DNA of 64,000 nucleotides from Rhizobium sp. Q54 (GTDB taxonomy: Bacteria; Pseudomonadota; Alphaproteobacteria; CADEGL01), in assembly GCA_945860095.1 (NCBI GenBank), contig CAMAPP010000001.1, positions 3,741 to 67,740 on the forward strand, in the 5' to 3' direction. Under the pieces are notes generated by a model, which saw nothing but the letters and a program-made list of their open reading frames with translations, ran no database searches and was not told the origin of the DNA. Made by a program: the position numbers and the translations under genes. This document shows positions 1 to 64,000 of this stretch, piece by piece. The number at the start of each line of letters is the position of its first letter. Positions within the stretch are counted from its first letter, which is position 1.

Positions 1-2
1 AT

Positions 3-962
3 GCGAATCTTCACAATTGGGCATGGAACGAGTTTTACGAGAATCCGGAGTTCGAGTGGGCCTATCTCGACCGCGCGGGCAGCGGTGAAAATACGCTCGA
101 CCGGCCCTACCATAGCCACTTGGTAAATCGTTCGCGTTACCTGCACGATGCCTCGCTGCTTCGTCTGTGCCATCGCGGCGCCAGGGAAGTCGCCAAATTC
201 GCATGGTGGCGCCTGCGTGGCTACGAGAAGGGGCGGGGATACTTCCTCGGGGACAATCTTAAAATGATGGCGCGAATCTGGATGGATTCGCGACGTCTAG
301 GCCGGATCGCCACGACACGGCTCGATGATCTGCGGGGAACGCCCTTCGTGTACTACCCTCTCCACCAGGAGCCCGAGATGGCGCTCCAGGGTTTGTCACC
401 GGAGTATTTTTACCAGCTTTCGCTCATCGCCGCGGTGGCGCGCGACTTGCCTGCCGGCGTCCGACTTGCGGTCAAGGAAACCTTTGGCGCCATTGGGCGC
501 CGGCCGCGTGACTTCTATGGACAAATCGCCGAGTTCAAAAACGTCGTGCTTCTCGAGCCCATGGAACTCGGGCTCGAATGTGTGCGGCGGGCCGAGGCCG
601 TGGTGACGATCTGCGGCACGGCGGGGTTCGAGAGTGCGGTTTTGGGGCGGCCAGTCATCGCCTTCGGCGCCCACAACAATTATAATTTTCTACCCCAAGT
701 GCGCATCGTGCATGCCGAGCACGAGCTCGGTGGACATTTGCGCTGGGCGCTCGATCCGCGATTCGCGCGCGAGACGGCGAAAGCGGAGGGCGGACGCTTT
801 CTCCGCGCCGTTGTTGCGCGATCCTTCGACATGCGGTCCTATAATTTCATCGATGTCGCGGAGTTCGAACACGCTTCGGTGGACGATGCGACGAGCGCCT
901 TGTCGCGTTCACTCGATGTGGCCGCCCAGGACGCCCGTGGCGCGGCCTGGAGGGCCGCGTGA
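3..962 (+). CDS. KpsS/KpsC-like capsule polysaccharide biosynthesis protein (Capsule_synth family); 5' end lies outside the window
   Basis: The frame is open from nt 3 with no upstream stop. It carries the motifs GTPFVYYPLHQEPE, LAVKETFGAIGRRPRDFY and VVTICGTAGFESAVLGRPVIAFG, which are characteristic of KpsS/LipB-type beta-Kdo transferases. Its stop overlaps the next start (GTGA). Confidence 0.6.
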   Translation, partial: ANLHNWAWNEFYENPEFEWAYLDRAGSGENTLDRPYHSHLVNRSRYLHDASLLRLCHRGAREVAKFAWWRLRGYEKGRGYFLGDNLKMMARIWMDSRRLGRIATTRLDDLRGTPFVYYPLHQEPEMALQGLSPEYFYQLSLIAAVARDLPAGVRLAVKETFGAIGRRPRDFYGQIAEFKNVVLLEPMELGLECVRRAEAVVTICGTAGFESAVLGRPVIAFGAHNNYNFLPQVRIVHAEHELGGHLRWALDPRFARETAKAEGGRFLRAVVARSFDMRSYNFIDVAEFEHASVDDATSALSRSLDVAAQDARGAAWRAA

Positions 963-1786
963 CGCGCGGCCATAAGAGCGGATCCCGCGCGCATCACCTG
1001 CGCGTCGGTATTGCCGATGTGCGGCGCTCGCAGAATCTCGCCAAGACATCGATCCCGCTTGTGATGCGTCATGTCTTCGTTCCCATCGCCTGGCCGCTGA
1101 CCGCGGCGGCGGCCCGGTTCGGCCTTTCGCCCAATGGTGCCACCGTCGTGCGTGGTAATTTTTCCGCGCTTGGTCTCATCCTCGTTTCCTGCCCGTCGGA
1201 GACCGTGTTCGGCCTGGGTCTTGGCCTGGTGATTCTGGCCAAGATCGCGGACAGCGTGGATGGAAATCTCGCGCGACTTCAGGACCGCGCATCGTATTTC
1301 GGGAAATATCTCGACGGCCTCATCGACATGGTTGAGGATTTGGCGTTTCCCTTGGCGCTTGGCGCGCATTTGTGGCTGGCGGGCGCTGCGGGACCGGAGG
1401 TGCTTTTGCACGGCGCCATCGCCGTACTCTCGCTCGCTGTCGTTTTCATCGCGATCTACCGGCTGCCACTCTTCGAACTGAGCTTGAAGACTGAGCGCGG
1501 AGAGGGCGCGCTTGCCGAAGGCCGCGCGGCCCATCCCAGATTAAACGCCTTCTTCGCCTCGTCGCCGGGTCGCGCGGTCCTGTGGTGCGACGCCCACGGC
1601 GTAAACGCCGCCTACGACGCGCGCTTCATATTTCTTGCCCTTGCCTTGGTGTCGGATGCGCTCGGAAGCTATCTCGCCTTCTTGGCCGCGCTTTACGCCA
1701 CGGGCGCCGCGTTCTTCTGCGCCGCCCGAGTGGCGCGCGGCTACGCCCAACTTGACGTGCCCCGACGTAGCCGTTCGGCGACATGA
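959..1786 (+). CDS. CDP-alcohol phosphatidyltransferase family protein (membrane)
   Basis: Shows the D-G-x2-A-R ... G-x3-D-x3-D signature (DSVDGNLARL ... GKYLDGLIDMVED) and several hydrophobic segments. A GTG start overlaps the upstream stop. Confidence 0.55.
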   Translation: MTRGHKSGSRAHHLRVGIADVRRSQNLAKTSIPLVMRHVFVPIAWPLTAAAARFGLSPNGATVVRGNFSALGLILVSCPSETVFGLGLGLVILAKIADSVDGNLARLQDRASYFGKYLDGLIDMVEDLAFPLALGAHLWLAGAAGPEVLLHGAIAVLSLAVVFIAIYRLPLFELSLKTERGEGALAEGRAAHPRLNAFFASSPGRAVLWCDAHGVNAAYDARFIFLALALVSDALGSYLAFLAALYATGAAFFCAARVARGYAQLDVPRRSRSAT

Positions 1787-2583
1787 GCACCGCCGCGCCT
1801 CCGCCGCCCGTTCGGCTCATCCCGCGCCTCGACATCAAGGGTGACAACGTCGTGAAAGGTGTTCGGCTCGAGGGGCTTCGCGTGGTGGGCACGCCCGACG
1901 AGCTCGCCAAGCGCTATTATGCGCAAGGCGCAGACGAAATCCTTTTCGTCGATATCGTGGCCTCGCTCTACGGCCGGAACAGCATCCTGGACGTGGTCGA
2001 GCGTGCGGCGCGCGAGATCTTCGTTCCACTGACCGTCGGAGGTGGACTCCGCACGCTTGAGGATATTGCGGGTGCGCTTGGCGCCGGTGCGGACAAAGTC
2101 GCCATCAACACGGGCGGCATCAGGCGTCCCGCCTTCCTAGCCGAGGCCGCGAGACGGTTCGGCAGCCAATGCATCGTTCTGAACCTCGAAGCCAAACGTC
2201 GCGGCCCCGGGCAATGGGAAGCACTCACCGACAATGGGCGCGAGACGACCGGCCGCGACGCATTTTCTTGGGTCGAGGAAGCCTTGTCCCTGGGTGTCGG
2301 CGAGATTCTCGTCACGTCGGTCGATCAAGAAGGAACGCGAAAGGGCTTCGACATCGAGCTCGTCGCCGAGGTGCGCAAGCGCGCCAAAGTGCCGGTGATT
2401 GCCTGCGGCGGCGCGGGAACCGCAGCGCATATCGCCGAGTGCCTCGCGCGGTCCGATGCCGACGCGGCCGCCTGCGCCGCCATACTTCACTATGGCGTGA
2501 CGACACTGCCTGCGCTCAAGGCCGAGTTGGCTCGCGCCGGCATCGCGGTGCGCGAGGCGCCCCCGCTCGAGGCGGCAGCATGA
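1783..2583 (+). CDS. HisF-like imidazole glycerol phosphate synthase cyclase subunit paralogue (WbuZ-type, glycan locus)
   Basis: TIM-barrel HisF motifs are present (LDIKGDNVVKGV, VDIVASLYG, PLTVGGGL, VAINTGG, ACGGAG). It sits in a sugar-modification context rather than a histidine operon. Confidence 0.8.
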   Translation: MSTAAPPPPVRLIPRLDIKGDNVVKGVRLEGLRVVGTPDELAKRYYAQGADEILFVDIVASLYGRNSILDVVERAAREIFVPLTVGGGLRTLEDIAGALGAGADKVAINTGGIRRPAFLAEAARRFGSQCIVLNLEAKRRGPGQWEALTDNGRETTGRDAFSWVEEALSLGVGEILVTSVDQEGTRKGFDIELVAEVRKRAKVPVIACGGAGTAAHIAECLARSDADAAACAAILHYGVTTLPALKAELARAGIAVREAPPLEAAA

Positions 2584-3218
2584 CCGCCATCATCGTCGAT
2601 CATGGCCGCGCCAACCTGTTCAGCCTGCGCCACGCACTGCGCCACCTCGGGATCGCGCACGAAGCGTCGGCGGATCCGGGCAGCATAGCGGGCGCGGCAC
2701 GACTATTCCTGCCGGGCGTCGGCGCGTTCGGCGAGGTGATGAAGGCGCTTCGGGAGCGCGGCTTGGTGGCGCCCTTGCGCGACGCCATTTCGCGGCGGAT
2801 TCCTCTGCTGGGCATTTGCGTCGGGATGCAGATTTTGGCCGAGTACGGCGAGGAGTTCGGACGGCATGAAGGGCTGGGTGTGTTCGGCGGCGCGGTGCAC
2901 CGTTTGCCCGATCCTCCGTCTGGGTCGCGCGGCACACGGGTCCCGAATGTCGGTTGGCGTTCGCTCCGCGCGAGCAAGCCCACATCGCTCTTTGCCGATA
3001 TGGCGCCCGGCACCATGGCCTACTTCGTCCATTCCTATGCCCTCATAGCCGCGGAGGAATCGGACGTCGAAGCCACAATCGACTTCAATGGTCGTCCACT
3101 GACCGCCGCGATTCGTCGTGGCAGCGTCATGGGATACCAATTTCACCCCGAGAAAAGCGGCCCAGCCGGCCTGTCGCTCATCCAGCGATTCATGGCACTG
3201 GCGCCAGGCGCCAACTGA
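2580..3218 (+). CDS. HisH-like class I glutamine amidotransferase (WbuY-type)
   Basis: The catalytic GICVGMQIL motif and C-terminal HSY and FHPEKS motifs are present. The ATG overlaps the hisF-like stop. The ORF track entry 2169..3218 is over-extended upstream. Confidence 0.8.
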   Translation: MTAIIVDHGRANLFSLRHALRHLGIAHEASADPGSIAGAARLFLPGVGAFGEVMKALRERGLVAPLRDAISRRIPLLGICVGMQILAEYGEEFGRHEGLGVFGGAVHRLPDPPSGSRGTRVPNVGWRSLRASKPTSLFADMAPGTMAYFVHSYALIAAEESDVEATIDFNGRPLTAAIRRGSVMGYQFHPEKSGPAGLSLIQRFMALAPGAN

Positions 3219-3226
3219 GCATCGAC

Positions 3227-4483
3227 ATGCAGACGATAGAGAAAAACGACAAGACCTTCGCGGTCCATCCCGAGGAAGGCCATCTTGAAGTGAAATACGG
3301 CCTTCCAGCCGAGGTGCAATTTTGCGCGCGGTGCGTCATTTCAAATCAGCGCCCCTCCTCCGCCGTGGAGTTCGTGCACAAATCAGACTCGAAAAAGCAC
3401 ACCATAGAGTTCGACGCGGAAGGCGTCTGCGCGGCCTGTCGTTACTCCGAACGGAAGGCGAGAGAGATCGACTGGGCCGAGCGCGAACGCCAGCTCCGGG
3501 CGCTGTGCGAGCGTTACCAGTCGCGCAATGGGTCGTACGATTGCCTGGTCCCTGGTTCGGGCGGCAAGGATTCCGTGTACGCCTCCCACATCCTCAAGAC
3601 GAAATTCGGCATGCATCCCCTCACGGTGACCTGGGCGCCGCATCTCTACACCGATGTGGGCTGGCGTAATTTCACGAACTGGCTGCATGTCGGCGGCTTC
3701 GACAACTACCTCTTTACCCCGGATGGCCGCGTACACCGCAAGCTAACCGAGTTGGCCTACCGGAACCTTCTGCATCCGTTCCAGCCGTTCATCCTCGGCC
3801 AAAAAAACTATGCACCCAGGATGGCGGCGCGATTCGGGATTCCTCTCGTTTTTTACGGCGAATCCGAGGCCGAATATGGCAATCCCGTGGGCGAGACCAG
3901 CAAGGCCGCGCGCGATGAGAAATATTTCGCATCGCGCACGGTGTTCGCCGAAATGTATTTCGGCGGCCTGCCGGCAACCGAGCTTCCCGCGCACGGCATC
4001 GATCTTCGCGCGCTCGAGCCGTACATGCCCGCCGGCATCGACGAGCTTCGAGGAGCGGAGATCGCGGTTCACTATCTCGGCTATTACCTCAAATGGACGC
4101 CGCAGGAATGTTACTACTACGCGACCGAACACACGGCGTTCGAAGCCAATACCGAGCGCACCGAGGGCACGTATTCCAAGTACAACTCCATCGACGACAA
4201 GACCGACCCTTATCATTACTGGACGACGTACGTGAAATTCGGCATCGGGCGCGCGACCTACGACGCGGCACAGGAAATCCGGAACGGGCACATCACGCGT
4301 GAAGAGGGCGTTTCTCTCGTGCGACGCTACGATCATGAAGTGCCCCGAAAATACCTGAGCGAATTTCTTGCTTATCTGTCGATGGAAGAAGCGGAGTTTT
4401 TCACCATCGCGGACGCGTTCCGCTCGCCCCATCTCTGGAAGCGGGATGGCCAGGATTGGGTTCGACGTCATGTCGTTGCATAA
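3227..4483 (+). CDS. N-acetyl sugar amidotransferase (WbpG/WbuX/PseA/PtmG family, PP-loop ATP pyrophosphatase)
   Basis: Carries the SGGKDS PP-loop motif and lies immediately downstream of the HisF/HisH-like pair, as in known acetamidino-sugar loci. Confidence 0.8.
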   Translation: MQTIEKNDKTFAVHPEEGHLEVKYGLPAEVQFCARCVISNQRPSSAVEFVHKSDSKKHTIEFDAEGVCAACRYSERKAREIDWAERERQLRALCERYQSRNGSYDCLVPGSGGKDSVYASHILKTKFGMHPLTVTWAPHLYTDVGWRNFTNWLHVGGFDNYLFTPDGRVHRKLTELAYRNLLHPFQPFILGQKNYAPRMAARFGIPLVFYGESEAEYGNPVGETSKAARDEKYFASRTVFAEMYFGGLPATELPAHGIDLRALEPYMPAGIDELRGAEIAVHYLGYYLKWTPQECYYYATEHTAFEANTERTEGTYSKYNSIDDKTDPYHYWTTYVKFGIGRATYDAAQEIRNGHITREEGVSLVRRYDHEVPRKYLSEFLAYLSMEEAEFFTIADAFRSPHLWKRDGQDWVRRHVVA

Positions 4484-4508
4484 AACAGCGCAAGTCCGGC
4501 AATAAACA

Positions 4509-5237
4509 ATGCGATCCGTTGGCGTCATCGTGGCCCGAGGTGGATCCAAGCGGATCCCGCGCAAGGTTTTGCGCCCGCTCGGCGGCATTCCCCTACTTGC
4601 CTGGATGTCAAAGGCCGCGCTTGCAAGCCGGCTTGACGCCGTCGTGCTATCGACCGACGACGCCGAGATCGCCGCGCTCGGCCGCGAACTCGGGCTGTCG
4701 GTGCCGTTTCTGCGCCCCGCGGAATTGGCGCAGGATTTCGTCCGCAATGACGACGTCGTTCTGCACGCCATAGACATGCTCGGTTCTTCCGATTCGCCCG
4801 GCGCCGATATCGCGGTTCTTTTGCAACCGACCGCGCCTTTCACGCTGCCCGGCGATATCGATGCCTGCCTCGATGCGATGGAGGAAGCCGAGATTGCTTG
4901 CTGTTTTACCGCGCGCAAGGCGACCGAGAGACCGGAATGGATGTTCGTGCCGGGCGATAAGGGCACGGTAAAATTGCTGTTGGGTGGCGAGCTGGTCGGC
5001 GACCGGCAGCACAGCCAGAAATTGACGACGTACTATGTGCCTTCGGGCGCGGTGTGGGCGACGCGCGCCGATACGCTTCGCCGCACGCGGAGCTTCTACG
5101 CGCCGCCTTTGCGTATCGTCGAAGTCGAAGAGCACCGCACCGCCGACATCGATGTGGAGGACGATCTGATCGTTGCCGAGGCCCTGCTTCGAGCCCACGC
5201 GCTGGCGCCGGTCGGCGCGGAGCGCGGTCGCCGATGA
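4509..5237 (+). CDS. Acylneuraminate cytidylyltransferase family (CMP-nonulosonic acid synthetase), copy 1
   Basis: The N-terminus reads VGVIVARGGSKRIPRKVL... and the size is about 240 aa, typical of NeuA/LegF/PseF. Confidence 0.75.
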   Translation: MRSVGVIVARGGSKRIPRKVLRPLGGIPLLAWMSKAALASRLDAVVLSTDDAEIAALGRELGLSVPFLRPAELAQDFVRNDDVVLHAIDMLGSSDSPGADIAVLLQPTAPFTLPGDIDACLDAMEEAEIACCFTARKATERPEWMFVPGDKGTVKLLLGGELVGDRQHSQKLTTYYVPSGAVWATRADTLRRTRSFYAPPLRIVEVEEHRTADIDVEDDLIVAEALLRAHALAPVGAERGRR

Positions 5238-6271
5238 CGCGCGTCAAAAATATGACGCCGTTGGTTTGCGGACCGCGCGCGACCATGCGCGAAGCCATCG
5301 AGCGCATCAATGCCAGCCCGTATCTGTTTCAGGTCGTCGTCGATTCCGCCGGCTTCGTCCAGGGTACGGTAACCGATGGCGATATCCGGCGCGCCATGCT
5401 GCGCGGTGTTTCGCTCGACGATGCGGTCGAGGAAGGCATGCATCGCAATCCCATCGTCGGTTCCACGTCGAATACCGAGGACAATCTTCGGTTGCTGCGC
5501 AGGACAAAATTTCTGCCCGTCGTCGACGATGCGGGACGACTGGATCATGTTCTGGTGGAGCGCACTCCCGCCGGGGGCATCGGCGCGGCGCTCGTGATGG
5601 CCGGCGGCTTCGGCACGCGCCTGGGTGACGCCACGCGCGGCACGCCCAAGCCCCTGCTCGATATCGGCGGCCGGCCGATGATCGACCGTGTGCTCGCCGG
5701 ACTCGAGGACGCGGGCGTGTCGCGCATCACGGTCGCGGTGCATTACCTCGCCGAACAGATCGAGGCTTTCCTCGACGCGCGCGGCGGACGGCCGCGAGTC
5801 TCCGTGATCCGCGAGAGCGAGCCCCTGGGCACGGCGGGCGCGCTCGGGCTCATCGACCTTCCGCCCGATCGACCGGTCTTCGTCGTCAACGGCGATCTGG
5901 TGACCGGGGTGGATTATGCCGCCATGCACGAGTTTCACGTGCGCCACGGCTTCGACGGCTCGGTCGCCGCCGCGCGTCACGAATTGACCATCCCGTACGG
6001 CGTACTGCGCTACGACGAGGACGGCCTCATCTCCGGCATCGACGAGAAGCCGACGCTGCACCACTTCGTCGCGGCGGGCATCTATTATCTCTCGCCCGAG
6101 ATCGTCGCGCTGGTCGCGCGCGGACGCCCCATCGACATGCCGGAACTTTTGGAAAGCGCACGGAAAATCGGCTTGCGTATCGGCGTCTTTCCGGTTCACG
6201 AGCATTGGCGCGATGTCGGAAGGCCGGGCGATCTGTCGGCCGCGCGTTCGGAATTCGACGGCGCGAAATAG
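5234..6271 (+). CDS. CBS-domain sugar-phosphate nucleotidyltransferase (PtmE-like)
   Basis: An N-terminal CBS pair is followed by a nucleotidyltransferase motif (LVMAGGFGTRLG...KPLL). The ATG overlaps the upstream stop (ATGA). Confidence 0.7.
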   Translation: MTRVKNMTPLVCGPRATMREAIERINASPYLFQVVVDSAGFVQGTVTDGDIRRAMLRGVSLDDAVEEGMHRNPIVGSTSNTEDNLRLLRRTKFLPVVDDAGRLDHVLVERTPAGGIGAALVMAGGFGTRLGDATRGTPKPLLDIGGRPMIDRVLAGLEDAGVSRITVAVHYLAEQIEAFLDARGGRPRVSVIRESEPLGTAGALGLIDLPPDRPVFVVNGDLVTGVDYAAMHEFHVRHGFDGSVAAARHELTIPYGVLRYDEDGLISGIDEKPTLHHFVAAGIYYLSPEIVALVARGRPIDMPELLESARKIGLRIGVFPVHEHWRDVGRPGDLSAARSEFDGAK

Positions 6272-6274
6272 CCC

Positions 6275-8053
6275 ATGGGGCAATTGTTCCACATGTTGAC
6301 GGCGGCGGAACGGACGCGGGGTCTCGTCGTGCTCGTCGTCCTCATCGCCATGGCCGCGGTCGAGGTCGTCGGCGTGGCGGCGATCGCGGCCTTCATCGCC
6401 CTTCTGACCAACCCCGGCGCGGCTTCGGGCAATCGCTGGCTACTGGAAATCGGCCGGCAGCTCGGATCCCAGGACGGCGCGGATCTATTGCTGCCCGCCG
6501 GTCTCGCACTATTCGCCGTGATCGTTTTCCGCAATTTTTATTCGGCCTTCGCCTCCTGGTCGCGGCTGTCCTATCTCCATCACTTGCGCAAGAGGTTGGC
6601 CACGCGCCTGCTCGCGAGTTATCTAGCCCAGCCCTACGCCTTCTTTCTGCGCGCCAATAGCGCGACCCTGGTCAAGAACCTGACCTTCGAGGTCAACCAG
6701 CTGGTCACGGCCTATCTTTATTCCTGGCTGGTGATCGCGGCCGACGCGCTGACGACCTTGGCCATCCTGGGGCTTCTGCTGTACCGCGACCCCGTCATCA
6801 CCGCGATCGCGGTCGGGGTCCTCGGCACCGTCGCCTTGGCGGTTCTTCTGGGTTCGCGGAGCCTCGTGCGCGCGCTCGGCACCCGGCACCGCGCGCTGAA
6901 CGACCGCCTGCACCGCACGGCCACCGAAGCCGTCTCGGGCATAAAGGAACTCAAGGTCCTGGGCCGCGAGCGGCATTTTCTTGACCGCTTCGCCTCGATT
7001 TCCGACCGCTTCGCCGGCACGACGGTGTCCTTCCAATTGTTCAACGAATTGCCGCGCTACGGGCTCGAGATCGTCGTCTTCGGCGGCATGTTGCTGATGG
7101 CCTGGCTGGTGGTCGAGCGCGCGGGCTCGGTGCTGCCCGTCGCCGAAACGCTGGCGCTGTTCGTCGTGGCCTTCTACCGGCTTTTGCCCATCACCCACCG
7201 CATTTTGTCGAGCGCCTCGGGGCTGTCGTTCAATCACGCTATCCTGGCCGATCTTTCGGGAAGCCTTCGCGCGGGTCACGGCGCCGCAGAGGCATTGGCG
7301 CCGATGTCGCAAGCCCTGCCGTTCGCGCGCGATATCGAGTTTCGGGGCGTGCACTTTCGCTACGACGGCGCGGTCGCGGATGCGCTCGGCGGCGTCGATC
7401 TCTTGGTTCCGAAGAACGCGACGATCGCCTTCGTCGGCCCCACGGGCGTGGGCAAGACGACCATCGTCGATCTGATGCTGGGCCTGCACCGGCCGACGGG
7501 CGGCGCCATTCTCGTGGACGGGGTCGAGATAGCGCCCAATCGCGTGCGCGCCTGGCAAGCCAATGTGGGTTACGTGCCGCAAGCGATCTATCTCGCCGAC
7601 GACACCATCCGGCGCAACATCGCCCTCGGCGTGCCGGACGCGGACATCGACGAGGCGCGCATCGCCGCGGCCGCGCGCATGGCCCAGCTCGATCGCTTCG
7701 TCGAGACCTTGCCGGACAAGTACGACGCCATGGTCGGCGAGCGCGGCGTGCGGCTTTCGGGCGGACAGCGCCAACGCATCGGCATCGCCCGGGCGCTTTA
7801 CGGCCAGGCCAATGTCCTAATCTTGGACGAAGCCACCAGCGCGCTCGACGGCATCACCGAGGCCGTGATCGAGGAATCCATCGCCGGCCTGCGCGGCCAA
7901 GCAACCGTGGTGATCATCGCGCACCGTTTGTCCACGGTTCGGCATTGCGACCGGATCTACCTGCTCGAGGCCGGGCGCGTGGTGGCAGCGGGCGGGTACG
8001 ACGAATTGATGCGCGACAATCAGACCTTCCGCGCCATGGCGCGCGCCGTTTGA
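6275..8053 (+). CDS. ABC transporter, fused permease/ATPase (MsbA/PglK-type exporter)
   Basis: An N-terminal multi-TM domain is followed by Walker A (GPTGVGKTT), the signature LSGGQRQRIGIARAL and Walker B (ILILDEATSALD). Confidence 0.85.
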   Translation: MGQLFHMLTAAERTRGLVVLVVLIAMAAVEVVGVAAIAAFIALLTNPGAASGNRWLLEIGRQLGSQDGADLLLPAGLALFAVIVFRNFYSAFASWSRLSYLHHLRKRLATRLLASYLAQPYAFFLRANSATLVKNLTFEVNQLVTAYLYSWLVIAADALTTLAILGLLLYRDPVITAIAVGVLGTVALAVLLGSRSLVRALGTRHRALNDRLHRTATEAVSGIKELKVLGRERHFLDRFASISDRFAGTTVSFQLFNELPRYGLEIVVFGGMLLMAWLVVERAGSVLPVAETLALFVVAFYRLLPITHRILSSASGLSFNHAILADLSGSLRAGHGAAEALAPMSQALPFARDIEFRGVHFRYDGAVADALGGVDLLVPKNATIAFVGPTGVGKTTIVDLMLGLHRPTGGAILVDGVEIAPNRVRAWQANVGYVPQAIYLADDTIRRNIALGVPDADIDEARIAAAARMAQLDRFVETLPDKYDAMVGERGVRLSGGQRQRIGIARALYGQANVLILDEATSALDGITEAVIEESIAGLRGQATVVIIAHRLSTVRHCDRIYLLEAGRVVAAGGYDELMRDNQTFRAMARAV

Positions 8054-9864
8054 TGGCCGAGCTCGTCCTATACACGCGCGCCGACGCCGCCCGGGCCGCG
8101 GCCAGGAAACCGCCGGAGGTCTCGGCCGTGCTCGGCCTGACGCCGAATGCGCGCGCGGCGGCGGCGGGGCTTGGATTGCCCATGATCGATCCGATGACGC
8201 GCTACGGCGATGTGCGCCAGGCGCGCGACGTGGCGCGCGTCGTGCGCGTCCGGCGCCGGATGCTGAAGGCGCTCGGTCCCATAAGCGCCGTGGAGCGCGA
8301 ACTTCTCATCGACCAGTTCAACCGCGTCGCCTATTCGGCGCTGCGGCTTTGGCACACATTGGGCGAAACAGGCCCGTGGCTGGTACCCGCAGAGAGCGGC
8401 TCGTTCGCCCTAATTTCCGCGCGCGAGGCGGCGCATGGCTGCCTGCTGGCCCACATCCTCGACCCCAAGGTCGCCGCCGAGACCGAAGCGGCGGCGATCC
8501 GCACCCCGCCCTTGCCCGCGCTCTACCGCGCGCTTCGCCGCCTCGCGCTTTGGCGCCATCCATCGAGCGATGTCCGTCTGGCGCTCGGCATGGCCAAGGA
8601 GCAGTTCGGTCTGTTCGAGGCCTTCGCGCGCCAGGGCAAGGCCGCGCGCACCCTGTTCGTCGGCCTGCCGCAGCGCGGCGCGTGGGAGTACGTGAAGCTC
8701 GCGCGCGAGGCTTTGCGCAATCTCCGCGCGAAGGGCCTCGTGCAAGTGAGCTTGGCGCCGTCGCGCGCCGGCACGGATGGCGGTCTTGCGGCGCGTGCCG
8801 CGGACGCGGTGGCGGACCGGGCGATTTCACCGGCCTTCGCGCGTTACGTGCCGCTCGTCGCGGCGAAACTCGGATACTTGGCATCGGCGCGCCTGGATGC
8901 ACGACGCGTGTTCGCCCAGGCCCGGCCCCACGCCTTCACCGCGGCCGAGATTTCCACCTTCGGCAATTGGATCGTGGCCGAGGCGGCCGGCGAGGCCGGC
9001 GTGCCGCGCATGGTCATGAGCCGCAACGCCCACACCGCGCCCGACCGTCCGCTCGCACGCGATTCGGCCATCGGATACTTGCGCGCGCGCTATCCACGGG
9101 ACCTGGTGGACCAACCCCTGTTCTGGTCGCCGGCCGGCGCGCGGGCGGGGGAATGCGCCCGGCGCCCCGGCGAATGGCCACGCATTCGCCCGCTCGTCGC
9201 GCGGCGCCCGGCACAGGGCTCCCGGCCTCCGCGCGCGGCGCCGTCCGTGGAACGCGTCGTCCTGTTGGCCGACACCTATGCCGCCTGGTGGTTTCCGCAT
9301 TCCTGGATTTTCCTGACGGGCGACGAATTCGTGGCCGCGGCGCGGGAACTAGCCGCCGCGATCGCACCGCTGGCGCACACGCGCCTCGTCATTCGCGCCA
9401 AGAAAAAGCCCAAATGCGATTTGGCGGCATTGACCGCGCTCGTCGATCCCAAGGGCAATTGCGCGATCAATACGCGCGAAGTGCCGTTCGAGGAAGATTT
9501 GGCGCGGGCGGACCTGCTGGTCGCCTTTCATTCGACCACCATCGAGGAAACCCTGATCGCGCGAAAGCCGGTCCTGCTGTGGGGCGGAACGGCGCGCCAC
9601 GAATATCTTGCCGCGCGCGAGGTTCGGCCCACGGCGCAGGACCGCGGCGCCGTCTATGGCGTGCGCCGGCCAGGGGCGCTTGGCCCCATGATCGCGGCCG
9701 TGCTCGACGCCCACCACGGCCGCCCGCTGTCGGACGACGAAGCCGCCCCTTACGCCTGGCCGCGCGACACCATGAATGTCGGCGATCTGGCCGTGGAGAT
9801 CGTGAACCGGGCAAGCGCGGGCGTTCCCCCGCGAGAAAAGGAGGCCTCCCTTGCCGCACGGTGA
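8053..9864 (+). CDS. Hypothetical protein with a Capsule_synth-like (KpsS/KpsC-type) C-terminal domain; putative glycosyl/ulosonic-acid transferase
   Basis: WWFPHS and LLVAFHSTTIEETLIARKPVLLWGG resemble the YYPLHQEPE and VVTICGTAGFESAVLGRPVIAFG motifs of the KpsS-like gene at the window start. The start overlaps the ABC gene stop (TGATG). Confidence 0.45.
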   Translation: MAELVLYTRADAARAAARKPPEVSAVLGLTPNARAAAAGLGLPMIDPMTRYGDVRQARDVARVVRVRRRMLKALGPISAVERELLIDQFNRVAYSALRLWHTLGETGPWLVPAESGSFALISAREAAHGCLLAHILDPKVAAETEAAAIRTPPLPALYRALRRLALWRHPSSDVRLALGMAKEQFGLFEAFARQGKAARTLFVGLPQRGAWEYVKLAREALRNLRAKGLVQVSLAPSRAGTDGGLAARAADAVADRAISPAFARYVPLVAAKLGYLASARLDARRVFAQARPHAFTAAEISTFGNWIVAEAAGEAGVPRMVMSRNAHTAPDRPLARDSAIGYLRARYPRDLVDQPLFWSPAGARAGECARRPGEWPRIRPLVARRPAQGSRPPRAAPSVERVVLLADTYAAWWFPHSWIFLTGDEFVAAARELAAAIAPLAHTRLVIRAKKKPKCDLAALTALVDPKGNCAINTREVPFEEDLARADLLVAFHSTTIEETLIARKPVLLWGGTARHEYLAAREVRPTAQDRGAVYGVRRPGALGPMIAAVLDAHHGRPLSDDEAAPYAWPRDTMNVGDLAVEIVNRASAGVPPREKEASLAAR

Positions 9865-10858
9865 TAATTCCGCCCCACGCAAGCGCGTCGGCCTTCTCGG
9901 AATCGGCCAAGCGGGCCTGCAACATGCCCGCGCCGTAGCCGCATGCGGGCATTTGGTCGCAAGCGCCGCCGCGAGCGGAACCACCTCCCCGCGCCTCGAA
10001 GCCTTCCGCCGCGCGGCACCGGACGCAAAGATCGTCATCGGCATCGATGCCTTGCTGGCCGATGACAGCCTGGACGCGATCATCGCGGCATTGCCTTGGG
10101 ACGTGGGCCCGCGCCATCTCGACGATCTTTTGCGCCACCCCAAGCCCGTCTTGCTGGAAAAGCCGATCGCACTCGACGCCGCATCGATCGCACGTGCCCT
10201 TTGCGCGCCCGGCGCCAAGTCCAAGAACAAGATGGTCGGCTTCAACCGGCGGTTCTACGGCACGTCGGCGCGCATGCGGGCGCGCTTGGCCGAGGGCGGC
10301 CTCAAGGCCGTGCGTGTGACGATTTCCGAGGACTTAACCAGGCAGGAACGCGCGCATGGCGCGGCGGTTCTCGGCCATCTGATGGCGTTTTCCTCATCCC
10401 ACGCCCTCGACCTCGTCCGCCATCTGCTGGGCGAGCTCAAGATCGTCCGGCTTTACGGCCATGCCGAGCGCGACGTGCCGTTTCTATCCATCAACGGCTT
10501 GCTGGAGACGCGCGACGGCGTACCGGTGCTGTTGACCCTCAATGCCAGCGATCCGAGCCCGGCCGGCATTTCCTTCGTCTTCGCCGACCGCACGACCTGG
10601 AATCTGTCGCCCCTCGAAATGCTGGCGGTCTTCGACCGCTACGAGGTGGTCGAGCTGCGGCCCGGCTCGCAAATCCGGCGCTACATGCCGCATCTGCGGG
10701 ACATGCACGACGAAACGGCCGATTTCAAACCGGGCTTCGTCCAACAGATGGCGGCCTTTCTGGCGGGCGATTTCGGACCTGGCGCCACACCGGAGGATGC
10801 CTTGGCCGTGCAGACCATGATCGAAGCGATGGCGCGCGCGGCGCACCCCGGCGCATGA
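9851..10858 (+). CDS. Gfo/Idh/MocA family oxidoreductase
   Basis: The N-terminal Rossmann segment (VGLLGIGQAG...) and the EKP motif are present. Confidence 0.65.
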   Translation: MPHGDNSAPRKRVGLLGIGQAGLQHARAVAACGHLVASAAASGTTSPRLEAFRRAAPDAKIVIGIDALLADDSLDAIIAALPWDVGPRHLDDLLRHPKPVLLEKPIALDAASIARALCAPGAKSKNKMVGFNRRFYGTSARMRARLAEGGLKAVRVTISEDLTRQERAHGAAVLGHLMAFSSSHALDLVRHLLGELKIVRLYGHAERDVPFLSINGLLETRDGVPVLLTLNASDPSPAGISFVFADRTTWNLSPLEMLAVFDRYEVVELRPGSQIRRYMPHLRDMHDETADFKPGFVQQMAAFLAGDFGPGATPEDALAVQTMIEAMARAAHPGA

Positions 10859-10886
10859 TCCAGCCCCAGCGGAGAAGGAAACCCTC

Positions 10887-11864
10887 ATGACGGAACCGAC
10901 CGCCGTGCGCGGGCCCTCGGATTATCGCGATCCGCATCTCGAGCATCGCAAGGCGCAAGAGCGCGCGCATTTCGCCGCCGGCGATGCGAATACCGATCCC
11001 ATGTCCAGCTTGATCACCATCGAGCTGAACGTCACGGAATTGTGCAATCGCAAATGCGTGTTCTGTCCGCGGGTCGATCCGGCGATCTATCCAAATCAGA
11101 ATTTGAACATGGACCGCGCGATGGTCGACCGCGTGGCCGACGAAATGGTCCGCCTCGGCCTGCGCTCGCGCCTGTCCTTTTCGGGCTTCGGCGAGCCCCT
11201 GCTGCACAAGTCCTTCCCGGAGATCGTGCGCACCCTGCGCGCGCGCCTGCCCGAGAACACCATCGAGGTGAACACCAATGGCGACCGCCTGACAGCCGCG
11301 CGCATTCGCGAACTGTTCGCTGCGGGCCTCACCTATTTGTACATCAATCTTTACGATGGGCCCGAGCAAGCGGCGCATTTCGAGGCCATGGTGGCCGATG
11401 CCGGCGCGCCCGAGGGGCGCTGGAAATTGCGGCCGCACTGGGTTGGCGCCGAGAAGGATTTCGGCCTCACGCTCAACAACCGCTCCGGCATGGTGAATGC
11501 GCCCGAGGCGGGAATCGGCCCGCTGGCGACGGCGCTGTCGACGCGCTGCCACTACCCCTTCTACAAGATGCTCATCGATTGGAACGGCGACGTGATGTTC
11601 TGCTCCAACGACTGGGGCCGCGAGATCAAGATCGGCAATCTTGGCAGCCAAGGCCTCGACGAATTGTGGCTGGCGCAAAAGATGTTCGAGGTCCGCCGCC
11701 GCCTGATGACGGGCGATCGCGGTTTTTCGCCGTGCGCGAAATGCAGCGTGCACGGCACATTGTCGGGTGGGCCGAGCTTCCGCACCCTCGTGAGGCACTA
11801 TCTCGATCGGGGCGCGCTACCGGCCGCGGAACTGCCCGCGGATTTGGCCGATTTGAAGCGCTGA
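10887..11864 (+). CDS. Radical SAM protein with C-terminal SPASM/twitch-like Cys-rich domain
   Basis: Has the CNRKCVFC (CxxxCxxC) cluster, GFGEPLL and a C-terminal Cys cluster (CHYPFYKMLIDWNGDVMFCSNDW ... CAKCSVHG). The true start may instead be the internal Met (MSSLITIELNV...). Confidence 0.75.
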   Translation: MTEPTAVRGPSDYRDPHLEHRKAQERAHFAAGDANTDPMSSLITIELNVTELCNRKCVFCPRVDPAIYPNQNLNMDRAMVDRVADEMVRLGLRSRLSFSGFGEPLLHKSFPEIVRTLRARLPENTIEVNTNGDRLTAARIRELFAAGLTYLYINLYDGPEQAAHFEAMVADAGAPEGRWKLRPHWVGAEKDFGLTLNNRSGMVNAPEAGIGPLATALSTRCHYPFYKMLIDWNGDVMFCSNDWGREIKIGNLGSQGLDELWLAQKMFEVRRRLMTGDRGFSPCAKCSVHGTLSGGPSFRTLVRHYLDRGALPAAELPADLADLKR

Positions 11865-11914
11865 TCCCGCGCCGACGCGACGCAGCGAAGTCCGGCAAGG
11901 ATGCTCGATTCCTA

Positions 11915-12190
11915 ATGGCAATGACGGCGCCAACCTTACCCAGCACCGGCCCGATCGCCCCCCGCCTCGGCGGCGAGTTGCCGGCGGGCGCGGACGGCGC
12001 GCCCACTGCGCCGTGGGCGCTGCCGGCGGACGTGCTTGCCTTCAGCCATGACCGCGCGGCCCTGTCATGGCTTCATGCGGCGCGCGGTCCGTTCCGGAGC
12101 GCGCTGCATGAAGCCTATACCTGTCCGAGCGTGCCGGAGAATATTATCGAAATTAATACCCATGGTGATGTCGGATTAATCCATGACTGA
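11915..12190 (+). pseudogene. Truncated 5' remnant of a DegT-like aminotransferase gene (paralogue of 12998..14077)
   Basis: The product ...LAFSHDRAALSWLHAARGPFRSALHEAYTCPSVPE... aligns with ...LYFSHGRAALRWIVGARGPFAGALVCAYTWPTVPD... of the intact gene. The remnant has high GC and ends exactly at the start of the low-GC acetyltransferase gene. Confidence 0.45.
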
Positions 12191-12893
12191 CTATTTTGTT
12201 GTCGATAAAGACGTTGAAAATCTTCTGCCTCAAGATACGCTGGCCTTCGATGGGCGCGTGCGGATTGGCAGCCGCGCCAAAATATCGGTGGGCACTCGGA
12301 TCGAGCCTCCAGTCTTAGTCGCATCGGGCGCGCGCATTTTAGACGGAGTTTCGATCGGCAAGTATTCTTACGTCGGTCGCAATACCATCGTGACCCGCGC
12401 TGACATTGGGTGCTTCTGCAGCATCGCACATGATTGCCAAATTAATTATTTCCGCGGACACCCGATGGATTGGTTAAGTACTCATACATTTCAGTATGAT
12501 CGCGATAATTTTGCTTTTTGGAGCGGTTATTCCGGTTTTACAAAGCAGCATTTTGATGGCGATACCACTCAAGCAAAGGTTGTGATTGGCGCGGATGTTT
12601 GGCTCGGAGCTGGCGTGTATATATTCGGAGGCGTCACGATTGGTTCGGGTGCGATCATTGGTGCGCGCGCAATGGTTCAGCGCGACATACCTGCCTATGG
12701 CGTCGCGGTCGGGGCACCCGCCAAGGTCAAGAACTACAGGTTCGATCAAAAATTAATCGAAAAATTGCTCGCCATCGAATGGTGGACGCTTGATGAGTCA
12801 TTGCTGCGCGACTTGCCGTTTTACGACGTAAATCGCTGTCTGGAGTTGCTGGACGAGCGGACGTTAAATTCCAAGTCATCCCCTGGAATTTAG
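12183..12893 (+). CDS. Hexapeptide-repeat (left-handed beta-helix) acetyltransferase, Vat/CatB-like
   Basis: Imperfect hexapeptide repeats are present (IGADVWLGAGVYIFGGVTIGSGAIIGARAMV). The N-terminal 60 bp sampled is about 40% GC. Confidence 0.8.
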   Translation: MTDYFVVDKDVENLLPQDTLAFDGRVRIGSRAKISVGTRIEPPVLVASGARILDGVSIGKYSYVGRNTIVTRADIGCFCSIAHDCQINYFRGHPMDWLSTHTFQYDRDNFAFWSGYSGFTKQHFDGDTTQAKVVIGADVWLGAGVYIFGGVTIGSGAIIGARAMVQRDIPAYGVAVGAPAKVKNYRFDQKLIEKLLAIEWWTLDESLLRDLPFYDVNRCLELLDERTLNSKSSPGI

Positions 12894-12997
12894 TAGGAAG
12901 CACGTACCGGCGATGTTTAGAGACATGCCCCGCTCGGATCTCTGCGTGACGGAGGATATTTTCCGCCGCCCAATCCGTCTCCCGAACAGCGCGGCGC

Positions 12998-14077
12998 TTG
13001 ATGGCTGATTCTATGGATCGGACTGGCATCGAGGTCTCCTCCGCACCAGTTGGCGGGCATCGCCGCTTTGGCGGGACGATCCCTGTTGGCGCCGATGCCC
13101 TTCTCGCGACAGCCGCGCGGCTTGATCCGACATTACTCTATTTTTCGCATGGGCGTGCCGCGCTCCGTTGGATCGTCGGAGCGCGAGGACCATTCGCCGG
13201 TGCCTTGGTTTGCGCCTACACATGGCCGACAGTGCCCGATTTGCTCACTTCGCTTGGCCTCGAAGTGCGGACGTTTGACGTCGGTGATCCCGATCCGACA
13301 CGCCTCATTCCAGCCGGCAATACCCGTTGGCTGGTACTGGTGCCTGCGCTGTTCGGCGTCGAACCGTGGCTCGACTTGGGAGCATTGGCCCGCGCGCTGG
13401 GTTCTCGCGCCATGGTGGTGCTCGACGCCGCGCAGACGGCATTTGCGGCGATCGATCATGCCCCGCCTCCAGGCGGTGGCGTGTTTTCGTGCCTGCACAA
13501 ATGCACGGCGTTGGGTGATGGAGCCTTGTTAGCACTCGATCCGCCCCCGCGTTCAGATGAGCGACAGGCTCTCGAGCAAAGTCCGATGGCCATCGAATCG
13601 AGCAAAACAAGGCTTAAGGCGCGTATAGCCTTTGCGCGAGGTAACGAAGAGGGCGAGATTCAAGCGCTTGAACTGATAAGAGAAGCCGAGGCACTTTGGC
13701 CGTTAAACTTTTGCCGGATGACGGATGAATCCAAAAGCCTTTTGGCTTACCTTGATCGATCCGCGCACGGTACACGACGCCGCGCCAATGGTGCGCGGCT
13801 AACGAAGGCGCTTAACGGTCGCCTGCCATTTGCTTGGACGGGCGAGGGCGTGCCTTTCTGTCAGACAATACTCGTTGCCGCGCGTGCAACCCTGCTTCCA
13901 CGGTTACACGCGCGTCGAGTCTTTGCCTCCCCATTGTGGCCTGATGCCCACTGCGATGCCGGTCGTCACCCTCGGGCTGCGCGTTTTGCGCGCGAACTTA
14001 TAGCGCTGCCGTTAGACCAACGTTATGAGCCCGCCGACATGGACGCTCTTGCCGATCTCGTGCTCGATGCGTTGTGA
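12998..14077 (+). CDS. DegT/DnrJ/EryC1/StrS-family (sugar aminotransferase-like) protein, divergent
   Basis: The order of conserved blocks matches the DegT fold: FSHGRAAL, TWPTVPD, VVLDAAQT and GVFSCLHKCTALGDGA (candidate PLP lysine). Confidence 0.55.
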   Translation: MMADSMDRTGIEVSSAPVGGHRRFGGTIPVGADALLATAARLDPTLLYFSHGRAALRWIVGARGPFAGALVCAYTWPTVPDLLTSLGLEVRTFDVGDPDPTRLIPAGNTRWLVLVPALFGVEPWLDLGALARALGSRAMVVLDAAQTAFAAIDHAPPPGGGVFSCLHKCTALGDGALLALDPPPRSDERQALEQSPMAIESSKTRLKARIAFARGNEEGEIQALELIREAEALWPLNFCRMTDESKSLLAYLDRSAHGTRRRANGARLTKALNGRLPFAWTGEGVPFCQTILVAARATLLPRLHARRVFASPLWPDAHCDAGRHPRAARFARELIALPLDQRYEPADMDALADLVLDAL

Positions 14078-14088
14078 GTGGTGATGCG

Positions 14089-15030
14089 TCAATCTGGCGT
14101 GTGGCGGCGTCGCAGCATCAACTTAAGTCCTTGCTCAATTTCTATGGAAGCCTGGAAATCGAGCGCGCGCCGAGCATATTCGGTGTTGAGTGCAAAACGC
14201 AGCTGGGGTGGCCGATCCGTGGTGGTTTCACGCACAATGACGCGGCCGCGACCGGCAACGCAAACGCAGGCTTGCGCGATTTCCATTAAAGTTTGCGGTG
14301 CGCCGCTTGCCACATTGAAAGTCGCCCAGGCGCGTCGGTCGAGTGTCAATTTAACGGCGCGGGCTACGTCCGCGGCGTGCACAAGGTCGATGCAATCTTT
14401 GGCTGGTGGATCGATTAGAATTGTTTCGTCTTTAGCTGCTATTTCGAGCCATGTTGGTATGAGTTTTCCGGAAGCCATACCGGTTCCGTAGATCGATGAT
14501 GGCCGCAGTACGGCTAGATTCAAACCTTCCTGTCGCAGAGGCCACAAAGCGGCTTCCGCAAGTAGTTTGCTATGGCCGTATGCGCCGCCGGTTGCACCTT
14601 GCCAGGCCAGTTCGTCGTTCTCTGCTGGCCGACCACCCTCAGCAGCGGCATACACCGTTGCCCCGGATATAAAAATCATTGGTATGCCTCGAGCCAGCGC
14701 CCAGCCTCCGAGCGCCCAGGTGGCACGAATATTGGCATCGAACAGTGTTCGACAATCCATCGTCACGCCTGGCGCCCGGACCAAGGCCCCTGCATGGACC
14801 ACGGCTGTGGCGGCGGGGAACAACTCATCGAGCGCATCCGGCTCGCGCCATTCCTGGAGATCCCATATCTCCCAACTTGAGGCTTCACCTTGATCTGCCG
14901 GAACCTTGCGAGAAGCAGCCAGAACTTCCACGCGATCGCGTGCAAGCAAGGCCAGGATATGGCGCCCGAGAACGCCGGAGGCGCCGGTAAGGGCGATGCG
15001 GTGGGGCGGGCTGAGCGTGCCATGAGACAT
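14089..15030 (-). CDS. NAD-dependent epimerase/dehydratase family protein
   Basis: Has the N-terminal Rossmann motif IALTGASGVLG. It is the only reverse-strand gene in the glycan locus. Confidence 0.7.
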   Translation of the reverse strand: MSHGTLSPPHRIALTGASGVLGRHILALLARDRVEVLAASRKVPADQGEASSWEIWDLQEWREPDALDELFPAATAVVHAGALVRAPGVTMDCRTLFDANIRATWALGGWALARGIPMIFISGATVYAAAEGGRPAENDELAWQGATGGAYGHSKLLAEAALWPLRQEGLNLAVLRPSSIYGTGMASGKLIPTWLEIAAKDETILIDPPAKDCIDLVHAADVARAVKLTLDRRAWATFNVASGAPQTLMEIAQACVCVAGRGRVIVRETTTDRPPQLRFALNTEYARRALDFQASIEIEQGLKLMLRRRHTPD

Positions 15031-15080
15031 GGCATGATGGTGACGTGTGCGGCTGCTGTTATCAACGGATATTGGCTCTG
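15031..15080. promoter_or_regulatory. Short divergent intergenic region between the epimerase (-) and NeuC copy 1 (+); likely divergent promoters
   Basis: Inferred only from the divergent gene arrangement. Confidence 0.2.
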
Positions 15081-16244
15081 ATGCTTCGGGTATGCCTTGT
15101 CACTGGTTCGCGCGCCGAATATGGCCTGTTGCGCCCCGTTATTGCGGCCTTGAAGGCCGAGCAAGGTATGATCGTAAGTCTGGTCGTAACGGCGATGCAC
15201 TTGTCGCCCGAGTTTGGACTTAGCATTGGCGAGATCGAAGCGGACGGTCACCGCATCGATGCACGCGTCGAGATGCTGCTTTCCTCGGATTCCGGCGTTG
15301 GCGTCGCCAAGTCGATGGGGCTTGGCACGATCGGCCTTGCCGACGTTTTTGCCCGGATTGCACCGGACATCATCATTTTATTCGGCGACCGTTTTGAGAC
15401 GCTCGCAGCGGCACAGTCCGCGCTCGTCATGCGGATTCCGGTTGCGCACGTGTCCGGAGGCCATGTCACACATGGCGCATTCGACGATGCGATTCGACAT
15501 AGCATCACGAAAATGTCGCATATCCATTTCGCGACCACTGAAGAGGCGGGTTTGCGCATCCGGCAACTTGGTGAAGACACAGCCAACATTCATGTTGTCG
15601 GTGACCCGGGCATCGATGCAATTCGACTCACCAAGCGCCTGGCAAAGCCTGCCGTTGAGGAGCGGCTTGGCTTTCGTCTGCTTAGCCGAAATGTCCTCGT
15701 GACGTTCCATCCTGTCACGCTCGATCCGATTCCTTCAGTGCAGCAATTTGAAAATCTTCTAACTGCGCTGGATTCACTTGGGCCGAATATGGGCATCATT
15801 CTCACCAAGCCAAATGCCGATGTCGAAGGCCGCTCGCTCGGGGCCTTGGCGGAGGATTTTGCGGCCGGGCGCCCCAATGCCATCTGTCGCAGTTCACTCG
15901 GACACCTTCTTTATCTCAGCACCATGGCCGAGGTGGATGTCGTCATTGGGAATTCTTCAAGCGGTCTGCTGGAGGCTCCGTCGCTTGAAAAGCCGGCGGT
16001 CAATATCGGCATGCGGCAATCGGGCCGACCTAGGGCCGCTTCGGTAATCGACTGTCCAGCGGATGCGCGAGCCATCGGGGACGCAATACAGCGCGCCTTT
16101 AGGCTCGACTGCCGTGGCGTGGTAAATCCTTACGGTGACGGCCATGCGGCAGAGCGCATCCTAGCGGTATTGAAGATGACGCGCGATCCGCAGGCGCTGC
16201 TCTACAAACGCTTCCGCGACCTTCCTCCTACAAACTCCAGGTGA
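15081..16244 (+). CDS. UDP/GDP-N-acetylglucosamine 2-epimerase (hydrolysing), NeuC/LegG family, copy 1
   Basis: VTGSRAEYGLLRPV, HVSGGHVTHGAFDDAIRHSITKMSHIHF and GNSSSGLLEAPS are typical of NeuC. An alternative GTG start lies at 15045. Confidence 0.8.
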   Translation: MLRVCLVTGSRAEYGLLRPVIAALKAEQGMIVSLVVTAMHLSPEFGLSIGEIEADGHRIDARVEMLLSSDSGVGVAKSMGLGTIGLADVFARIAPDIIILFGDRFETLAAAQSALVMRIPVAHVSGGHVTHGAFDDAIRHSITKMSHIHFATTEEAGLRIRQLGEDTANIHVVGDPGIDAIRLTKRLAKPAVEERLGFRLLSRNVLVTFHPVTLDPIPSVQQFENLLTALDSLGPNMGIILTKPNADVEGRSLGALAEDFAAGRPNAICRSSLGHLLYLSTMAEVDVVIGNSSSGLLEAPSLEKPAVNIGMRQSGRPRAASVIDCPADARAIGDAIQRAFRLDCRGVVNPYGDGHAAERILAVLKMTRDPQALLYKRFRDLPPTNSR

Positions 16245-17080
16245 CGGTTGTGAGTAAAAACGCCGTCTACGCTCCATTGTTTGACCTGGCTGGCCGCCGC
16301 GCCATCATCACGGGTGCCTGTGGGACGCTCGGGCCTGCGTTCGCGGCGGCGCTTGCCGAAATGGGCGCCTCGGTCGTGGTTTCCGACATTGATGCGTCCA
16401 ATGCCGAGGCGCTGGCCGCCGAACTCGCACAGGCCCACGGTCGCCGCACGCTTGGGCTGTCCTGTGACGTTAGCAACGCGACCGCCGTCGATGAAATGAT
16501 CGAACGCGCAGTTCAAGCTTTCGGCGGCATCGACATCCTGGTCAACAATGCCCAAGCGGCCAACCCTAATCCCAGCCGCTATTTCGATCCGCTGGAACAT
16601 TATTCGTTCGAGGAGTGGCGGCGTCGGATGTCTGTCGACCTCGACGGCATGTTCCTGGTGGCTCAAGGCACTGCTCGGCGCATGGCGAAGCAAGATACCG
16701 GTGGCGCGATCGTGCAAATCGCTTCGATTTATGGCGCGCTCGGTCCCGACCAACGTATCTACGAGGGGGCGGGGTTTCGCGGCGCTCCGATCAATCTGCC
16801 GCCGGTCTATTCGGCCGCCAAGGGTGGAGTCATTGGGCTGACGCGTTGGCTTGCGACGTGGGGGGCCGACAAAGGCATCCGTGTTAATGCGCTGGTGCCT
16901 GGCGGCGTCGAAAGCGGTCAGAATGACGAGTTCGTGAAAAAATATAGCCAGCGTGTTCCGCTTGGCCGCATGGCGCGCCGCGAAGAGGTAGCGTCCTCGT
17001 TGTTGTGGCTTGTTTCGGATGCCGCAAGCTATGTTACAGGGCAGACGATCTTCGTCGATGGCGGATTGAGCGCGTGGTGA
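16241..17080 (+). CDS. SDR family oxidoreductase (PtmA-like)
   Basis: ITGACGTLG glycine-rich motif, NNAQ and the YSAAK catalytic motif are present. The GTG start overlaps the upstream stop. Confidence 0.8.
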   Translation: MTVVSKNAVYAPLFDLAGRRAIITGACGTLGPAFAAALAEMGASVVVSDIDASNAEALAAELAQAHGRRTLGLSCDVSNATAVDEMIERAVQAFGGIDILVNNAQAANPNPSRYFDPLEHYSFEEWRRRMSVDLDGMFLVAQGTARRMAKQDTGGAIVQIASIYGALGPDQRIYEGAGFRGAPINLPPVYSAAKGGVIGLTRWLATWGADKGIRVNALVPGGVESGQNDEFVKKYSQRVPLGRMARREEVASSLLWLVSDAASYVTGQTIFVDGGLSAW

Positions 17081-18558
17081 CTCTGGCAGAGGCTAACGGC
17101 GGTATTCCGCTCACGTTGTACGGCGTGAGTCCGGAGGAGCTCGCCGAGGACGTCTATTACCGTCGAGACTTCTTCGAATTACATCGTGGCTCCGGTTTCA
17201 TCGATTGCATCGAGGGGCCCTCGTTTCATGCCGGCGCGGTCGTGCGCGCCATCGAGGGGACCGATCTGGAAGACCTAGAAACACCATGGGGCTATGGCGG
17301 TCCGATCGCGACCAGCCATGAACAGATGCGACAAGGCATGTGGCTGTGGCGTCAGCGCCAGCGTGAGGCCGGCCGAGTGGCTGAATTCGTGCGCCTGCAC
17401 CCATTCCTCAATCCACTGGCCGTCCACGATTACTATGCTGACATCAAGTTTGATCGTGTAACGATTGCCGTCGATCTATCGCTGCCACGCGAACAACGCC
17501 GTCGCGTCTATTCCGAAGGCACCAAGAACCGACTTCGCCGCGCGGCACGAAGCATGACAGTTGTGAGACTCGGAATCGAACACGCCGAAGATTTTCGGCG
17601 CTGCTACGAAACCGGACTAGACCGCAATAACGCGCTCTCTGCCTATTATTTTGGCGATGACTATTATGAGAAAATTCTCGCGTCGCCTTGGGCGACGTGC
17701 CTTGGCGGGCAATTGGATGGCGAGATTGTATCGATTGCGTGTTTCCTCCATACGGGAATATTTTGCCACTACCATCTGTCCGGTTCGACGTCGGACGGAC
17801 GCGCTAAGTTTGCACACTATCTTCTACTTGATCATGCATTTGATTATTTTTCGGAAAAAGGCGCGCGCCTCATGCATCTCGGCGGCGGCCGGACGGAACG
17901 GCCAGACGATGCGCTGCTGGAGTTCAAGAAGAAGTTTTCCCGTTGGCGCCTAGCGTTCTACACGGCCGGTGCCATCTATGACCCCGAAGCCTATGCCCAG
18001 CTTTCGACTGGGGACACGCGGCGCTTCTTGAACTATCGGTTTAGCCTCACCCCTCGTGATGAGGTCGGCGATGTGGTCTTGCGCAAAGCAACGATTCAAG
18101 ACCTCACCTCCTATTTTCAATTGAAATGCGATGTCTCAAATATTTTTTGGTCTGGACATGTGTCACCGCCGGACTGGCGTCATTTAAGTGCCTGGTATAC
18201 CGCTTTATTCAACGAAAATATGAAGCGCGAAGTCTTTATCGCTGAGATGCATTCACGGGTCATCGGCTACGCGTATCTCGACGACAAGAATGATCATCTC
18301 GAGTCGACATTGGGGGTCGCGGCATCGGAGTCAAACCGCGCACGCGGCCGCCATCTACTTATGGAGATGGTCAAGATATTGCGAGAGCGAAACGAAACAC
18401 GTTCGGTGGAAGCGTGGATTTTTAAGGAGAACATCGCGTCCGTGAAGGCACACGAGGCAGCGGGTTTTGTTTTGGATTCGAGCCGACCGACAAGATCGTC
18501 CAATATGCCTTTCGTTAAAAACGGTAATATTCAAAGTTGCTGGGTGTGGAGGGTTTAG
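17074..18558 (+). CDS. FemAB-like (Acetyltransf_6/aminoacyl-transferase fold) domain fused to a C-terminal GNAT acetyltransferase domain
   Basis: The N-terminal roughly 340 aa resemble FemAB/peptidoglycan-bridge-type transferases. The C-terminal part is a classic GNAT (VIGYAYLD ... RARGRHLLMEMV ... AAGF). The start is taken as a GTG overlapping the SDR stop; track entry 17005 is probably over-extended. Confidence 0.55.
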   Translation: MVTLAEANGGIPLTLYGVSPEELAEDVYYRRDFFELHRGSGFIDCIEGPSFHAGAVVRAIEGTDLEDLETPWGYGGPIATSHEQMRQGMWLWRQRQREAGRVAEFVRLHPFLNPLAVHDYYADIKFDRVTIAVDLSLPREQRRRVYSEGTKNRLRRAARSMTVVRLGIEHAEDFRRCYETGLDRNNALSAYYFGDDYYEKILASPWATCLGGQLDGEIVSIACFLHTGIFCHYHLSGSTSDGRAKFAHYLLLDHAFDYFSEKGARLMHLGGGRTERPDDALLEFKKKFSRWRLAFYTAGAIYDPEAYAQLSTGDTRRFLNYRFSLTPRDEVGDVVLRKATIQDLTSYFQLKCDVSNIFWSGHVSPPDWRHLSAWYTALFNENMKREVFIAEMHSRVIGYAYLDDKNDHLESTLGVAASESNRARGRHLLMEMVKILRERNETRSVEAWIFKENIASVKAHEAAGFVLDSSRPTRSSNMPFVKNGNIQSCWVWRV

Positions 18559-18559
18559 C

Positions 18560-19732
18560 GTGGGATTGTCTCGCAAGAAAGTATGCGTAGTCACCGGCAC
18601 ACGCGCCGAGTTTGGTCTGCTTCGTCCGGTCATGGCGCTTCTCAAGAAGGATTCGGCTTTTGACCTTCAGGTCATCGCCTCGGCCATGCATCTGGTGCCG
18701 GAATTCGGATTGACGTACCGCGAAATCGAAGCGGCGGGATTTGATATCGATGCAAAGGTAGAGATGCTGATCGCCGGCGACACGCCTGCGGCCGCGGCAA
18801 AGTCGATGGGAATCGGCACCATGGGCTTCGCTGATGCATTTTCTCGACTTGAACCCGATATGATCATGCTATTGGGCGATCGATTCGAGGCGCTCGCCGC
18901 CGCTTCGACCGCGACGGTCATGGGCATTCCCATCATCCATTTGGTGGGGGGCGACGTTACCGAAGGCGCCTTCGACGATGCCATTCGGCACGCGATTACA
19001 AAGATGTCCCATCTGCACTTTGTGGCCTCGAAGGAATCAGGTGGCCGAGTCCGGCAAATGGGTGAGGAGCCGTTTCGTGTGCATGTCGTGGGCGATCCTG
19101 GACTCGATGGTCTGCGGCAGATGACATTGATTGGTCGGAAAGCCCTGGAACGAGATATCGGATTTCGGTTTCGTCACAAGAATCTCGTTGTCACCTTTCA
19201 CCCAGCGACGCTCGATCGTATTCCGTCGACCAAGCAGTTCGCCACCGTGTTGGATGCGCTCGACAGCCTTGGTCCGGATTTTGGCCTTATCTTCACTAAA
19301 CCGAACGCCGATCCGCAAGGGCGGGCGCTCATCGTCATGCTCGATGCGTTTGTTCGGGATCACCCGAATTCGGCTGCTTTCGTGTCTTTAGGGCAGCGCC
19401 GCTATCTAAGCGTCATGGCGCAATGTGACGCAGTCGTCGGCAATTCGTCGTCAGGGCTCTTAGAGGCGCCGTCGTTGGGCATACCCACGATCAACATAGG
19501 AAGCCGCCAGAATGGCCGTCTGAAGGCGAAGACGGTTTATGATTGTTCTGTGGACAAGGCGGGGATAGTTAGGGCGCTTCGCAAAGCCCTGAGCGGGCGT
19601 ATTGGAAAGGTGGATAATCCACATGGAGATGGCCATACGGCGCCTCGAATCATACGCATACTGAAAAAGGTACGCGATCCAAAGAGCCTATTGCGCAAAT
19701 CCTTCCATAACCTCAATCGATCCCTTGTCTGA
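18560..19732 (+). CDS. UDP/GDP-N-acetylglucosamine 2-epimerase (hydrolysing), NeuC/LegG family, copy 2
   Basis: Shares roughly 50-55% identity with copy 1 (VTGTRAEFGLLRPV, HLVGGDVTEGAFDDAIRHAITKMSHLHF, GNSSSGLLEAPS). GTG start. Confidence 0.8.
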   Translation: MGLSRKKVCVVTGTRAEFGLLRPVMALLKKDSAFDLQVIASAMHLVPEFGLTYREIEAAGFDIDAKVEMLIAGDTPAAAAKSMGIGTMGFADAFSRLEPDMIMLLGDRFEALAAASTATVMGIPIIHLVGGDVTEGAFDDAIRHAITKMSHLHFVASKESGGRVRQMGEEPFRVHVVGDPGLDGLRQMTLIGRKALERDIGFRFRHKNLVVTFHPATLDRIPSTKQFATVLDALDSLGPDFGLIFTKPNADPQGRALIVMLDAFVRDHPNSAAFVSLGQRRYLSVMAQCDAVVGNSSSGLLEAPSLGIPTINIGSRQNGRLKAKTVYDCSVDKAGIVRALRKALSGRIGKVDNPHGDGHTAPRIIRILKKVRDPKSLLRKSFHNLNRSLV

Positions 19733-20804
19733 CCGGGTTTACATCATCGCGGAGGCGGGGGTGAACCATAACGGTTCGCTCGATATGGCGCTTCGGTTGA
19801 TAGATTGCGCCGCTGAGGCTGCCGCGGATGCGGTGAAATTTCAGACGTTCAAGGCCGAAAAGGTGGTGACCGCCGCCGCACCTAGGGCGGCGTATCAAAT
19901 TGCGAATGTGGGCGAGGATGGCTCGCAGATCGAATTGATTCGGAATTTGCAACTTGATGAATCGGATTTTTATAAACTCGCCGCTCATGCAGCCGCGTGC
20001 AATATCGAATTCATGTCCACGCCCTTCGACCTCGAATCATTGCAATTTCTCGTGCACGAAATTGGCATCCGCCGGCTTAAAATTCCCTCTGGCGAAATCA
20101 CCAACATCTTCTTATTGCTAGGTGCGGCGCGATCGAAGCTTCCACTAATTGTCTCGACGGGCATGTGCACGCTCGACGACATCGAAGCGGCCTTGGACGT
20201 GCTTGCCTTTGGCCTCGTCCAGCCCAATGTCGCGCCTTCCGCAAATCGTATTTGGGGCGCTTCCACCAGCGCGGCCGGCCGTGCCGCCTTGATGGAAAAG
20301 GTGACGTTGCTCCACTGCACTACGGAGTATCCAAGTCCGGTGGAAGATACAAATTTGCGCGCAATGCAGACCATGCGCGATAAATTCAACCTTCCGGTTG
20401 GTTATTCTGACCACACCAGTGGCATCGCAATTCCTGTTGCCGCGGCAGCTCTGGGCGCAACTGTGATCGAAAAGCATTTCACTCTTGATCGCTCACTGCC
20501 GGGCCCGGACCACCCCGCCTCTCTGGAACCTACTGAATTGAAGTCGATGGTTCAATTCGTGCGCAAATCGGCTGCGGCATTAGGGCGGTCTGAAAAATTA
20601 CCAGCGCCTTCCGAACTTAAAAACATTCCGATTGCACGGCGCAGCCTAGTCGCCGCGCGCTCGATTCGGCACGGGGAAACGCTTGACCTGTCGATGCTCG
20701 ACGCAAAGCGCCCTGGTACGGGCCTGTCGCCAATGCGCATATTTGACATCGTCGGGACCAAGGCTAAGCGTGATTACGCTCCAGATGAGGCGATTGAATC
20801 GTGA
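19725..20804 (+). CDS. N-acetylneuraminate synthase family (NeuB/LegI/PseI-type nonulosonic acid synthase)
   Basis: The N-terminus YIIAEAGVNHNGS, the conserved core and a C-terminal SAF-like domain are present. Confidence 0.85.
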   Translation: MSDRVYIIAEAGVNHNGSLDMALRLIDCAAEAAADAVKFQTFKAEKVVTAAAPRAAYQIANVGEDGSQIELIRNLQLDESDFYKLAAHAAACNIEFMSTPFDLESLQFLVHEIGIRRLKIPSGEITNIFLLLGAARSKLPLIVSTGMCTLDDIEAALDVLAFGLVQPNVAPSANRIWGASTSAAGRAALMEKVTLLHCTTEYPSPVEDTNLRAMQTMRDKFNLPVGYSDHTSGIAIPVAAAALGATVIEKHFTLDRSLPGPDHPASLEPTELKSMVQFVRKSAAALGRSEKLPAPSELKNIPIARRSLVAARSIRHGETLDLSMLDAKRPGTGLSPMRIFDIVGTKAKRDYAPDEAIES

Positions 20805-21451
20805 GCAGGCCGGTCATTATCGTCGGCGGCGGAGGCCACGCCCACGTGATTATCGACGCGCTTACCCGCGGTGGCATCTCAGTGATCGGAATTTGCGATC
20901 CGGCCCTGTCGAAGGGTTCGTTAGGGCCGCTAGGCGTTTTGGTTCTTGGCAACGATAGTGCCCTGTCCGGCTATCCACCATCGGATGTCGATCTTGTGAA
21001 TGGCGTGGGATCGACCTCTTCAACGGATTCCCATAGACAGGTGTTCGAAGTCTTCAGCCGACGCGGCTACCGCTTTGTGTCGGTCGTGCATCCGAGTGCG
21101 ATCATTGCACGTGACGTAAGAGTAGAAGAGGGCGGTCAATTGATGGCGGGGGTTGTGGTCCAGGCCGGGACGGTCATTGGCCGCAATACGATTGTCAATA
21201 CTGGCTCCTGCATCGACCACAATTGTCGGCTCGGTGACCATGTACACGTAGCGCCGGGCGTGACGCTGTCCGGGGGCGTGACTGTTGGGTCGAACACGCA
21301 CATAGGAGTTGGTGCTTCGATTATTCAATCGGTCATCATCGGTGAACACTGTCTAATTGGAGCGGGCACCGTCGTGCTAACTAATGTCGATGATGGCTGT
21401 CGTATCGTAACGCCCCCGAGTCGAACGCTCATCGAGCGACCGGCAAAGTAA
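20801..21451 (+). CDS. NeuD/PglD-family sugar N/O-acyltransferase (hexapeptide)
   Basis: A Rossmann-like N-terminus (IIVGGGGHA) precedes left-handed beta-helix repeats. It overlaps the upstream stop. Confidence 0.8.
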   Translation: MSRPVIIVGGGGHAHVIIDALTRGGISVIGICDPALSKGSLGPLGVLVLGNDSALSGYPPSDVDLVNGVGSTSSTDSHRQVFEVFSRRGYRFVSVVHPSAIIARDVRVEEGGQLMAGVVVQAGTVIGRNTIVNTGSCIDHNCRLGDHVHVAPGVTLSGGVTVGSNTHIGVGASIIQSVIIGEHCLIGAGTVVLTNVDDGCRIVTPPSRTLIERPAK

Positions 21452-21473
21452 CATAGGCCTGAATTCTCCTCAT

Positions 21474-22400
21474 ATGGCCCGTACACTTGTTGTCGGATAC
21501 GGCTCGATCGGCGAACGCCATGGTCGTCTCCTTGCGGAGCTTGGACACGAAGTGGCGGTAGTCAGCCGCCGCGCCATTTCGCATTCATCGAAGTTTAGCG
21601 CAGTGGCCGACGCAATGCGGGCAATCAAACCTGAATACGTCGTAATTGCGAACGAGACTTCCGCGCATCGCTCGACCGTTGCTGCCCTCGTAGCCTGCAA
21701 TTTTTCCGGAATAATCCTTATCGAAAAGCCGCTCTTCGAGTGCACTAGCAGTAGGGATGCAACCGACCGAGCAAACACTTATGTGGGTTATGCTCTTCGT
21801 TTTCACCCATTGATGGTTCAGTTGCGAGAATGGGTACGGACGAGAAGAGTAGTCTCGGCGTCAATTCATGTAGGGCAGAATTTGTCGAGGTGGCGCCCCG
21901 GCCGGGATCTCCGTGATTCCTATTCAGCGCAACCAGCGCTTGGGGGCGGCGTGTTGCGTGACCTAAGTCACGAGTTGGACTATGCGATCTGGTTGTTCGG
22001 CGCATGGCGACGCGTTGCAGCGATCGGCGGAGCAAGCGGTGTACTTGGTATCGAAGCGGATGATCATTGGAGCATCGTGGCGGAGTTCGATCGCTGTCCA
22101 CAGGTAAGCATGACGCTTAGCTATCTCGACGAGCCACCGCGGCGTCAGATCGTGGTCAATACGGACTCTGGGACAGCGTCCGTCGACTTGCTGCGTGGAT
22201 CATTCCAGACCAGTGAGCAACCGGAGCCTGATCGCATTCGCGTTGACCGTGACGAACTCTATCGCCAGCAGCACAAAGTGATCCTATCCGGCTGTCCCGG
22301 GCAGGCATGCACGTATGGCGAAGGCCTTGCTGTCGTCTTATTCATCGAAGCGATCGAAAGTGCTGCCCGAACAGGATTCTGGATCGCTGGTTATCGATAA
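21474..22400 (+). CDS. Gfo/Idh/MocA family oxidoreductase (PtmF-like)
   Basis: The N-terminal Rossmann segment (LVVGYGSIGERH) and the EKP motif are present. Confidence 0.7.
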   Translation: MARTLVVGYGSIGERHGRLLAELGHEVAVVSRRAISHSSKFSAVADAMRAIKPEYVVIANETSAHRSTVAALVACNFSGIILIEKPLFECTSSRDATDRANTYVGYALRFHPLMVQLREWVRTRRVVSASIHVGQNLSRWRPGRDLRDSYSAQPALGGGVLRDLSHELDYAIWLFGAWRRVAAIGGASGVLGIEADDHWSIVAEFDRCPQVSMTLSYLDEPPRRQIVVNTDSGTASVDLLRGSFQTSEQPEPDRIRVDRDELYRQQHKVILSGCPGQACTYGEGLAVVLFIEAIESAARTGFWIAGYR

Positions 22401-23117
22401 ATGAAGCGAATTTGCACAATCTGCGCGCGGGGGGGGTCCAAAGGTCTTCCCGGCAAGAACCTTCGGAAGCTTCTTGGAAAATCCCTCATCGCGCATTCCG
22501 TTGAGCACGCGCGCGCGACCGGCTTATTTGATGCCATCGCCGTGAGTAGCGACGACGACGACATTTTGCTGGCTGCGCGACAAGCAGACGTCGATCACCT
22601 GGTCAAACGCCCGTCCCATCTTGCCAACGATGTAGCTGCCAAGATGCCGACAATTCAGCACTGCGTGCGCGCAGTAGAAGAGAAATTAAATCAACAGTTC
22701 GATGTTATGGTCGATTTAGATGCCACTGCTCCATTGCGGCTTCCGGAGGATATCACGGGTGCCGTGGCGATGTTGGAGGCTGGCGGCTGCGACAATGTCA
22801 TTACCGGCAGTGAGGCGCACCGATCGCCGTATTTTAATCTTGTGGAGATGGGCAGAGATGGCTTCGTGAACCTGTCGAAGCCGGGTGGAGGGCTCGTTCG
22901 CCGGCAGGATTCACCCAAATGCTACGACTGCAATGCATCAATATACGTCTGGCCGCGCGCGACCTTTTTCGTGGCAGCGTTCGCCATTATGCCACGCACG
23001 AAGCTCTATGAAATGCCTCGCGGACGTTCACTCGATATCGACAACGAACTAGATTTTGAGATTGTCGAATTCCTCATGCGTCGCGCCGAGTTTGTGGACA
23101 GAGGATTGCGGAAATGA
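22401..23117 (+). CDS. Acylneuraminate cytidylyltransferase family (CMP-nonulosonic acid synthetase), copy 2
   Basis: The N-terminus reads ICTICARGGSKGLPGKNL... with the canonical length. Confidence 0.8.
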   Translation: MKRICTICARGGSKGLPGKNLRKLLGKSLIAHSVEHARATGLFDAIAVSSDDDDILLAARQADVDHLVKRPSHLANDVAAKMPTIQHCVRAVEEKLNQQFDVMVDLDATAPLRLPEDITGAVAMLEAGGCDNVITGSEAHRSPYFNLVEMGRDGFVNLSKPGGGLVRRQDSPKCYDCNASIYVWPRATFFVAAFAIMPRTKLYEMPRGRSLDIDNELDFEIVEFLMRRAEFVDRGLRK

Positions 23118-24694
23118 CGAATGCGGTTGCAGCGCCAACCAGTCGGAAGGGCCTAGCGGCATTTGTCTATGATGACATCGGCAAAATTACGGACTGGCGT
23201 GAGCGGCTCCACTGGCCGATCGCCCATGTTGATATCGCAAATATCGGACATCTCGTTCCCGCCGCGGTGATCTCGGCCGCGGCGTCTTTCTCCGATCTAT
23301 TCGAACGTCAGGTGGCGACCGTTGCCGGCCCGTTATTGGGCGGTGGGTTCATGTCGCTCTTGGAAGCGGCCTGGGTTAGCCAAGAAGCAAAACGCCTAGG
23401 CCTGGAGATCGTTGGTGGCCCCCCTGAAATGGCGTTGCTTGCACACGGCCGCGAAGACTTCGCCGTCCAGGAATATCGCGGCTTTCGGGTGATGCCAGTG
23501 CCACATTCGCGGCTTCGTCGCATGGTCCGAATGGCCATGTGGACGCCGGTTCACCGCCTCCCCCGCGCGCTGCTGACTCCGGAAGCAGTGGCGGTGACAT
23601 ACAATTCGCTGCTGGTGCAGGCAACGAAAGGCCATGCCGTCGGCTTCCATCACGCGCCAAACATGGTTGCACAATCCCGCGGTGGTCGTTCGCGGAAAAT
23701 GAATATTGATGTGGTGTCGATTGCGGACAAGGTGCTTGATCGCTTACTGCCACTCGCACCGATTCTCAACGCAATTCACCGCGACCGCCTGAGGAGGGTC
23801 TTCAATGCTCGTATCAAAACCGCATTGACACGGGTCGTAGAGGACATCGCCGCTTTGCGAGAATATAAACTTCCAAATGAAATCTGGAGCGGGACCAATG
23901 GATTTTATGCGACCCGCGTCCTTGCCAGCGAGGTTCGCCGTCGCGGCGGACGGGTTGAGGCATTCGATCACGGTGGCGTCACGGGCCTTACACAATTGGT
24001 GGGGTCAACGGCGCTGATCGAACTGTGCACCTCAAGTCGCTTTCATCTCGCCACACCGGAGTGGGCCGAGTTATTGGCGAAAACCGACGCGATCTCCATT
24101 GCCGCGCCGCTCAACAGCGTCACTCTGGCAGGTGGCGGCGGAGAGCCAACATTTCGCCAAGCGTTTCGCGACGGCACTGAACGCAAAGGTACACGACCGC
24201 GTGTCATCGTTATCGGCCATCCACATAAAGGCTTACGGCAATTTCCAATTGCGGCAATCAGCGACGCCACATATTGGGATTTCCAGATTGAACTCGTTGG
24301 CCAACTCAAACGCATGGACGTGGATTTTTTCTGCAAGCCGCATCCAGAAGGTGAGTTCCGAGGGCGTCGCAATCCACTGGAGGAACTCGCGCCGACATCT
24401 TATTCTCGCTTCGAAGAACATCTCGACGACGCCGATGTGTTTCTGTTCGATGCGCCGACATCCACCACATTTCTGGAGAGCCTCTGCACGCGGCGCCGAG
24501 TCGTGTTAATCGACCGGTTGTATGGTTTTAATCCTGTTGTGGAGCCTCACATACGCGAGCGTTGTCGAATTGTTAAAGGGCATTTCGATGCTCGAAATCG
24601 GTTCCGGGTCGATTTTAGCGAGCTGGAGGAGGCAATCTGCGGTACCGGATCGGAACCCGATCCTTCATATTTTCGACGTCTCACTTCCGGCTAA
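23114..24694 (+). CDS. Hypothetical protein with Capsule_synth-like (KpsS/KpsC-type) C-terminal domain; candidate CMP-nonulosonic acid transferase
   Basis: FFCKPHPEGE and DADVFLFDAPTSTTFLESL resemble the HP and TAGFES motifs of KpsS/KpsC. It is translationally coupled (ATGA) to the CMP-NulO synthetase. Confidence 0.5.
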   Translation: MTNAVAAPTSRKGLAAFVYDDIGKITDWRERLHWPIAHVDIANIGHLVPAAVISAAASFSDLFERQVATVAGPLLGGGFMSLLEAAWVSQEAKRLGLEIVGGPPEMALLAHGREDFAVQEYRGFRVMPVPHSRLRRMVRMAMWTPVHRLPRALLTPEAVAVTYNSLLVQATKGHAVGFHHAPNMVAQSRGGRSRKMNIDVVSIADKVLDRLLPLAPILNAIHRDRLRRVFNARIKTALTRVVEDIAALREYKLPNEIWSGTNGFYATRVLASEVRRRGGRVEAFDHGGVTGLTQLVGSTALIELCTSSRFHLATPEWAELLAKTDAISIAAPLNSVTLAGGGGEPTFRQAFRDGTERKGTRPRVIVIGHPHKGLRQFPIAAISDATYWDFQIELVGQLKRMDVDFFCKPHPEGEFRGRRNPLEELAPTSYSRFEEHLDDADVFLFDAPTSTTFLESLCTRRRVVLIDRLYGFNPVVEPHIRERCRIVKGHFDARNRFRVDFSELEEAICGTGSEPDPSYFRRLTSG

Positions 24695-24716
24695 GATTGA
24701 TCTGAAACTTACGGTC

Positions 24717-24857
24717 ATGAGTAGGGGGGTGCCGAGTCGGGTGGACGAGCGCGGGCGGATCTGGCCGGATGCGGCCGCGCTCGAGGACGCCGTCTTGGCC
24801 GGCGCCGCCACGGCCGACCCCGGCTATTTCCGCCGTCTTTTGGCGGGCGATTCGTGA
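24717..24857 (+). pseudogene. 3' remnant of a resident homologue of the 526-aa Capsule_synth-like gene
   Basis: It encodes ...RIWPDAAALEDAVLAGAATADPGYFRRLLAGDS*, which parallels the C-terminus ...RFRVDFSELEEAICGTGSEPDPSYFRRLTSG* of 23114..24694. It is high-GC and keeps a GTGA overlap with the next gene. Confidence 0.4.
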
Positions 24858-25720
24858 CCACGCGTTATATTTTCACCGCGACCGCCGGCCGCAGCGGACA
24901 AAACTCGCTCGCCGATATCGCGCGCCGATATATTCCCGGTTGCCTCGTCCAGTTCGAGGAGCCGCAAATCCGGCCGCTCACGCCAAAACCCTTCGCCTAT
25001 TACGAGCGCCTGGTGCGGCGGCGCTTCGTCGAAACCCACGAATTGCTCGGCCGGGGGCGCGTGATCGAGGCATTCGTCGCCCGGGATGACGCGGCACTCG
25101 CGCGCTTTGCGCAAAGGCGCCTGGATTGGATCGGGCGCAAGATTGAAGGCGCCGGCGCGCACATCTATTTCGATGTCAGCAAATACTTCATTCGCGGCCT
25201 GCACCGGCCGATCGCGCGCGCGCGGCCGGGCATGACGCTGGTGCGCTTGGTGCGCGACCCGATCGTGAATATGCGCAGCTTTCTCAATCGCGATAAGAAT
25301 TTTTACCTGGATAACAATCGCCCCGACTCGGATGCGAACCAGTTGCGGCTCGACCCCGCGAATCTCGAGAAGGGCGAATTGTTCCTGTGGGCTTGGTGCG
25401 AATGCTATCTGCGCGCGGGCGCGCTCGCCGACGAGTTCGGCCTGAACCCGATCGTCGACATCGCAACTGCCGATCTCAACGATGGACCCGCCATGACCCG
25501 CGCCTTCGCCCGTCTCGGCTTCGACATTCCCGCCATCGATCCGGGCAAACCCCTGAACCGCAATGTCGCGAACGGCTACGGTGCAACACAAGTCTCGGCG
25601 AAGGACGTGGAATTGTTCGAGCGCTTTCGCGCCCGATTGCCCGCGGCCTCGCTCGAGCGCCTGAAAACCCTGCACGGCTACGACGCCCGCGAGGCATTGC
25701 GCCGTGCGATGCCGACATAG
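24854..25720 (+). CDS. Hypothetical protein with weak sulfotransferase-like motifs
   Basis: The N-terminal TATAGRSGQNS resembles a PAPS 5'-phosphosulfate loop, and LVRLVRDPIVNMRSF resembles the RDP...S 3'-phosphate motif. The GTG start overlaps the remnant stop. Confidence 0.4.
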   Translation: MTTRYIFTATAGRSGQNSLADIARRYIPGCLVQFEEPQIRPLTPKPFAYYERLVRRRFVETHELLGRGRVIEAFVARDDAALARFAQRRLDWIGRKIEGAGAHIYFDVSKYFIRGLHRPIARARPGMTLVRLVRDPIVNMRSFLNRDKNFYLDNNRPDSDANQLRLDPANLEKGELFLWAWCECYLRAGALADEFGLNPIVDIATADLNDGPAMTRAFARLGFDIPAIDPGKPLNRNVANGYGATQVSAKDVELFERFRARLPAASLERLKTLHGYDAREALRRAMPT

Positions 25721-25744
25721 ACCGGATAACATGATCCCAACCCG

Positions 25745-26728
25745 ATGAAATTGCCGATTCGTCTGAAGGCCCTGTTTCCCGGCTACCGGACCGGCTGGCG
25801 CGCGCGCTACGGCGCGATGCTCGCGGAATTGTCGGCGCTCGACCGCCGCGCAAGCTACGGCATGGATGGCGGCGCACCGTGGATCGAGCTCGCGGACGGG
25901 CCGCGCCTCCACGGCTTTGCGACCGAACCGGACAACGCCGACATTTTTTGGCTGCTGCGCGCGGCCATGCCGGCGCGCCTGCCAATGTCGCATTTCCGCC
26001 TGGCGAAGGACGTGATCACGCGCTTCGTCTATCCCCATATGCGTCCCGATTTGAAGCCCCAAGGCCATGCACCCGAGGCCTTGTTCGGCTTTCACGGCCA
26101 GCACAAGGACGCCATCGCCGATCTTGACGACGCGGCCGCGCGCGCGGTTCTGATGGCCGCGTTCGCACCGAAGCCGGGCGAATGCGTCGTCGATTGCGGC
26201 GCCTTTCTCGGCTTCGGCGATTTGCGCCTGGCGCCGGATATCGTCCCCGGACGCATCGTCGCGATCGAAGCCAATCGCGCTTGCCACGAATTTCTGGCGC
26301 GCAATATCGCCCACAACCGCGCGGCGAATGTGACGGCATTGCACCATGCGACCTGGGACCGGGAAATGGAGATCGAACTCGAATCGACCTTTGCCCAGGG
26401 AAACTCGCTGATCGAGGAAGTGCAGAAGGGCACGCGGAAGGAGAAGGTCAAGACCATCACGGTCGATCTCGCGGTCGAGCGCCAGGGCTTGGCGCGCGTC
26501 GATCTGTTGAGCCTGACCCTGAACGGTGCCGAGCCCGAAACCCTGGACGGCGCCGCGCGGACCTTGCGCGAATTTCGCCCGCGCATCCGTCTTGCCGGCT
26601 GGTACGTGCGCGAGGGCCGCAAGATCTGGGAACACGTGAAGCCGAGACTCGAGGCGCACAACTACCGAGTGTTCATCGGCCGGCGCGGCAATGTGATGGC
26701 CCTGCCCGCGGAGCGCTTTGACGCATGA
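25745..26728 (+). CDS. FkbM-family methyltransferase
   Basis: VVDCGAFLGFGDL ... IVAIEANRACHEFLARN are typical of Methyltransf_21/FkbM. Confidence 0.7.
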   Translation: MKLPIRLKALFPGYRTGWRARYGAMLAELSALDRRASYGMDGGAPWIELADGPRLHGFATEPDNADIFWLLRAAMPARLPMSHFRLAKDVITRFVYPHMRPDLKPQGHAPEALFGFHGQHKDAIADLDDAAARAVLMAAFAPKPGECVVDCGAFLGFGDLRLAPDIVPGRIVAIEANRACHEFLARNIAHNRAANVTALHHATWDREMEIELESTFAQGNSLIEEVQKGTRKEKVKTITVDLAVERQGLARVDLLSLTLNGAEPETLDGAARTLREFRPRIRLAGWYVREGRKIWEHVKPRLEAHNYRVFIGRRGNVMALPAERFDA

Positions 26729-28566
26729 TCGGCTTGTTCGGCATCTTTCGCGCCGATCCGCGCCTGCCCGCGAATCTTTCTCCGCTCGCGGCCACCTTGC
26801 CCGAGGGTTACGCGATCGGCTGTCACGACCGGCCGGGCGCGGCACTCGGCCGCGTGGCCCACCATCACGATTTTGCGGACGGTTACGCCGAAAGCGCCGA
26901 TGGCCGATTCGCCGCCACCGCGATCGGCGAGGTGTTCGATGCGGCGCAAGCCGGCATGACGGGATCGCTTGCGGCCTTCGCCGCGCGCCTGGTCGCGAAC
27001 AACCACCTGGAGCGCCTAGCGGAACTGAACGGCCTGTTCGCGATCGCGATTCACGACCGCGTCGCGCACCGCCTGATTCTCGCGACCGACCGGCACGCGA
27101 GCTTTCCCATCCATGTTTGGCGCGCAGGCAATGAACTGGTCTATGCCGGTCAAATCAAGACTTTGCTCGGCGACCCAAGGATTGCGCGCAAGGTTGACCC
27201 GCGCGCGCTCGCGCAATTGTTCACAACCCAACGCACCTTCGGGCGCACGACCCCTATCGCGGGCGTCGAAGCCTTGCCCGCCGCATGCCTGTTCGAGTTC
27301 GACGCGACGGGCGGGCGCGAGCGGCGCTATTGGGCGCTCGATTGGCGCCGCCCGGATTTCGACGAGCAAACCGGAGCGCGCCTTTTGGCCGAGGCCTTGC
27401 GCAAGGCCGTCGCGCGCCAGAGCGCCGCACCAAATACGGCTTTGCTGCTGTCGGGGGGCATCGACAGCCGGCTTGTCCTCGCCGCGGCGCCGCGAGGCGC
27501 GCTCGAATGTTGGACCACGGCCGGTTATGCCGGAAATCCGGAACTCGCCGTGGCGCGCGAAATCGCCGCCTTGTTCGGCGCCAAACACCACGCGCTGATC
27601 GTGGCACCCGAAGACACCTTGCCCGGGCTTGAGCGCACGGTCGTCGATTCGAATGGGCTATATCCCGCCTCGACGCCGATGTCGGCCTTCCTGCCCCAGG
27701 TCGGCGTCCATTGTCCTGCGATCCTGACCGGGCACGGACTCGATTACACCTTGCGCGGCTATTATCTGCCCGCGCGCTTCGCCGAGATCGCGGGATCGCG
27801 CACGCGCCTGCCCATTCTCCGGCCCATCCCGCGCCATCCGACCGGCGCGGACGTCCTGCGCTCGCTGCGCCAAGGCCCGCCACGCGCCACCATCGCGCGC
27901 ATCGTGGCGCCCGCTTGGCGGGCGGAATGGTGGCACAGCCAGGAGACGGCGCTCGATGGAACCCTGCGACCGTGGCTGCAATCCGCCGAGCCCTACAATG
28001 CCTGGGACGCCTTCATCCTGCATGCCGTATCCAAGCACTACGCCTTCACCGGCATGATGGCGACGCGCGCGGTCGGCAATCTACGCCTGCCCGCCTTCGA
28101 TGCCGAGGTATTCGACATTTATTTGCGCATGAAGCCCGCCTGGCGGTGCAGCGGCGCCATGGTCAAGCGCGCGCTCGGCGAGCTATCGCCCGAAGCCGCG
28201 CGGCTCGCACAGGCCAATACCGGATTTCGTGCCGGACTTGGGCCTTGGCGCGAGATTGGCGCGCTCATGGCGCGCGCGGGTTTGCGCCGCCTGGGCCTTG
28301 CCTCCCGGCCCGAACCGCCGACCGAATACCATTCGACGGGGTCGTGGCAGGACATTCCCAATCTGTACCGCTTGGAGCCGGGCCATCGGCGGCGCTTCGG
28401 CGAGATTCGCGCGCGCTTGGATGCGCTGACGCTCGGCGTTCTCGACGCCGATGGTTTGCGGTCGTGCATCGACGAACATCTCGACGGCCGCGCCAAGCAC
28501 ACCAAGCTTCTGCGCCAGCTGCTGACCCACGACGCCTTCGTGCGCGAATTCGGGGCAACCGCGTGA
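26725..28566 (+). CDS. Asparagine synthase (AsnB)-like amidotransferase lacking the N-terminal Cys nucleophile
   Basis: The N-terminus is MIGLFGIF instead of MCGI. The PP-loop LLSGGIDSR and the overall AsnB domain order are conserved. Confidence 0.7.
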   Translation: MIGLFGIFRADPRLPANLSPLAATLPEGYAIGCHDRPGAALGRVAHHHDFADGYAESADGRFAATAIGEVFDAAQAGMTGSLAAFAARLVANNHLERLAELNGLFAIAIHDRVAHRLILATDRHASFPIHVWRAGNELVYAGQIKTLLGDPRIARKVDPRALAQLFTTQRTFGRTTPIAGVEALPAACLFEFDATGGRERRYWALDWRRPDFDEQTGARLLAEALRKAVARQSAAPNTALLLSGGIDSRLVLAAAPRGALECWTTAGYAGNPELAVAREIAALFGAKHHALIVAPEDTLPGLERTVVDSNGLYPASTPMSAFLPQVGVHCPAILTGHGLDYTLRGYYLPARFAEIAGSRTRLPILRPIPRHPTGADVLRSLRQGPPRATIARIVAPAWRAEWWHSQETALDGTLRPWLQSAEPYNAWDAFILHAVSKHYAFTGMMATRAVGNLRLPAFDAEVFDIYLRMKPAWRCSGAMVKRALGELSPEAARLAQANTGFRAGLGPWREIGALMARAGLRRLGLASRPEPPTEYHSTGSWQDIPNLYRLEPGHRRRFGEIRARLDALTLGVLDADGLRSCIDEHLDGRAKHTKLLRQLLTHDAFVREFGATA

Positions 28567-29864
28567 GCGCTCTCGCCTTTCGCTTGTCCATCGCGCCCGC
28601 GCTCGAGAAATTCCGTCCCGAGATCGTCCATGCCTGCGATTTTCTCGCGCGCTGCCATGGGCTTATCCGGGACGAGACGGCCCCGCGCATCCTGCACTAC
28701 GGCCCCGCGCCACCAGAGGGGGCGGTGCATGTCCCGGCGGCGCTGTTTCCCTCGGGCGCGCGGCTCGACGGCGAGGGCATCCATCCCGTCGCGTCGGCGC
28801 TCGACGACATGTTGGCGGGAAAGCGCGAAACGGCGCTTTTCCCGAAGACAACAGGGCGCCTCGATTACGATGCGCTGGGATTGATTTTTCTGCTCCTGTC
28901 GCGCATCGAGGAACGCGGCCACCAAGCGCGCGACCGCTACGGCCGGTTCCCCTACGCCGCGTCCTTGGCGGTGCGCAAAACCGGCAAGGCGGCAAATCTG
29001 GCCGACGATGCGGCGCGCGATATCGCCGCCGCGCTGTACGGCACCGACACCCCGCCCATCGCCACGTGCCACCAAATTCTCGTGACCCACGATGTCGATC
29101 GGCTCAAGGGTTATCACCGCGCTCACGAACCCTTGCGCCACGCGCTCGGCGATCTTGCGAAGCGGGGCGCGCCGGGCAAGGCATGGCACCGCCTCGTGGA
29201 CGGGTATTTTTCGCGCGAGCCGTGGCGGTCGGCGCGCGCCCTGATGGCGGCGTCCGAGGCGCGCGGCCTTGCGAGTCGGTTTTATTTCATGGGTCCGAGC
29301 GCCCACCCCATGGACAGTCCCTATACCGCCAGAATGCCGAAGCTTCTGGGCGTGCTGGGGCGCGAGATCGCGGGGCGCGGCCATGTCGTCGGCTTCCACC
29401 CCGGTTTCGAAACCGCGAGCGATCCCGCGCTATGGCAAGCGCAGCGCGCGGGGCTTGAGAACGCACTCGGATTTCGGGTCACGGAAGGCCGCCAGCACGT
29501 TCTGCGTTATATCGCCGAGGACACGCCCGATATCTGGAACGACGCGGGCATGGCGCTCGACGCCACGCTTGCCTGGCCCGATGCGAGCGGGTTTCGCAGC
29601 GGCACCTGCCGACGCCATGCCGCCTATAGCTTGCGCCGGCGGCGCACCCTCGCGCTCGATCAGGTCTCGACCGCGATCATGGATTTCAGCTTCTTCGGCG
29701 GGAAGTATCGCGCCATGGCGATCGACGACGCGCTCGACGAAGCGAGAAAGGTCGCGAAGATCTGCAAGCATCACGGCGGCGCATTGGTCATCCTTCAACA
29801 TACCGGCCAGAACCGTCCGCCCCAGAGCGCGTTCTTCGAGCGCCTATTGGATTTGGCTTCATGA
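28563..29864 (+). CDS. Hypothetical protein, polysaccharide deacetylase-like domain
   Basis: ILVTHDVDRL and RFYFMG blocks are paralogous to those of the next gene. The GTG start overlaps the upstream stop. Track entry 27711 is over-extended. Confidence 0.45.
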   Translation: MSALAFRLSIAPALEKFRPEIVHACDFLARCHGLIRDETAPRILHYGPAPPEGAVHVPAALFPSGARLDGEGIHPVASALDDMLAGKRETALFPKTTGRLDYDALGLIFLLLSRIEERGHQARDRYGRFPYAASLAVRKTGKAANLADDAARDIAAALYGTDTPPIATCHQILVTHDVDRLKGYHRAHEPLRHALGDLAKRGAPGKAWHRLVDGYFSREPWRSARALMAASEARGLASRFYFMGPSAHPMDSPYTARMPKLLGVLGREIAGRGHVVGFHPGFETASDPALWQAQRAGLENALGFRVTEGRQHVLRYIAEDTPDIWNDAGMALDATLAWPDASGFRSGTCRRHAAYSLRRRRTLALDQVSTAIMDFSFFGGKYRAMAIDDALDEARKVAKICKHHGGALVILQHTGQNRPPQSAFFERLLDLAS

Positions 29865-30586
29865 GCGCGGATTTCTCTTTCTCTTCCTATCGCGCGCTTC
29901 TTCAGGCGTTCGCGGATCGGGACTACAAGGCAATGTCCTATGCCGACGCCGATCCGGCCCGGCGCCATCTCATCCTGCGCCACGACATCGACATCTCGCT
30001 CGGAGCCGCGCTGCCGATCGCGGAGATCGAGCGCGAAGCCGGCATGGCCGCCACGTATTTTGTCATGACGCGCAGCGAAATCTACAACCCCTTCGCGCCC
30101 GACGGCGCGCGCGCGCTGGCGCACATCGTGGATCTGGGCCACCGCATCGGCCTGCACTTCGACGCGGCGTTATACGGCCCGGGGCAACAACTCGACGACG
30201 CGGCGGCGCGGGAATGCGCGGTCCTCGGGAAAATCGTGGGCCAAGACGTGCACGTCATCAGCTTTCACCGCCCCGCCCCGGCCCTGATCGGGCGCGCGGG
30301 CACGATCGCCGGACGGCGCCACGCCTACGAGCCGCGCTTTTTTGCCGAAATGGGCTATTGCTCGGATTCGCGCGGCGGTTGGCATCGGGGCGCGCCGCTG
30401 AATCACCCGGCGGTGCGCGCCGGCACGGCGCTCCAATTGCTGACCCATCCGATCTGGTGGCTCGACCCGGCGGCGGAACCCGCCGCGCGCTTGGACCGCT
30501 TTCTCGACACGAAGTTCGCGGCGCTCGACCGGGAATTGGCGGAACATTGTGAGGTCCATGTGGCGGGACGGAGAGTGGTTCGATGA
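29861..30586 (+). CDS. Polysaccharide deacetylase-like protein
   Basis: Contains LILRHDIDISL ... ATYFVMTRSEIYNPF ... GLHFD. It overlaps the upstream stop (ATGA). Confidence 0.45.
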   Translation: MSADFSFSSYRALLQAFADRDYKAMSYADADPARRHLILRHDIDISLGAALPIAEIEREAGMAATYFVMTRSEIYNPFAPDGARALAHIVDLGHRIGLHFDAALYGPGQQLDDAAARECAVLGKIVGQDVHVISFHRPAPALIGRAGTIAGRRHAYEPRFFAEMGYCSDSRGGWHRGAPLNHPAVRAGTALQLLTHPIWWLDPAAEPAARLDRFLDTKFAALDRELAEHCEVHVAGRRVVR

Positions 30587-31572
30587 GTCGCGTGGGCGTT
30601 GTCGGCCTCGGCCATTGGGGGCCCAATCTTGCGCGAAACTTCCATCTTCTGGGCGCGCTCGGCGCGGTGTGCGACACCCGCGAGGAATCGCGAACGGCCG
30701 TTCTTAAAACTCTTCCGGGCGTGGCGGGGCACGCGGATTTTTCCGCCATGCTGGCCTCGCCGACCATCGACGCGGTCGCGATCGCGACGCCGGCGGCAAC
30801 CCACGGCGCGCTCGCGGCCCGCGCGCTGGAAGCGGGCAAGCACGTCTTCGTCGAGAAGCCCTTGTGTCTCGACTTGGCGCAGGCGCGCGCGCTCGGCGAG
30901 GACGCGGCGCGGCGCGGTCTGGTTCTTATGGTCGGACATCTGCTCCTTTATCACCCGGCCTTCAATGCGCTCGAGCGCCTGGTCGCCGACGGCAAGCTCG
31001 GGGAATTACGCTACGCCTATTCGAACCGGCTGAGCTTGGGCAAAATTCGGCGCGAGGAGAACGCCCTGTGGTCGTTCGCGCCGCATGACATCTCGATGAT
31101 CCTGGCGCTGGTGGGTCGGGTTCCCGTGCGCGCCATGACGAGCGGCGGCAGCTATCTGTTGCCGGGCATCGCCGACACCACACTTTCGCATCTCGATTTC
31201 GGCCAAGGCGTGCAAGGCCATGTCTTTGTGTCGTGGCTTCACCCGTACAAGGATCATCGTTTGGTGATCGTCGGCAGCAAGGGCATGGCCAGTTTCCACG
31301 ACAGCCAGACGGGGGCGGAAAAACTCATGTTCTATCCCCACGGCGTCGGCTGGAATGAAGATCTGCCCACGGTCGCAAAGGCCACGGCGGAGCCCGTGCC
31401 CTACGAGGCCGACGAGCCCTTGAAGCGCGAATGCCGCCATTTTCTCGATTGCGTCGCCGGACGCGCAAGGCCACGTTCGGATGCTGCGGAGAGCCTGCGC
31501 GTTCTTGCCGTGCTCGATTCCTGCCAACGCTCCCTGACGCTGGGCAGCCCCGTGGAGATCGCGGCGCCATGA
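30583..31572 (+). CDS. Gfo/Idh/MocA oxidoreductase, WbpB/GnnA-like sugar 3-dehydrogenase
   Basis: [15 protein letters not shown] and EKP are present. It is followed by acetyltransferase and aminotransferase genes, as in diacetamido-sugar modules. Confidence 0.75.
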
Positions 31573-32141
31573 GCGATTATTACATTCACCCGAGCGCGAT
31601 CGTGGACGACGGAGTCCACATCGGCGCCGGCACGAAAATCTGGCATTTCGCCCATATCCTGCGCGGCGTGCGGCTCGGCGAGCGCTGCGTCGTCGGCCAG
31701 AACGTGATGATCGGGCCGAACGTCGCGATCGGCCAAGGGGTCAAGATTCAGAACAATGTCTCGATCTACGAAGGCGTCGTGCTCGAGGATGACGTGTTCT
31801 GCGGCCCCTCCTGCGTGTTCACCAATGTTCTGACGCCGCGCGCCTTCATCGAGCGGAAATCGGAATTCGCGCCCACTCGCGTGCGCCGGGGTGCTTCCAT
31901 CGGCGCCAACGCCACCATCGTTTGCGGCGTGACCGTCGGGCGCTATGCCATGGTGGGCGCGGGCGCGGTCGTGACCCACGACGTCCGCGATCACGAACTC
32001 GTTCACGGCAATCCCGCGCGCCCGCGCGGCTGGGTGAGCCGTACGGGCGAGGTTCTTGGCGCTAACCTCGTGTGCCCGCGGACGGGCGAGCGTTATCGCC
32101 GCGAATCGGACGGCCTCGTCGCCGTCGAGGAGAAGACATGA
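31569..32141 (+). CDS. Hexapeptide N-acetyltransferase, WbpD-like
   Basis: Left-handed beta-helix repeats run through most of the 190 aa. The ATG overlaps the upstream stop. Confidence 0.8.
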
Positions 32142-33289
32142 GCCGCACCGTCCCCGTCACCGATTCCATCCCGTTCATGGATTTGAAGGCGCAGTACGCG
32201 CGCCTCAAACCCGAAATCGATGCCGCCATTGCGCGTGTTCTGGCCCACGGCCAGTTCATCCTGGGGCCCGAGGTCAAGGAATTGGAGAGCAAGCTCGCCG
32301 AACGCGCGGGCGCCGCGCATTGCATCGGCGTGGCAAACGGCACGGACGCACTGACCATCGCGCTCATGGCCGAGGGCGTGGGGTCGGGGGATGCGGTCTT
32401 TGTGCCGTCCTTCACGTTCACGGCGACGGCGGAGGCGGTGTTGATCCTCGGCGCGGCGCCGGTGTTTTGCGATGTCGATCCGAAGACGTGCAATCTCGAT
32501 CCGGTGGATCTAGCGCGCCGCATCGAGGCGGTGCGCGCCGCGGGCAGGTTGCGCCCGCGCGCGATCATCGCCGTCGATCTGTTCGGCTTTCCGGCGGATT
32601 ACGCCGCGCTGGAGGCGCTGGCCGGCAAGCACGCATTGTTCGTGCTGGCCGATGCCGCGCAGAGCTTCGGCGCGCGCAGCGGCAATAAGCGCGCGGGCGC
32701 GCTAGCCCCCGTCACGACGACGAGCTTCTTTCCAGCAAAGCCGCTCGGCTGCTACGGCGATGGCGGCGCCTTGCTGACCGACGACCCGGCGCGCGCGGCG
32801 TTGTATCGTTCGATGCGCGCCCACGGCACGGGCGGCGCCAAGTACGACATCGTGCGATTGGGCTTCAACAGCCGGCTGGATACCTTGCAGGCCGCGATCC
32901 TGCTCGCGAAGCTGCCCGCACTCGACGGCGAAATCGCCGCGCGCGCGCGCTTGGCCGATCGGTACGATCGCCTGCTCGCCGGCGCGGTCGAAACCCCGCC
33001 CCGTCAACCCGACACGGCGAGCGCCTGGGCGCAGTACACGATCCAAACCAAGCGGCGCGATCACGTAGCCGCGACGCTGAAGGCCCAGGGCATTCCGACC
33101 GCGATCTATTACCCCAAGCCCATGCATCTGCAACCTGCCTACGAGAGTTACGGCGAGGGGCCGGGATCGCTCGCCATATCCGAAGCGCTTGCATGCCGGG
33201 TGTTGAGCCTGCCCTTCCATGCCGATATGGACGAAGCGACGGCGCTGCGCGTCGCCGGCGCCGTCAGGGCCGCCGTGGCAGATGGCTGA
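32138..33289 (+). CDS. DegT/DnrJ/EryC1/StrS aminotransferase, WbpE-like
   Basis: Canonical [13 protein letters not shown] and PSFTF motifs are present. Confidence 0.85.
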
Positions 33290-34415
33290 ACTGCGGACGC
33301 TCGACGCGCTCAGCATCGCGAGCCGGGCTGATTCGTTCGTCGCCATCGCGGCCGACATCCCCGGCGAGTATTGGACCAAGGAACATTTCCTGGTCGAGCG
33401 GCCGGGGAAATGGCGCCTGTCCTTCGCGGCCTGGGACGGCGATACGCCCATTGCCTATGCGGTGCTATCGCAACCCGACGCCGGGCGCGTCCATCTTCAT
33501 CATTTCATGGTCGCGCGAGCGCATCGCGCCAGGGGGCTGGGGCGGCGCATGCTCGCGGAAATGCTGGCGCGCGCCCGCGCTTCGGGCGCCGCGCGCTTGA
33601 CTCTCAAGGTGCTATCGGGCAATGAGCGGGCCATCGCCTTTTACCGCGCGAACGGATTTAACCCCGTCGGCCGGGAAGGCGAATACGCGGTGCTGGAGCG
33701 CGCGCTCGGCGCAGCGGTCGCGCGCGCCGCCGTCGCCATCCACCAGCCGAATTACCTGCCTTGGCTCGGCTATTTTTGGAAGATGGCCCAGGCCGACATC
33801 TTCGTCTTTCTCGACAATGTCCAATTCACCAAGGGCGGATACACCAACCGGATGCAGATCGATGCCGGCGGCGTTGCGCGCTGGCTGAGCGTGCCAGTAA
33901 TGGTGCGCCTCGGCATGCGCATCGATCAGATCCGCCCCAGCAGGCCGGATTGGCGCGCCGCCCATCTCGACACGCTCGCGACCTATTACGCAAAGGCGCC
34001 GGCGTACCGCGAGGTGCGCGACTGGCTGGCCGAGGAATACGAACGCGCGCCCGCCACGGATTTGGCGGCGATCAATCGAAGCCTCGTCGAAGCGATCGCC
34101 GCGTCGCTTGGCCTCAAGACCCGCTTCGTCGCCTCGTCCGAAATTCCGACCGGCGACGCGGACGGCGATATGCGTCTTGTGCGCATCGTCGAACACTTGG
34201 CGCCCGGCGGGGTCTATCTGTCGGGCAAGGGCGGCGACAATTATCAGAACGCCGAGCGCTTCGTCGAAGCGGGGCTTGAGTTGCGCCACACCGACTATCC
34301 GATGCCGCGTTACGATCAGGGCAGGCATGATTTTCTCGGCGGGCTATCGGTGATCGATGCCGCTTTCCGTCTCGGCTGGGCGGGTGTGGCCGAATTGCTG
34401 CGCGTTTCCGCGTGA
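33282..34415 (+). CDS. GNAT acetyltransferase domain fused to a WbqC-family domain
   Basis: GNAT core (ARAHRARGLGRRMLAEM ... AFYRANGF) followed by AIHQPNYLPWLGYFWKMAQADIFVFLDNVQF (WbqC signature). Confidence 0.65.
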   Translation: MAELRTLDALSIASRADSFVAIAADIPGEYWTKEHFLVERPGKWRLSFAAWDGDTPIAYAVLSQPDAGRVHLHHFMVARAHRARGLGRRMLAEMLARARASGAARLTLKVLSGNERAIAFYRANGFNPVGREGEYAVLERALGAAVARAAVAIHQPNYLPWLGYFWKMAQADIFVFLDNVQFTKGGYTNRMQIDAGGVARWLSVPVMVRLGMRIDQIRPSRPDWRAAHLDTLATYYAKAPAYREVRDWLAEEYERAPATDLAAINRSLVEAIAASLGLKTRFVASSEIPTGDADGDMRLVRIVEHLAPGGVYLSGKGGDNYQNAERFVEAGLELRHTDYPMPRYDQGRHDFLGGLSVIDAAFRLGWAGVAELLRVSA

Positions 34416-35644
34416 GCACGGTGTTGCGCGTGCTGTGTCTCGATATCGAGGGCGGCTTCGGCGGCTCCTCGCGCAGCCTGTTCGAGTCGATCCGGCACAT
34501 GGACCGTTCGGCCGTATCGGTCGAGATTTGGTGCCGGCGCGACGGCCCGGTCGTGCCGCGTTACCGCGCCCTCGGTGTCGCCTGCCGTGTCGTGCCGGCC
34601 ATGGCGCATTACAGCGCCCTGCCGCGATTCTCGCGCAATCTCGTCGCGCTTGCCGGCTTCGTTCGGCGGTTTGCAGCATCGCGCGCATTTCGTCGCGAGC
34701 TCGCAGCCGAAACGAATGCGCGCTTCGACCGCGTGCATTTCAATCACGAGGCGCTGTTCCTTCTCGCGCGTTGGCTTCGCCCCCGGACGCGCGCGCCCTT
34801 CATCGCCCATGTGCGGACCAATCTCCTGCCCGGCCCCTTCGCCCGTTGGCAGGCGCGAACCCTGGCGCGCGCGACGGACGCCCTGGCGTTCATCACGCGC
34901 AACGAGGTGGCGACGTTCCGCGCCCATGGCGGCAGGCCGCGCCTGGCTCGCATCATTCACAATATCGCCACCGCGCCCGATGCCGGTGCGGCCGGGCAGG
35001 CCGGAAAATCGGACGCCGGAAAATCGGACGCCGGGAAATCGGACGATTGGGAAAATGACGCACGGCTGCGTATCGCGTGTCTTAGCAATTATTCCTACGC
35101 GCGCGGCCTCGACCGGTTGCTCGATATCGCCGAGGAATTGCGTGCCCAAGGCCAGGCCGATGCCCTGTTCGTCGTCGCAGGGCGCATGGCGCTGACGCGC
35201 TCGCTGCCGGGGCTCTTGGGCGAGATCGGACGGCGCGGCGGCACGTTGGCGGATGCGGCCGAGGCGCGGGGGTTAGGCGGTTATTTTCGCTTCCTCGGTC
35301 ACGTCGAGAATCCCGATCGCGTCCTGGCCCAGTGCGCCGCGTTGATCAAGCCCACGCGCGAAGCCAATCCCTGGGGCCGCGATGTAATCGAGGCCTTGGC
35401 GGCGGGCCGCGCCGTGCTTTCATGCGGCACCGATGCGACCTTCGTGGAAAGTGGCGTCACGGGTTATTTGCAGGATGAATTTGACGCAGCCGCCATGGCC
35501 CGCGAGGTCGCGCGTCTTGCCGGCGACCGCGAAGCCCTGCGGCGCATGGGCGAGACGGGCAGGGCGCGGGTGGCACGGTTGTGCGATGGCCCGTCCCGCG
35601 CGCGGGACTTGCTTGATCTTTGGCGCGAGGCGGTCCGGCCATGA
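34412..35644 (+). CDS. Glycosyltransferase family 4
   Basis: GT-B fold with a C-terminal E-x7-E-like region. It carries an internal AGKSD x3 repeat insertion. Confidence 0.75.
   Translation: MSTVLRVLCLDIEGGFGGSSRSLFESIRHMDRSAVSVEIWCRRDGPVVPRYRALGVACRVVPAMAHYSALPRFSRNLVALAGFVRRFAASRAFRRELAAETNARFDRVHFNHEALFLLARWLRPRTRAPFIAHVRTNLLPGPFARWQARTLARATDALAFITRNEVATFRAHGGRPRLARIIHNIATAPDAGAAGQAGKSDAGKSDAGKSDDWENDARLRIACLSNYSYARGLDRLLDIAEELRAQGQADALFVVAGRMALTRSLPGLLGEIGRRGGTLADAAEARGLGGYFRFLGHVENPDRVLAQCAALIKPTREANPWGRDVIEALAAGRAVLSCGTDATFVESGVTGYLQDEFDAAAMAREVARLAGDREALRRMGETGRARVARLCDGPSRARDLLDLWREAVRP
35000..35044 (+). repeat. 15-bp x3 in-frame tandem repeat (GCCGGAAAATCGGAC) inside the GT4 gene
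   Basis: Direct reading gives gccggaaaatcggac gccggaaaatcggac gccgggaaatcggac, encoding AGKSDAGKSDAGKSD. Confidence 0.8.
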
Positions 35645-37080
35645 CGCGCGCCATTCGGTTATTGGGCGATTTGCCGCCGCGTGCGGTTCTGGCCGTATTT
35701 CTTGGCGCCCTGGTGGTGCGCCTCGCCAATGCCTACGGCCTTGCCGGCAATGCGGCGAATTTCTTTCGCGAGGACGCCGTGCTGTATTGGTCGGCGGCGC
35801 AATTCGTGCTCGACCACGGCGGCTTCGATCCGCCGCCCGAGGGGGCCGGTGCATCCGGGCGCGAACGCGTGCCGCTGTACATCCTGTTCGTCGCGGGAAT
35901 GCGCGCGCTATTTGGCGATTCCCCTATCGCGGTCGTTCTCGCCCAATGCGCGATCGATGCCGGGAGCTGCGTCCTGATCATGCGTCTGGGCGCCTTTCTC
36001 GGCCCGCGTATCGGCGTTCTCTCGGGCGCGCTGGCCGCGATTTGGTCCAATCTCGTCGTCCATTCGGCGGCCTTGTTGTCGGATACATTGTTCGTGTTCG
36101 TCTTTTGCCTCGCCCTTCTCGGCGGCGCGCGCTATCTCGAAGACGCGCGGCCCGCGCGCGCCCTCGTGGCCGGACTGTTGTGCGGCGCGGCGATCATGGT
36201 GCGCACGGTCGCACAATTCCTGCCGCTCGCCATGGCCGCCGCCGCGCCTGTCGTGGCTCTCGTCGCACGGCGCGGGCTGCGAAGCGGCTTGGCCGCCTCC
36301 GTCCTCGCCCTCGTCGGCGCGGCGCTGACGATTTCACCCTGGGTATATGCGAATTTGCGCGATCACGGTGTCGTGGCCTTGACCACCCAAGAGGGCGTGC
36401 ACCTTGCGGCCTGGATTTTACCGCTGGTGCGCCAATCGGTGGATGGCACGCCCCACGCAGAGGGCGCCAAGCTCTACCGCGACCGCTATGTCGAGGAATT
36501 GCGCGCCGAGGGGCTTGATCCCGAGCGCATGGCGCCGTTCGAGCTTTCGCGCCGTTTAAGCGGCAAGGCCATGGCCGATTTGACCGCCATGCCCACCTCG
36601 GCCGTGGCTTTGGCCTGGGCAAAAGGCGCCGCGATCAATCTCGCGGCGCCCGGCATTGCACTCGATCCGCGCATCCGGCGCGCACGCGAAGGCAGTCTTT
36701 ACAACGACACGAAAGCCAGCCTGTTCGGCCGCCTCGGCGGCTATTTCGCCAGCACCTCGCCCGCATTGCGCCCCCTGATCGTTCTCGGCGCGGTCTTAAG
36801 CGCGCTGACCCTTGTGCTGCAAGTCGTGGGTTTCGCGCGCTTGGTTCGCCACCGGCCTTGGGCGGGCGCCGCGGTCTTCGGACTTATTCTCTATGTACTG
36901 CTCGTGACGGGACCCATCTATTCGCCCAAATATCGCCTGCCGCTGGAGCCCATCCTGATCGTCTTGACGGCCCTCGGCGCGAGCGGACTGCGCCGCCGCC
37001 CGCATGAGCTTGCCCTGCCCCCTCCAAGCACCTATGTAGGTCGCGCCGCAGCGCGACCGGAACAAGCCCCCCGCACATGA
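35641..37080 (+). CDS. Polytopic membrane glycosyltransferase, ArnT/PMT-like (GT39/GT83-type)
   Basis: At least ten predicted TM segments; the N-terminal region resembles undecaprenyl-phosphate-sugar-dependent transferases. Confidence 0.55.
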   Translation: MTRAIRLLGDLPPRAVLAVFLGALVVRLANAYGLAGNAANFFREDAVLYWSAAQFVLDHGGFDPPPEGAGASGRERVPLYILFVAGMRALFGDSPIAVVLAQCAIDAGSCVLIMRLGAFLGPRIGVLSGALAAIWSNLVVHSAALLSDTLFVFVFCLALLGGARYLEDARPARALVAGLLCGAAIMVRTVAQFLPLAMAAAAPVVALVARRGLRSGLAASVLALVGAALTISPWVYANLRDHGVVALTTQEGVHLAAWILPLVRQSVDGTPHAEGAKLYRDRYVEELRAEGLDPERMAPFELSRRLSGKAMADLTAMPTSAVALAWAKGAAINLAAPGIALDPRIRRAREGSLYNDTKASLFGRLGGYFASTSPALRPLIVLGAVLSALTLVLQVVGFARLVRHRPWAGAAVFGLILYVLLVTGPIYSPKYRLPLEPILIVLTALGASGLRRRPHELALPPPSTYVGRAAARPEQAPRT

Positions 37081-38033
37081 TCGGAATCGCAGAAATCGCC
37101 AGCTATATCCCGGCGGACCGGGAGTCGAATCTCGACAAGCTGGATAAATTCGGCATCAATCTCGCGTTCATCGACGACAAAATCGGCGTTCACGAAGTGT
37201 CGCGCCGCGCGCCGGGCGAGGGCACGACCGAGTTGTGCCTGGCGGCCTATGCCAAGTTGCGCGCCAAGCACGACTTCGATCCGGTGAGCGTGGATTGCAT
37301 CGCGGTGTGCACACAGAACCCGGATGGACACGGCCTGCCGCACGTCTCGGCGGTGCTGCACGGCAGGCTTGGTCTTGGGCGGCGTTGCGCCAGCTTCGAT
37401 ATCGGCCTCGGCTGTTCGGGCTTCGTTTACAGCCTATCGATCGTCAAGTCCTTCATGGAGGCGCACGGCTTTCGTCGCGGCCTGTTGTTCACGGCCGATC
37501 CTTATTCCAAGATCGTCGATCCCGACGACAAGAACACGGCGCTGCTGTTCGGCGACGGCGCGACGGCCAGCCTTCTAGAACACGCCGATGCCGCGCACCC
37601 CATCCTTGTGCCCGTGCGCTTCGAGGTCGACACCAATGGCGCGTTGTCGAACGCCTTGTGCATCGTCGACGGCAAGCTGCGAATGAACGGCCGCCGAGTG
37701 TTCGAGTATTCGGCGACGGCCGTGCCGGAATCGGTGCGGAGCTTGATGGCCGCGGCAAATCTGTCGGTCGGAGATATCGACGCCTTTCTGTTTCACCAGG
37801 GCAGCAAATACATCGTCGACGCGCTGATCAAGCGCCTGGATTTGCCGCCCGAGAAGGTGCCGAACAATTTGCGCGACCAGGGCAATACCGTGTCGTCGAC
37901 CATTCCGCTTCTGCTCGAGCCGATGGTGCACGATCCGCGCGTTCGGCGCGTCCTGGCCTGCGGCTTCGGCGTCGGCCTTTCGACCGCCACCTGTGTGCTC
38001 GAGCGCCTGCCCGCTTCGGGTCCTAGAACCTAG
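37077..38033 (+). CDS. 3-oxoacyl-ACP synthase III (FabH/KAS III)-like protein
   Basis: The Cys-containing block FDIGLGCSGFVYSL is present, and the length matches KAS III. Confidence 0.8.
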   Translation: MIGIAEIASYIPADRESNLDKLDKFGINLAFIDDKIGVHEVSRRAPGEGTTELCLAAYAKLRAKHDFDPVSVDCIAVCTQNPDGHGLPHVSAVLHGRLGLGRRCASFDIGLGCSGFVYSLSIVKSFMEAHGFRRGLLFTADPYSKIVDPDDKNTALLFGDGATASLLEHADAAHPILVPVRFEVDTNGALSNALCIVDGKLRMNGRRVFEYSATAVPESVRSLMAAANLSVGDIDAFLFHQGSKYIVDALIKRLDLPPEKVPNNLRDQGNTVSSTIPLLLEPMVHDPRVRRVLACGFGVGLSTATCVLERLPASGPRT

Positions 38034-38063
38034 CGGGCCGGTGCCGCGCGCCGCCACATCATC

Positions 38064-39140
38064 GTGCATCGCATCGTTTTCGTATTGCCGTCTTTCGCCG
38101 GCGGCGGCGCCGAACGGGTCATGCTGACCCTCGCGGGCGCCCTCGATGCCGCGCGTTTTGCGCCGTGCCTGATCGTTCTCGACGGGCGGGGACCGCTCGC
38201 CGCCCTCGTGCCGCGTGGCATGGCAGTGCGCGATCTCGGGCGCGCGCGCCTGCGGTCGGCGGTGGGGCCGCTTCTTGGCGCCGTGCGCGCGGAGAAACCC
38301 GATATCGTCGTCGCCACGCTCGGCTATCTCAATCTCGCGATCCTTGCCTTGCGTCCGGCCTTCCCAGGGCGGCCGCGAATATTCGTCCGCGAAGCCAATA
38401 TGCCGGAGCGGAGCGTGGCGGCGTTCGCCCTGCCGGCGCTGGGGCGCCTTGCCTACCGGATGCTCTATCCGCGCGCGGACGGCGTGCTGTGCAATGCGCG
38501 CGCGGTGGCCGATGCCTTGGAGCGCGGCTTCTTCGTGCCGCGCCGGCTCATCCACCTTCTCGACAATCCGATCGACGAGGATGGGCTGCGCGGCCACGCC
38601 GCGCCGGCCGTGCGCGTTCCCGGCCCCGGCGCGCGCTTCGTCGCCGCCGGAAGGCTGACGCATCAAAAGGGTTTCGACCGTCTGATCGATGTCATGGCCA
38701 CGATGCCCGAGGAATGCCATTTGACCATCTTGGGCGATGGTCCCGAACGCGGCGCGCTCGAAGCGCAAATCGCGCGCCTGAATCTGGCGTCGCGCGTGCG
38801 CCTCGCCGGGTTCGTATCGGAGCCTTGGGCGCATTTTGCGGGGGCCGACGCTTTTCTCTTGCCGTCGCGCTGGGAAGGGATGGCAAATGCGGCGCTGGAA
38901 GCCTTGGCCTGCGGCACGCGGGTGATCGCGGCTCCGGAGGCGGGCGGCATCGCGGAAATCTTCGTCGCCGATGGCATCGCATCGTCGGCCACGATCGTCG
39001 TGCCATGGGGCGCGGAGTTCGCGGCCGCCATGCGCGCGGTCGCGCCGGAGCCGTGCACGACGCCGCGCGCGAGTCTCTTGCCGGCGAGGTTTTCTCTCGG
39101 CCAGGTCGTTCGCCGATTCGAGTCCGTGTTGGATGGCTGA
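38064..39140 (+). CDS. Glycosyltransferase family 4
   Basis: GT-B architecture with an N-terminus FVLPSFAGGGAERV. Confidence 0.75.
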   Translation: MHRIVFVLPSFAGGGAERVMLTLAGALDAARFAPCLIVLDGRGPLAALVPRGMAVRDLGRARLRSAVGPLLGAVRAEKPDIVVATLGYLNLAILALRPAFPGRPRIFVREANMPERSVAAFALPALGRLAYRMLYPRADGVLCNARAVADALERGFFVPRRLIHLLDNPIDEDGLRGHAAPAVRVPGPGARFVAAGRLTHQKGFDRLIDVMATMPEECHLTILGDGPERGALEAQIARLNLASRVRLAGFVSEPWAHFAGADAFLLPSRWEGMANAALEALACGTRVIAAPEAGGIAEIFVADGIASSATIVVPWGAEFAAAMRAVAPEPCTTPRASLLPARFSLGQVVRRFESVLDG

Positions 39141-40233
39141 CGCGCTTCGCGTTCTGCATGTCATCACGGGGCTCGGCTCCGGCGGCGCCGAGGGGCAACT
39201 GAGCGCGCTTTTGATCCAGGCGCCAAGGGCGGACATGGCGGTGCGCGTGATCGGCCTGTTGGCGGGCGGCGAACACGCGGCACGGCTGGCGGCGGCGGGC
39301 ATCGCCGTCGGCGATCTCGGCATGAAGCGCGGCATGCCCGATCCCTTCGCGGTGCCGCGTCTTGCGCGCGCGATCCGCGACTACCGGCCGGATGTCGTGC
39401 AAAGCTGGATGTACCACGCCGATCTCCTGTCCCTGGCGGCGCTAGCGCTGATCGCACGCCGCGACCGGCCGCGTCTGGTTTGGGGCGTGCGCTGCTCGGA
39501 CATGGACGTCTCGCGTTACGGCCGCACGTTGCGCTGGACCATCGCCCTATGCGCGCGTCTTGCCGCGCGGCCGGACGCGGTCGTGGTGAATTCCCGTGCC
39601 GGACAAAAAGTGCATGAGGCTCTCGGCTACCGGCCGCGTCGCTTCGCGTTCATTCCAAACGGCATCGACACGGTGCGGTTCCAGCCCAATGAGCGCGCGC
39701 GGCTGGAGATACGGCGCATGCTCGGCTTCGGCGAGAACGATATCCTGGTCATGCACGTGGCGCGCCGCGATCCGATGAAGGATCACGAGAGCTTTCTCGC
39801 AAGCCTTGACGCCGTGCCGGGCGTCACCGGAATCGCGATCGGCCTTGGCACCGAATCCCTGCCGGACAAGCCCAATCTGCGTCGGCTTGGCGCCAGAGAC
39901 GATGTCGCGCGTTTGCTGGCGGCGGGCGATCTGTTCGTTTCGAGTTCCGCCTTCGGCGAAGGATTTTCCAACGCGGTCGCCGAGGCGATGGCGACGGGCC
40001 TTCCCGCCATCGCGACCGATGTGGGCGATGCGCGCGCGATACTCGGCGATACGGGCATCGTCGTGCCCGCGCGCGACCGCGAGGCGCTTACCCAGGCCAT
40101 CGGCCGCTTCGCCGCCTTGCCGCACGCCGAGCGCCGAGCGCTTGGCCTGGCGGCGCGCCGGCGCATCGCGGACGAATTCCCGCTTGCCCGCGCCGCCGAG
40201 CGCTTCGCCGCGCTTTACCGGGAGATCGTCTAG
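39133..40233 (+). CDS. Glycosyltransferase family 4
   Basis: N-terminus VLHVITGLGSGGAEGQL with a GT4 C-terminal domain. The start overlaps the upstream stop. Confidence 0.75.
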   Translation: MADALRVLHVITGLGSGGAEGQLSALLIQAPRADMAVRVIGLLAGGEHAARLAAAGIAVGDLGMKRGMPDPFAVPRLARAIRDYRPDVVQSWMYHADLLSLAALALIARRDRPRLVWGVRCSDMDVSRYGRTLRWTIALCARLAARPDAVVVNSRAGQKVHEALGYRPRRFAFIPNGIDTVRFQPNERARLEIRRMLGFGENDILVMHVARRDPMKDHESFLASLDAVPGVTGIAIGLGTESLPDKPNLRRLGARDDVARLLAAGDLFVSSSAFGEGFSNAVAEAMATGLPAIATDVGDARAILGDTGIVVPARDREALTQAIGRFAALPHAERRALGLAARRRIADEFPLARAAERFAALYREIV

Positions 40234-40235
40234 CG

Positions 40236-42131
40236 ATGTGCGGGATCGCGGGAATCGTCAATCTCGACGGGCTGGGCCCCGAGATCACGGCCGCGCGCAT
40301 GGACCGCGCACTCGACTGGATGCGTCTGCGCGGCCCCGATGGCCGCGCGCGCTGGTCGGACGCGCGTTGCGCGCTCGGCCATACGCGCCTCGCGGTCATC
40401 GACCTGTCCGCCGCCGCCGCCCAACCCATGGTCCGCGACGGCCTGGTCGCGACCTTCAACGGCGAGATCTACAATTTTCGCGAGGTACGGGCGGACTTGG
40501 AACGCCTTGGCCATCGCTTTACCACCCAATCGGACACCGAAGTCCTTTTGGTCGGATGGCGCGCTTGGGGCGTCGCGCTATTGCCCAGGCTGGTCGGCAT
40601 GTTCGCGCTCGCGCTATGGGACGCGCGCGAAGGTGCGCTGTTTCTTGCGCGCGACCGCTTCGGCAAGAAACCTTTGCTCTATGCTCAGGATGGCCGGAGC
40701 CTGACCTTCGGTTCGGATTTGCGCGCGTTGGAAGCGCTCGAGGGCACGCAGCGCGAGGTCGATCCGGGTGCGCTACGCCTGCTGTTCGCGCTCCGCTACA
40801 TTCCCGATCCATTCTCTATCGCGCACGGCGTGCACCGCTTGCCCGCCGGACACTGGGCGCGGTTCGACGCCCGAGGATTGTCGATCGCCCGCTGGTATGA
40901 CCCCATGGCCGCTCGCCCGCCGCGCTACGCCGACGAGGACGAGGCCGCGCGGGATCTGGCCCTACGCTTCGATGAGGCCATCGCCGCGCGCACGGTCGCG
41001 GACGTGCCGATCGGCGCCTTCCTTTCCGGCGGCATCGATTCGGCGATCGTCACCGCATCCTTGGCGCGCCAAACCGCCCGCGTGCGCACTTTTACCGTCG
41101 GCTTTCCCGGCGCCTCGGCATATTACGAGGAACGCCCGGCCGCACGCGCCGTGGCCCGGCACCTGGGCACCGATCACACCGAAATCGAGATCACCGCGCG
41201 CGAGGCGCAGGACGCGCTCGAAGGCGTATTCGACGGCCTCGACGAGCCGTTCGCCGACAGCTCGGCCTTACCGACCTATCTTTTGAGCCGCGCCACGCGC
41301 CGCCACGTGACCGTCGCATTGTCGGGCGACGGCGCGGACGAGGTCTTCGGCGGCTACCGGAAATATCAGGGCGAATTGCTGGCCGAAACCTATCGCCGCA
41401 TCCCGTCTTGGTTGCGCACGTTCGCCCTGGAGCCGCTCCTTGGAACCTTACCCGAAGCCAAGGACAGTGCGTTGCTCGAAACTTTCCGCCGCGCGCGCCG
41501 TTTCGCCGCCCACGCCGGCAAGGTGCCCGCGGACCGGCAGGCGGGCTGGTCGCGCCTTCTTGCCGAGGACGAACTCGACGCCGTGTTGGTCGAACGCGGC
41601 ACCGCGCCGACGATCGAGGCCCTGTTCTCCGGCGCGCGCGCGCACGCGCCATCGGACGACCCGATCAACACCATGCTGGCCGCCGAGATGGCGATCGGCC
41701 TTGTCGGCGACATGCTGGTCAAGGTCGACCGCATGAGCATGGCCAATAGCCTCGAGGTGCGTTGCCCCTTTCTCGACCAACGCGTGGTCGAATGCGCTTT
41801 TGCCATGCCGGGCGGATTCAAGCTGCGCCGAGGCCAGGGCAAGCGCGTGCTGCGTCGCGCCTTCGCGGACCGCTTGCCGGCCGAAGTATTCGATCTGCCG
41901 AAGAAGGGCTTCGAGATGCCCATCGCGGACTGGCTGCGCGGCGAATTGGCGCCGTTGGCGCGCGCGGCGATCGATCCCGCACATCTTAGGCGCCAAGGCT
42001 TGTTCGATCCCGACCTGCCCGCGCGCTGGTTTGCGGATCTCGCGGCCGGACGGCGCGATACGTCGTGGCAATTGTGGACCATGATCGCGTTCCAGCAATG
42101 GTACGCCCGACGCGGACAGCCGGCACCATGA
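40236..42131 (+). CDS. asnB: Asparagine synthase (glutamine-hydrolysing), WbpS-like amidotransferase
   Basis: N-terminal MCGIAG nucleophile and the PP-loop FLSGGIDSA are present; about 630 aa. Confidence 0.85.
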   Translation: MCGIAGIVNLDGLGPEITAARMDRALDWMRLRGPDGRARWSDARCALGHTRLAVIDLSAAAAQPMVRDGLVATFNGEIYNFREVRADLERLGHRFTTQSDTEVLLVGWRAWGVALLPRLVGMFALALWDAREGALFLARDRFGKKPLLYAQDGRSLTFGSDLRALEALEGTQREVDPGALRLLFALRYIPDPFSIAHGVHRLPAGHWARFDARGLSIARWYDPMAARPPRYADEDEAARDLALRFDEAIAARTVADVPIGAFLSGGIDSAIVTASLARQTARVRTFTVGFPGASAYYEERPAARAVARHLGTDHTEIEITAREAQDALEGVFDGLDEPFADSSALPTYLLSRATRRHVTVALSGDGADEVFGGYRKYQGELLAETYRRIPSWLRTFALEPLLGTLPEAKDSALLETFRRARRFAAHAGKVPADRQAGWSRLLAEDELDAVLVERGTAPTIEALFSGARAHAPSDDPINTMLAAEMAIGLVGDMLVKVDRMSMANSLEVRCPFLDQRVVECAFAMPGGFKLRRGQGKRVLRRAFADRLPAEVFDLPKKGFEMPIADWLRGELAPLARAAIDPAHLRRQGLFDPDLPARWFADLAAGRRDTSWQLWTMIAFQQWYARRGQPAP

Positions 42132-43258
42132 AGATCTGCCAGCTTTGCGCCGTCGATTTCACGCTCCATCATTTTCTGTTGCCGTTGATGGCCGGAATGA
42201 AGGCGGCGGGCCACGAAGTGATCGGGGTGTGTTCCGACGGCGCGCTTGTTCCCGCGGCGCGCGCGGCGGGCTTTCGCATCGAATGCGTACCCATTGCGCG
42301 CAGCCACGATGTGCGCCGCCACTTCGGAACCTATCGCCGACTGGTCGAATTGTTTCGCCGCGAGCGCTTCGACATCGTCCACGTTCACACGCCCGTCGCC
42401 GCGCTGATCGGGCGCCTGGCCGCCTGGCGCGCCCGCGTGCCGGTCGTGGTTTACACCGCGCACGGATTCTATTTTCACGAACGCATGCCGCCGCCGCGAC
42501 GCGCGATGCACATCGCGCTCGAATGGCTGGGCGGCCGGCTGACCGATGTCCTTTTCACCCAGGCCGAGGAGGACGCCGCCGCCGCGCGCCGGCTTGGCCT
42601 CTGCCGCTCGGGGCGCATCCAGGCCATCGGCAACGGGGTCGATCCGGCCCGCTTCATGCCGCGCGACGGCGCGTACCGCGCGCGGGTGCGCGCGGCCCTG
42701 GACACGCGCGAGGGCGATGCCGTCATCCTGATGGTCGGTCGTCTGGTCGCGGAAAAGGGTTATGTCGAATTGCTGCGCGCCATGCGCGGTGTCCCGGCGA
42801 TTCTTTGGGTCGTGGGGGAGCGCCTTGGAAGCGATCACGCGACGAGCATCGACGGCGCGCTGGCTGAACTCGAACGCACACCTGATCTTAAATCGCGTAT
42901 CCGGCTTCTCGGTTACCGCGCGGATGTCGCCGACCTGATGGCCGCGGCCGATATTTTCACCCTGCCGTCTCACCGCGAGGGCATGCCGCGTTCAATCATC
43001 GAAGCCATGATGTGCGGGCTGCCCGTCGTGGCCACCGATATTCGCGGCTCGCGCGAGGAGGTCGTGGAAGGCGAAACCGGTTTGATGGTGCCGGTCGGCG
43101 ATGAATCGGCCTTGACGCACGCCTTGGCGCGTCTTGTGCGCGAGCCGGATTTGCGCGCGCGCTTGGGGGCAAAGGGCCGCGCGCGAGCGCTCGGCCTCTA
43201 CGACGAAGCCAAGATCGTCGCCCGGCAAATCGACGCCCTTGGCCTCGCGCGGCGATGA
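42128..43258 (+). CDS. Glycosyltransferase family 4
   Basis: GT-B fold with a C-terminal EGMPRSIIEAMMCGLPVVATD block. Confidence 0.75.
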   Translation: MKICQLCAVDFTLHHFLLPLMAGMKAAGHEVIGVCSDGALVPAARAAGFRIECVPIARSHDVRRHFGTYRRLVELFRRERFDIVHVHTPVAALIGRLAAWRARVPVVVYTAHGFYFHERMPPPRRAMHIALEWLGGRLTDVLFTQAEEDAAAARRLGLCRSGRIQAIGNGVDPARFMPRDGAYRARVRAALDTREGDAVILMVGRLVAEKGYVELLRAMRGVPAILWVVGERLGSDHATSIDGALAELERTPDLKSRIRLLGYRADVADLMAAADIFTLPSHREGMPRSIIEAMMCGLPVVATDIRGSREEVVEGETGLMVPVGDESALTHALARLVREPDLRARLGAKGRARALGLYDEAKIVARQIDALGLARR

Positions 43259-43268
43259 TGATCGCCCC

Positions 43269-44144
43269 ATGAAGATTGCCGTCGCCGGCGCCACGGGCAA
43301 AACCGGGCGGCATCTGGTGGCGCGATTGTGCTCGGACGGCCATAGGGTCGTCGCCCTTGGCCGCGATCCCGCCCGTTTCGCCGCCGTGGATTCGCGCGCG
43401 GACCGGCGGCTGGCGGATTTCACCGACGCGCGCGCCCACGCGGCCGCGCTGGAGGGCGCCGAGGCCGTCGTCAATTGCGCGGAAGCCCGCTTCACCGAAG
43501 CCGTGCTGGCGGCCTTGCCGCCCGACTGCCGACGCCTCGTGCTCACGGGCACCATGCGGCGTTTCCTCGCCGAGCCCGACGAGCCCGGCCGCCATGCCGC
43601 CCACGCCGAGACGGCGCTCGACCGGCATCTTCGCGCGCACCCCGGGCGCACGGGAATCATCGTCCATTTCGGCATGATCTACGGCCCGCCGGACGACGCA
43701 AATGTCGAACGGCTTTTGGCGGTCGTTCGGCGCTGGCCTTCCTGGCTGCCGCTGATAGCGCCCCTGCCCGGCGGCGGCCGGGCCACCGTGCAGCCCATAT
43801 ACATGGACGACGCGGTGGAGACCTTGCAGCGCGCACTCGACCGGGACGATTCGGGCCCGCCGATTACCGCCGCCGGACCGCCCATCACCTATGCCGAGAT
43901 GGTCAGGCATTGCGCGCGCGCGCTCGGCCGGTGCTCGGTCGTCCTGGCGATGCCCGCCGCGCTGCCGGCGCTGGCGATCAGTCTGGGCATGCGCCTGCCC
44001 TTCGATCCCAAGGAATGGCGGCGCACGGCCGAAAGCAAGCGCCAAAGCCTCGATCCCCTCCACGCCCGGCTGGGCATTGCGCCGCGGAGTTTTGCCGAGG
44101 GCCTCGCGGCCAAGCTCGCGCGCCTTGATCGCGCCGACATCTAA
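43269..44144 (+). CDS. NAD(P)-binding NmrA/epimerase-like protein
   Basis: N-terminal Rossmann motif IAVAGATGKTGRHLV is present. Confidence 0.6.
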   Translation: MKIAVAGATGKTGRHLVARLCSDGHRVVALGRDPARFAAVDSRADRRLADFTDARAHAAALEGAEAVVNCAEARFTEAVLAALPPDCRRLVLTGTMRRFLAEPDEPGRHAAHAETALDRHLRAHPGRTGIIVHFGMIYGPPDDANVERLLAVVRRWPSWLPLIAPLPGGGRATVQPIYMDDAVETLQRALDRDDSGPPITAAGPPITYAEMVRHCARALGRCSVVLAMPAALPALAISLGMRLPFDPKEWRRTAESKRQSLDPLHARLGIAPRSFAEGLAAKLARLDRADI

Positions 44145-44292
44145 TCCCACCCAGCGCCCGATCCCGCCCATGCCCGATCTCGGCCAGTCCCGTCCCACCC
44201 ATGTCCGATCTCGGCCACGCGCCCATCGCCGCTGGCGCACCACTCTCGGGCCGCGATTGATTCCTCGCGCGCCTTCGAGGATACAGGCGGGT

Positions 44293-45555
44293 ATGGCGCC
44301 GTCGCCCCCCCACGATTCGCCGAGCGGACTCGACCCAAGCCGGGTGCTTTCGGGCGCGGCCTTGGTCGTCTTTCCCATCGCCATCTTGGCGCCGATGCAG
44401 CTCTCGAGCCTGCTCGCGCTGACCGCGATCCTATTGTTGTGTGCGTCATGGCGCGCCAAGAACTGGCCGGTGGCGCCTTGGGCCATGCTGGCGCCAGCCA
44501 TGGCCCTTGGCGCTTGGGCCGCGCTTTCCCTGCTATGGGCGATTGACCGGCAACTCGCAGCCGAGGAAACCTCGCGCTTCGCCCTCGCGCTTGCCGGCAT
44601 CGCGGTTCTTGCGGCCACCGCGAACGGACTCGACGGCGCCGCGCGCCAACGCGTATCGCGCCACTTCGTGCGCGGCGCGCTTGCAGGCGCCATGCTTCTC
44701 ACCTTCGAAATATTGACGCGCGGCCTTGTGCTCAAGACCTTGCGCGGATTCATCCATCCCGACGCGCCGTTTCTATTCTCGACGGCCTTCAATCGCGCCA
44801 CCGCCGCGATCGCGATTCTGGTTTGGCCGTTGGCGCTCGTGCTGTTGCGCCGCCGCGCGTGGAGGCGGACGGCATTATTGCCCTTCCTGTGGGGACTTTG
44901 GGCGATCGCGGGCCTCGACAAGCATGCCTCGGCCATCGCCATGCTGACGGGCATCGCCGTGTTCGCTTTTTCGTGGTTCTCCGGCCGTGCGGCCGCGGCA
45001 ATGTTTTCCATCGCCGCTATTCTGACGATCGCCCTTGCCCCCATCGTGCCGCGTTTTGTTCTCGAGCCAAAAAGCGTGGCCAGCATCTTTCCCGATATTT
45101 CCTTCAGCGAATATCACCGGCTGATCATTTGGCGTTTCACGGCCGAGCGCATCGCCGATCGGCCGCTGCTCGGTTGGGGAATGAACAGCTCGCGCGCGAT
45201 TCCGGGCGGCAAGGATTTGGAGGAAACCGCGATTCCCGAGCGCGCGCCGCGCGGCGCCCGCGACAATCCGGGCGAGCGCCTGCCGCTCCATCCGCACAGC
45301 GCGCCCTTGCAGCTCTGGCTCGAACTTGGACTGCCGGGAGCGGCGCTGGGCGCGGCGTTTGCCGCGGGCCTGGCCTGTCGTTTGCGCCGGACCGCCATCG
45401 ACCGCGAGGGCCGCGCGGCGGCGCTCGGTGCCATGGCATCCGCCGGCGTCGTCTTCGCCATGAGTTTCAGCCTCTGGCAAAGCTGGTGGTTGGCGACCTT
45501 GGGGCTGGGTGCGGCGTTCCTGATCGCGGCCCCGCGCGGCGAGAGCGAGCGATGA
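44293..45555 (+). CDS. O-antigen ligase family (Wzy_C) membrane protein
   Basis: Multi-TM protein with a periplasmic-loop motif (HPHSAPLQLWLELGLPG). Confidence 0.65.
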   Translation: MAPSPPHDSPSGLDPSRVLSGAALVVFPIAILAPMQLSSLLALTAILLLCASWRAKNWPVAPWAMLAPAMALGAWAALSLLWAIDRQLAAEETSRFALALAGIAVLAATANGLDGAARQRVSRHFVRGALAGAMLLTFEILTRGLVLKTLRGFIHPDAPFLFSTAFNRATAAIAILVWPLALVLLRRRAWRRTALLPFLWGLWAIAGLDKHASAIAMLTGIAVFAFSWFSGRAAAAMFSIAAILTIALAPIVPRFVLEPKSVASIFPDISFSEYHRLIIWRFTAERIADRPLLGWGMNSSRAIPGGKDLEETAIPERAPRGARDNPGERLPLHPHSAPLQLWLELGLPGAALGAAFAAGLACRLRRTAIDREGRAAALGAMASAGVVFAMSFSLWQSWWLATLGLGAAFLIAAPRGESER

Positions 45556-46541
45556 CGGCGATTTGGCCGATCGCCGCCTTGATGGCCGTGGCGGCCGCTT
45601 GCGCGACGTGGTTCGCGACGCGCCAGGTGCTGGGCTATCTCGAGCGCCGAGGAATTTTCGATCGCCCGAACGAGCGCAGCAGCCACAACGCCCCCGTGCC
45701 GCGAGGCGGAGGGTTGGCGGTCATCGGCGTTCTCGTTCCCGCCTTCGTCCTTGCCGGCGTGTTGCTGGGCGCGCCGGAGACATGGTACGTCGTGGCGGCG
45801 CTCGCGGGATTGGCCGGCATATCCTGGATCGACGATATCAAAGGGCTGCCGGCGGGCACGCGCTTGATCGCGCAGGCCGCCGCCGTGGCGCTGGGACTTC
45901 TGGCCCTGCCGGGTCCCATCGCCCAGGGCTTGCTGGCGCCGTGGCTCGACACCGCGCTCGCGGCGCTAGCCTGGTTGTGGTTCGTCAATCTGTTCAATTT
46001 CATGGACGGGATCGACGGCATTGCCGGCGCCGAGGCGACGGCACTTACCATCGGGATCGTCCTCGTCGCCGCCCTGCCCCGTGGCCCGGACGATCTTGTC
46101 CTATATGCCGCCGCGGTGGGCGGCACGGCGCTCGGCTTCCTGCCGTGGAACTGGCATCGCGCGAAGATTTTTCTCGGCGACGTGGGCAGCGTGCCGCTCG
46201 GCTTTGCCCTCGGATGGCTGCTCCTGAGCCTTGCCGCGTCGGGCGCATGGATCGCGGCCTTGGTTTTGCCGCTTTACTACCTCGCCGATTCGACGCTCAC
46301 GCTTGCGCGCCGTGCGGCGCGCGGCGAGCCCGTCTGGCGTGCCCATCGCGAGCATTTCTACCAGCGCGCGGTGCGCGGCGGCCTGTCGCACGACCGGGTA
46401 GTGCACGCGATCGGCGCGGGCAATCTCGCGCTCGTGGGGCTCGCGGTCGCCGGCGAGGCAAGCCTTGGCTGGAGCGTTCTGCCGATGGCCGTGGGGGTGG
46501 TGGCGGTCGTGCTGTGGCGCCTGAGCTTGGGGCGGCCCTAG
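45552..46541 (+). CDS. Undecaprenyl-phosphate N-acetylhexosamine-1-phosphate transferase (WecA/WbpL, MraY family)
   Basis: NLFNFMDGIDGIAG and DVGS motifs and multiple TM segments are present. Confidence 0.8.
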   Translation: MTAIWPIAALMAVAAACATWFATRQVLGYLERRGIFDRPNERSSHNAPVPRGGGLAVIGVLVPAFVLAGVLLGAPETWYVVAALAGLAGISWIDDIKGLPAGTRLIAQAAAVALGLLALPGPIAQGLLAPWLDTALAALAWLWFVNLFNFMDGIDGIAGAEATALTIGIVLVAALPRGPDDLVLYAAAVGGTALGFLPWNWHRAKIFLGDVGSVPLGFALGWLLLSLAASGAWIAALVLPLYYLADSTLTLARRAARGEPVWRAHREHFYQRAVRGGLSHDRVVHAIGAGNLALVGLAVAGEASLGWSVLPMAVGVVAVVLWRLSLGRP

Positions 46542-46569
46542 ACGCTCTTGCCCGACTGGGGCCTGTGCT

Positions 46570-48534
46570 ATGGTCGTGTCGGCGGTTCGTCTCGAACGGC
46601 CGCCACGACGGAGAGACGGGTTGGCCTTCATTCGCCTAAGCCGCGCGCGCATCGCCTTCCTCCACGACCTGATCATGACCGGGGTGGCATTCGTTGCCTC
46701 GCTGTATCTGCGCATGGGCGATTCGTTCTTCGACCTGCCGCGCGAATCGATCGCGATTTGGACGACGATTTTCGTCTCGGTGGCGGCCGCCGTGTTCGCA
46801 TCCATGCGGCTCTATCGCGGGGTTTGGCGCTACGCCTCGCTCGACGACACGATCGCCATCGCCAAGGCCGTCGGCCTTGCGAGCCTCGTCTATTTGCCCT
46901 TGGTCTTCTTCCTCACGCGGCTCGACCAATTGCCGCGCTCGCACATCGTCATCAACGCCTTCGTGCTGATGGCCTTGCTGAGCGGTCCGCGCATCCTGTA
47001 TCGGGTCTTGAAGGATCGGAGCGTTGAGGCGGTCTTGGCGCTAGACGGTTACCGGCGCGTACCCGTCCTTCTGGTGGGTGCCAGCGACGCGGCCGAGCTT
47101 TTCATCCAGGCGACGCGCCAGCGTCCGGCGGCCGGATACCGCGTGGTCGGCATCCTCGACGAGAAGGGCACGCGGGTCGACCGCGCGATTCGCGGCGTTC
47201 GCGTGCTCGGCACCCTCGATCAGGCGCGCGAGGTCATCGACCGGCTGTCGCGCGACGGCATGGCGCCGCGCCGACTGATCCTGGCGGGCGACGGCATCGA
47301 CGGCGCACAAGTGCGCCAATTGCTCGAACTGGCCGAAGCCAGCGGTATGTCGCTCGCGCGTCTGCCGAATCTCACGGACTTCAAGAGCGAGCTCGGCGAC
47401 GAGATCGCCATGCGCCCGATCGCGATCGAGGATTTGCTCGGCCGGCCGCAGACCGTGCTCGACCGCGTGGGCATGCGGGCCCTGATCGCGGGAAGGCGGA
47501 TCATGGTGACCGGCGCGGGCGGGACCATCGGCTCGGAGCTTGCCCGGCAGATCGCCGATTTCGCGCCCTCGCATCTGACTCTGCTCGATTACGGCGAGTT
47601 CAATCTTTACACGATCGATCTCGAAATCGGCGAGCGGCAGCCAAATCTGCCGCGCTCGGTTGTGTTGTGCGACGTGCGCGACAAGGACAGGCTCGCGCGC
47701 GCCGTCGCCGCCCAGACGCCGCAACTCATCTTCCATGCGGCGGCGTTGAAGCACGTACCGATGGTCGAGGCCCACCCCGTCGAGGGCGTCCTGACCAATG
47801 TCATGGGCACGCGCAATTTAGCCGATGCCTGCCGGGCAACGGGCGTCGAGGCCATGGTGCTGATCTCGACCGACAAGGCGGTCAACCCGACGAACGTCAT
47901 GGGCGCGACCAAGCGGGTCGCGGAAGCTTATTGCCAGGCCTTGGATCTCTCGGCGCAGGGCCGGGGCGCGCGTTTCGTGACCGTGAGATTCGGTAACGTC
48001 CTGGGCTCCACCGGCTCGGTCGTACCCCTGTTTCAGCGCCAAATCGCCTCGCGCGGGCCCGTCACCGTCACCCATCCCGACGTCACGCGCTACTTCATGA
48101 CCACCCGCGAGGCCGTCGAGCTCGTCCTGCAGGCAACCGTCCTTGGCACGCGCAGCGGCGCCGAAAGCGGCAAAATCTTCGTCCTCGACATGGGCGAGCC
48201 CGTGCGCATCGCCGATCTTGCCAAGCAAATGATCCGCCTGTCGGGTCTGCAGCCGGGGACCGACATCGAAATCCGCTATACCGGCCTGAGACCCGGTGAA
48301 AAACTGCACGAGGAACTTTTTCATGCGGCCGAGCACGCCGTGCCGACCGAACTCGGCGGTATATTTCTGGCGGCACCCCGAGCCGCCGATGTCGCGATTC
48401 TCGCCCGCGCGCTCGACGAGCTCGGCGAGGCGGCTTCCGCCGGCCACGCCGAGCGCGCGGTCGCGGTTCTGGCCCGCCTGGTGCCCGAGGCGCGGCTCGA
48501 CGGCGCGGCCGCCCGACCGGCCGCCGCGCGCTGA
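46570..48534 (+). CDS. Membrane-bound UDP-sugar 4,6-dehydratase, CapD/WbpM/PglF family
   Basis: N-terminal TM helices are followed by two Rossmann-like regions (VTGAGGTIGSEL). Confidence 0.85.
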   Translation: MVVSAVRLERPPRRRDGLAFIRLSRARIAFLHDLIMTGVAFVASLYLRMGDSFFDLPRESIAIWTTIFVSVAAAVFASMRLYRGVWRYASLDDTIAIAKAVGLASLVYLPLVFFLTRLDQLPRSHIVINAFVLMALLSGPRILYRVLKDRSVEAVLALDGYRRVPVLLVGASDAAELFIQATRQRPAAGYRVVGILDEKGTRVDRAIRGVRVLGTLDQAREVIDRLSRDGMAPRRLILAGDGIDGAQVRQLLELAEASGMSLARLPNLTDFKSELGDEIAMRPIAIEDLLGRPQTVLDRVGMRALIAGRRIMVTGAGGTIGSELARQIADFAPSHLTLLDYGEFNLYTIDLEIGERQPNLPRSVVLCDVRDKDRLARAVAAQTPQLIFHAAALKHVPMVEAHPVEGVLTNVMGTRNLADACRATGVEAMVLISTDKAVNPTNVMGATKRVAEAYCQALDLSAQGRGARFVTVRFGNVLGSTGSVVPLFQRQIASRGPVTVTHPDVTRYFMTTREAVELVLQATVLGTRSGAESGKIFVLDMGEPVRIADLAKQMIRLSGLQPGTDIEIRYTGLRPGEKLHEELFHAAEHAVPTELGGIFLAAPRAADVAILARALDELGEAASAGHAERAVAVLARLVPEARLDGAAARPAAAR

Positions 48535-48561
48535 ATTGGCGCACTGTCCCGCGAGTTTTCC

Positions 48562-50148
48562 ATGACCGATGACCGATTGGTTTCTGTTCGCCGCGCCTTG
48601 CTGTCGGTTTCGGACAAGGCTGGGCTCGTCGAACTCGGCCGTTTCCTTGCCGGGCGCGAAATCGAGATTCTCTCGACCGGCGGCACCGCCCGCGCCCTGG
48701 TCGCGGAGGGAATTGCGGTCACCGAGGTGTCGGCGCACACGGGGTTTCCCGAGATTCTCGACGGCCGGGTGAAAACGCTGCACCCCGCGATTCACGGCGG
48801 CATACTCGCGCGCCGCGAGCTGGCCGAACATCGCGCCGCGATGGCGGAGCACAAGATCGCGGCCATCGATCTGGTGATCGTAAACCTGTATCCCTTCGAG
48901 GCGACCCTCGCCTCGGGCGCCGGCTTCGACGACTGCATCGAGAACATCGATATCGGCGGCCCGGCCTTGATTCGCGCCGCGGCCAAGAACCACGTCCATG
49001 TGGCGGTCGCGACCGATCCGGCCGATTACGAGGCGATCATGGCCGAAATGGCCGCGACCGGCGGCGCGACGACCATGGCCTTGCGCCGCAACCTCGCGGC
49101 CCGCGCCTATTCGCGCACGGCCGCCTACGACGCGGCGATCGGCGATTGGTTCGCGCGTTGCGAGGGCGAGGAATTTCCCCAACGCCTGGTGATCGCGGGC
49201 AAGCGCGCGCAGATGATGCGTTACGGCGAAAATCCGCACCAAGCGGCCGCCTTCTATCTCGGCGGCGATTGGCGCCCGGGCGTGGGCTCGGCCCGCCAGC
49301 TTCACGGCAAGGAGCTGAGTTACAACAATCTCGTCGATGCCGACGCGGCAATCGAGCTGGTCGCGGAGTTCGAACGCCCGGCGGTCGCCATCGTCAAGCA
49401 CGCCAACCCGTGCGGCGTGGCGACGGCCGACGCGTTGACCGAAGCGTATGGCTTGGCCCTTGCCTGCGATCCGGTCAGCGCCTTCGGCGGCATCGTCGCG
49501 GTCAATCGTCCACTCGACGCCGAGACGGCGAGGGTCATCGCCAAATTGTTCGCCGAGGTGGTCATCGCTCCTGGATATATGGCGGACGCGCTTTCGGCCC
49601 TCGCCGGCAAAAAAAATCTTCGGTTGCTCGATATCGGGCACATGCCGTCGCCCGGGGATTCCGCGCGCACATTCCGTTCGTTGGCCGGCGGATTTCTGGT
49701 GCAGACGCGCGACAATCGCCGCGTCGGCCGGGCGGATCTGACGTGCGTGACCAAACGGGCGCCGAGCGCGGCGGAAATCGACGACTTGCTGTTCGCCTTC
49801 GCCGTGTGCAAGCACGTGAAGTCGAATGCCATCGTCTACGCCCGCGACGGCGCGACGGTCGGGATCGGCGCCGGACAAATGAGCCGGATCGATTCGACCC
49901 GCACGGCCGCGCTTAAGGCCGAGGATGCCGCCCGGCTATCGGGTGGGGGCGAGCCGCGCACCCGGCGTTCCGTGGTCGCCTCGGACGCGTTCTTCCCGTT
50001 CCCCGACGGCTTGATCGCCGCCGCACAAGCGGGTGTCACGGCCGTCATTCAGCCCGGCGGCTCGGTCCGCGATGCCGAGGTGATCGCCGCCGCCGACGAC
50101 CGGGGCTTGGCCATGGTGTTCACGGGCGTGCGGCATTTTCGCCACTAA
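48562..50148 (+). CDS. purH: Bifunctional AICAR transformylase / IMP cyclohydrolase
   Basis: [22 protein letters not shown] and [15 protein letters not shown] are present. Confidence 0.9.
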
Positions 50149-51460
50149 GTTTGGCGCCACTAAGTTTGGTGCCGCCGCTACCCTCGCCGCCCGGCAAGCG
50201 CACCGACAACAACAGCACAAGGCCCACGACGAGAAAGACGAGAGTCGTCGCCATGCCCGCGCGCTGGCTGCCGGTTTCGACCGTGACCCAGGCGAGGATC
50301 AGGGGGCCGAGAAACGCGGTCGCCTTGCCGGTGAAGGCGTAGAGTCCGAAATATTCGCCGGCTTGGTCGCGCGGCACCAGGCGCGCCATGAGGGATCGGC
50401 TGGCGGCCTGGGCGGGGCCAAAAAACGTTCCGAGCCCAAGGCCAAGCGTCCAGAACATGGTTTTCGATTCGACGACCAGAAGCCCCGCGCCGATGGCCGT
50501 GAGCGCCACGAGCGCCATGATGATCGTCGGCTTCGGCCCGACCCAGTCGTCGATCCACGCAAAGCCCGCAGCACCCAGACCGGCCGTGACGTTGAGCGCG
50601 ATGCCGAACAGGATGATTTCGTCGAAGGCCATTCCGAAGGTGCCGGCCGCATAAATGCCGCCGAAGGCAAAGATGGTGTTGAGGCCGTCGGTATAAATCA
50701 TCCGGGCCAGCAGGAAACGACCGATGCGTGCCTCGCGCGGCAAGCGCTTCAACGTGCGCCAGAGATCGGCCAAGCCCTCGCAAACGGCGCGCCGGAGGCC
50801 GATACCCGTCGGGCCACGATCGGGTGTCCACAAAAGAATCGGCAGGGAAAACACCGCGAGCCACAACGCCACCAGAAGGGTTGTAGCGCGCACGGGCTCC
50901 TGCGCGGCCGGATCGAGCCCGAAGGGCGGCGGCGACGCCTGGATGAAACCCCAAAGCGAAATCGCAAGGCAGCACAAGCCGCCCGCATAGCCAAGACCCC
51001 AAGCCCAACCCGAGAGCCGGCCAAGCCTTCCGGGCGGAGCCAAATCGACGAGCATCGCGTTGTAAAACACCTGGCCGAGCTCGAAGGCGAGCGTGCCGAG
51101 CGCAAACCAGACGAGTGCCCATGCGGTATCCGAGGGCGTGGGCTCGGTGAACCAGAGCATCGCCGCGGACGCGGCGCAGAGCCAGGTGAAGACCGCAAGC
51201 CACGGCTTGCGCGCACCCGCCCGGTCGGCGACCGCGCCCAGGACCGGCGAAAGCACCGCGACCGCCGCCCCCGCGCCACCAACCGCCAAACCCCATTGCG
51301 CGGTTCCGGTTTCGACGTCCGCGGCGACCGCGCGCGCAAAGAACGCCGCGAACACGAAGGTCTCGATGACGGTCGGGAACGCGGAATTCGCCCAATCGTA
51401 AAGGCACCAAGACACGAGGCCACGGCGGGACGCACCCGCCACGGGCACCGTCCGCGTCAT
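50120..51460 (-). CDS. MFS transporter
   Basis: About 12 hydrophobic segments. Its start ATG overlaps the stop of the upstream gdh gene (ATGA on the minus strand). Confidence 0.7.
50140..50169. repeat. Perfect 15-bp x2 tandem duplication (CGCCACTAAGTTTGG) at the purH/MFS convergent overlap
   Basis: Read directly from the sequence. It duplicates the purH stop codon and a [10 protein letters not shown] unit at the C-terminus of the minus-strand MFS protein. Confidence 0.8.
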
Positions 51461-54400
51461 CAGACGATCAAGGTCCGAAGCTGGCGATTTGCGACGGCCA
51501 ACATGGCGATATCCACGCCGGCGCTTGCCTTGAGATCGGCCAGCAAGGCGTCCGTCCGGCCGATCGCCGCCGTGCGCGCACCGACCCAGGCATCGAGCGC
51601 GCCTTCGGCGCCAGCGCCGTTTCGGTCATCGAGCACGCGCGCGGTCAAATCCGATTGATGGCCGAACAGATCGTCGACGACGGCCTCGACCGCGGTGCGC
51701 TGCCACGGCGTATCGGTTTTGATCGCCGCCGCCGAAGCGTGCAACCAGTCGAGCCCCAAGCGTGCGCCCAGGGTAAAATATACCTGGGCGACGCGCTCGA
51801 TCGGGACATTTCGCGACCGCGCGATCCGCACGATATCGCACGCCGAACCCAGATCCTCGAAGCCAGCGATCCGGCGCGCGAGTTCCTCGGGCGCGCCCTT
51901 GCGCTCGAGAGCCGCCGCATGGCCACGAAAACGCGCCTCGCGATCGGCCGATAGCAAGCCGTTGAGCCCGGCGGCGAGCGCCGCGATGCCCGGGCGGAAT
52001 TGGGCCGCGGTGCCGGCGACGTCGAGCGGATTCCCACCATTGCGCAGAAACCAGAACACGGCACGCTCCACCAACCGGCCCGCCTCCAGCATCATCGCGG
52101 TCTGCAACTCGGCCGGCGCCTTGCCATCCAGCGCCTCGATCGCCCGCCACACGCCACGCAAATCGAAGGCATCGCGCGAGATCGCATAAGCGCGCGCCAC
52201 GTCGGCGGCGCCGTACCCGGTTTTCTCGCGCATGTCGTGCACGAAGGACGCGCCGACCCGATTGACCATCGAGTTGGTCACAACTTTGGCGATGATCTCC
52301 CGCCGCAGGCGATGGCGCAGGAGCGCGTCCTTGTGTCCAGACTTGAGCGCCTTGGGGAAGTAGCGCCCTAGGTCCTCGACCAGGAGCGGATCGTCCGGCA
52401 GGTCCGAGGCGAGCAATTCGTCGTAGAGCGCGATTTTTCCGTAGGCGAGCAGGACCGCGAGTTCGGGACGCGTAAGGCCGATTCCGGCCGTCCGGCGTTC
52501 GGCGATGGTTTCGTCGTCGGGCAAATATTCGATCGCGCGGTCGAGTCGGCCCGCGCGCTCCATCGCGCGCATCATGCGCGTCTGCTGCTCCAGGAGCTCC
52601 GGCGCGCGCGCGGACATGACGGAGAGTGCCTGGGTTTGCTGATAATTGTTCTTCAGCACCAACTCGGCCACCTCATCGGACATGGCCTCGAGAAGCTTGT
52701 CGCGCTGCTTCAGGGTCATTTCGCCGCTCTCGACGACATCGCCAAGTAGAATCTTGATATTGACCTCATGGTCCGAGCAATCGACGCCGCCCGAGTTGTC
52801 GATGGCGTCGGTGTTGATCCGACCGCCCTTGAGCGCGTACTCGATGCGTCCACGCTGGGTGAGGCCGAGATTGGCGCCCTCGCCCACGATACGCGCGCCG
52901 ATCTCGTGGCCATCGATGCGGATGGCGTCGTTCGCCCGGTCGCCCGCATCGGCATGGGATTCGTCGGCCGCCTTGACGAAAGCGCCGATGCCGCCGAACC
53001 ACAGCAAATCGACTTCAAGCATCAGGAGCGCGCGCATGATCTCGGTCGGCGTTGCGCTGTCGCGGTCGAGCTTCAGCAGGGCGCGCGCTTCGGCCGAAAG
53101 CTTTATCGATTTGAGATCGCGCGCGAACACCCCGCCGCCCTTGGAGATGAGCGAGGCGTCGTAATCGGCCCAGGTCGAACGCGGCAGGGCAAATAGGCGC
53201 TGGCGTTCGGCGAAGCTTTTCGCTGGGTCGGGATCGGGGTCGAGGAAAATGTGCAGGTGATTGAAGGCTCCGACCATTTTCGTTTGGTCGCTGCGCAACA
53301 TGGCGTTACCGAAAACATCGCCCGACATGTCGCCGACGCCGACGCAGCTGAAGGGGTGCGCCGCGATGTGGCGTCCAAGTTCGCGAAAATGCCGGTCGAC
53401 CGAAACCCAACCGCCACGTGCGGTGATGCCCATCTTCTTGTGGTCGTAGCCCGCCGAGCCGCCCGAGGCGAAGGCATCGCCGAGCCAGAAGGCGTAGTCG
53501 CGCGAGACGGCGTTCGCGATGTCGGAGAAGGTCGCCGTGCCCTTGTCGGCCGCGACCACCAGATAGGGGTCGTCACCGTCGAGGCGCACGACCGATGGGG
53601 GCGGCACCACCACCGCGCCCTTCAAATTGTCGGTGATGTCGAGCAGGCCGCGAATGAGGGTTTGATAGCAGGTGACGACCTCGGCCTGCATCGCCTCGCG
53701 CCCGCCGGTCTTGGGTGGCCGCTTGACGACGAAGCCGCCCTTCGAGCCGACCGGGACGATAACGGCGTTCTTGACCATTTGCGCCTTCATCAGGCCGAGA
53801 ACCTCCGTGCGGAAATCCTCGCGCCGGTCGGACCAGCGGATACCGCCACGCGCGACCTTGCCGCCGCGGAGATGGATGCCCTCCATGCGCGGCGAATAGA
53901 CGAAGATTTCGACCATGGGCCGCGGCAGGGGCAGGTCCGCGACCTTCCGGCTGTCGAGCTTGAACGACAGATAGGATTTGGACGCGCCGTGTTCGTCGGT
54001 CTGGAAGAAATTCGTGCGCAAGGTCGCGTACACGAGATTGAGCATGCGACGCAGGATGCGGTCTTCGTCGAGATTGGTGACGGCGTCCAGCGCGCGCTCG
54101 ACTTCGGCGCAAATCGCCGCCATGCGCATCGCGCCGTCCGTGGCGGCAGGATCGAAGCGGGCGTGGAATGCGGCGACCATCAAGCGCGCGATGGCGCCGT
54201 GGCGGGCGAGCGTATCTTCGACATAGGCGAGGCTGAACGGCGCGCGGGCCTGGCGGAGATAGCGCGTATAGGCCCGCAAGACCACGACATCGCGCCACGA
54301 GAACCCAGCGGTCACGACCAGGCGGTTGAGCGGGTCGCTGCCCATTTCGCCAGCCCAAATGCGCCCGAAGGCACCCTGGAATTTGGGCCCGATGGCGCCG

Positions 54401-56274
54401 AGGTCGAGTTCGAGCGCGCCGGCGTGCATTTCGAAATCGTGGATATAGACCGGGTTCTTGCCGCCATCCGTTGCGACCGCGAAGGGAATTTCGGCCACGA
54501 CGCGAAGGCCCATGTGTTCGAGCATGGGCAAGATGTCGGACAGGGGAACCGGCGTGCCGCCGTGGAACAACTTGAAATGCAGCACGCCGTCCGCCGCGTC
54601 AAGGCGGCGGTAGAGGCTCATGGCGATGGGCGCGCCGGTGCGCACCTCTTCCACGCGCTCGATATCGCCGCAAGTGTCACGCGCGCCGAATATCTCGCGG
54701 TAGCCGGCGGGAAAGGCATCGCGGTAGCGGCCGAACAGATCGTGCCCGCGCGCTTCGCCCAGTTTTTCGATGAGCGCGTCTTGCAGATCGTCCGCCCAGC
54801 TGCGGCTGGCGTCCGAGAGGGCGTGTTCGATGGCGGCGAGGTCGACTTCGCGCGCCTCGACCGCAGGCGCGCGGACGATGAAATGCACGCGCGCCATGGG
54901 CGCGTCCGAGATATGGGTGTTGAAATCGACGGTTTCGCCTTTGAACGCAGAAAGCAAGATCGCCTCGTGCCGAAGGCGAAGATCGGTGGTGTAGCGTTCG
55001 CGCGGCACGTACACGAGGCAAGAGAAAAACCGGGCGTAGCTGTCCTGGCGAACGAACAGGCGGACGCGCTGGCGTTCCTCGAGATGGAGGATGCCGCGCG
55101 CGGTCGCGTATAAAAGCTCGACATCGACTTGGAACAGCTCGTCGCGCGGATAGGTTTCGAGGATGTTGAGGAGAGCCTTGGAATTGTGGCTTTGGGGCTT
55201 GAACCCAGAGCGCGCGACGACTTGTTCGATTTTTTGGCGCAGCAGGGGAATATCGCGCGGATTGCGGTTGTAGGCGGTCGAGGTAAAAAGGCCGACGAAG
55301 CGCCGCTCGCCGATCACCGCGCCGTCCGCCGCAAATCGACGCACGCCGATGTAATCCATATATACCGAACGATGAACGCGCGAACGGCTATTGGCCTTGG
55401 TGATGATGAGCAAGTGCTTGTCGCGCGCGACCTTGGCTATATTCTCGGGCAACGGGGCGGCATGACGCGCGGTCGATTCGGCCGAAACCTCGCGCAATAC
55501 GCCCTTGCCCGAATCCTGCACGACCCGGAGATAGTTCTGACCGTCCTTGGTTTCGAGCGCGTAATCGCGCACGCCGAGGAAGGTGAAATTTTCGTCGCGC
55601 ATCCATTCGAGGAAAGCCTTGCCTTCCGAGAGTTCGGCGGCCGCGAGTTTCGGCGGGGCCTTCTCGATATCGGCAATGAGCGCCTCGAGCGCGCCGCGCA
55701 TGGGCCGCCAATCCTCGACCGCAAGGCGCACTTCGGCCAAGACCTGGGTCAGGGACGTGGCGATGGCTTCGAGCGCGGCGGGCGCGGAGCGTTGGCTGAT
55801 TTCGATGTGCAACACCGATTCGTCGGCGCCGTCCTTGGCGCCGGCCGCCAGGACATCGGTCAACTTGCCGTCCTTGTCGCGCGCGATTCTAACGACCGGG
55901 TGGATGAGAAGATGGACGATGAGGTTTTGCCGATTGAGCGCGGAGACGATCGAATCGACGATGAACGGCATGTCGTCGTTGACGATCTCGATGACCGTAT
56001 GGGTCGAGAGCCAGCCGTGCTCTTCCTGGCACGGGTTGTAAGCGCGGATCTTGGGCGCGCCGGGCGTGCGCTTGGCCGCAAAGCGCCAGAGCGCGAGGGC
56101 TGCGCCAAAGAGCGTTGCGGCGTCGCCCTCGAGCAGGAGCTCCGGCGCGACGCCTTCGTAATAGCGACGCACGAAGCGCTCGATGGCCTCGCCGCGGCCC
56201 TTCGCCGTCGCGTGCACGCGGCGCACGATCTCGTCGATCAACTGCGCCTTGAGCTGCTCGGCTTGCCCGGGCAT
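51460..56274 (-). CDS. NAD-specific glutamate dehydrogenase, large (about 1600 aa) type
   Basis: A 1604-aa ORF with the architecture and conserved catalytic core (GGIRW, NAVIVPVGSKGGFV) of large bacterial NAD-GDH. Confidence 0.9.
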   Translation of the reverse strand: MPGQAEQLKAQLIDEIVRRVHATAKGRGEAIERFVRRYYEGVAPELLLEGDAATLFGAALALWRFAAKRTPGAPKIRAYNPCQEEHGWLSTHTVIEIVNDDMPFIVDSIVSALNRQNLIVHLLIHPVVRIARDKDGKLTDVLAAGAKDGADESVLHIEISQRSAPAALEAIATSLTQVLAEVRLAVEDWRPMRGALEALIADIEKAPPKLAAAELSEGKAFLEWMRDENFTFLGVRDYALETKDGQNYLRVVQDSGKGVLREVSAESTARHAAPLPENIAKVARDKHLLIITKANSRSRVHRSVYMDYIGVRRFAADGAVIGERRFVGLFTSTAYNRNPRDIPLLRQKIEQVVARSGFKPQSHNSKALLNILETYPRDELFQVDVELLYATARGILHLEERQRVRLFVRQDSYARFFSCLVYVPRERYTTDLRLRHEAILLSAFKGETVDFNTHISDAPMARVHFIVRAPAVEAREVDLAAIEHALSDASRSWADDLQDALIEKLGEARGHDLFGRYRDAFPAGYREIFGARDTCGDIERVEEVRTGAPIAMSLYRRLDAADGVLHFKLFHGGTPVPLSDILPMLEHMGLRVVAEIPFAVATDGGKNPVYIHDFEMHAGALELDLGAIGPKFQGAFGRIWAGEMGSDPLNRLVVTAGFSWRDVVVLRAYTRYLRQARAPFSLAYVEDTLARHGAIARLMVAAFHARFDPAATDGAMRMAAICAEVERALDAVTNLDEDRILRRMLNLVYATLRTNFFQTDEHGASKSYLSFKLDSRKVADLPLPRPMVEIFVYSPRMEGIHLRGGKVARGGIRWSDRREDFRTEVLGLMKAQMVKNAVIVPVGSKGGFVVKRPPKTGGREAMQAEVVTCYQTLIRGLLDITDNLKGAVVVPPPSVVRLDGDDPYLVVAADKGTATFSDIANAVSRDYAFWLGDAFASGGSAGYDHKKMGITARGGWVSVDRHFRELGRHIAAHPFSCVGVGDMSGDVFGNAMLRSDQTKMVGAFNHLHIFLDPDPDPAKSFAERQRLFALPRSTWADYDASLISKGGGVFARDLKSIKLSAEARALLKLDRDSATPTEIMRALLMLEVDLLWFGGIGAFVKAADESHADAGDRANDAIRIDGHEIGARIVGEGANLGLTQRGRIEYALKGGRINTDAIDNSGGVDCSDHEVNIKILLGDVVESGEMTLKQRDKLLEAMSDEVAELVLKNNYQQTQALSVMSARAPELLEQQTRMMRAMERAGRLDRAIEYLPDDETIAERRTAGIGLTRPELAVLLAYGKIALYDELLASDLPDDPLLVEDLGRYFPKALKSGHKDALLRHRLRREIIAKVVTNSMVNRVGASFVHDMREKTGYGAADVARAYAISRDAFDLRGVWRAIEALDGKAPAELQTAMMLEAGRLVERAVFWFLRNGGNPLDVAGTAAQFRPGIAALAAGLNGLLSADREARFRGHAAALERKGAPEELARRIAGFEDLGSACDIVRIARSRNVPIERVAQVYFTLGARLGLDWLHASAAAIKTDTPWQRTAVEAVVDDLFGHQSDLTARVLDDRNGAGAEGALDAWVGARTAAIGRTDALLADLKASAGVDIAMLAVANRQLRTLIV

Positions 56275-56470
56275 GTCTTGCTCCTGAATTTTCTGTCGTC
56301 GCGAATAAGTAAGCGATGTTACGGCGCACCAATTAGCGCAAGGCTAACTCGCAGCGCCCTCCTCCACCACGCCGCCCACCGACACGCCGTCATGACGCGA
56401 CATCGCCAACCGGTACGTTTCGCGATGGTCGTGGCATGGCGCCCTAGCTATTGTGGTTTGAAATCATTGT

Positions 56471-56758
56471 ATGCCAATATCTAGGGGTCGGGGATGTCGG
56501 GGAGACGACATGAGCGATCGTGAAGAGCAGGCTCGCGTCACGGCGTTGTGGATTCTGCATAGCGCCGCGTGCGCGAAATTACTGCGTTCCAAGGGGCGCA
56601 ATTGGCAGGCCGACGCCTTCGAGGCGGCGCTGTCGGAGTTGACGGAGATCGTCGCCGGCGAGCTGGGCCGCAAGCGTTTGGAAGCGGCGATGGATTGGGC
56701 CGCCGGACAAGCCTCGCGCAGCGGCGCGGAATACGACCCCATTCCCTCGCGCCATTGA
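56471..56758 (+). CDS. Small hypothetical protein
   Basis: ORF of 95 aa, or 82 aa from the alternative ATG at 56510. No recognisable motif. Confidence 0.3.
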   Translation: MPISRGRGCRGDDMSDREEQARVTALWILHSAACAKLLRSKGRNWQADAFEAALSELTEIVAGELGRKRLEAAMDWAAGQASRSGAEYDPIPSRH

Positions 56759-57019
56759 TCCCCTTCGGCGCGCCGCTCAATCCGCGGCGAAGCGCAAAGG
56801 CGAGAGATCGCACCGGTGCTCGGTGACGGCGAAATGGCGATCGAGCGGCGGAGAAGCGCGCTGGCCGCAGTCCTCGCGCGGACATAGCCGGCAATTGATC
56901 CCGATGAGCGTGCGATTGACGGAATTGTCGAGATCGAGGTCATCGGCATAGACGATACGCGCGGTGGAATGACCGCGAAGGCGCAACAACAGCGAGAGTG
57001 AAAGGTGGATTGACGTCAA

Positions 57020-57229
57020 ATGAATCCAACCGAATCGCGCTATTGGATCATCGGCGGCGAATACGAATCCGCCGCCTTCGAGCGCCTGGTGCCGGGCACA
57101 AGGACATTAGTCGGGCCGTTCGAGCGCAAGGAATTGGCCGAAGCCGCATGGCGCGATAGGACACAGGCCACGCGCCCCAGTTGCCAGACCCGCCACACCA
57201 TCGCCGAGGAACGCGCCAATCACATCTGA
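57020..57229 (+). CDS. Small hypothetical protein, possibly DUF4170-like
   Basis: A 69-aa ORF (YWIIGGEYE ... AEAAWRDRTQATR) vaguely resembling the alphaproteobacterial DUF4170 pattern. Confidence 0.4.
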   Translation: MNPTESRYWIIGGEYESAAFERLVPGTRTLVGPFERKELAEAAWRDRTQATRPSCQTRHTIAEERANHI

Positions 57230-57262
57230 CGCGCGGCGGCGGAGCAACGGGTTTCCGGAAAC

Positions 57263-57337
57263 TGGAGCGGGAGAAGGGATTCGAACCCTCGACCCTCACG
57301 TTGGCAACGTGATGCTCTACCCCTGAGCTACTCCCGC
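57263..57337 (-). tRNA. tRNA-Gly(GCC): tRNA-Gly (anticodon GCC), with encoded CCA
   Basis: The reverse complement reads GCGGGAGTAGCTCAGGGGTAGAGCATCACGTTGCCAACGTGAGGGTCGAGGGTTCGAATCCCTTCTCCCGCTCCA, which folds into a cloverleaf with anticodon loop TTGCCAA. Confidence 0.85.
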
Positions 57338-57370
57338 TTTCGGGCGGGATATTACGTCCTCGGAGCGTCA

Positions 57371-57483
57371 TTGCAAGTCATAGCGCAAGTCATGGCGGCA
57401 AGTCGTGGGCGCAAGTCAGGGCCGCAAGTCATAGCCACAAGTCATGGCCGCAAGTCGTGGGGGCAAGCCTTGCGGGCAAGTTC
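57371..57483. repeat. About 9 copies of a degenerate 13-bp direct repeat (consensus GC-CAAGTC-RTGG) between tRNA-Gly and the proX-like gene
   Basis: CAAGTC cores occur at 57374, 57386, 57399, 57412, 57425, 57438 and 57451, with degenerate CAAGCC/CAAGTT at 57464 and 57477. Spacing is 12-13 bp. Confidence 0.7.
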
Positions 57484-57564
57484 GGGACGCCGCTCCGGCC
57501 GAGGGTGTCAACGCGCCCCACACCCGCCTTCCAGACCAAGCCCGATCCGTTTTATCGTGCCGCC

Positions 57565-58095
57565 ATGGCATACACACCCGATCGATTGCTCGCGCGCTTG
57601 GGCGAGCTCGGCATCCCCTACACCAATCACCGGCACCCGCCACTGTTCACCGTGGCCGACAGCAAGGCCCTGCGCGGCACGCTTCCGGGCGGGCATTGCA
57701 AAAGCCTGTTCCTCAAGGGCAAGCGCGGCGAGCTCTACCTCGTGGTTGCGCTCGAGGATCGGGCGATCGACCTGAAGCGCCTGCGCAAGACGCTCGGAAC
57801 CGGCAGCCTGTCCTTCGGCGGCCCGGAGCTGTTATTCGAAATCCTGGGCGTGCGCCCAGGTGCCGTGACCCCGTTCGGCCTCGTCAACGACACCGAACGC
57901 AAGGTCGCGGTCGTCCTTGATTCGGCGATGCTCGCGCGCGACCCGCTCAACTATCACCCCCTGACCAACGACATGACGACGGCGGTGCCGTCCCAGGGAT
58001 TGCTCGCCTTTATCGCCGCATGCGGCCATGTGCCGCGCGTTCTCGATTTCGATGCGCCGGACGACGCCGCGTCCGAGCCCAAACCGGCCGGATAA
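57565..58095 (+). CDS. YbaK/ProX-like aminoacyl-tRNA deacylase domain protein
   Basis: LPGGHCKSLFLKGK ... GAVTPFGL are typical of prolyl-tRNA editing domain proteins. Track entry 57457 is over-extended across the repeat array. Confidence 0.7.
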   Translation: MAYTPDRLLARLGELGIPYTNHRHPPLFTVADSKALRGTLPGGHCKSLFLKGKRGELYLVVALEDRAIDLKRLRKTLGTGSLSFGGPELLFEILGVRPGAVTPFGLVNDTERKVAVVLDSAMLARDPLNYHPLTNDMTTAVPSQGLLAFIAACGHVPRVLDFDAPDDAASEPKPAG

Positions 58096-58176
58096 GCCCG
58101 GCTGAATGAGCCCGGCTGGGTAAGCCCGGCCAGATAAACCCCGCCGGATAAGCCCGGCTGGATGAGCCATGACCAC
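58081..58176. repeat. About 6 copies of a 14-bp direct repeat (TRAGCCCGGCYRGR) starting at the proX-like stop codon
   Basis: Units are taagcccggctgaa, tgagcccggctggg, taagcccggccaga, taaaccccgccgga, taagcccggctgga and tgagccatgacca. Each unit begins with TAA or TGA. Confidence 0.7.
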
Positions 58177-58270
58177 GCCGGGCGCGCCGGGGCCGTGAGC
58201 GCCGGGGTTGCAAGCGGAGATGCGCGCGGCCAAATATGGGTGAACGGACAACCCTCGGAAAGCGAGCCCC

Positions 58271-59185
58271 ATGGAAGCCCTTATCGGCGCCGCCGCGGCG
58301 CCCCAAGACTTGATCAAAGACAGCGACAATCAGCGATTCATGGCCGATGTCATCGAAGTGTCGAAGACGACGCCCGTGCTCGTCGATTTCTGGGCGCCGT
58401 GGTGCGGGCCATGCAAGCAGCTGACGCCCACGCTCGAAAAGGTCGTCAAGGCGGCCGCGGGCAAGGTCAAGCTAGTCAAGATCAATATCGACGAAAACCA
58501 GGAACTGGCGCAGCAGTTGCGCATCCAGTCGATTCCGGTCGTCTATGGCTTCAAGGACGGCCGGCCGGTCGACGGCTTCGTCGGCCTGCAAACCGAAACC
58601 CAAATCCGCCAGTTCGTCGAGCGCCTGATGGGCGGCGGCGAACATGTCGGCCCCGATCCCATCGACGCGGCGCTGGCCGAGGCCAAGGCCGCGCTCGAAG
58701 CCAAGGACGCAGGCACCGCCACGGCCATCTACGGCCAGATCCTGGCCCACGATCCCAAGAACGTAAAAGCGATCGCGGGTCTTGCGCGCGCGCGCGTGCT
58801 CGCGGGCGACCCCGCCCAGGCGCGGCAATATCTCGACGCCGTGCCGAAGGAAAACGCCGGCGACGCCGATGTCGCGGCGGCGCGCTCGACCATCGAGTTG
58901 GCCGAGAAGGCGCAACAGTCGTCGGGCAAACTCGGCGAGTATGAAGCCCGCCTGGCACAAGACCCGAACGACCATCAGGCGCGGTTCGATTGGGCGCTGG
59001 CGCAATACGCGGCCGAGAACACCGAAGGGTCGATCGACGCATTGCTCGAAATTATCCGCCGCAAGCGCGATTGGAACGAAGACGCCGCGCGCAAGCAATT
59101 GGTGCAGATTTTCGACGCGCTCGGCTTCGGCCACCCGCTCGTGTCCGCCGGCCGGCGCAAATTATCCGCGATTCTGTTCAAGTGA
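58271..59185 (+). CDS. Thioredoxin-domain plus TPR co-chaperone (YbbN/CnoX-like)
   Basis: WAPWCGPCK thioredoxin motif followed by a TPR-like C-terminal half. Confidence 0.8.
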   Translation: MEALIGAAAAPQDLIKDSDNQRFMADVIEVSKTTPVLVDFWAPWCGPCKQLTPTLEKVVKAAAGKVKLVKINIDENQELAQQLRIQSIPVVYGFKDGRPVDGFVGLQTETQIRQFVERLMGGGEHVGPDPIDAALAEAKAALEAKDAGTATAIYGQILAHDPKNVKAIAGLARARVLAGDPAQARQYLDAVPKENAGDADVAAARSTIELAEKAQQSSGKLGEYEARLAQDPNDHQARFDWALAQYAAENTEGSIDALLEIIRRKRDWNEDAARKQLVQIFDALGFGHPLVSAGRRKLSAILFK

Positions 59186-59205
59186 GGCGCGAGAGCGCCG
59201 ATACC

Positions 59206-59865
59206 ATGGGCGAGAACGCGCGCGACGGCGAAGTTCTACCGGAAATATTGCCGATCTTTCCCCTGAGCGGCGTTCTGCTGCTGCCGGGCGCGGAGCTTCC
59301 TCTGCACATTTTCGAGCCGCGCTACCGCGCGATGACGCGCGACGCGCTGGCGGGGCCGGGCTTGATCGGCTTGATCCAACCGCGCGCGGACGCCGCGCCC
59401 GACCACCCGCAACCCGAAATCTATCCCACCGGCTGCATGGGACGGATAACAGAATGCCGCCAGACCGGAGACGGGCGCTATCACATGACACTCATCGGCA
59501 TCTGCCGCTTCCGCATCCACGACGAATTGCCCCTGCTCGATGGCTATCGCCGGGTGACGCCGAATTACGCCCCCTTCATGGGCGATCTGGCGCTGGGTCG
59601 CGACGCGCGCGTCGACCGCGACCGGCTTTCGGGCGCACTGGCGGCCTATTGCGCCAAGCGCAATTTCACGGCCAATTGGGACGCGATCAAGCAGATCTCC
59701 GACGAGCGGCTGATCTCGAGCCTTGCCATGCTGTGCCCGTTCGCGGCGAGCGAGAAACAGGCGCTGCTTGAAGCCGCCGATTTGACGGAGCGCGGCCGAG
59801 TCGTGATCGCGCTGCTGGAAATGGCCTTGCTCGAGGGTGGCGAAAGCCGTCCCGTCAAGCACTGA
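59206..59865 (+). CDS. LON substrate-binding (Lon N-terminal) domain protein
   Basis: [26 protein letters not shown] is typical of the Lon N-domain. Track entry 58990 is over-extended. Confidence 0.7.
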
Positions 59866-59936
59866 CGGAACGATCGTTTCGGGCGCTCGCCGGCCAAACC
59901 GGCGGGCGGGCGAACGGAAAAAAAGGAGCCATTCTC

Positions 59937-60134
59937 ATGGCAAACGGCACGACCGGCGTCGATCCGAAATTGCTCGAAATCCTGGTCTGTCCGCTGACCA
60001 AAGGTCCGCTGCGCTACGATGCGGCGGCGCAGGAATTGGTCAGCGAACAGGCGGGCCTCGCCTATCCGATTCGGGACGGCATTCCGATCATGCTGGTGGA
60101 CGAAGCGCGCAAGTTGGACGACCGGGCGCGTTGA
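59937..60134 (+). CDS. Trm112 family protein
   Basis: A 65-aa protein with [14 protein letters not shown] ... IRDGIPIML. Confidence 0.75.
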
Positions 60135-60165
60135 ACGAAAACACCGCGCGCGCGAGACGGCGGAA

Positions 60166-60540
60166 ATGGACGAAGAATACGGTACGCGGCATTGGCCGGT
60201 GGAGATTCGCGTGAAATCGGCCGAGCGCGCGCTCGAGATCGTTTTCGACGACGACAAATCCTTTCGGCTGCCGGCGGAATTGCTGCGCGTGGAAAGCCCG
60301 TCGGCCGAGGTGCGCGGCCACGGCGCAGGCCAGAAGACCATTATCGGCGGCAAGCGCCTGGTCGGGATCAAGCGGCTCGAGCCGGTCGGCAATTACGCGG
60401 TGCGCATCCATTTCGACGACGGACATGACACTGGCATTTTCTCCTGGTCTTATTTGCGCGAACTCGGCGAAACCCAGGATGTGGTATGGCGCGCCTATCT
60501 CTCGGCGCTCGCCGAACGCAGGCTCGCGCGCGAGCCCTAG
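60166..60540 (+). CDS. DUF971 (gamma-butyrobetaine hydroxylase-like N-terminal domain) protein
   Basis: Carries the typical ...F.LPAELLRVESPSAEV... block. Confidence 0.6.
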   Translation: MDEEYGTRHWPVEIRVKSAERALEIVFDDDKSFRLPAELLRVESPSAEVRGHGAGQKTIIGGKRLVGIKRLEPVGNYAVRIHFDDGHDTGIFSWSYLRELGETQDVVWRAYLSALAERRLAREP

Positions 60541-60550
60541 ATTTTCCGAA

Positions 60551-61822
60551 TCACAACGCCTCGCCGCGCGCAAGACGCGGCAAATCCCCGACCACGCCCA
60601 TGGCGTCGCGCATGAAAAACCGCTTCAGTGGCGGCAAACGATCGACCATCGCCAGGCCCAGCGTGCGCGCCAGGCGCAGCGGAGGAAACCCGGCCGAGAA
60701 CAGGCGGTTTAGCGCATCGGTCGCGGCGACGAGCGCCATCGAATCGAAGCTCCGCCAGCGTTCGTAACGCGCCAGCGCCTGCGCGTCGCCCGGATCGAGG
60801 CCGAGCCGGATCGCATCCACCACGACCTCGGCGAGGACGGCGACGTCGCGCAGGCCGAGATTGAATCCCTGGCCGGCGATCGGATGGATCGCGTGCGCGG
60901 CATCGCCAAGCAGCGCCAAGCGATCCGCCACGTACCGCTCGGCATGGGCAAGAGCCAACGGGTAGCGCCAGCGGCCGCCGACGAGAATCATGGAACCGAG
61001 CCATGGTCCAAAACGCCGTTCGATTTCCGCCGTAAAGGCTCGGTCGTCGAGCGCGAAAGCCGCCGCCGCCACGTCGTCGTGCTCGGACCACACGATGGAC
61101 GAGCGTTGGCCGCGCATCGGCAAGACGGCTAGTGGACCCGCCGGCAGAAAGCGTTCGTGCGCGACGCCGCGATGGGGCGTTTCGTGCGCGACCGTGCACA
61201 CCAGGCTGGTTTGCCCGTAGCGCCATTGGGTGACCGCGATGCCCGCGGCGCGCCGCGTGGGAGAGCTTCGCCCGTCGGCGGCAACCGCAAGAGCGGCGGA
61301 AATCGTACGGCCGTCCTCAAGCGTCGCGCGGGCGAAATTTCTCGATCGATCGAGCGCCGTCACGCGAGCGGGCGCGAGCACGCGCACCGAGGGCAAGCCC
61401 GCGAGATGGGCGTGCAGCGCGCGCCGGATCGCCGTGTTTTCTACGATGTAGCCGAGCGGATCGTTGCCGATGTCGCGGTGGTCGTAGTGCAGGAACAAAC
61501 GCGAACCGCCGTCCGACACTCGGATATCGAGAATCGGTTCGGCCTCGCCGGCCAAACGCTGCCATAGCCCGATACCCTTGAGCACCCGCATCGAACCATG
61601 CGCGATGGCCGATGTGCGGCCGTCATAGGGCGCCGCGGTCTTGACTTCCTCGGCTTGGGTATCGACCACGACGACGCCAAGGCCGACGCCCCCAAGGGCC
61701 GCGGCGAGGGTAAGTCCGGCCATGCCGCCGCCAACGATCACCACATCGGATTTCAAAGGCGCTGGGGCTTTCCATTGTTTGGCCGCATCCGGTCGATCTT
61801 GTTCGGGCCGGTACAGCGTCAT
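60551..61822 (-). CDS. UbiH/UbiF/VisC/Coq6-family FAD-dependent hydroxylase
   Basis: VVIVGGGMAGL FAD motif and the C-terminal GDAAH motif are present. Confidence 0.8.
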   Translation of the reverse strand: MTLYRPEQDRPDAAKQWKAPAPLKSDVVIVGGGMAGLTLAAALGGVGLGVVVVDTQAEEVKTAAPYDGRTSAIAHGSMRVLKGIGLWQRLAGEAEPILDIRVSDGGSRLFLHYDHRDIGNDPLGYIVENTAIRRALHAHLAGLPSVRVLAPARVTALDRSRNFARATLEDGRTISAALAVAADGRSSPTRRAAGIAVTQWRYGQTSLVCTVAHETPHRGVAHERFLPAGPLAVLPMRGQRSSIVWSEHDDVAAAAFALDDRAFTAEIERRFGPWLGSMILVGGRWRYPLALAHAERYVADRLALLGDAAHAIHPIAGQGFNLGLRDVAVLAEVVVDAIRLGLDPGDAQALARYERWRSFDSMALVAATDALNRLFSAGFPPLRLARTLGLAMVDRLPPLKRFFMRDAMGVVGDLPRLARGEAL

Positions 61823-62030
61823 GTGTTCCGCTCCGTTTCAAGGCCAGGGCCTCGGGCCAGGCCGCCGCAAGCATAGGGCGCCGGCGGAACTCCGCCATCC
61901 CCCGTCAAGGCTTGCGGCAATTCCATTGTCATTCAAGATGTTATGATCTATTATTCAGATGGGAGGTGGCCGACCCGAACGCGTTGCGTGCGGGCGTGGA
62001 CGTTTGGCTTGGTCCACGAAAGGGCACCTG
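61823..62030. promoter_or_regulatory. Divergent intergenic region between the ubiH-like gene (-) and ftsK (+)
   Basis: Inferred only from gene arrangement; an AT-richer stretch lies around 61921-61960. Confidence 0.2.
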
Positions 62031-64000
62031 ATGGTGAACGTGGCACGTACCGCCGGCCGGCGCCCGGCAGCCTTGCAAGGCTTCAATGAATTCCTGCGCC
62101 GGAGGATGACGGAGCTGCGCGGTCTCGCTTGGATCGCGGCGGCGCTGGCGCTCGCCTTGTCCTTGGCGAGCTATCATCGGACTGATCCATCGTTCAATCG
62201 CGCCACCGGCGAAACCGTCCATAACCTTTTGGGCCGACCAGGCGCTCATTTCGCCGACTTGGCGCTGCAAAGCTTCGGATTGGCGAGCCTGCTCGTGGTC
62301 GGCGCCTTCGCTCTCTGGGGTCTGAGGGTCGCACTTCACCGCGAGCCCGCGATACTGTGGCTGCGGCTTACTTTGCTGCCGATCGGCATCGCGCTGTCGG
62401 CCGGAGCATTCGCCGTTCTGCCCAGGCCGGAGATCTGGCCGATAACGGGCGGCTTTGGCGGCGCGGTCGGCCGCTTGGCGCTCGACTATCTGGTTCGTTT
62501 GGCGACCATGGCCGACCTATCCTGGGGTTCGGTGCCGGTCGCGCTCGCGCTCGCGGCGCTTGCCGGGCTCGCCCTCGCGCAACCGTTCTCCATCCGCCGC
62601 GAACATGTGCGCGCGGCGGGCCTGGGATTGCTCGCCGCCGCCAGGGCGCTCGCGCGCTTGCCTGGCGTGTTGTTTCGCGGCCGCGCGCGCGCGGCCAACA
62701 GCGCGTCCGATTTGTCGCTCGCCATCAGGCGGGCCGACCGACGCCTGGAAGCCCGCACCCCGCTCGCCGAACCCGAGATGACGGCCAATGACGAGGACGA
62801 CGAGGCCGCGTCCGTGCCGATGGATCGCGCTGGACCCGTGGTCGAACGGCGCGCCGCCGCACCCAAGAAGCGCCCGCCCAAACAGATCTCGCTCGACCTG
62901 TCGCCGGCCGAGCGCGAATTGCCAGGCGCCGAATTGCTGCAAGCCCAGCCCGAAGCGCATAAAAGCACGGCGGTCGATCGCGAAGCGCTCGCCCAGAACG
63001 CCAAATTGCTCGAAAGCGTGCTGCGGGATTTCGGCATCAACGGCGAGGTGACCAAGGTTTGTCCTGGCCCCGTGGTGACACTGTATGAGCTCGAACCCGC
63101 GCCCGGCACAAAAACCTCGCGCGTGATCAGTCTATCGGACGACATCGCGCGCTCGATGAGCGCCGTGTCCGCGCGCGTGGCCGTGGTGCCGGGACGCAAC
63201 GTCATCGGCATCGAATTGCCAAACGCGCACCGCGAACGGGTCTATCTGTCCGAGCTCGTCTCCGCCGAGGGCTTCGAGAAGAGCGGCGATCTTTCGCTCG
63301 CGCTTGGCAAGGATATCGGCGGCAATCCGATACTCGCCGATCTGTCGCGCATGCCCCATCTTCTGATTGCCGGCACGACCGGGTCGGGTAAGTCGGTGGC
63401 TATCAATACGATGATCCTGTCGCTTCTGTACCGCCTCACGCCCGAGAAGTGTCGGTTGATCCTGATTGATCCCAAGATGCTGGAGCTGTCGGTGTACGAC
63501 GGCATTCCGCATCTCTTGACGCCGGTGGTGACGGACCCGCGCAAGGCGGTGGTTGCGCTCAAATGGGCCGTGCGCGAGATGGAGGAGCGTTACCGCGCGA
63601 TGTCGCAATTGGGCGTGCGCAATATCGCCAGCTACAACACGCGCCTGGCCGAGGCCCGGCGCAAGGGCGAAGTGCTGATGCGCAAGGTGCAGACCGGTTT
63701 CGACAGCGAGACCGGCAAACCCGTGTTCGAGGATCAGCCGCTCGATCTGCGTCCCCTGCCGTTCGTGGTCATTGTGGTCGACGAAATGGCCGATTTGATG
63801 CTCGTTGCGGGCAAGGATATCGAGGTCGTGGTGCAGCGCTTGGCGCAGATGGCGCGCGCGGGGGGCATCCACTTGTTGATGGCGACCCAGCGCCCCTCGG
63901 TCGATGTCATCACCGGAACGATCAAGGCGAACTTCCCCACGCGCATTAGCTTTCAGGTGACGTCCAAGATCGACAGCCGCACGATCCTCGGCGAACAAGG
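62031..64000 (+). CDS. ftsK: DNA translocase FtsK; 3' end lies outside the window
   Basis: N-terminal TM helices, a Pro/Ala-rich linker and the motor domain (IAGTTGSGKSVAINT, VVIVDEMADLM, LLMATQRPSVDVITG). No stop occurs before the window end. Confidence 0.85.
   Translation, partial: MVNVARTAGRRPAALQGFNEFLRRRMTELRGLAWIAAALALALSLASYHRTDPSFNRATGETVHNLLGRPGAHFADLALQSFGLASLLVVGAFALWGLRVALHREPAILWLRLTLLPIGIALSAGAFAVLPRPEIWPITGGFGGAVGRLALDYLVRLATMADLSWGSVPVALALAALAGLALAQPFSIRREHVRAAGLGLLAAARALARLPGVLFRGRARAANSASDLSLAIRRADRRLEARTPLAEPEMTANDEDDEAASVPMDRAGPVVERRAAAPKKRPPKQISLDLSPAERELPGAELLQAQPEAHKSTAVDREALAQNAKLLESVLRDFGINGEVTKVCPGPVVTLYELEPAPGTKTSRVISLSDDIARSMSAVSARVAVVPGRNVIGIELPNAHRERVYLSELVSAEGFEKSGDLSLALGKDIGGNPILADLSRMPHLLIAGTTGSGKSVAINTMILSLLYRLTPEKCRLILIDPKMLELSVYDGIPHLLTPVVTDPRKAVVALKWAVREMEERYRAMSQLGVRNIASYNTRLAEARRKGEVLMRKVQTGFDSETGKPVFEDQPLDLRPLPFVVIVVDEMADLMLVAGKDIEVVVQRLAQMARAGGIHLLMATQRPSVDVITGTIKANFPTRISFQVTSKIDSRTILGEQ

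What the first reader, a model, noticed from the sequence alone, without database searches (positions are those of the whole stretch)
11915..24857. Low-GC nonulosonic-acid gene island flanked by remnants of the genes it carries
Between about 12.19 and 24.70 kb the GC content drops sharply. A host-like stretch at 8041-8100 has 46/60 GC. Inside the island, 12181-12240 has 24/60 and 18061-18120 has 30/60. At the left edge, a 92-codon ORF (11915..12190) aligns with the N-terminal third of the intact DegT-like gene at 12998 (FSHDRAALSWLHAARGPF versus FSHGRAALRWIVGARGPF). It terminates exactly where the low-GC acetyltransferase gene starts. At the right edge, 24717..24857 encodes ...ADPGYFRRLLAGDS*, which mirrors the C-terminus ...PDPSYFRRLTSG* of the intact 526-aa gene. 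That remnant still carries the GTGA start overlap with the downstream resident gene. Both remnants are high-GC and the intact copies are lower-GC. This is the footprint of a foreign cassette (acetyltransferase, DegT-like, epimerase, NeuC, SDR, FemAB-GNAT, NeuC, NeuB, NeuD-like, Gfo, NeuA, 526-aa protein) inserted between the 5' part of a resident DegT-like gene and the 3' part of a resident 526-aa-like gene. The inferred mechanism is glycan serotype switching by cassette displacement.
Basis: seen in the sequence. Interest (0 to 1): 0.75.

Follow-up and report, generated by a model that had tools for sequence, protein, structure and literature searches.

The report
Surface-sugar gene cassette swap with scars
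A 12.6-kb lower-GC block of genes that make and probably attach a sialic-acid-like surface sugar has replaced this bacterium's own roughly 9-kb version of that block, leaving stubs of the old genes at both edges; it is a very clean but ordinary case of how bacteria swap surface-sugar types.

Summary

- **Composition.** Window 12141-24727 has GC 0.57 against 0.66 elsewhere. Its tetranucleotide distance from the host is about 10 sd above that of host windows.
- **Left scar.** 11915-12140 holds the first 75 codons of a resident DegT-like gene.
- **Right scar.** 24728-24857 holds the last ~42 codons of a resident 538-aa gene.
- **Strains without the island.** L055, L051, L054 and L021 keep both genes full length inside a high-GC cassette with a different gene order. 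Their homology to the window stops exactly at 12140 and restarts exactly at 24728.
- **Donor type.** L049 and the ERZ1305449 contig come from lower-GC organisms. They carry the island's gene order, at 86-91% nucleotide identity where DNA is held (L049), inside the same locus frame.
- **Mobile elements.** No integrase, tRNA, IS element or flanking repeat marks the junctions.

- A third stub lies inside the island at 12909-13007. It is the 3' end of a canonical DegT gene lost by a ~1.2-kb deletion.
- The same right-hand scar occurs in a second lineage with ~94% flank identity, and the flank is mosaic. The scarred cassette therefore also moves by flanking homologous recombination.
- Similar scars occur in other loci of this type.

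This is a new member of a known kind. The antigen change itself is inferred.

The parts
10887..11864 (+). Resident left flank: radical SAM/SPASM gene (325 aa), the last conserved gene before the swap
   Evidence: Pfam PF04055 and PF13186. 70-75% aa identity to the gene at the same position in L010, L011, L014, L039 and L050. The 3' end is 97.4% nt identical to L055.
11915..12140 (+). Left scar: first 75 codons of the resident DegT-like gene, high GC. The called 91-codon ORF runs on to 12190 through foreign DNA.
   Evidence: 92.9% nt identity to the full-length gene in L055, dropping to 28% after 12140. The full-length relatives P0109 (352 aa) and P0108 (341 aa) fall in the same 90% cluster. 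Gly51, invariant in the family, is Asp in the remnant.
12141..12171 (+). 31 nt of AT-rich junction sequence not assignable to the resident type or to donor-type L049
   Evidence: No match in any fetched locus except copies of the window itself. Homology to L049 starts at 12172.
12183..12893 (+). Island gene 1: hexapeptide-repeat acetyltransferase (236 aa), the lowest-GC gene at 0.51
   Evidence: Pfam PF00132. Vat/CatB-like hits in NCBIfam, all below cut-off. 90.6% nt identity to L049.
12909..13007 (+). Internal scar: last ~32 codons of a canonical DegT aminotransferase gene, left by a ~1.2-kb deletion relative to the donor type
   Evidence: The window lacks L049 864-2086. The reading frame PAMFRDMPRSDLCVTEDIFRRPIRLPNSAALDG* matches the C-terminus of the L049 DegT, at 77% aa by tblastn.
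13001..14077 (+). Island gene 2: intact DegT-like protein (358 aa), a divergent sugar aminotransferase fold
   Evidence: No Pfam or NCBIfam hit. hhalign against canonical DegT gives 82%, E 1e-5. AlphaFold pLDDT 93, Foldseek E 3e-13 to ArnB, DesV and PseC. 84% aa identity to P0048.
14089..15030 (-). Island gene 3: NAD-dependent epimerase/dehydratase (313 aa), the only minus-strand gene
   Evidence: Pfam PF01370.
15081..16244 (+). Island gene 4: NeuC-type hydrolysing 2-epimerase, copy 1
   Evidence: PF02350. TIGR03568 scores 421 bits against a cut-off of 236.
16241..17080 (+). Island gene 5: short-chain dehydrogenase
   Evidence: PF13561 and PF00106.
17074..18558 (+). Island gene 6: two-domain FemAB-like/GNAT acyltransferase (494 aa)
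   Evidence: PF13480 and PF00583. Weak FemX and PseH hits.
18560..19732 (+). Island gene 7: NeuC-type hydrolysing 2-epimerase, copy 2 (53% identical to copy 1)
   Evidence: PF02350. TIGR03568 scores 447 bits. Paralogy shown.
19725..20804 (+). Island gene 8: NeuB-type nonulosonate synthase (start codon uncertain)
   Evidence: PF03102, E 1e-89. TIGR03569 scores 454 bits, above its cut-off of 400. PseI scores 251 bits, below its cut-off.
20801..21451 (+). Island gene 9: NeuD/PglD-type sugar N-acetyltransferase
   Evidence: PF17836 and PF00132. TIGR03570 scores 205 bits against a cut-off of 161.
21474..22400 (+). Island gene 10: Gfo/Idh/MocA oxidoreductase
   Evidence: PF22725 and PF01408.
22401..23117 (+). 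Island gene 11: CMP-nonulosonate synthetase-type cytidylyltransferase
   Evidence: PF02348. PseF-like in NCBIfam but below cut-off.
23114..24694 (+). Island gene 12: 526-aa protein of a rare family with a GT-B-like fold; candidate transferase for the nonulosonic acid
24695..24727 (+). 33 nt of junction sequence after the island's last stop codon, origin unassigned
   Evidence: No match outside copies of this junction. Present at ~88% identity (29 of 33) in L052 and L053.
24728..24857 (+). Right scar: last ~42 codons of the resident 538-aa gene, high GC, ending in the GTGA overlap with the next gene
   Evidence: Ungapped homology to L021 (93.5%) and L051 (98.5%) starts exactly at 24728. The segment is 99.2% identical to the 3' end of the intact L051 gene. 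Its closest family members belong to a different clade from the island copy.
24854..25720 (+). Resident right flank: 288-aa gene of unknown function, the first conserved gene after the swap; its allele is mosaic among relatives
   Evidence: 97% aa identity to L021. Sliding identity shows it is closer to L021 (96-99% nt over 24.8-25.55 kb, 92% at 25.55-25.8 kb) than to L051 (88-94% throughout). The window then becomes ~100% identical to L051 from 26.3 kb.

Best explanation
The window is a chromosomal surface-glycan locus of about 48 kb in an uncultivated alphaproteobacterium. Its central module makes a NeuB/legionaminic-type nonulosonic acid, activates it with CMP, and probably transfers it with a dedicated GT-B-like enzyme.

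**What happened.** In this lineage the resident high-GC module was cut out. Its order was DegT-like, FemAB/GNAT, NeuC, NeuB, PglD, Gfo, cytidylyltransferase, SDR, 538-aa protein. The excised piece ran from codon 76 of its first gene to about 42 codons before the end of its last gene, roughly 9.2 kb. It was replaced by a 12.6-kb module from a lower-GC organism with a different composition: hexapeptide acetyltransferase, a deleted DegT, DegT-like, epimerase, NeuC, SDR, FemAB/GNAT, a second NeuC, NeuB, PglD, Gfo, cytidylyltransferase, 526-aa protein.

**How.** Both joins are illegitimate. There is no homology at the joins, short unassigned stretches sit at each one, and no mobile-element signature is present. 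The new module kept the operon's orientation, so it is read from the resident operon. The same right-hand junction (island end, unassigned stretch and remnant) then moved between related lineages by homologous recombination in the conserved flanks.

**Shown and inferred.**
- Shown: the replacement, its exact borders, its polarity, the donor-type architecture, and the spread of the same right-hand junction.
- Inferred: that the sugar and its linkage, and hence the surface antigen, changed; and which sugar is made.
For: - **Composition.** Sharp composition breaks at both borders.
- **Scars.** Significant remnant-versus-intact alignments.
- **Left empty site.** L055 is 97% (radical-SAM gene end) and 93% (remnant) identical to the window up to 12140, then unrelated, and carries the full 352-aa gene.
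- **Right empty site.** Homology to L051 (98.5%) and L021 (93.5%) starts exactly at 24728. Both carry a full-length 538/528-aa gene and a high-GC cassette (GC ~0.70) upstream.
- **Identity step across the border in L021.** Flank proteins are 93-97% identical to the window's. Cassette proteins are only 43-68% identical.
- **Donor type.** L049 (GC 0.55) is 86-91% nt identical to the island. The ERZ1305449 contig has the same 12-gene order plus DegT, between ABC transporter, 597-aa protein, Gfo, radical-SAM gene and a downstream gene. In tetranucleotide profile L049 groups with the island and L021 with the host.
- **Independent assemblies.** The left junction was assembled independently in contigs from five datasets (L005-L009). 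The right junction was assembled in three more contigs (L001-L003).
- **Second lineage.** The same right junction occurs in L052 and L053, whose flanks are ~94% identical. The 288-aa gene region is mosaic.
- **No mobile element.** No tRNA nearby, no integrase or transposase, no flanking repeats.
- **Pathway.** NeuB, two NeuC, NeuD/PglD and the cytidylyltransferase are identified.
- **Folds.** GT-B fold for the 526-aa protein. Aminotransferase fold for the DegT-like protein.
Against: - All comparison sequences are metagenome contigs or MAGs. No isolate genome or read-level check was possible.
- The actual donor is not in hand. L049 is only 86-91% identical, and the one long donor-type contig has no DNA available, so the donor's right end is unknown.
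- The 31-nt and 33-nt junction stretches are unexplained.
- The island lacks the canonical DegT that the closest donor type has, so the pathway could be impaired. Against that, L050 naturally lacks it too.
- No data show that the glycan or antigen differs.
- For the window/L051 pair, the direction of the later homologous exchange cannot be decided.
Confidence: 0.88

Rival explanations
1. Metagenome mis-assembly: the island and the flanks come from two organisms and were joined by the assembler.
For: The window and all its relatives are metagenome-derived. Both cassette types occur in the same study's samples (ERZ2726-2728 series).
Against: - Assemblers join at shared sequence. Here the two types share none at the joins, and there are unique 31-nt and 33-nt junction stretches.
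- The left junction was recovered in contigs from five datasets, including a Logan assembly, and the right junction in three more contigs.
- A ~94% diverged copy of the right junction exists in another MAG, GCA_945873245.1, and in another sample.
Confidence: 0.03
2. The low-GC block is native and old, and the 'remnants' come from local duplication and decay rather than from replacement.
For: Glycan loci are often lower in GC than their genomes. This is general knowledge, as in Salmonella rfb clusters.
Against: - The remnants are only 40-47% identical to the intact copies. They are 93-99% identical to the full-length genes of near-identical strains that lack the island.
- The right remnant belongs to a different clade of the family from the island copy.
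- The resident cassette in relatives has host-like GC of ~0.70.
Confidence: 0.02
3. A mobile genomic island (integrase-, transposon- or phage-borne) inserted at this site.
For: Compositional deviation and sharp borders.
Against: - All 12 island genes are glycan-pathway genes.
- There are no direct or inverted repeats at the borders.
- The only tRNA is at 57.3 kb.
- About 9.2 kb of resident DNA was removed, and the donor type sits in the same locus frame rather than on an element.
Confidence: 0.04
4. Reverse polarity: the island arrangement is ancestral, and relatives such as L051 and L021 replaced it with the high-GC cassette.
For: For the window/L051 pair, the flank mosaic does not show which strain was the recipient of the latest homologous exchange.
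Against: - The truncated pieces are in the window and the complete genes are in the relatives.
- The stubs have host-like GC and one carries a change at an invariant residue.
- A complete gene cannot be regenerated from a 42-codon stub.
Confidence: 0.03

Closest known systems
Vibrio cholerae O1-to-O139 serogroup conversion (replacement of the O-antigen cluster between conserved flanks)
   Same: A whole glycan-biosynthesis block is exchanged between conserved flanking genes of one chromosomal locus. The exchange can spread by homologous recombination or transformation (PMC1891326).
   Different: Here both original joins lie inside genes and are illegitimate, so the truncated first and last genes of the old cassette remain. 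The organisms are uncultivated Alphaproteobacteria and no serology exists.
Acinetobacter baumannii K loci KL46 versus KL5 (pseudaminic-acid module in place of the legionaminic-acid module)
   Same: Closely related capsule loci differ by exchange of the nonulosonic-acid biosynthesis module inside a conserved frame (PMC6586298).
   Different: In the window both modules are NeuB/NeuC-type with different accessory genes, and the putative transferase is exchanged with the pathway. The locus carries an ABC-transporter gene rather than the wza-wzb-wzc export module of the K locus. Scars are present.
Salmonella galactose-initiated O-antigen clusters with gene remnants at block junctions
   Same: Mosaic gene clusters, lower-GC blocks, and non-functional gene remnants that record past exchanges (PMC3715488).
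   Different: In Salmonella several junctions involve IS or H-repeat elements. None is seen here.
Legionaminic-acid pathway of Campylobacter jejuni (LegB/C/H/G/I/F with PtmA/E/F), recalled from the literature and not checked here
   Same: Both have a NeuC-type hydrolysing 2-epimerase, a NeuB-type synthase, a PglD-type N-acetyltransferase, a CMP-sugar synthetase, a Gfo-family and an SDR oxidoreductase. A CBS-nucleotidyltransferase lies in the flank.
   Different: The window has two NeuC paralogues, a FemAB/GNAT two-domain acyltransferase, a divergent DegT-like protein and an extra hexapeptide acetyltransferase. The product is unknown.

Membership tests
Nonulosonic-acid (sialic-acid-like) biosynthesis cluster | NeuB-family condensing enzyme | tested here: met
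   PF03102, E 1e-89. TIGR03569 scores 454 bits against a cut-off of 400.
Nonulosonic-acid (sialic-acid-like) biosynthesis cluster | NeuC-type hydrolysing nucleotide-sugar 2-epimerase | tested here: met
   Two copies. TIGR03568 scores 421 and 447 bits against a cut-off of 236.
Nonulosonic-acid (sialic-acid-like) biosynthesis cluster | CMP-nonulosonate synthetase | tested here: met
   PF02348 scores 68 bits against a cut-off of 22.6. It is below the PseF equivalog cut-off, so the family level is met but the subtype is open.
Pseudaminic-acid pathway specifically | PseI-type synthase above the curated threshold | tested here: not met
   TIGR03586 scores 251 bits against a cut-off of 340, while the NeuB_NnaB model passes. 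The pathway is therefore Neu/Leg-type rather than Pse-type.
Legionaminic-acid-type pathway | 4,6-dehydratase, aminotransferase and PglD-type acetyltransferase upstream of NeuC and NeuB; identity of the product | tested here: inconclusive
   PglD/NeuD-type enzyme is present. The aminotransferase role could be filled by the DegT-like protein. The dehydratase could be the epimerase-family gene at 14089-15030 or the Polysacc_synt_2 gene at 46525-48534. The product cannot be tested with these tools.
Glycan-locus cassette replacement (serotype-type switch by recombination) | Near-identical flanks with a divergent central block in related strains | tested here: met
   L051 flank is 98.5-100% nt identical and L021 flank proteins are 93-97% identical, against 43-68% for cassette proteins.
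Glycan-locus cassette replacement (serotype-type switch by recombination) | Changed glycan structure or antigen | not testable with these tools
   Needs chemistry or serology. It is inferred from the different gene content: an extra acetyltransferase, epimerase and NeuC, a divergent transferase, and no canonical DegT.
Integrative mobile genomic island | Integrase or transposase, tRNA or att site, flanking direct repeats | tested here: not met
   None found.
DegT/DnrJ/EryC1 sugar aminotransferases (for the gene at 13001-14077 and the left remnant) | Match to the family profile | tested here: not met
   No PF01041 or NCBIfam hit. A PDB profile search gives only E 0.08.
DegT/DnrJ/EryC1 sugar aminotransferases (for the gene at 13001-14077 and the left remnant) | Fold-type I sugar-aminotransferase fold with the Asp and Lys of the PLP site | tested here: met
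   Foldseek E 3e-13, probability 1.00, to ArnB, DesV, perosamine synthase and PseC. hhalign aligns the DAAQ motif and the invariant Lys. It works like the family but is a distant relative outside the curated model.
GT-B glycosyltransferases (for the 526-aa protein and the right remnant) | Two-Rossmann-domain GT-B fold | tested here: met
GT-B glycosyltransferases (for the 526-aa protein and the right remnant) | Sequence membership of a described transferase family; transferase activity with a CMP-sugar | tested here: not met
   No Pfam, NCBIfam or PDB sequence match. Some relatives carry PF27859, which is absent from the local Pfam copy. Activity cannot be tested here.

The most novel reading that the evidence does not exclude
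The 5' end of the DegT-like gene may be a preferred breakpoint for repeated, two-way exchange between two cassette types.

Four loci carry scars at or next to this gene:
- The window has a resident-type stub of 75 codons in front of an island-type cassette.
- L010 has the mirror image: an island-type stub of ~53 codons in front of a resident-type gene.
- L038 has a 189-aa in-frame chimera of the DegT-like N-terminus and the DegT C-terminus.
- L055 has stacked fragments after the DegT-like gene.

This could mean that a conserved segment acts as a recombination anchor, or that an undescribed exchange mechanism exists, rather than independent accidents filtered by selection.
Probability: 0.15. 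Interest if true: 0.6.

Novelty: new member of a known kind. Interest (0 to 1): 0.35.

Why it matters
- **A fully documented swap.** Recipient-like empty sites, a donor-type locus and base-exact breakpoints were all recovered from public metagenomes for an uncultivated alphaproteobacterium.
- **Within-species variation.** Surface-sugar type varies between strains that are otherwise ~100% identical in the flank. This matters for phage and predator recognition, and for binning and strain-resolved metagenomics.
- **Two uncharacterised protein families.** A rare GT-B-like protein has only 44 relatives in 5.8 billion proteins. A divergent DegT-like aminotransferase escapes the curated models. Both always travel with the nonulosonic-acid genes, so they are candidates for the dedicated transferase and a pathway enzyme.

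The underlying process, glycan cassette replacement, is well known.

Tried and rejected
- **Family searches on unknown proteins.** Pfam and NCBIfam gave nothing for the 526-aa, DegT-like, 288-aa and 603-aa proteins.
- **PDB sequence searches.** The 526-aa family profile found nothing meaningful. The DegT-like family reached only E 0.08.
- **Remnant as a query.** Searching with the 91-aa remnant found only itself and one partial protein. The full-length resident gene turned up later through cluster membership.
- **Border repeats.** A repeat search across 11.5-25.5 kb found no direct or inverted repeats at the borders.
- **Promoters and terminators.** The scan found no more sites than shuffled sequence.
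- **Junction stretches.** The 31-nt and 33-nt stretches match nothing else that was fetched. An 8-nt GCCGGATT shared by resident-type and donor-type sequence at the left join could mark microhomology, but the intervening 31 nt does not fit a simple microhomology join, so I make no claim.
- **Donor right end.** It could not be read because the ERZ1305449 contig has no DNA on file.
- **603-aa protein.** Profile comparison with the 526-aa family gave only 13.7% probability, so no relationship is claimed.
- **Amelioration.** Differences from L049 run 163 AT-to-GC against 123 GC-to-AT in the window. By my own normal approximation this is p of about 0.02. It is weak and has no outgroup to give direction.

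Full report
**1. The observation**

A composition profile shows GC of 0.63-0.71 on both sides and 0.54-0.62 between 12 and 25 kb. At 200-nt resolution GC falls from 0.73 (11.9-12.1 kb) to 0.50 (12.1-12.3 kb), and rises from 0.50 (24.5-24.7 kb) to 0.69 (24.7-24.9 kb). Third-codon-position GC is about 0.78-0.85 in flank genes and 0.55-0.68 in the twelve genes between.

Tetranucleotide distance to the host profile is 0.315-0.404 for all nine 3-kb windows inside the block. For 47 host windows it is 0.168 +/- 0.020, with a maximum of 0.217.

The ORF at 11915-12190 aligns with residues 23-96 of the intact gene at 12998-14077 (47% over 75 aa, E 1e-15). The ORF at 24717-24857 aligns with the last 43 residues of the 526-aa protein (40%, E 2e-8). 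Its stop overlaps the GTG of the next gene.

**2. What the genes are**

Pfam and NCBIfam give this order: hexapeptide acetyltransferase, a protein with no hit ('DegT-like'), an epimerase/dehydratase on the minus strand, NeuC, SDR, a FemAB-like/GNAT two-domain acyltransferase, a second NeuC, NeuB, a NeuD/PglD-type acetyltransferase, Gfo/Idh/MocA, a CTP_transf_3 cytidylyltransferase, and a 526-aa protein with no hit. NeuB passes the NeuB_NnaB model but not the PseI model, so the pathway is Neu/Leg-type rather than Pse-type.

- **DegT-like protein.** It is a genuine but distant sugar aminotransferase. hhalign against canonical DegT gives 82% probability, E 1e-5, with the DAAQ motif and the invariant lysine aligned. 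A confident model (pLDDT 93) matches ArnB, DesV, perosamine synthase and PseC at Foldseek E of about 1e-12.

The rest of the window is one large glycan locus. It contains a WbuX-like amidotransferase, a HisF-like gene, a second cytidylyltransferase, a CBS-nucleotidyltransferase, an ABC transporter, a radical-SAM/SPASM gene, an FkbM methyltransferase, two asparagine-synthase-like genes, a VimE-like deacetylase, WbpB/D/E-like genes, several GT4 transferases and a Polysacc_synt_2 dehydratase. It ends near 48.5 kb at purH, a glutamate dehydrogenase gene, tRNA-Gly and ftsK. It is chromosomal and holds no mobile-element genes.

**3. Relatives without the island**

The window's own proteins occur on contigs from several ENA samples and on a Logan assembly. 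All show the same architecture.

A scan of species-representative genomes with the 526-aa family profile returned 12 loci. One is L021, from MAG GCA_046153685.1. Its 288-aa, FkbM and AsnB-like proteins are 97, 96 and 93% identical to the window's. Upstream it has Gfo, cytidylyltransferase, SDR and a full-length 528-aa gene that are only 43-68% identical to the island's counterparts, at GC ~0.70. Ungapped DNA homology (93.5%) starts at window 24728.

Cluster membership of the 288-aa protein led to L051, from sample ERZ27265269. It is 98.5% identical over 24728-32218 and essentially 100% from 26.3 kb onward. Its intact 538-aa gene ends in ...VPSRVDERGRIWPDAAALEDAVLAGAATADPGYFRRLLAGDS*, with the same GTGA overlap.

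On the left, the 90% cluster of the remnant contains the full-length proteins P0108 (341 aa, same MAG as L021) and P0109 (352 aa). P0109 lies on L055, from the same sample as L051. L055 is 97.4% identical to the window in the radical-SAM gene's 3' end and 92.9% in the remnant, and unrelated (28%) after 12140. L054, the contig of P0108, continues with FemAB/GNAT, NeuC, NeuB and PglD, and its end overlaps the start of L051 at 98.3%.

The resident cassette therefore ran DegT-like, GNAT, NeuC, NeuB, PglD, Gfo, cytidylyltransferase, SDR, 538-aa protein. About 9.2 kb of it is missing from the window. The same order, with a canonical DegT in front, is conserved in L011, L014, L019, L022, L033 and L039.

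**4. The donor type**

The closest relatives of the island's 526-aa and DegT-like proteins are P0004 (89%) and P0048 (84%). Both lie on one 20-kb ENA contig whose gene list reads: ABC transporter, 597-aa protein, Gfo, radical SAM, hexapeptide acetyltransferase, DegT, DegT-like, epimerase (minus strand), NeuC, SDR, GNAT, NeuC, NeuB, PglD, Gfo, cytidylyltransferase, 526-aa protein, and one further gene. The donor type thus sits in the same locus frame.

L049 has DNA for part of this type. Its GC is 0.55. It is 90.6% identical to window 12172-12897 and 86.3% identical to 12911-14882, and its tetranucleotide profile groups with the island. L050 shows the same gene order in a high-GC organism, without DegT.

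**5. Junction anatomy**

- **Left.** Resident sequence ends ...GAGCGTGCCGGAG at 12140. Then come 31 AT-rich nucleotides matching nothing (12141-12171). Donor-type homology follows from 12172, eleven bases before the acetyltransferase ATG.
- **Right.** The island's TAA is at 24692-24694. Then come 33 unassigned nucleotides, and resident homology resumes at 24728.
- **Borders.** There are no flanking repeats.
- **Inside the island.** The window lacks L049 864-2086, which is the canonical DegT gene. It keeps the last ~32 codons of that gene at 12909-13007. This third scar was not in the finding.
- **Sign of decay.** In the left remnant the family-invariant Gly51 is Asp.

**6. Spread and mosaicism**

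L052 (MAG GCA_945873245.1) and L053 carry the island's 3' end, the 33-nt stretch and the remnant in the same arrangement. Their flanks are only ~94% identical to the window, and their island part is 97% identical.

Sliding identity shows that the window's 288-aa gene is closer to L021 than to L051. Against L021 it is 96-99% over 24.8-25.55 kb and 92% at 25.55-25.8 kb. Against L051 it is 88-94% throughout. From 26.3 kb the window and L051 are identical.

The same right-hand junction, and strains without it, are thus distributed across lineages in a way that needs homologous recombination in the flanks. Which strain of the window/L051 pair was the recipient in the latest exchange cannot be told.

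**7. Other scars**

- L010 has radical SAM, acetyltransferase, a 67-aa stub that is 67% identical to the island-type DegT-like N-terminus, and then a resident-type DegT-like gene. This is the mirror image of the window.
- L038 has a 189-aa in-frame chimera of the DegT-like N-terminus and the DegT C-terminus between NeuB and NeuC.
- L055 has stacked fragments and a low-GC insert after its DegT-like gene.
- L054 has a methyltransferase and a 530-aa gene where the window has Gfo and radical SAM.

This locus type is rearranged often.

**8. Rivals**

- **Mis-assembly** is unlikely. The left junction recurs in independent assemblies from five datasets, the right junction in three more contigs and in a diverged lineage, and the two types share no sequence at the joins.
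- **A native origin with local duplication** is contradicted by the remnants' 93-99% identity to complete genes in island-free strains, against 40-47% identity to the island copies.
- **A mobile-element insertion** lacks every hallmark.
- **Reverse polarity** is excluded for the original event, because the truncated genes are in the window.

**9. Comparison with what is known**

Replacement of glycan cassettes between conserved flanks is established biology. Examples are V. cholerae O1 to O139 (PMC1891326), exchange of nonulosonic-acid modules in Acinetobacter K loci (PMC6586298), and gene remnants at block junctions in Salmonella O-antigen clusters (PMC3715488).

The present case is a new member of that kind. 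It stands out for the completeness of the evidence and for the two uncharacterised protein families that travel with the cassette. That the surface antigen changed is inferred from gene content only.

Noticed in passing
window 12909-13007: The island has an internal scar: the last ~32 codons of a canonical DegT aminotransferase gene. The rest of that gene (~1.2 kb) is present in donor-type L049 and deleted here.
   Followed up: yes
L010 (= L029) 3552-3755: A 67-aa ORF is an N-terminal stub of an island-type DegT-like gene. It lies between a hexapeptide acetyltransferase and a resident-type DegT-like gene, the mirror image of the window's left scar in another alphaproteobacterial MAG.
   Followed up: partly
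L038 1169-1738: A 189-aa in-frame chimera of a DegT-like N-terminus and a canonical DegT C-terminus sits between NeuB and NeuC. It is another rearrangement scar in a related locus.
   Followed up: partly
L055 1270-2330: After the full-length resident DegT-like gene come several pieces: a 25-codon GNAT start fragment, a DegT-like C-terminal fragment, and a low-GC (0.46-0.50) 253-aa ORF with a weak TylF-like hit. They are followed by a GNAT gene only 75% nt identical to that of L054. This looks like a further swap in the island-free strain.
   Followed up: partly
L054 951-3463 versus window 9851-11864: Between the 603-aa gene and the DegT-like gene, the MAG that supplies L021 and L054 has a methyltransferase and a 530-aa unknown gene of lower GC. 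The window has Gfo plus radical SAM there. This is a second variable module in the locus.
   Followed up: no
window 24854-26300: The 288-aa gene region is mosaic. It is closer to L021 (96-99% nt over 24.8-25.55 kb, 92% at 25.55-25.8 kb) than to L051 (88-94% throughout). The window then becomes identical to L051 from about 26.3 kb, which marks a homologous-recombination tract end next to the cassette.
   Followed up: yes
window 23114-24694 and relatives P0003-P0046: The 526-aa family is very rare, with 44 hits in 5.8 billion proteins, mostly in Alphaproteobacteria MAGs. It has an invariant KPHPEG motif and a GT-B-like fold. Some members carry PF27859, which is not in the local Pfam copy.
   Followed up: partly
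window 845-6271: The upstream flank holds a CDP-alcohol phosphatidyltransferase, a HisF-like gene, a WbuX-type N-acetyl-sugar amidotransferase, a second PseF-like cytidylyltransferase and a CBS-nucleotidyltransferase (PtmE-like). This suggests resident tailoring, for example acetamidino formation, and activation steps that now serve the imported cassette.
   Followed up: no
window 8053-9864: A 603-aa protein with no family hit is conserved next to the ABC transporter in this locus type. A C-terminal stretch weakly resembles the 526-aa family (hhalign 13.7%).
   Followed up: partly
L011 11694-13820 and L014 11656-13821: Some related loci have a ~710-aa fusion protein (pyruvate-kinase-like, PUA and ATP-sulfurylase domains) inserted between the 540-aa gene and the 288-aa homologue. 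The window lacks it.
   Followed up: no

What the first reader, a model, noticed from the sequence alone, without database searches (positions are those of the whole stretch)
17074..18558. FemAB-like/GNAT fusion inside the NulO island
A roughly 495-aa protein joins an N-terminal FemAB/Acetyltransf_6-like domain to a C-terminal canonical GNAT. FemAB-family enzymes use aminoacyl-tRNA to transfer amino acids onto amines. It lies between the two NeuC genes and is coupled to the SDR gene. N-aminoacyl (for example N-acetyl-alanyl or glycyl) substituents occur on natural Leg and Pse derivatives. This fusion could aminoacylate a NulO amino group and then N-acetylate the added residue.
Basis: inference. 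Interest (0 to 1): 0.65.

Follow-up and report, generated by a model that had tools for sequence, protein, structure and literature searches.

The report
Alanyl-adding, acetylating enzyme for legionaminic acid
This gene fuses a probable tRNA-dependent amino-acid-adding enzyme to an acetyltransferase inside a legionaminic-acid sugar cluster; its first half is a clear relative of the proposed but untested E. coli O161 "alanyltransferase" Lea3, so it is a fused variant of a known kind.

Summary
ORF 17074-18558 (+) encodes 494 aa. Its start overlaps the stop of the SDR gene, and NeuC2 starts 1 nt after its stop.

Residues 1-311 form a Fem-type double-GNAT domain:
- Pfam Acetyltransf_6 scores just below threshold.
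- Sequence E-values to Weissella FemX run from 7e-6 (single sequence) to 4e-8 (profile).
- The catalytic Phe-Lys pair (F284-K285) is invariant.

Residues 334-494 are a canonical GNAT.

The N-domain is 33% identical (E=3e-48) to the FemA/FemB-family protein of the E. coli O161 O-antigen cluster, taken here to be Lea3, the proposed alanyltransferase for Leg5Ac7Ala. It sits in the same place, next to the NeuB/NeuC genes. Relatives occur as FemX-GNAT fusions, as FemX-PglD fusions, or as adjacent Fem and GNAT genes, always in amino-sugar clusters.

Best reading: the enzyme adds an amino acid (probably alanine) from aminoacyl-tRNA to the 4-amino nucleotide-sugar precursor (N7 of Leg), then N-acetylates it. 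tRNA use, the amino acid, the acceptor and the acetylation target are all inferred.

New here are the fusion and a divergent DegT-like PLP protein (12998-14077) that travels with the Fem-like gene. The SDR and PglD genes are standard Leg-cluster parts.

The parts
17074..18558 (+). Complete gene for the 494-aa bifunctional protein (GTG start, TAG stop)
   Evidence: Identical protein P0001 and 44 full-length homologs.
17074..18006 (+). Residues 1-311: Fem-type double-GNAT aminoacyl-transferase domain
17923..17928 (+). Codons for F284-K285, which align with the FemX(Wv) F304-K305 pair
   Evidence: Residue-by-residue alignments. K285 is invariant and F284 invariant or nearly so across the family. 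The pair is also kept in the O161 protein. Role of Lys305 from PMC12945691.
18073..18555 (+). Residues 334-494: GNAT N-acetyltransferase domain. Residues 312-333 form a lower-confidence linker.
12998..14077 (+). Divergent DegT-like PLP-fold protein (359 aa, no Pfam hit), a conserved partner of the Fem-like gene
   Evidence: Directly next to the Fem-like gene in L002, L004-L008 and distant L015; in the same cluster, three genes upstream, in the window and L001. AF2 pLDDT 93. Foldseek E=1e-13 to sugar aminotransferases. Invariant D143, Q146 and K168. K168 aligns with the DegT lysine, though the hhalign probability is low.
11963..12175 (+). Truncated relic of another DegT-like gene (N-terminal ~75 aa), marking a recombination junction at the left edge of the lower-GC block
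   Evidence: tblastn 47% identity, E=2e-11. Translation. GC profile.
14089..15030 (-). SDR-type NAD-dependent epimerase/dehydratase on the opposite strand, present only in the window and L001
15045..16244 (+). NeuC1, a hydrolysing 2-epimerase paralog (extra copy)
   Evidence: TIGR03568 420.6 bits. 54-55% identical to NeuC2.
16241..17080 (+). SDR oxidoreductase, a standard Leg-cluster component relocated here
   Evidence: Homologs follow the CMP-synthetase gene in L002, L005 and E. coli O108/O61.
18560..19732 (+). NeuC2 (LegG-like), starting 1 nt after the target's stop codon
19725..20804 (+). NeuB/LegI-type nonulosonic acid synthase
   Evidence: TIGR03569 453.8 bits, above the 399.65 cut-off.
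20801..21451 (+). PglD/NeuD/LegH-type LbH sugar acetyltransferase
   Evidence: TIGR03570 204.8 bits. 34-35% identical to the E. coli O108/O61 acetyltransferase at the same position.
21474..22400 (+). Gfo/Idh/MocA oxidoreductase of the Leg cluster
22401..23117 (+). CMP-nonulosonate synthetase
5054..6271 (+). CBS-domain sugar-1-phosphate nucleotidyltransferase, probably supplying the nucleotide-sugar precursor (from memory, similar to C. jejuni PtmE)
   Evidence: 33-35% identical to the E. coli O108/O61 nucleotidyltransferase.

Best explanation
The gene encodes a two-step N-acylating enzyme of a legionaminic-acid (Leg) pathway.

Step 1. The N-terminal Fem-type double-GNAT domain takes an aminoacyl group from a charged tRNA. 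Alanine is the best guess, by homology to E. coli O161 Lea3. It transfers the group to the free 4-amino group of the nucleotide-linked 2-acetamido-4-amino-2,4,6-trideoxyhexose made by the dehydratase and aminotransferase. K285, preceded by F284, plays the role of FemX Lys305.

Step 2. The fused C-terminal GNAT uses acetyl-CoA to cap the new alpha-amino group.

Downstream. NeuC, NeuB and the CMP-synthetase, whose genes follow directly, convert the product into a CMP-Leg5Ac7(N-acetyl-aminoacyl) donor for a surface glycan.

Shown here: fold, motifs, homology to the O161 protein, and synteny.

Inferred: the tRNA donor, the amino acid, the acceptor position and stage, and the target of the GNAT. 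My rough sub-probabilities are 0.8 for a Fem-type aminoacyl transfer within the Leg pathway, 0.6 for the C4-amine/N7 acceptor at the nucleotide-sugar stage, and 0.55 for the GNAT capping the added residue.
For: Fold and motifs.
- Sequence matches to FemX.
- F284-K285 is conserved and aligned with FemX F304-K305. The review describes Lys305 as the catalytic residue and reports that the equivalent Lys329 of DhpH-C is essential, with Phe328 contributing (PMC12945691).
- A basic helix at residues 148-160 (TKNRLRRAARS), with conserved T150, R151 and R155, matches the tRNA-binding helix described in that review.

Homology to Lea3.
- 33% identity over 304 aa, E=3e-48, to the FemA/FemB-family protein of the E. 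coli O161 cluster.
- That protein sits between the LegC aminotransferase and NeuB/NeuC. The O161 cluster has no LegH-type acetyltransferase, and the O161 antigen carries Leg5Ac7Ala (PMC7685785).
- JGI names three relatives 'UDP-N-acetylbacillosamine alanyltransferase'.

Synteny.
- In every locus examined the gene lies in a Leg-type or bacillosamine-type cluster, usually in the order DegT, DegT-like, Fem(-GNAT), NeuC, NeuB.

Link to acetylation.
- 44 FemX-GNAT fusions.
- A split version with an adjacent homologous GNAT gene (L013).
- The acidobacterial operon PglC, GNAT, Fem-like, DegT.
- Fusions to PglD-type acetyltransferases in both orders, and one to a formyltransferase.
- GNAT fold neighbours include RimJ/RimL and MccE, which from my own knowledge acetylate alpha-amines.

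Chemistry. N-acetyl-alanyl and N-acetyl-glycyl amino sugars, and Leg5Ac7AcAla, are known natural products (PMC3210612; PMC7371886).
Against: - There is no biochemical evidence for this protein. As far as the held literature shows, there is none for Lea3 either; its function was proposed from sequence.
- The window protein's own Pfam Acetyltransf_6 score is just below the gathering threshold.
- A LegH/PglD-type acetyltransferase, which normally acetylates the same 4-amine, is also present in the window (20801-21451). In locus L004 it is the fusion partner in place of the GNAT. So either PglD or the GNAT could be the capping enzyme, and the GNAT might instead acetylate a sugar amine.
- The GNAT also resembles PseH weakly.
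- The amino acid cannot be read from the sequence at 33% identity.
- From memory, the alanyl groups reported on Leg derivatives are D-alanyl. A tRNA donor would deliver the L form.
Confidence: 0.6

Rival explanations
1. The Fem-like domain does aminoacylate the Leg precursor, but the fused GNAT does not cap the added residue. Instead it acetylates a sugar amine, working like PseH or LegH. The target could be the C2 amine of a GlcN-derived precursor, or the C4 amine in a parallel Leg5Ac7Ac branch. The aminoacyl amine then stays free, as written for O161 Leg5Ac7Ala, or is capped by the PglD-type enzyme.
For: - In L004 the Fem-like domain is fused to a PglD-type domain and no GNAT is present.
- O161 has a Lea3-type protein without any acetyltransferase.
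- A CBS-domain nucleotidyltransferase is present. From memory, the C. jejuni PtmE route passes through GDP-GlcN, which would leave a free C2 amine.
Against: - The PseH score of 30 bits is far below the 93-bit cut-off.
- Fused domains usually catalyse consecutive steps.
- The pairing of GNAT and Fem-like genes recurs in clusters that have no second sugar amine to acetylate (L016 and the P0097 locus).
- The window already has a LegH-type enzyme for the sugar amine.
Confidence: 0.2
2. The N-terminal double-GNAT domain is not tRNA-dependent. It uses an acyl-CoA or another activated donor to put a non-amino-acid acyl group on the sugar.
For: - Only a marginal Pfam score for this protein.
- From my own knowledge, most Acetyltransf_6 members are uncharacterised.
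- Some relatives are fused to ATP-grasp domains, which could activate free acids.
Against: - The four best structural matches, and the MprF and L-PGS matches, are all aminoacyl-tRNA-dependent. CoA-using tandem GNATs score lower and align over a single domain only.
- The Phe-Lys catalytic pair is invariant.
- The O161 homolog correlates with an alanyl substituent.
Confidence: 0.1
3. Aminoacylation happens late, on CMP-NulO or on the assembled glycan or flagellin, rather than on the nucleotide-hexose precursor.
For: Nothing in the sequence fixes the stage, and the two NeuC paralogs could be unrelated to it.
Against: - The gene sits between the aminotransferase and NeuC/NeuB in most loci, and in E. 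coli O161.
- Distant relatives sit beside PglC-type phosphoglycosyltransferases in clusters of the bacillosamine type, where the acceptor would be a UDP-4-amino sugar.
- A finished Leg5Ac7Ac has no free amine.
Confidence: 0.07
4. It is a peptidoglycan cross-bridge Fem enzyme that merely happens to lie in the sugar cluster.
For: RefSeq names the E. coli homolog 'peptidoglycan bridge formation glycyltransferase FemA/FemB family protein'.
Against: - The NulO or amino-sugar context is conserved in about 12 independent loci across Alphaproteobacteria, Acidobacteria and E. coli.
- The NCBIfam FemX equivalog score is 30 bits against a cut-off of 500.
- The hosts are Gram-negative. From my own knowledge their peptidoglycan has no interpeptide bridges.
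Confidence: 0.02

Closest known systems
E. coli O161 Lea3, the 'alanyltransferase' of the CMP-Leg5Ac7Ala pathway (WP_021539203.1, locus L019:7397-8389; the equation with Lea3 rests on gene order and product names)
   Same: - 33% identity over the whole 304-aa domain, E=3e-48.
- All family motifs are shared: DLETP(W/Y)GYGGP, HPF, HYHLS, LGGGRT and the FK pair.
- The position is the same, next to the NeuB and NeuC genes of a Leg cluster.
   Different: - Lea3 is a stand-alone 330-aa protein.
- The O161 cluster has no GNAT, no LegH/PglD-type acetyltransferase and no DegT-like partner.
- The reported O161 product is Leg5Ac7Ala.
- The review lists Lea3 among proposed functions; no biochemical test turned up in the held literature.
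Weissella viridescens FemX and the FemABX family of aminoacyl-tRNA-dependent peptidoglycan transferases
   Same: - The catalytic Phe-Lys pair is aligned.
- A basic helix lies on GNAT subdomain 2.
   Different: - About 16% identity.
- The predicted acceptor is a nucleotide amino sugar, not the lysine of UDP-MurNAc-pentapeptide.
- It fails the FemX equivalog cut-off (30 bits against 500).
- It carries an extra third GNAT domain.
[quoted passage not shown]
   Different: They belong to secondary-metabolite pathways in Streptomyces. Orf11 uses Gly-tRNA. There is no fused acetyltransferase and no nucleotide-sugar context.
Vibrio vulnificus CMCP6 Leg5Ac7AcAla pathway
   Same: The product (N-acetyl-alanyl at N7 of Leg) is exactly what the fusion would be expected to make (PMC7371886).
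   Different: The primary paper (PMC6295735) is not held, so I could not see which genes are assigned there. The genome scan found no member of this subfamily in Vibrio.
E. coli O108/O61 8eLeg5Ac7Ac clusters (elg genes)
   Same: The core genes are colinear: NeuC, NeuB, acetyltransferase, (nucleotidyltransferase), Gfo/Idh/MocA, CMP-synthetase, SDR. Identities are 25-54%.
   Different: They lack the DegT-like and Fem-GNAT insert. Their product is the plain di-N-acetyl sugar.

Membership tests
FemABX-type aminoacyl-tRNA-dependent transferases | Double-GNAT fold with a substrate cleft between the two subdomains | tested here: met
   [not shown]
FemABX-type aminoacyl-tRNA-dependent transferases | Curated profile membership (Pfam FemAB or Acetyltransf_6 at the gathering score; NCBIfam FemX equivalog) | tested here: inconclusive
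   Acetyltransf_6 scores 21.4 bits against 22. The FemX equivalog scores 30.1 bits against 500. Most homologs carry precomputed PF13480 and/or PF02388 hits.
FemABX-type aminoacyl-tRNA-dependent transferases | Catalytic lysine preceded by an aromatic residue (FemX F304-K305; DhpH-C F328-K329) | tested here: met
   F284-K285 aligns with F304-K305. It is conserved throughout the family and in the O161 protein. Role from PMC12945691.
FemABX-type aminoacyl-tRNA-dependent transferases | Positively charged tRNA-binding helix on GNAT subdomain 2 | tested here: inconclusive
   Helix 148-160 is rich in Arg and Lys, with conserved T150, R151 and R155. It aligns with the FemX 'TKSKIKRPFRD' segment. No docking or electrostatics were computed.
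FemABX-type aminoacyl-tRNA-dependent transferases | Aminoacyl-tRNA is the acyl donor | not testable with these tools
   Needs an enzyme assay.
Lea3 / 'UDP-N-acetylbacillosamine alanyltransferase' orthology group | Full-length homology to E. coli O161 Lea3 | tested here: met
   33% identity over 304 of 330 aa, E=3e-48. The window domain is closer to the O161 protein than the acidobacterial clade is. JGI gives this name to P0004, which is 59% identical to the window protein.
Lea3 / 'UDP-N-acetylbacillosamine alanyltransferase' orthology group | Location in a Leg cluster beside the aminotransferase and the NeuB/NeuC genes | tested here: met
   In the window itself the canonical DegT is not adjacent, but it is adjacent in L002 and L004-L007.
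Lea3 / 'UDP-N-acetylbacillosamine alanyltransferase' orthology group | Alanine is transferred to the 4-amino group | not testable with these tools
   For O161 this is inferred only from the glycan structure.
GNAT N-acetyltransferases | Pfam GNAT profile above the gathering score, and the GNAT fold | tested here: met
   [not shown]
GNAT N-acetyltransferases | Acetyl-CoA-binding motif A (Q/R-x-x-G-x-G/A) and motif B | tested here: inconclusive
   The family consensus is xGRGxGR. The window has NRARGRH, an imperfect match. A motif-B-like ENxASVxAxEAAGF is conserved.
PseH (Pse-pathway N-acetyltransferase) | Equivalog-level score to TIGR03585 | tested here: not met
   30.2 bits against a cut-off of 93.1.
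Legionaminic-acid biosynthesis cluster | NeuC-type hydrolysing epimerase, NeuB-type synthase, CMP-synthetase, LegH/PglD-type acetyltransferase and a nucleotidyltransferase | tested here: met
   NeuC at 420 and 446 bits, NeuB at 453.8, NeuD/PglD at 204.8, all above their cut-offs. CTP_transf_3 present. The core is colinear with E. coli O108/O61. A canonical 4,6-dehydratase and LegC were not securely identified inside the island.

The most novel reading that the evidence does not exclude
The Fem-like transferase, its almost constant neighbour (the divergent DegT-like PLP protein, window 12998-14077) and an N-acetyltransferase form a three-part module that installs N-acetyl-D-aminoacyl groups on amino sugars. 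An L-amino acid arrives from tRNA. The PLP enzyme then epimerises the free alpha-amine-bearing aminoacyl amide while it is on the nucleotide sugar, in the manner of fold-type-I amino-acid-amide racemases. Acetylation then locks the D configuration. If so, D-alanyl decorations could originate from the translation machinery's L-aminoacyl-tRNA pool.
Probability: 0.12. Interest if true: 0.8.

Novelty: new variant of a known kind. Interest (0 to 1): 0.5.

Why it matters
N-aminoacyl and N-acetyl-aminoacyl groups (AcAla, AcGly and others) decorate legionaminic acids and many 3- and 4-amino-6-deoxy sugars of O-antigens, capsules and flagellins, and they help define serotypes. I found no biochemical characterisation of the enzymes that attach them: the E. 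coli O161 Lea3 function appears in the review as a proposal, and the literature I could search holds nothing on tRNA dependence.

This fusion ties the aminoacyl-transfer step to a capping step in a single polypeptide. It is backed by a family of fused, alternatively fused and split versions. That gives a compact, directly testable candidate for a tRNA-dependent step in nucleotide-sugar biosynthesis. If it holds, surface-glycan synthesis draws on the aminoacyl-tRNA pool, as peptidoglycan bridges and lipid aminoacylation do.

It also flags an uncharacterised PLP-fold partner protein, whose role (possibly L-to-D conversion) is open.

Tried and rejected
Literature.
Searches for Leg5Ac7AcAla, for 'N-acetylbacillosamine alanyltransferase', for nonulosonic with FemAB, and for legionaminic or bacillosamine with alanyl and tRNA found no paper that characterises such an enzyme.
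- The key V. vulnificus paper (PMC6295735, doi 10.1074/jbc.RA118.004966) is not held.

Database searches.
- The genome-contig scan returned only 5 loci, all alphaproteobacterial MAGs. It found none in Vibrio and did not find the window's own genome.
- Sequence and profile searches of the DegT-like protein against PDB found nothing meaningful. Only the structure comparison identified it.
- hhalign of that family against the window's canonical DegT gave a full-length, motif-consistent alignment, but with low probability (3.3%).

Readings rejected.
- The SDR makes the acyl group (for example 3-hydroxybutanoyl). Its orthologs are the terminal oxidoreductase of ordinary Leg clusters.
- The GNAT is PseH. 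It scores far below the cut-off.
- The 14078-14491 (+) ORF is a gene. It overlaps the real minus-strand SDR gene at 14089-15030.
- A dedicated tRNA serves this enzyme. The only tRNA in the window is tRNA-Gly(GCC), 39 kb away.
- The DegT-like protein adds a third sugar amine. The remaining hexose positions become the ring oxygen (C6) or the 9-deoxy methyl of Leg.

Not resolved: the roles of PglD against the GNAT, and why the window has two NeuC genes.
Full report
THE OBSERVATION

The ORF list and translation show one open frame ending at TAG 18556-18558. Candidate GTG starts lie at 17074 and 17077, and both overlap the TGA stop (17078-17080) of the upstream SDR gene. From 17074 the product is 494 aa, and an identical 494-aa protein has been called in public assemblies (P0001). 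The next gene, NeuC2, really starts at GTG 18560, 1 nt after the stop. From 15045 onward the genes run on the same strand with overlapping or nearly abutting stop and start codons, which looks like one operon. The region from about 12.4 to 25 kb has 51-63% GC, mostly 52-60%, against 64-70% around it.

DOMAIN ASSIGNMENT

The C-terminal third (residues 334-466) passes the Pfam thresholds for Acetyltransf_1, Acetyltransf_3 and Acetyltransf_4.

The N-terminal part gives only a marginal Pfam Acetyltransf_6 hit (21.4 bits against 22; E=3e-4). Independent tests agree on what it is:
- NCBIfam FemX model, E=2.8e-7.
- phmmer against PDB, Weissella viridescens FemX, E=7e-6.
- A family profile against PDB, E=3.7e-8, matching FemX only.
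- An AlphaFold2 model built on 35 homologs has pLDDT 91.8 and pTM 0.90.

CATALYTIC FEATURES

In the residue-by-residue alignments, FemX F304-K305 aligns with F284-K285 of the window protein. K285 is invariant, and F284 is invariant or nearly so, in 35 fusion proteins and 11 stand-alone relatives. Other conserved positions include D26, Y28, D67, G73-Y74-G76, R107, H109-P110, Y233-H234, G270-G272 and D279.

A recent review states that Lys305 is the catalytic residue of FemX(Wv). It also reports that the equivalent Lys329 of DhpH-C is essential and that Phe328 contributes, that these enzymes share a double-GNAT fold with a basic tRNA-binding helix, and that Orf11 transfers Gly from Gly-tRNA to the amino-sugar intermediate streptothrisamine (PMC12945691). 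The window protein has a basic helix at 148-160 (TKNRLRRAARS) with conserved T150, R151 and R155. tRNA use itself remains an inference.

RELATIVES AND CONTEXT

The word-indexed search found 58 relatives:
- 44 full-length FemX-GNAT fusions at 39-70% identity. The few that carry organism names are alphaproteobacterial or Rhodospirillaceae MAGs.
- Stand-alone proteins of about 315 aa.
- Two FemX-like proteins fused to PglD-type hexapeptide acetyltransferases.

An exhaustive HMMER search of 1.84 billion cluster representatives gave 52 hits at E<=1e-30 and 1,937 at E<=1e-10. The subfamily is small, but it sits within a large cloud of Acetyltransf_6/FemAB-like proteins. A scan of 185,579 species genomes found only five loci, all alphaproteobacterial MAGs.

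Gene context was read in about a dozen independent loci. The recurring order is DegT, DegT-like, Fem(-GNAT), NeuC, NeuB, PglD, Gfo/Idh/MocA, CMP-synthetase, SDR.
- L013: the Fem-like gene is separate and abuts a homologous 167-aa GNAT gene. A second FemAB-like gene lies nearby.
- L004: the Fem-like domain is fused to the PglD-type acetyltransferase, and there is no GNAT.
- A distant acidobacterial clade (25-31% identity): the operon is PglC-like phosphoglycosyltransferase, GNAT, Fem-like, DegT (L016 and the P0097 locus). In L014 the Fem-like gene heads a Leg-type cluster.
- Other relatives are fused to PglD in the opposite order, to a formyltransferase, to an ATP-grasp domain or to a B12-radical-SAM domain, or occur as two or three tandem Fem-like units.

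The repeated association, in independent arrangements, of a Fem-like unit with an N-acyl-capping enzyme is the main support for the 'add, then cap' reading.

LINK TO KNOWN BIOLOGY

JGI labels three relatives 'UDP-N-acetylbacillosamine alanyltransferase'. The E. coli O-antigen review lists, for O161, Lea1 dehydratase, Lea2 aminotransferase, Lea3 alanyltransferase, Lea4 synthase, Lea5 epimerase, Lea6 nucleotidyltransferase and Lea7 CMP-synthetase, giving CMP-Leg5Ac7Ala (PMC7685785).

I located the O161 cluster in a complete genome, using the E. coli O108 neuC-neuB DNA as a stepping stone. Between the LegC-family aminotransferase and neuB lies a 330-aa 'FemA/FemB family protein', which by position and order I take to be Lea3. 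It is 33% identical to the window's N-domain over 304 residues (E=3e-48). All family motifs are kept, including the FK pair. It is closer to the window's subfamily than the acidobacterial clade is.

So a homolog at the equivalent position correlates with an N7-alanyl legionaminic acid in a chemically characterised O-antigen. The O161 cluster has no LegH-type acetyltransferase, which is consistent with Lea3 taking over the 4-amine. V. vulnificus CMCP6 is reported to make Leg5Ac7AcAla (PMC7371886). N-acetyl-D-alanyl, N-acetyl-L-alanyl and N-acetyl-glycyl amino sugars are widespread (PMC3210612).

WHAT IS STANDARD AND WHAT IS EXTRA

The E. coli O108 and O61 clusters (8eLeg5Ac7Ac) have the order dehydratase, LegC, NeuC, NeuB, acetyltransferase, nucleotidyltransferase, Gfo/Idh/MocA, cytidylyltransferase, oxidoreductase. 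The window's NeuC, NeuB, PglD, GFO, CMP-synthetase and SDR are colinear homologs of these at 25-54% identity. The SDR that overlaps the target's start is therefore an ordinary Leg-cluster gene. In the window and in L001 it has been moved, together with an extra NeuC and a minus-strand SDR epimerase/dehydratase, into the gap between the DegT-like gene and the Fem-GNAT gene.

The extras relative to the E. coli baseline are the DegT-like protein and the Fem-GNAT fusion. Further upstream there is also a conserved set of ABC transporter, unknown 639-aa protein, GFO and radical-SAM/SPASM genes.

THE PARTNER PROTEIN

Window 12998-14077 encodes a 359-aa protein with no Pfam, NCBIfam or PDB sequence match. 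Homologs lie directly beside the Fem-like gene in L002/L003 and L004-L008, and in the same cluster in the window and L001. One also sits beside the distant Fem-like gene of L015, which is not a NulO cluster (profile E=3.6e-11).

Its AF2 model (pLDDT 93.1) matches DegT/ArnB/PseC-type sugar aminotransferases at E=1e-13 with 15-18% identity. D143, Q146 and K168 are invariant. They align with the DAAQ motif and the Schiff-base lysine of the window's canonical DegT, though that hhalign alignment has low probability.

In L002 and L004-L007 a canonical DegT is present as well, so the partner is probably not simply LegC. Its role is open. One possibility is epimerisation of the newly attached L-aminoacyl group to the D form. 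E. coli O161 lacks this protein, which does not favour a universal requirement. I rate the epimerase idea at about 0.12.

MECHANISM AND UNCERTAINTIES

Most likely (0.6 overall), the N-domain transfers an amino acid, probably alanine, from aminoacyl-tRNA to the 4-amino group of the nucleotide-linked precursor, and the GNAT acetylates the new alpha-amine. NeuC, NeuB and the CMP-synthetase then complete a Leg5Ac7(N-acetyl-aminoacyl) donor.

The main uncertainty is the division of labour between the GNAT and the PglD-type acetyltransferase. Both are present here, and PglD replaces the GNAT as the fusion partner in L004. The two NeuC genes and two CMP-synthetase genes (4509 and 22401) in the window, against a single NeuB, might reflect two parallel products. 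Other loci manage with one NeuC.

The alternatives are rated lower in the rival explanations: the GNAT acts on a sugar amine; the donor is not a tRNA; the modification happens late; or the protein has a true peptidoglycan role.

NOVELTY

The kind of enzyme is known: a Fem-type alanyltransferase in a Leg cluster (Lea3, and the JGI source name). To my knowledge it has not been biochemically validated. The fusion to a GNAT, the alternative fusion to PglD and the conserved PLP-fold partner are not described in any paper I could find. I file this as a new variant of a known kind, of moderate interest.

Noticed in passing
window 12998-14077 (+); also L001:5966-7000, L002:8952-10010, L004:8748-9785, L005:~7304-8338, L006:~1231-2241, L007:~2042-3061, L008:~4367-5374 (-), L015:6961-8004: A protein of about 350 aa with no Pfam, NCBIfam or PDB sequence match is conserved next to, or close to, the Fem-like gene. 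By predicted structure it has a DegT-type PLP fold, and the DAAQ motif and a lysine (K168) are invariant. It often sits beside a canonical DegT, so it probably has a different job, which is unknown.
   Followed up: yes
window 11963-12175 (+), between the radical-SAM gene (10887-11864) and the LbH acetyltransferase gene (12183-12893): A truncated relic (about 75 aa, 47% identical) of the N-terminus of another DegT-like gene ends where the LbH gene begins. The lower-GC block starts a little further on (about 12.4-25 kb; 51-63% GC against 64-70%). This looks like the scar of a cluster replacement by recombination.
   Followed up: partly
window 32072-33289 (+) and 33219-34415 (+): A canonical DegT aminotransferase gene is followed by a GNAT + WbqC-like fusion protein (WbqC E=2e-54). 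This is a second acetyltransferase fusion next to an aminotransferase in the same polysaccharide region. It might N-acylate another amino sugar.
   Followed up: no
window 15045-16244 and 18560-19732; 4509-5237 and 22401-23117: There are two NeuC paralogs (54-55% identical) and two CMP-nonulosonate synthetase paralogs (30% identical), but only one NeuB. Related loci other than L001 have a single NeuC. This may mean two NulO products, or substrate-specialised epimerases.
   Followed up: partly
window 6275-11864 (+): ABC transporter 6275-8053, unknown 639-aa ORF 7945-9864, GFO 9851-10858, radical-SAM/SPASM 10887-11864: This upstream gene set is conserved with the Fem-GNAT clusters in L001 and L005, and partly in L002 and L007. 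It is absent from the E. coli Leg clusters. The role of the radical-SAM/SPASM enzyme in a sugar cluster is unexplained.
   Followed up: no
window 23114-24694, 24854-25720, 25745-26728, 26725-28566 (+): Downstream of the CMP-synthetase gene lie conserved genes: an unknown 526-aa protein (its L002 homolog has a weak LIC12162 Pfam hit), an unknown 288-aa protein, an FkbM-type methyltransferase and an AsnB-like amidotransferase. They suggest further tailoring or transfer of the NulO.
   Followed up: no
L013:8354-9436; proteins P0173, P0184, P0209, P0272, P0280, P0264, P0270, P0299: Relatives occur as a second Fem-like gene in the same cluster, as proteins with two or three tandem Fem-like units, and as fusions to ATP-grasp, B12-radical-SAM and formyltransferase domains. 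This hints at di- or tripeptide side chains, or N-formyl-aminoacyl ones, on sugars.
   Followed up: partly
window 57263-57337 (-): A tRNA-Gly(GCC) gene is the only tRNA in the window. It lies 39 kb from the Fem-like gene, and nothing links the two.
   Followed up: no
L019:10738-11529 (E. coli O161) and L013:7556-8344: Hypothetical proteins of about 262 aa with no Pfam hit lie near the Fem-like gene in both clusters. They share weak similarity (28% over 67 aa, E=5e-8).
   Followed up: no

What the first reader, a model, noticed from the sequence alone, without database searches (positions are those of the whole stretch)
23114..24694. KpsS/KpsC-fold protein coupled to a CMP-NulO synthetase, a candidate novel NulO transferase
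The 526-aa protein contains FFCKPHPEGE and DADVFLFDAPTSTTFLESL, resembling the HP and TAGFES catalytic-region motifs of the KpsS-like protein at 3..962 (YYPLHQEPE, VVTICGTAGFES). Its start overlaps the stop of the island CMP-NulO synthetase (ATGA). KpsS/KpsC-family enzymes are known as retaining beta-Kdo transferases that use CMP-Kdo, another CMP-activated ulosonic acid. A member of this fold placed to receive CMP-Leg would be an undescribed type of nonulosonic acid transferase.
Basis: inference. Interest (0 to 1): 0.75.

Follow-up and report, generated by a model that had tools for sequence, protein, structure and literature searches.

The report
Uncharacterised GT-B transferase tied to nonulosonic-acid genes
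The gene is real and most likely encodes a glycosyltransferase that attaches a legionaminic-acid-type sugar.

Summary
The 526-aa ORF (23114-24694, +), its two motifs and the ATGA overlap with the cytidylyltransferase gene are all confirmed.

- There is no PF05159 hit.
- Profile-profile comparison with the window's KpsS-like family gives probability 0.24%.
- The proposed motif pairing is out of register: the His lies 40 residues before the loop in one protein and 85 in the other.
- A KpsS-type nonulosonic acid (NulO) transferase has already been described (KpsS1, GT118).

The confident model (pLDDT 91) is a divergent GT-B fold. Its best Foldseek matches are TagF-like enzymes (TarL, Cps3D).

The family has about 1,685 representatives at 50% identity. 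No curated model recognises it. Half of the tested members weakly match TIGR04331 (LIC12162 family transferase).

H286, H410-P411 and S/T450-T451 are nearly invariant across 184 members. Their arrangement resembles the two-histidine site of TagF/TarL and the HP motif of sialyltransferases.

A CTP_transf_3 gene lies nearby in 17 of 20 genomic loci and NeuB in 16 of 20.

The gene is the last one in a low-GC NulO cassette. The right-hand junction of that cassette leaves a 3' remnant of a replaced allele at 24728-24857.

Most likely function: a CMP-NulO-dependent glycosyltransferase (inferred, confidence about 0.6).

The parts
23114..24694 (+). Target gene, 526 aa. Divergent GT-B-fold protein of a large uncharacterised family and candidate CMP-NulO-dependent glycosyltransferase.
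   Evidence: ORF; no Pfam or NCBIfam hit; AF2 model with pLDDT 91 and pTM 0.90; GT-B fold matches; 1,685 family representatives.
23963..23977 (+). F284-D-H286-G-G288 loop after N-subdomain strand 280-284. H286 is the proposed general base.
   Evidence: H286 is present in 184 of 184 family members and D285 in 71%. Secondary structure. Analogous to TarL W299-H300 and TagF H444 (PMC10901376) and to the D/E-D/E-G motif of sialyltransferases (PMC5420450). The role is inferred.
24335..24352 (+). K408-P-H410-P411-E-G413 loop after C-subdomain strand 404-408. An HP motif, proposed to contact or protonate the CMP phosphate leaving group.
   Evidence: H410 is 97% conserved, P411 99% and P409 95%. Position. 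Equivalent to TarL H433 and to the HP CMP-binding motif of sialyltransferases and Kdo transferases. The role is inferred.
24455..24469 (+). P448-T-S450-T451-T452 loop at the N-terminus of helix 451-457. This is the canonical GT-B nucleotide-phosphate binding loop.
   Evidence: S/T450 is 100% conserved and T451 95%. It is the only stretch aligned to the KpsS-like family by hhalign and to KpsC by the KpsS-like profile.
22401..23117 (+). CMP-NulO synthetase (CTP_transf_3). It is translationally coupled to the target through an ATGA overlap.
   Evidence: PF02348 1e-18; PseF model 1.6e-31, below cutoff; overlap. A homologue lies within 10 kb on the same strand in 17 of 20 loci.
18467..22400 (+). 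NulO synthesis genes directly upstream: hydrolysing 2-epimerase-like (Epimerase_2), NeuB-type synthase, NeuD-family acetyltransferase and a GFO/IDH/MocA oxidoreductase.
   Evidence: NeuB scores 453.8 bits against TIGR03569, above its cutoff.
12183..24694 (+). Low-GC cassette (GC3 0.55-0.68 against 0.76-0.85 in the flanks). It holds the NulO pathway genes and has the target as its last gene.
   Evidence: Per-gene GC and GC3. The right boundary coincides with the recombination junction.
24728..24857 (+). Remnant, about 130 bp, of the 3' end of a replaced allele of the same gene family. It lies in another frame and ends at the start of the next gene.
   Evidence: 93.5% nucleotide identity to L009 from window position 24728 onward. 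The translation VPSRVDERGRIWPDAAALEDAVLAGAATADPGYFRRLLAGDS* closely matches the C-terminus of L009's family protein.
24854..25720 (+). Conserved downstream partner, 288 aa, with no family assignment. It is the first gene of the high-GC conserved module (FkbM, Asn-synthase-like, DUF7033 and others).
   Evidence: No Pfam or NCBIfam hit. Present next to the family gene in 12 of 20 loci. The positional equivalent in L001 has a weak Sulfotransfer_3 hit.

Best explanation
The gene encodes a cytoplasmic or peripheral GT-B-fold glycosyltransferase. It takes the CMP-activated nonulosonic acid made by the genes immediately upstream and transfers it to a sugar acceptor of a lipid-linked oligosaccharide built by the rest of the island. 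The upstream gene set looks like a legionaminic-acid-type pathway. Proposed mechanism, all inferred: CMP binds in the C-terminal Rossmann subdomain. The S/T450-T451 loop and H410-P411 contact the phosphate, and H410 assists CMP departure. Invariant H286 in the N-subdomain DHGG loop deprotonates the acceptor hydroxyl. The invariant arginines R135, R268 and R483 are candidates to bind the NulO carboxylate or the acceptor. The protein belongs to a large family that no curated model recognises. This family is distantly related to the uncharacterised LIC12162 family (TIGR04331/PF27859). It is not a KpsS/KpsC (PF05159) enzyme.
For: Shown by tool results:
- H286 is 100% conserved, H410-P411 97% and 99%, and S/T450-T451 100% and 95%, across 184 members down to 19% identity.
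- H286 and H410 lie in loops after an N-subdomain strand and a C-subdomain strand, 124 residues apart. TarL H300 (base) and H433 (acid towards CMP) are 133 apart (PMC10901376).
- The HP motif is the CMP-binding motif of sialyltransferases and Kdo transferases.
- Linkage: a CTP_transf_3 gene lies on the same strand within 10 kb in 17 of 20 loci, usually adjacent or separated only by an SDR gene. NeuB is present in 16 of 20 loci. This holds down to about 30% identity and with rearranged gene order.
- The ATGA overlap indicates translational coupling.
- The gene is the terminal gene of a low-GC NulO cassette.
- In the near-relative locus L009, the downstream genes are 93-97% identical but the family gene is only 43% identical and its CMP synthetase 68%. 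A 3' remnant of the L009-type allele is left at 24728-24857. The gene therefore co-varies with the donor pathway.
- 21 of 41 members weakly and colinearly match TIGR04331 'LIC12162 family transferase'. That family is itself found beside neuABC genes (PMC6679464).
- Precedent: the T. forsythia Pse and Leg transferases are TagB-like GT-B enzymes with D/E-D/E-G and HP motifs, encoded just downstream of the CMP-NulO locus (PMC5420450).
- The island also has three ordinary GT4 enzymes, a PglK/MsbA-type ABC exporter and a Wzy_C protein. This leaves NulO transfer unassigned apart from this gene and the KpsS-like gene.
Against: - There is no biochemical evidence for any member of the family.
- No significant sequence match exists to any characterised transferase family.
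- Solved sialyltransferases do not appear among the top structural matches.
- The GT-B fold also houses non-glycosyltransferases. NeuC-type epimerases score similarly in Foldseek.
- The island contains a second candidate CMP-sugar transferase (KpsS-like, 3..962) and a second cytidylyltransferase (4509..5237), so the donor assignment is not unique.
- Three of the 20 loci lack a nearby cytidylyltransferase.
Confidence: 0.6

Rival explanations
1. It is a KpsS/KpsC-type (PF05159; GT107/GT99/GT118-like) retaining ulosonic-acid transferase. It would act through a covalent Asp adduct, here on CMP-Leg.
For: [quoted passage not shown] KpsC chains appear in the Foldseek list (6mgd rank 19, E 0.02; 6mgb rank 41). 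The gene is adjacent to a CMP-NulO synthetase.
Confidence: 0.05
2. It is a TagF-like phosphotransferase. It would transfer a phospho-linked group from a CDP-activated donor (for example CDP-glycerol or CDP-ribitol) onto the glycan, not a NulO.
Against: No PF04464 hit in any member. The conserved neighbour is a NeuA/LegF-type CTP_transf_3 together with NeuB, not a TagD- or TarI-type cytidylyltransferase. The gene co-varies with the NulO cassette. The genetically validated T. forsythia NulO transferases are themselves TagB-like.
Confidence: 0.12
3. It is a GT-B-fold enzyme that is not a transferase. It would act inside NulO biosynthesis, for example as a nucleotide-sugar hydrolase, a 2-epimerase (PseG- or LegG-like), or an enzyme that modifies CMP-NulO.
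Against: The cassette already carries two Epimerase_2 genes. No Epimerase_2 or PseG family signal is found in any member. The gene sits after the CMP-activation step and is translationally coupled to it, which is the usual position of the transferase.
Confidence: 0.13
4. It is a NulO polymerase, analogous to a polysialyltransferase, that builds a homopolymer or repeats of the NulO. This is a sub-variant of the best explanation.
For: Its size and GT-B/HP features resemble polysialyltransferases (motifs cited). TagF-like neighbours are polymerases. A PglK/MsbA-type ABC exporter sits next to the family gene in L019 and L022 and is present in the window.
Against: The island has three GT4 enzymes, a Wzy_C protein and pathways for other sugars, which suggests a heteroglycan. 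No direct evidence exists either way.
Confidence: 0.1

Closest known systems
LIC12162 family transferase (NCBIfam TIGR04331 / Pfam PF27859), itself uncharacterised
   Same: It is the only curated model that family members touch repeatedly: 21 of 41 members, best E 4.8e-05. The matches are colinear over the GT-B core, for example residues 244-484 against model positions 287-517 of 585. Overall length is similar. LIC12162-family genes are also found beside neuABC genes (PMC6679464).
   Different: Scores are at most 22 bits against a cutoff of 225, and the target itself gives no hit at E<=1. This is at most a sister family, not a member.
Tannerella forsythia Pse/Leg-derivative transferases Tanf_01245 and TFUB4_00887 (TagB-like GT-B)
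   Same: They are encoded directly downstream of the CMP-NulO locus. They have a GT-B/TagB-like fold with an HP motif and a D/E-D/E-G-type motif. Strain-specific alleles track the NulO type, with a recombination boundary inside the gene. The acceptor is an N-acetylmannosaminuronic acid, and this island also encodes a WbpB/E/D-like diamino-uronic acid pathway (PMC5420450).
   Different: The target has D-H-G rather than D/E-D/E-G, and no TagB or PF04464 signal.
TagF-like polyol-phosphate transferases (TarL, TagF, Cps3D)
   Same: They are the best Foldseek matches. They have two invariant catalytic histidines at equivalent topological positions with similar spacing, and CMP is the leaving group (PMC10901376).
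   Different: There is no PF04464 match. Their donors are CDP-polyols attacked at phosphorus. The conserved neighbours here make CMP-NulO, not CDP-glycerol or CDP-ribitol.
Bacterial GT-B sialyltransferases (GT38, GT52, GT80)
   Same: [quoted passage not shown]
   Different: None appears among the top 50-60 structural matches. No sequence-level hit exists to any solved structure. The second motif position is an invariant His.
KpsS/KpsC/WbbB/KpsS1/KrkA retaining ulosonic-acid transferases (GT107, GT99, GT118, GT140)
   Same: They use CMP-activated ulosonic acid donors, share the GT-B-type C-terminal Rossmann domain and have an HP motif. KpsS1 shows that this clade can transfer a NulO (PMC12887879).
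   Different: There is no PF05159 hit, no profile homology, no QXXXD motif and no preferential structural similarity.

Membership tests
KpsS/KpsC Capsule_synth (PF05159; GT107 and relatives GT99/GT118/GT140) | Match to the PF05159 profile | tested here: not met
   No hit at E<=1 for the target or for any of 41 family members. For comparison, the window's KpsS-like fragment gives 16.2 bits (E 0.0077), and many of its homologues carry PF05159.
KpsS/KpsC Capsule_synth (PF05159; GT107 and relatives GT99/GT118/GT140) | Profile-level homology to a bona fide KpsS-like family | tested here: not met
   hhalign of A1 against A2 gives probability 0.24% and E 0.25, with 41 columns aligned.
KpsS/KpsC Capsule_synth (PF05159; GT107 and relatives GT99/GT118/GT140) | Structural similarity to KpsC or WbbB greater than to other GT-B enzymes | tested here: not met
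KpsS/KpsC Capsule_synth (PF05159; GT107 and relatives GT99/GT118/GT140) | QXXXD motif (carboxylate-binding Gln and nucleophilic Asp) upstream of HP in the C-terminal domain (PMC12887879) | tested here: not met
   The loop after the first C-domain strand reads R375-Q376-F-P-I-A-A-I-S-D384, and no Q-x3-D is present. Q376 is only 71% conserved. A structural equivalent such as D384 or D389 cannot be excluded without a superposition.
KpsS/KpsC Capsule_synth (PF05159; GT107 and relatives GT99/GT118/GT140) | [quoted passage not shown] | tested here: met
   K408-P-H410-P411 lies directly after strand 404-408. H410 is 97% conserved and P411 99%. This feature is shared with sialyltransferases and TagF-like enzymes, so it is not diagnostic.
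TagF-like phosphotransferases (Glyphos_transf, PF04464) | Match to PF04464 | tested here: not met
   No hit in the target or in 41 relatives at E<=1.
TagF-like phosphotransferases (Glyphos_transf, PF04464) | Two invariant histidines: a base in an N-subdomain loop and an acid in a C-subdomain loop contacting the CMP phosphate | tested here: inconclusive
   H286 (100%) and H410 (97%) lie in the corresponding loops, 124 residues apart, against 133 in TarL. No coordinate superposition could be made.
TagF-like phosphotransferases (Glyphos_transf, PF04464) | CDP-polyol donor pathway encoded nearby | tested here: not met
   The conserved neighbours are NeuB and a NeuA/LegF-type cytidylyltransferase.
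LIC12162 family transferase (TIGR04331 / PF27859) | Score at or above the curated cutoff (225 bits) | tested here: not met
   The target gives no hit. Relatives score at most 21.8 bits.
LIC12162 family transferase (TIGR04331 / PF27859) | Recurrent, colinear remote similarity (superfamily-level relation) | tested here: met
   21 of 41 members hit this model, and no other model recurs, out of 18,950. The aligned regions are colinear. Precomputed PF27859 hits, weak or faint, exist on 7 homologues.
Bacterial GT-B sialyltransferases (GT38/GT52/GT80) | HP and D/E-D/E-G motifs (Freiberger et al. 2007, as cited in PMC5420450) | tested here: inconclusive
   The HP motif is present. The N-domain motif reads D285-H286-G287, with an invariant His instead of an acidic residue at the second position.
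Bacterial GT-B sialyltransferases (GT38/GT52/GT80) | Sequence or structural similarity to solved members | tested here: not met
CMP-NulO-dependent glycosyltransferase (functional class) | Catalytic transfer of a NulO from a CMP-NulO donor | not testable with these tools
   This requires an enzyme assay or genetics. Only context and motif evidence is available.

The most novel reading that the evidence does not exclude
The protein is the founding example of a new, widespread glycosyltransferase family. The family has about 1,700 clusters at 50% identity, mostly from uncultured Alphaproteobacteria. It would be dedicated to legionaminic-acid-type sugars and would use a TagF-like two-histidine mechanism (H286 as base, H410 as acid) on a CMP-sugar donor. 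It would spread as the last gene of mobile NulO cassettes that swap by recombination inside the transferase gene.
Probability: 0.4. Interest if true: 0.6.

Novelty: new variant of a known kind. Interest (0 to 1): 0.42.

Why it matters
Dedicated transferases for bacterial nonulosonic acids (legionaminic and pseudaminic acids) are few. Those described are the Maf proteins, FlmG, the Tannerella TagB-like enzymes and KpsS1/GT118. This shortage limits both glycan-structure prediction from genomes and the enzymatic synthesis of these sugars for vaccines and probes.

An abundant, unannotated GT-B family that is tightly linked to CMP-NulO synthesis would fill part of that gap. It would also give a clear set of residues to test: H286, H410, S/T450-T451, R135, R268 and R483.

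The result is still a context-based prediction of a glycosyltransferase in a glycan island. That is what a specialist would expect to find there. It is not the unusual KpsS/KpsC-type enzyme originally proposed.

Tried and rejected
- Pfam and NCBIfam scans of the target gave no hits at E<=1.
- phmmer and a family-profile hmmsearch against all PDB sequences gave only spurious coiled-coil hits.
- BLASTP against the KpsS-like protein and against two other unannotated ORFs of about 510-530 aa in the window (2954-4483 and 8349-9938) found nothing. The first of these is a WbuX amidotransferase. The second looks like a spurious Arg-rich frame.
- Divergent members from L019, L022, L023 and L024 were scanned to bridge to TIGR04331. 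None reached it.
- A profile of the KpsS-like family against the PDB only grazes KpsC (E 0.95), so it could not be used to transfer the HP and QXXXD positions.
- tblastn against plasmid records found no match.
- The exact-sequence look-up of the window's protein gave no contig or organism name.
- A flagellin-glycosylation reading (Maf or FlmG type) was considered and rejected. There is no Maf or TPR signal, and the island carries GT4 enzymes, a Wzy_C protein, a PglK-like exporter and a PglF-like dehydratase.
- A coordinate-level superposition on TarL, PmST1 or KpsC could not be done because model coordinates are not exposed.
Full report
**1. Observation**

The ORF 23114..24694 (+) exists and encodes 526 aa. 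FFCKPHPEGE is at residues 405-414 and DADVFLFDAPTSTTFLESL at 439-457. The ATG overlaps the TGA of the upstream gene as ATGA. The upstream gene 22401..23117 is a CTP_transf_3 cytidylyltransferase (PF02348, 1e-18). It is nearest to the PseF model but far below that model's cutoff. Directly upstream of it lie a NeuB-type synthase (TIGR03569, 453.8 bits, above cutoff), a NeuD-family acetyltransferase, a GFO/IDH/MocA oxidoreductase and two Epimerase_2 genes. An SDR gene, a GNAT/FemAB-like acyltransferase and, further upstream, a CBS-NTP-transferase are also present. From my own knowledge of the C. jejuni ptm/leg genes, this combination is typical of a legionaminic-acid-type pathway, so 'CMP-Leg-like' is a reasonable but inferred label.

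**2. The KpsS/KpsC claim**

- The target has no Pfam or NCBIfam hit at E<=1. None of 41 relatives hits PF05159.
- BLASTP against the window's KpsS-like fragment (3..962) finds nothing.
- I built profiles for the target family (A1, 41 sequences) and the KpsS-like family (A2, 35 sequences). hhalign gives probability 0.24% and E 0.25. It aligns only 41 columns, DAPTSTTF..VVLIDR against ICGTAGFE..PVIAFG. That stretch is the canonical GT-B phosphate-binding loop and helix. The same stretch is the only thing linking the KpsS-like family to solved KpsC.
In the target the His of KPHPEG is 40 residues before the loop. In the KpsS-like protein the His of YYPLHQEPE is 85 residues before it.
- The QXXXD nucleophile motif that defines the retaining Kdo/Pse transferase clade (PMC12887879) is absent.
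- A KpsS-related NulO transferase is already known: KpsS1 of A. baumannii, GT118. The stated novelty would therefore not have held even if the fold assignment had been right.

**3. Structure**

**4. The family**

The word-indexed search found 44 relatives, all unnamed or 'hypothetical'. The exhaustive profile search found 1,685 representatives at 50% identity with E<=1e-3, of which 528 have E<=1e-30. Genomic loci come mainly from alphaproteobacterial MAGs and from Pacificispira spongiicola KN72. Single loci are labelled Planctomycetota, Desulfobacteraceae and Nitrosopumilus. The only curated model touched repeatedly is TIGR04331, 'LIC12162 family transferase'. It is hit by 21 of 41 members (best E 4.8e-05), with colinear matches over the GT-B core but scores of at most 22 bits against a cutoff of 225. 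Seven homologues carry weak or faint precomputed PF27859 (LIC12162) hits. The only paper in the library that mentions that family places it beside neuABC genes in Herbaspirillum. I read the target family as a sister of that uncharacterised family, not a member.

**5. Conserved residues and mechanism**

Conservation was measured across 184 members, with median 31% and minimum 19% identity to the target. The best-conserved positions are:

| Residue | Conservation |
|---|---|
| H286 | 100% |
| S/T450 | 100% |
| P411 | 99% |
| R268 | 99% |
| R483 | 99% |
| D441 | 98% |
| H410 | 97% |
| R135 | 97% |
| D446 | 97% |
| T451 | 95% |

H286 (F-D-H-G-G) follows N-subdomain strand 280-284. H410-P411 (K-P-H-P-E-G) follows C-subdomain strand 404-408. 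S450-T451 starts helix 451-457. TagF-like enzymes have two invariant catalytic histidines. In TarL, H300 lies in an N-subdomain loop and acts as the base. H433 lies in the loop after a C-subdomain strand and contacts the CMP phosphate to aid its departure. They are 133 residues apart (PMC10901376). H286 and H410 are 124 apart. The HP motif is also the CMP-binding motif of bacterial sialyltransferases and Kdo transferases. The sialyltransferase D/E-D/E-G motif sits where D-H-G sits here. I therefore infer a CMP-leaving-group chemistry with H286 as base and H410 as acid. This rests on topology and spacing. No superposition was possible.

**6. Context**

In 20 non-redundant loci, a CTP_transf_3 gene lies on the same strand within 10 kb in 17. 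It is usually adjacent or separated only by an SDR gene, and in two loci it lies downstream instead of upstream. NeuB is present in 16. Downstream, a 288-aa unknown, an FkbM methyltransferase, an Asn-synthase-like amidotransferase, DUF7033 and a WbpB/D/E-like set recur. The wider island has three GT4 enzymes, a PMT_2 protein, a Wzy_C protein, a PglF-like dehydratase and a PglK/MsbA-type ABC exporter. In L019 and L022 that type of exporter is next to the family gene. This points to a lipid-linked heteroglycan (LPS or protein O-glycan type), not flagellin glycosylation.

**7. Cassette evidence (new)**

Genes from 12183 to 24694 have GC3 of 0.55-0.68, against 0.76-0.85 on both sides. The target is the last low-GC gene. 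Locus L009, from an alphaproteobacterial MAG, is 93.5% identical in DNA to the window from position 24728 onward. Its downstream proteins are 93-97% identical to the window's. Its family gene is only 43% identical, its CMP synthetase 68% and its GFO gene 48%. The window's 'intergenic' stretch 24728-24857 encodes, in another frame, VPSRVDERGRIWPDAAALEDAVLAGAATADPGYFRRLLAGDS*. This is almost identical to the C-terminus of L009's family protein. So a NulO cassette ending with its own transferase-family allele replaced an earlier one, and the junction lies inside the 3' end of the old gene. The gene therefore co-varies with the donor pathway, while the presumed acceptor pathway stays fixed. The T. 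forsythia Pse and Leg transferases show the same pattern: their alleles share an identical C-terminal half (PMC5420450).

**8. Verdict**

- **Best explanation (0.6):** a CMP-NulO-dependent GT-B glycosyltransferase from an uncharacterised family.
- **Rivals:** a TagF-like phosphotransferase (0.12), a non-transferase GT-B enzyme in NulO biosynthesis (0.13), and a KpsS/KpsC-type retaining enzyme (0.05). The polymerase reading is a sub-variant of the best explanation.
- **Novelty:** a new variant of a known kind.
- **Interest:** moderate (0.42). The family is large, unannotated and a sensible target, because NulO transferases are scarce. However, a predicted glycosyltransferase at the end of a sugar-biosynthesis cassette is what a specialist would expect.

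Noticed in passing
window 24728-24857: The region annotated as intergenic holds a roughly 130-bp out-of-frame remnant of the 3' end of a different allele of the same gene family. It is nearly identical to the C-terminus of the L009 gene. This marks a recombination junction of a cassette replacement.
   Followed up: yes
window 12183-24694: This is a compositionally distinct low-GC block (GC 0.51-0.62, GC3 0.55-0.68) within a window of 64% GC, where flanking genes have GC3 0.76-0.85. It contains the NulO pathway and the target, which suggests horizontal acquisition. The left boundary lies between 11864 and 12183 and was not mapped.
   Followed up: partly
window 3-962 (gene runs off the window start): The KpsS-like protein belongs to a family of about 500 aa whose members often carry PF05159. 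It co-occurs with the target family: L019 has a 46% identical copy 2 kb from the family gene, and several homologues of both families report identical longest-contig lengths of 44475, 37102 and 59244. It is the better candidate in this island for a KpsS1/GT118-like ulosonic-acid transferase. It sits near a second cytidylyltransferase (4509-5237).
   Followed up: partly
window 24854-25720: This is a conserved 288-aa partner gene with no Pfam or NCBIfam hit. It lies next to the family gene in 12 of 20 loci. The positional equivalents in L001 and L003 carry weak Sulfotransfer_3 hits, so it may be a glycan sulfotransferase.
   Followed up: no
P0029 (726 aa) and P0082 (793 aa), homologues from metagenomes: These are fusion proteins in which a target-family domain follows an N-terminal extension of about 200-270 residues. 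In P0029 that extension is a GNAT acetyltransferase domain. This hints at a functional link between N-acylation and the family's activity.
   Followed up: no
L019 8124-9914, L022 11226-13019, window 6275-8053: PglK/MsbA-type ABC exporters lie directly next to the family gene in two divergent loci, and one is present in the window's island. This suggests export of a lipid-linked oligosaccharide.
   Followed up: partly
window 1783-4483: A HisF-like cyclase (1783-2583) and a WbuX N-acetyl sugar amidotransferase (2954-4483; TIGR03573, 2.8e-106) are present. They suggest formation of an acetimidoyl (Am) substituent on one of the sugars.
   Followed up: no
L011 (contig JABMOR010000140.1, labelled Nitrosopumilus sp. 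MAG): A family member (35% identity) with adjacent CTP_transf_3 and NeuB genes sits on a contig binned as an archaeon. This is either a binning error or inter-domain transfer.
   Followed up: no
window 8349-9938 and 7945-9864: The 529-aa ORF at 8349-9938 translates to an Arg/Gly/Pro-rich sequence that looks like a spurious frame. The overlapping ORF at 7945-9864 (639 aa) was not annotated.
   Followed up: no
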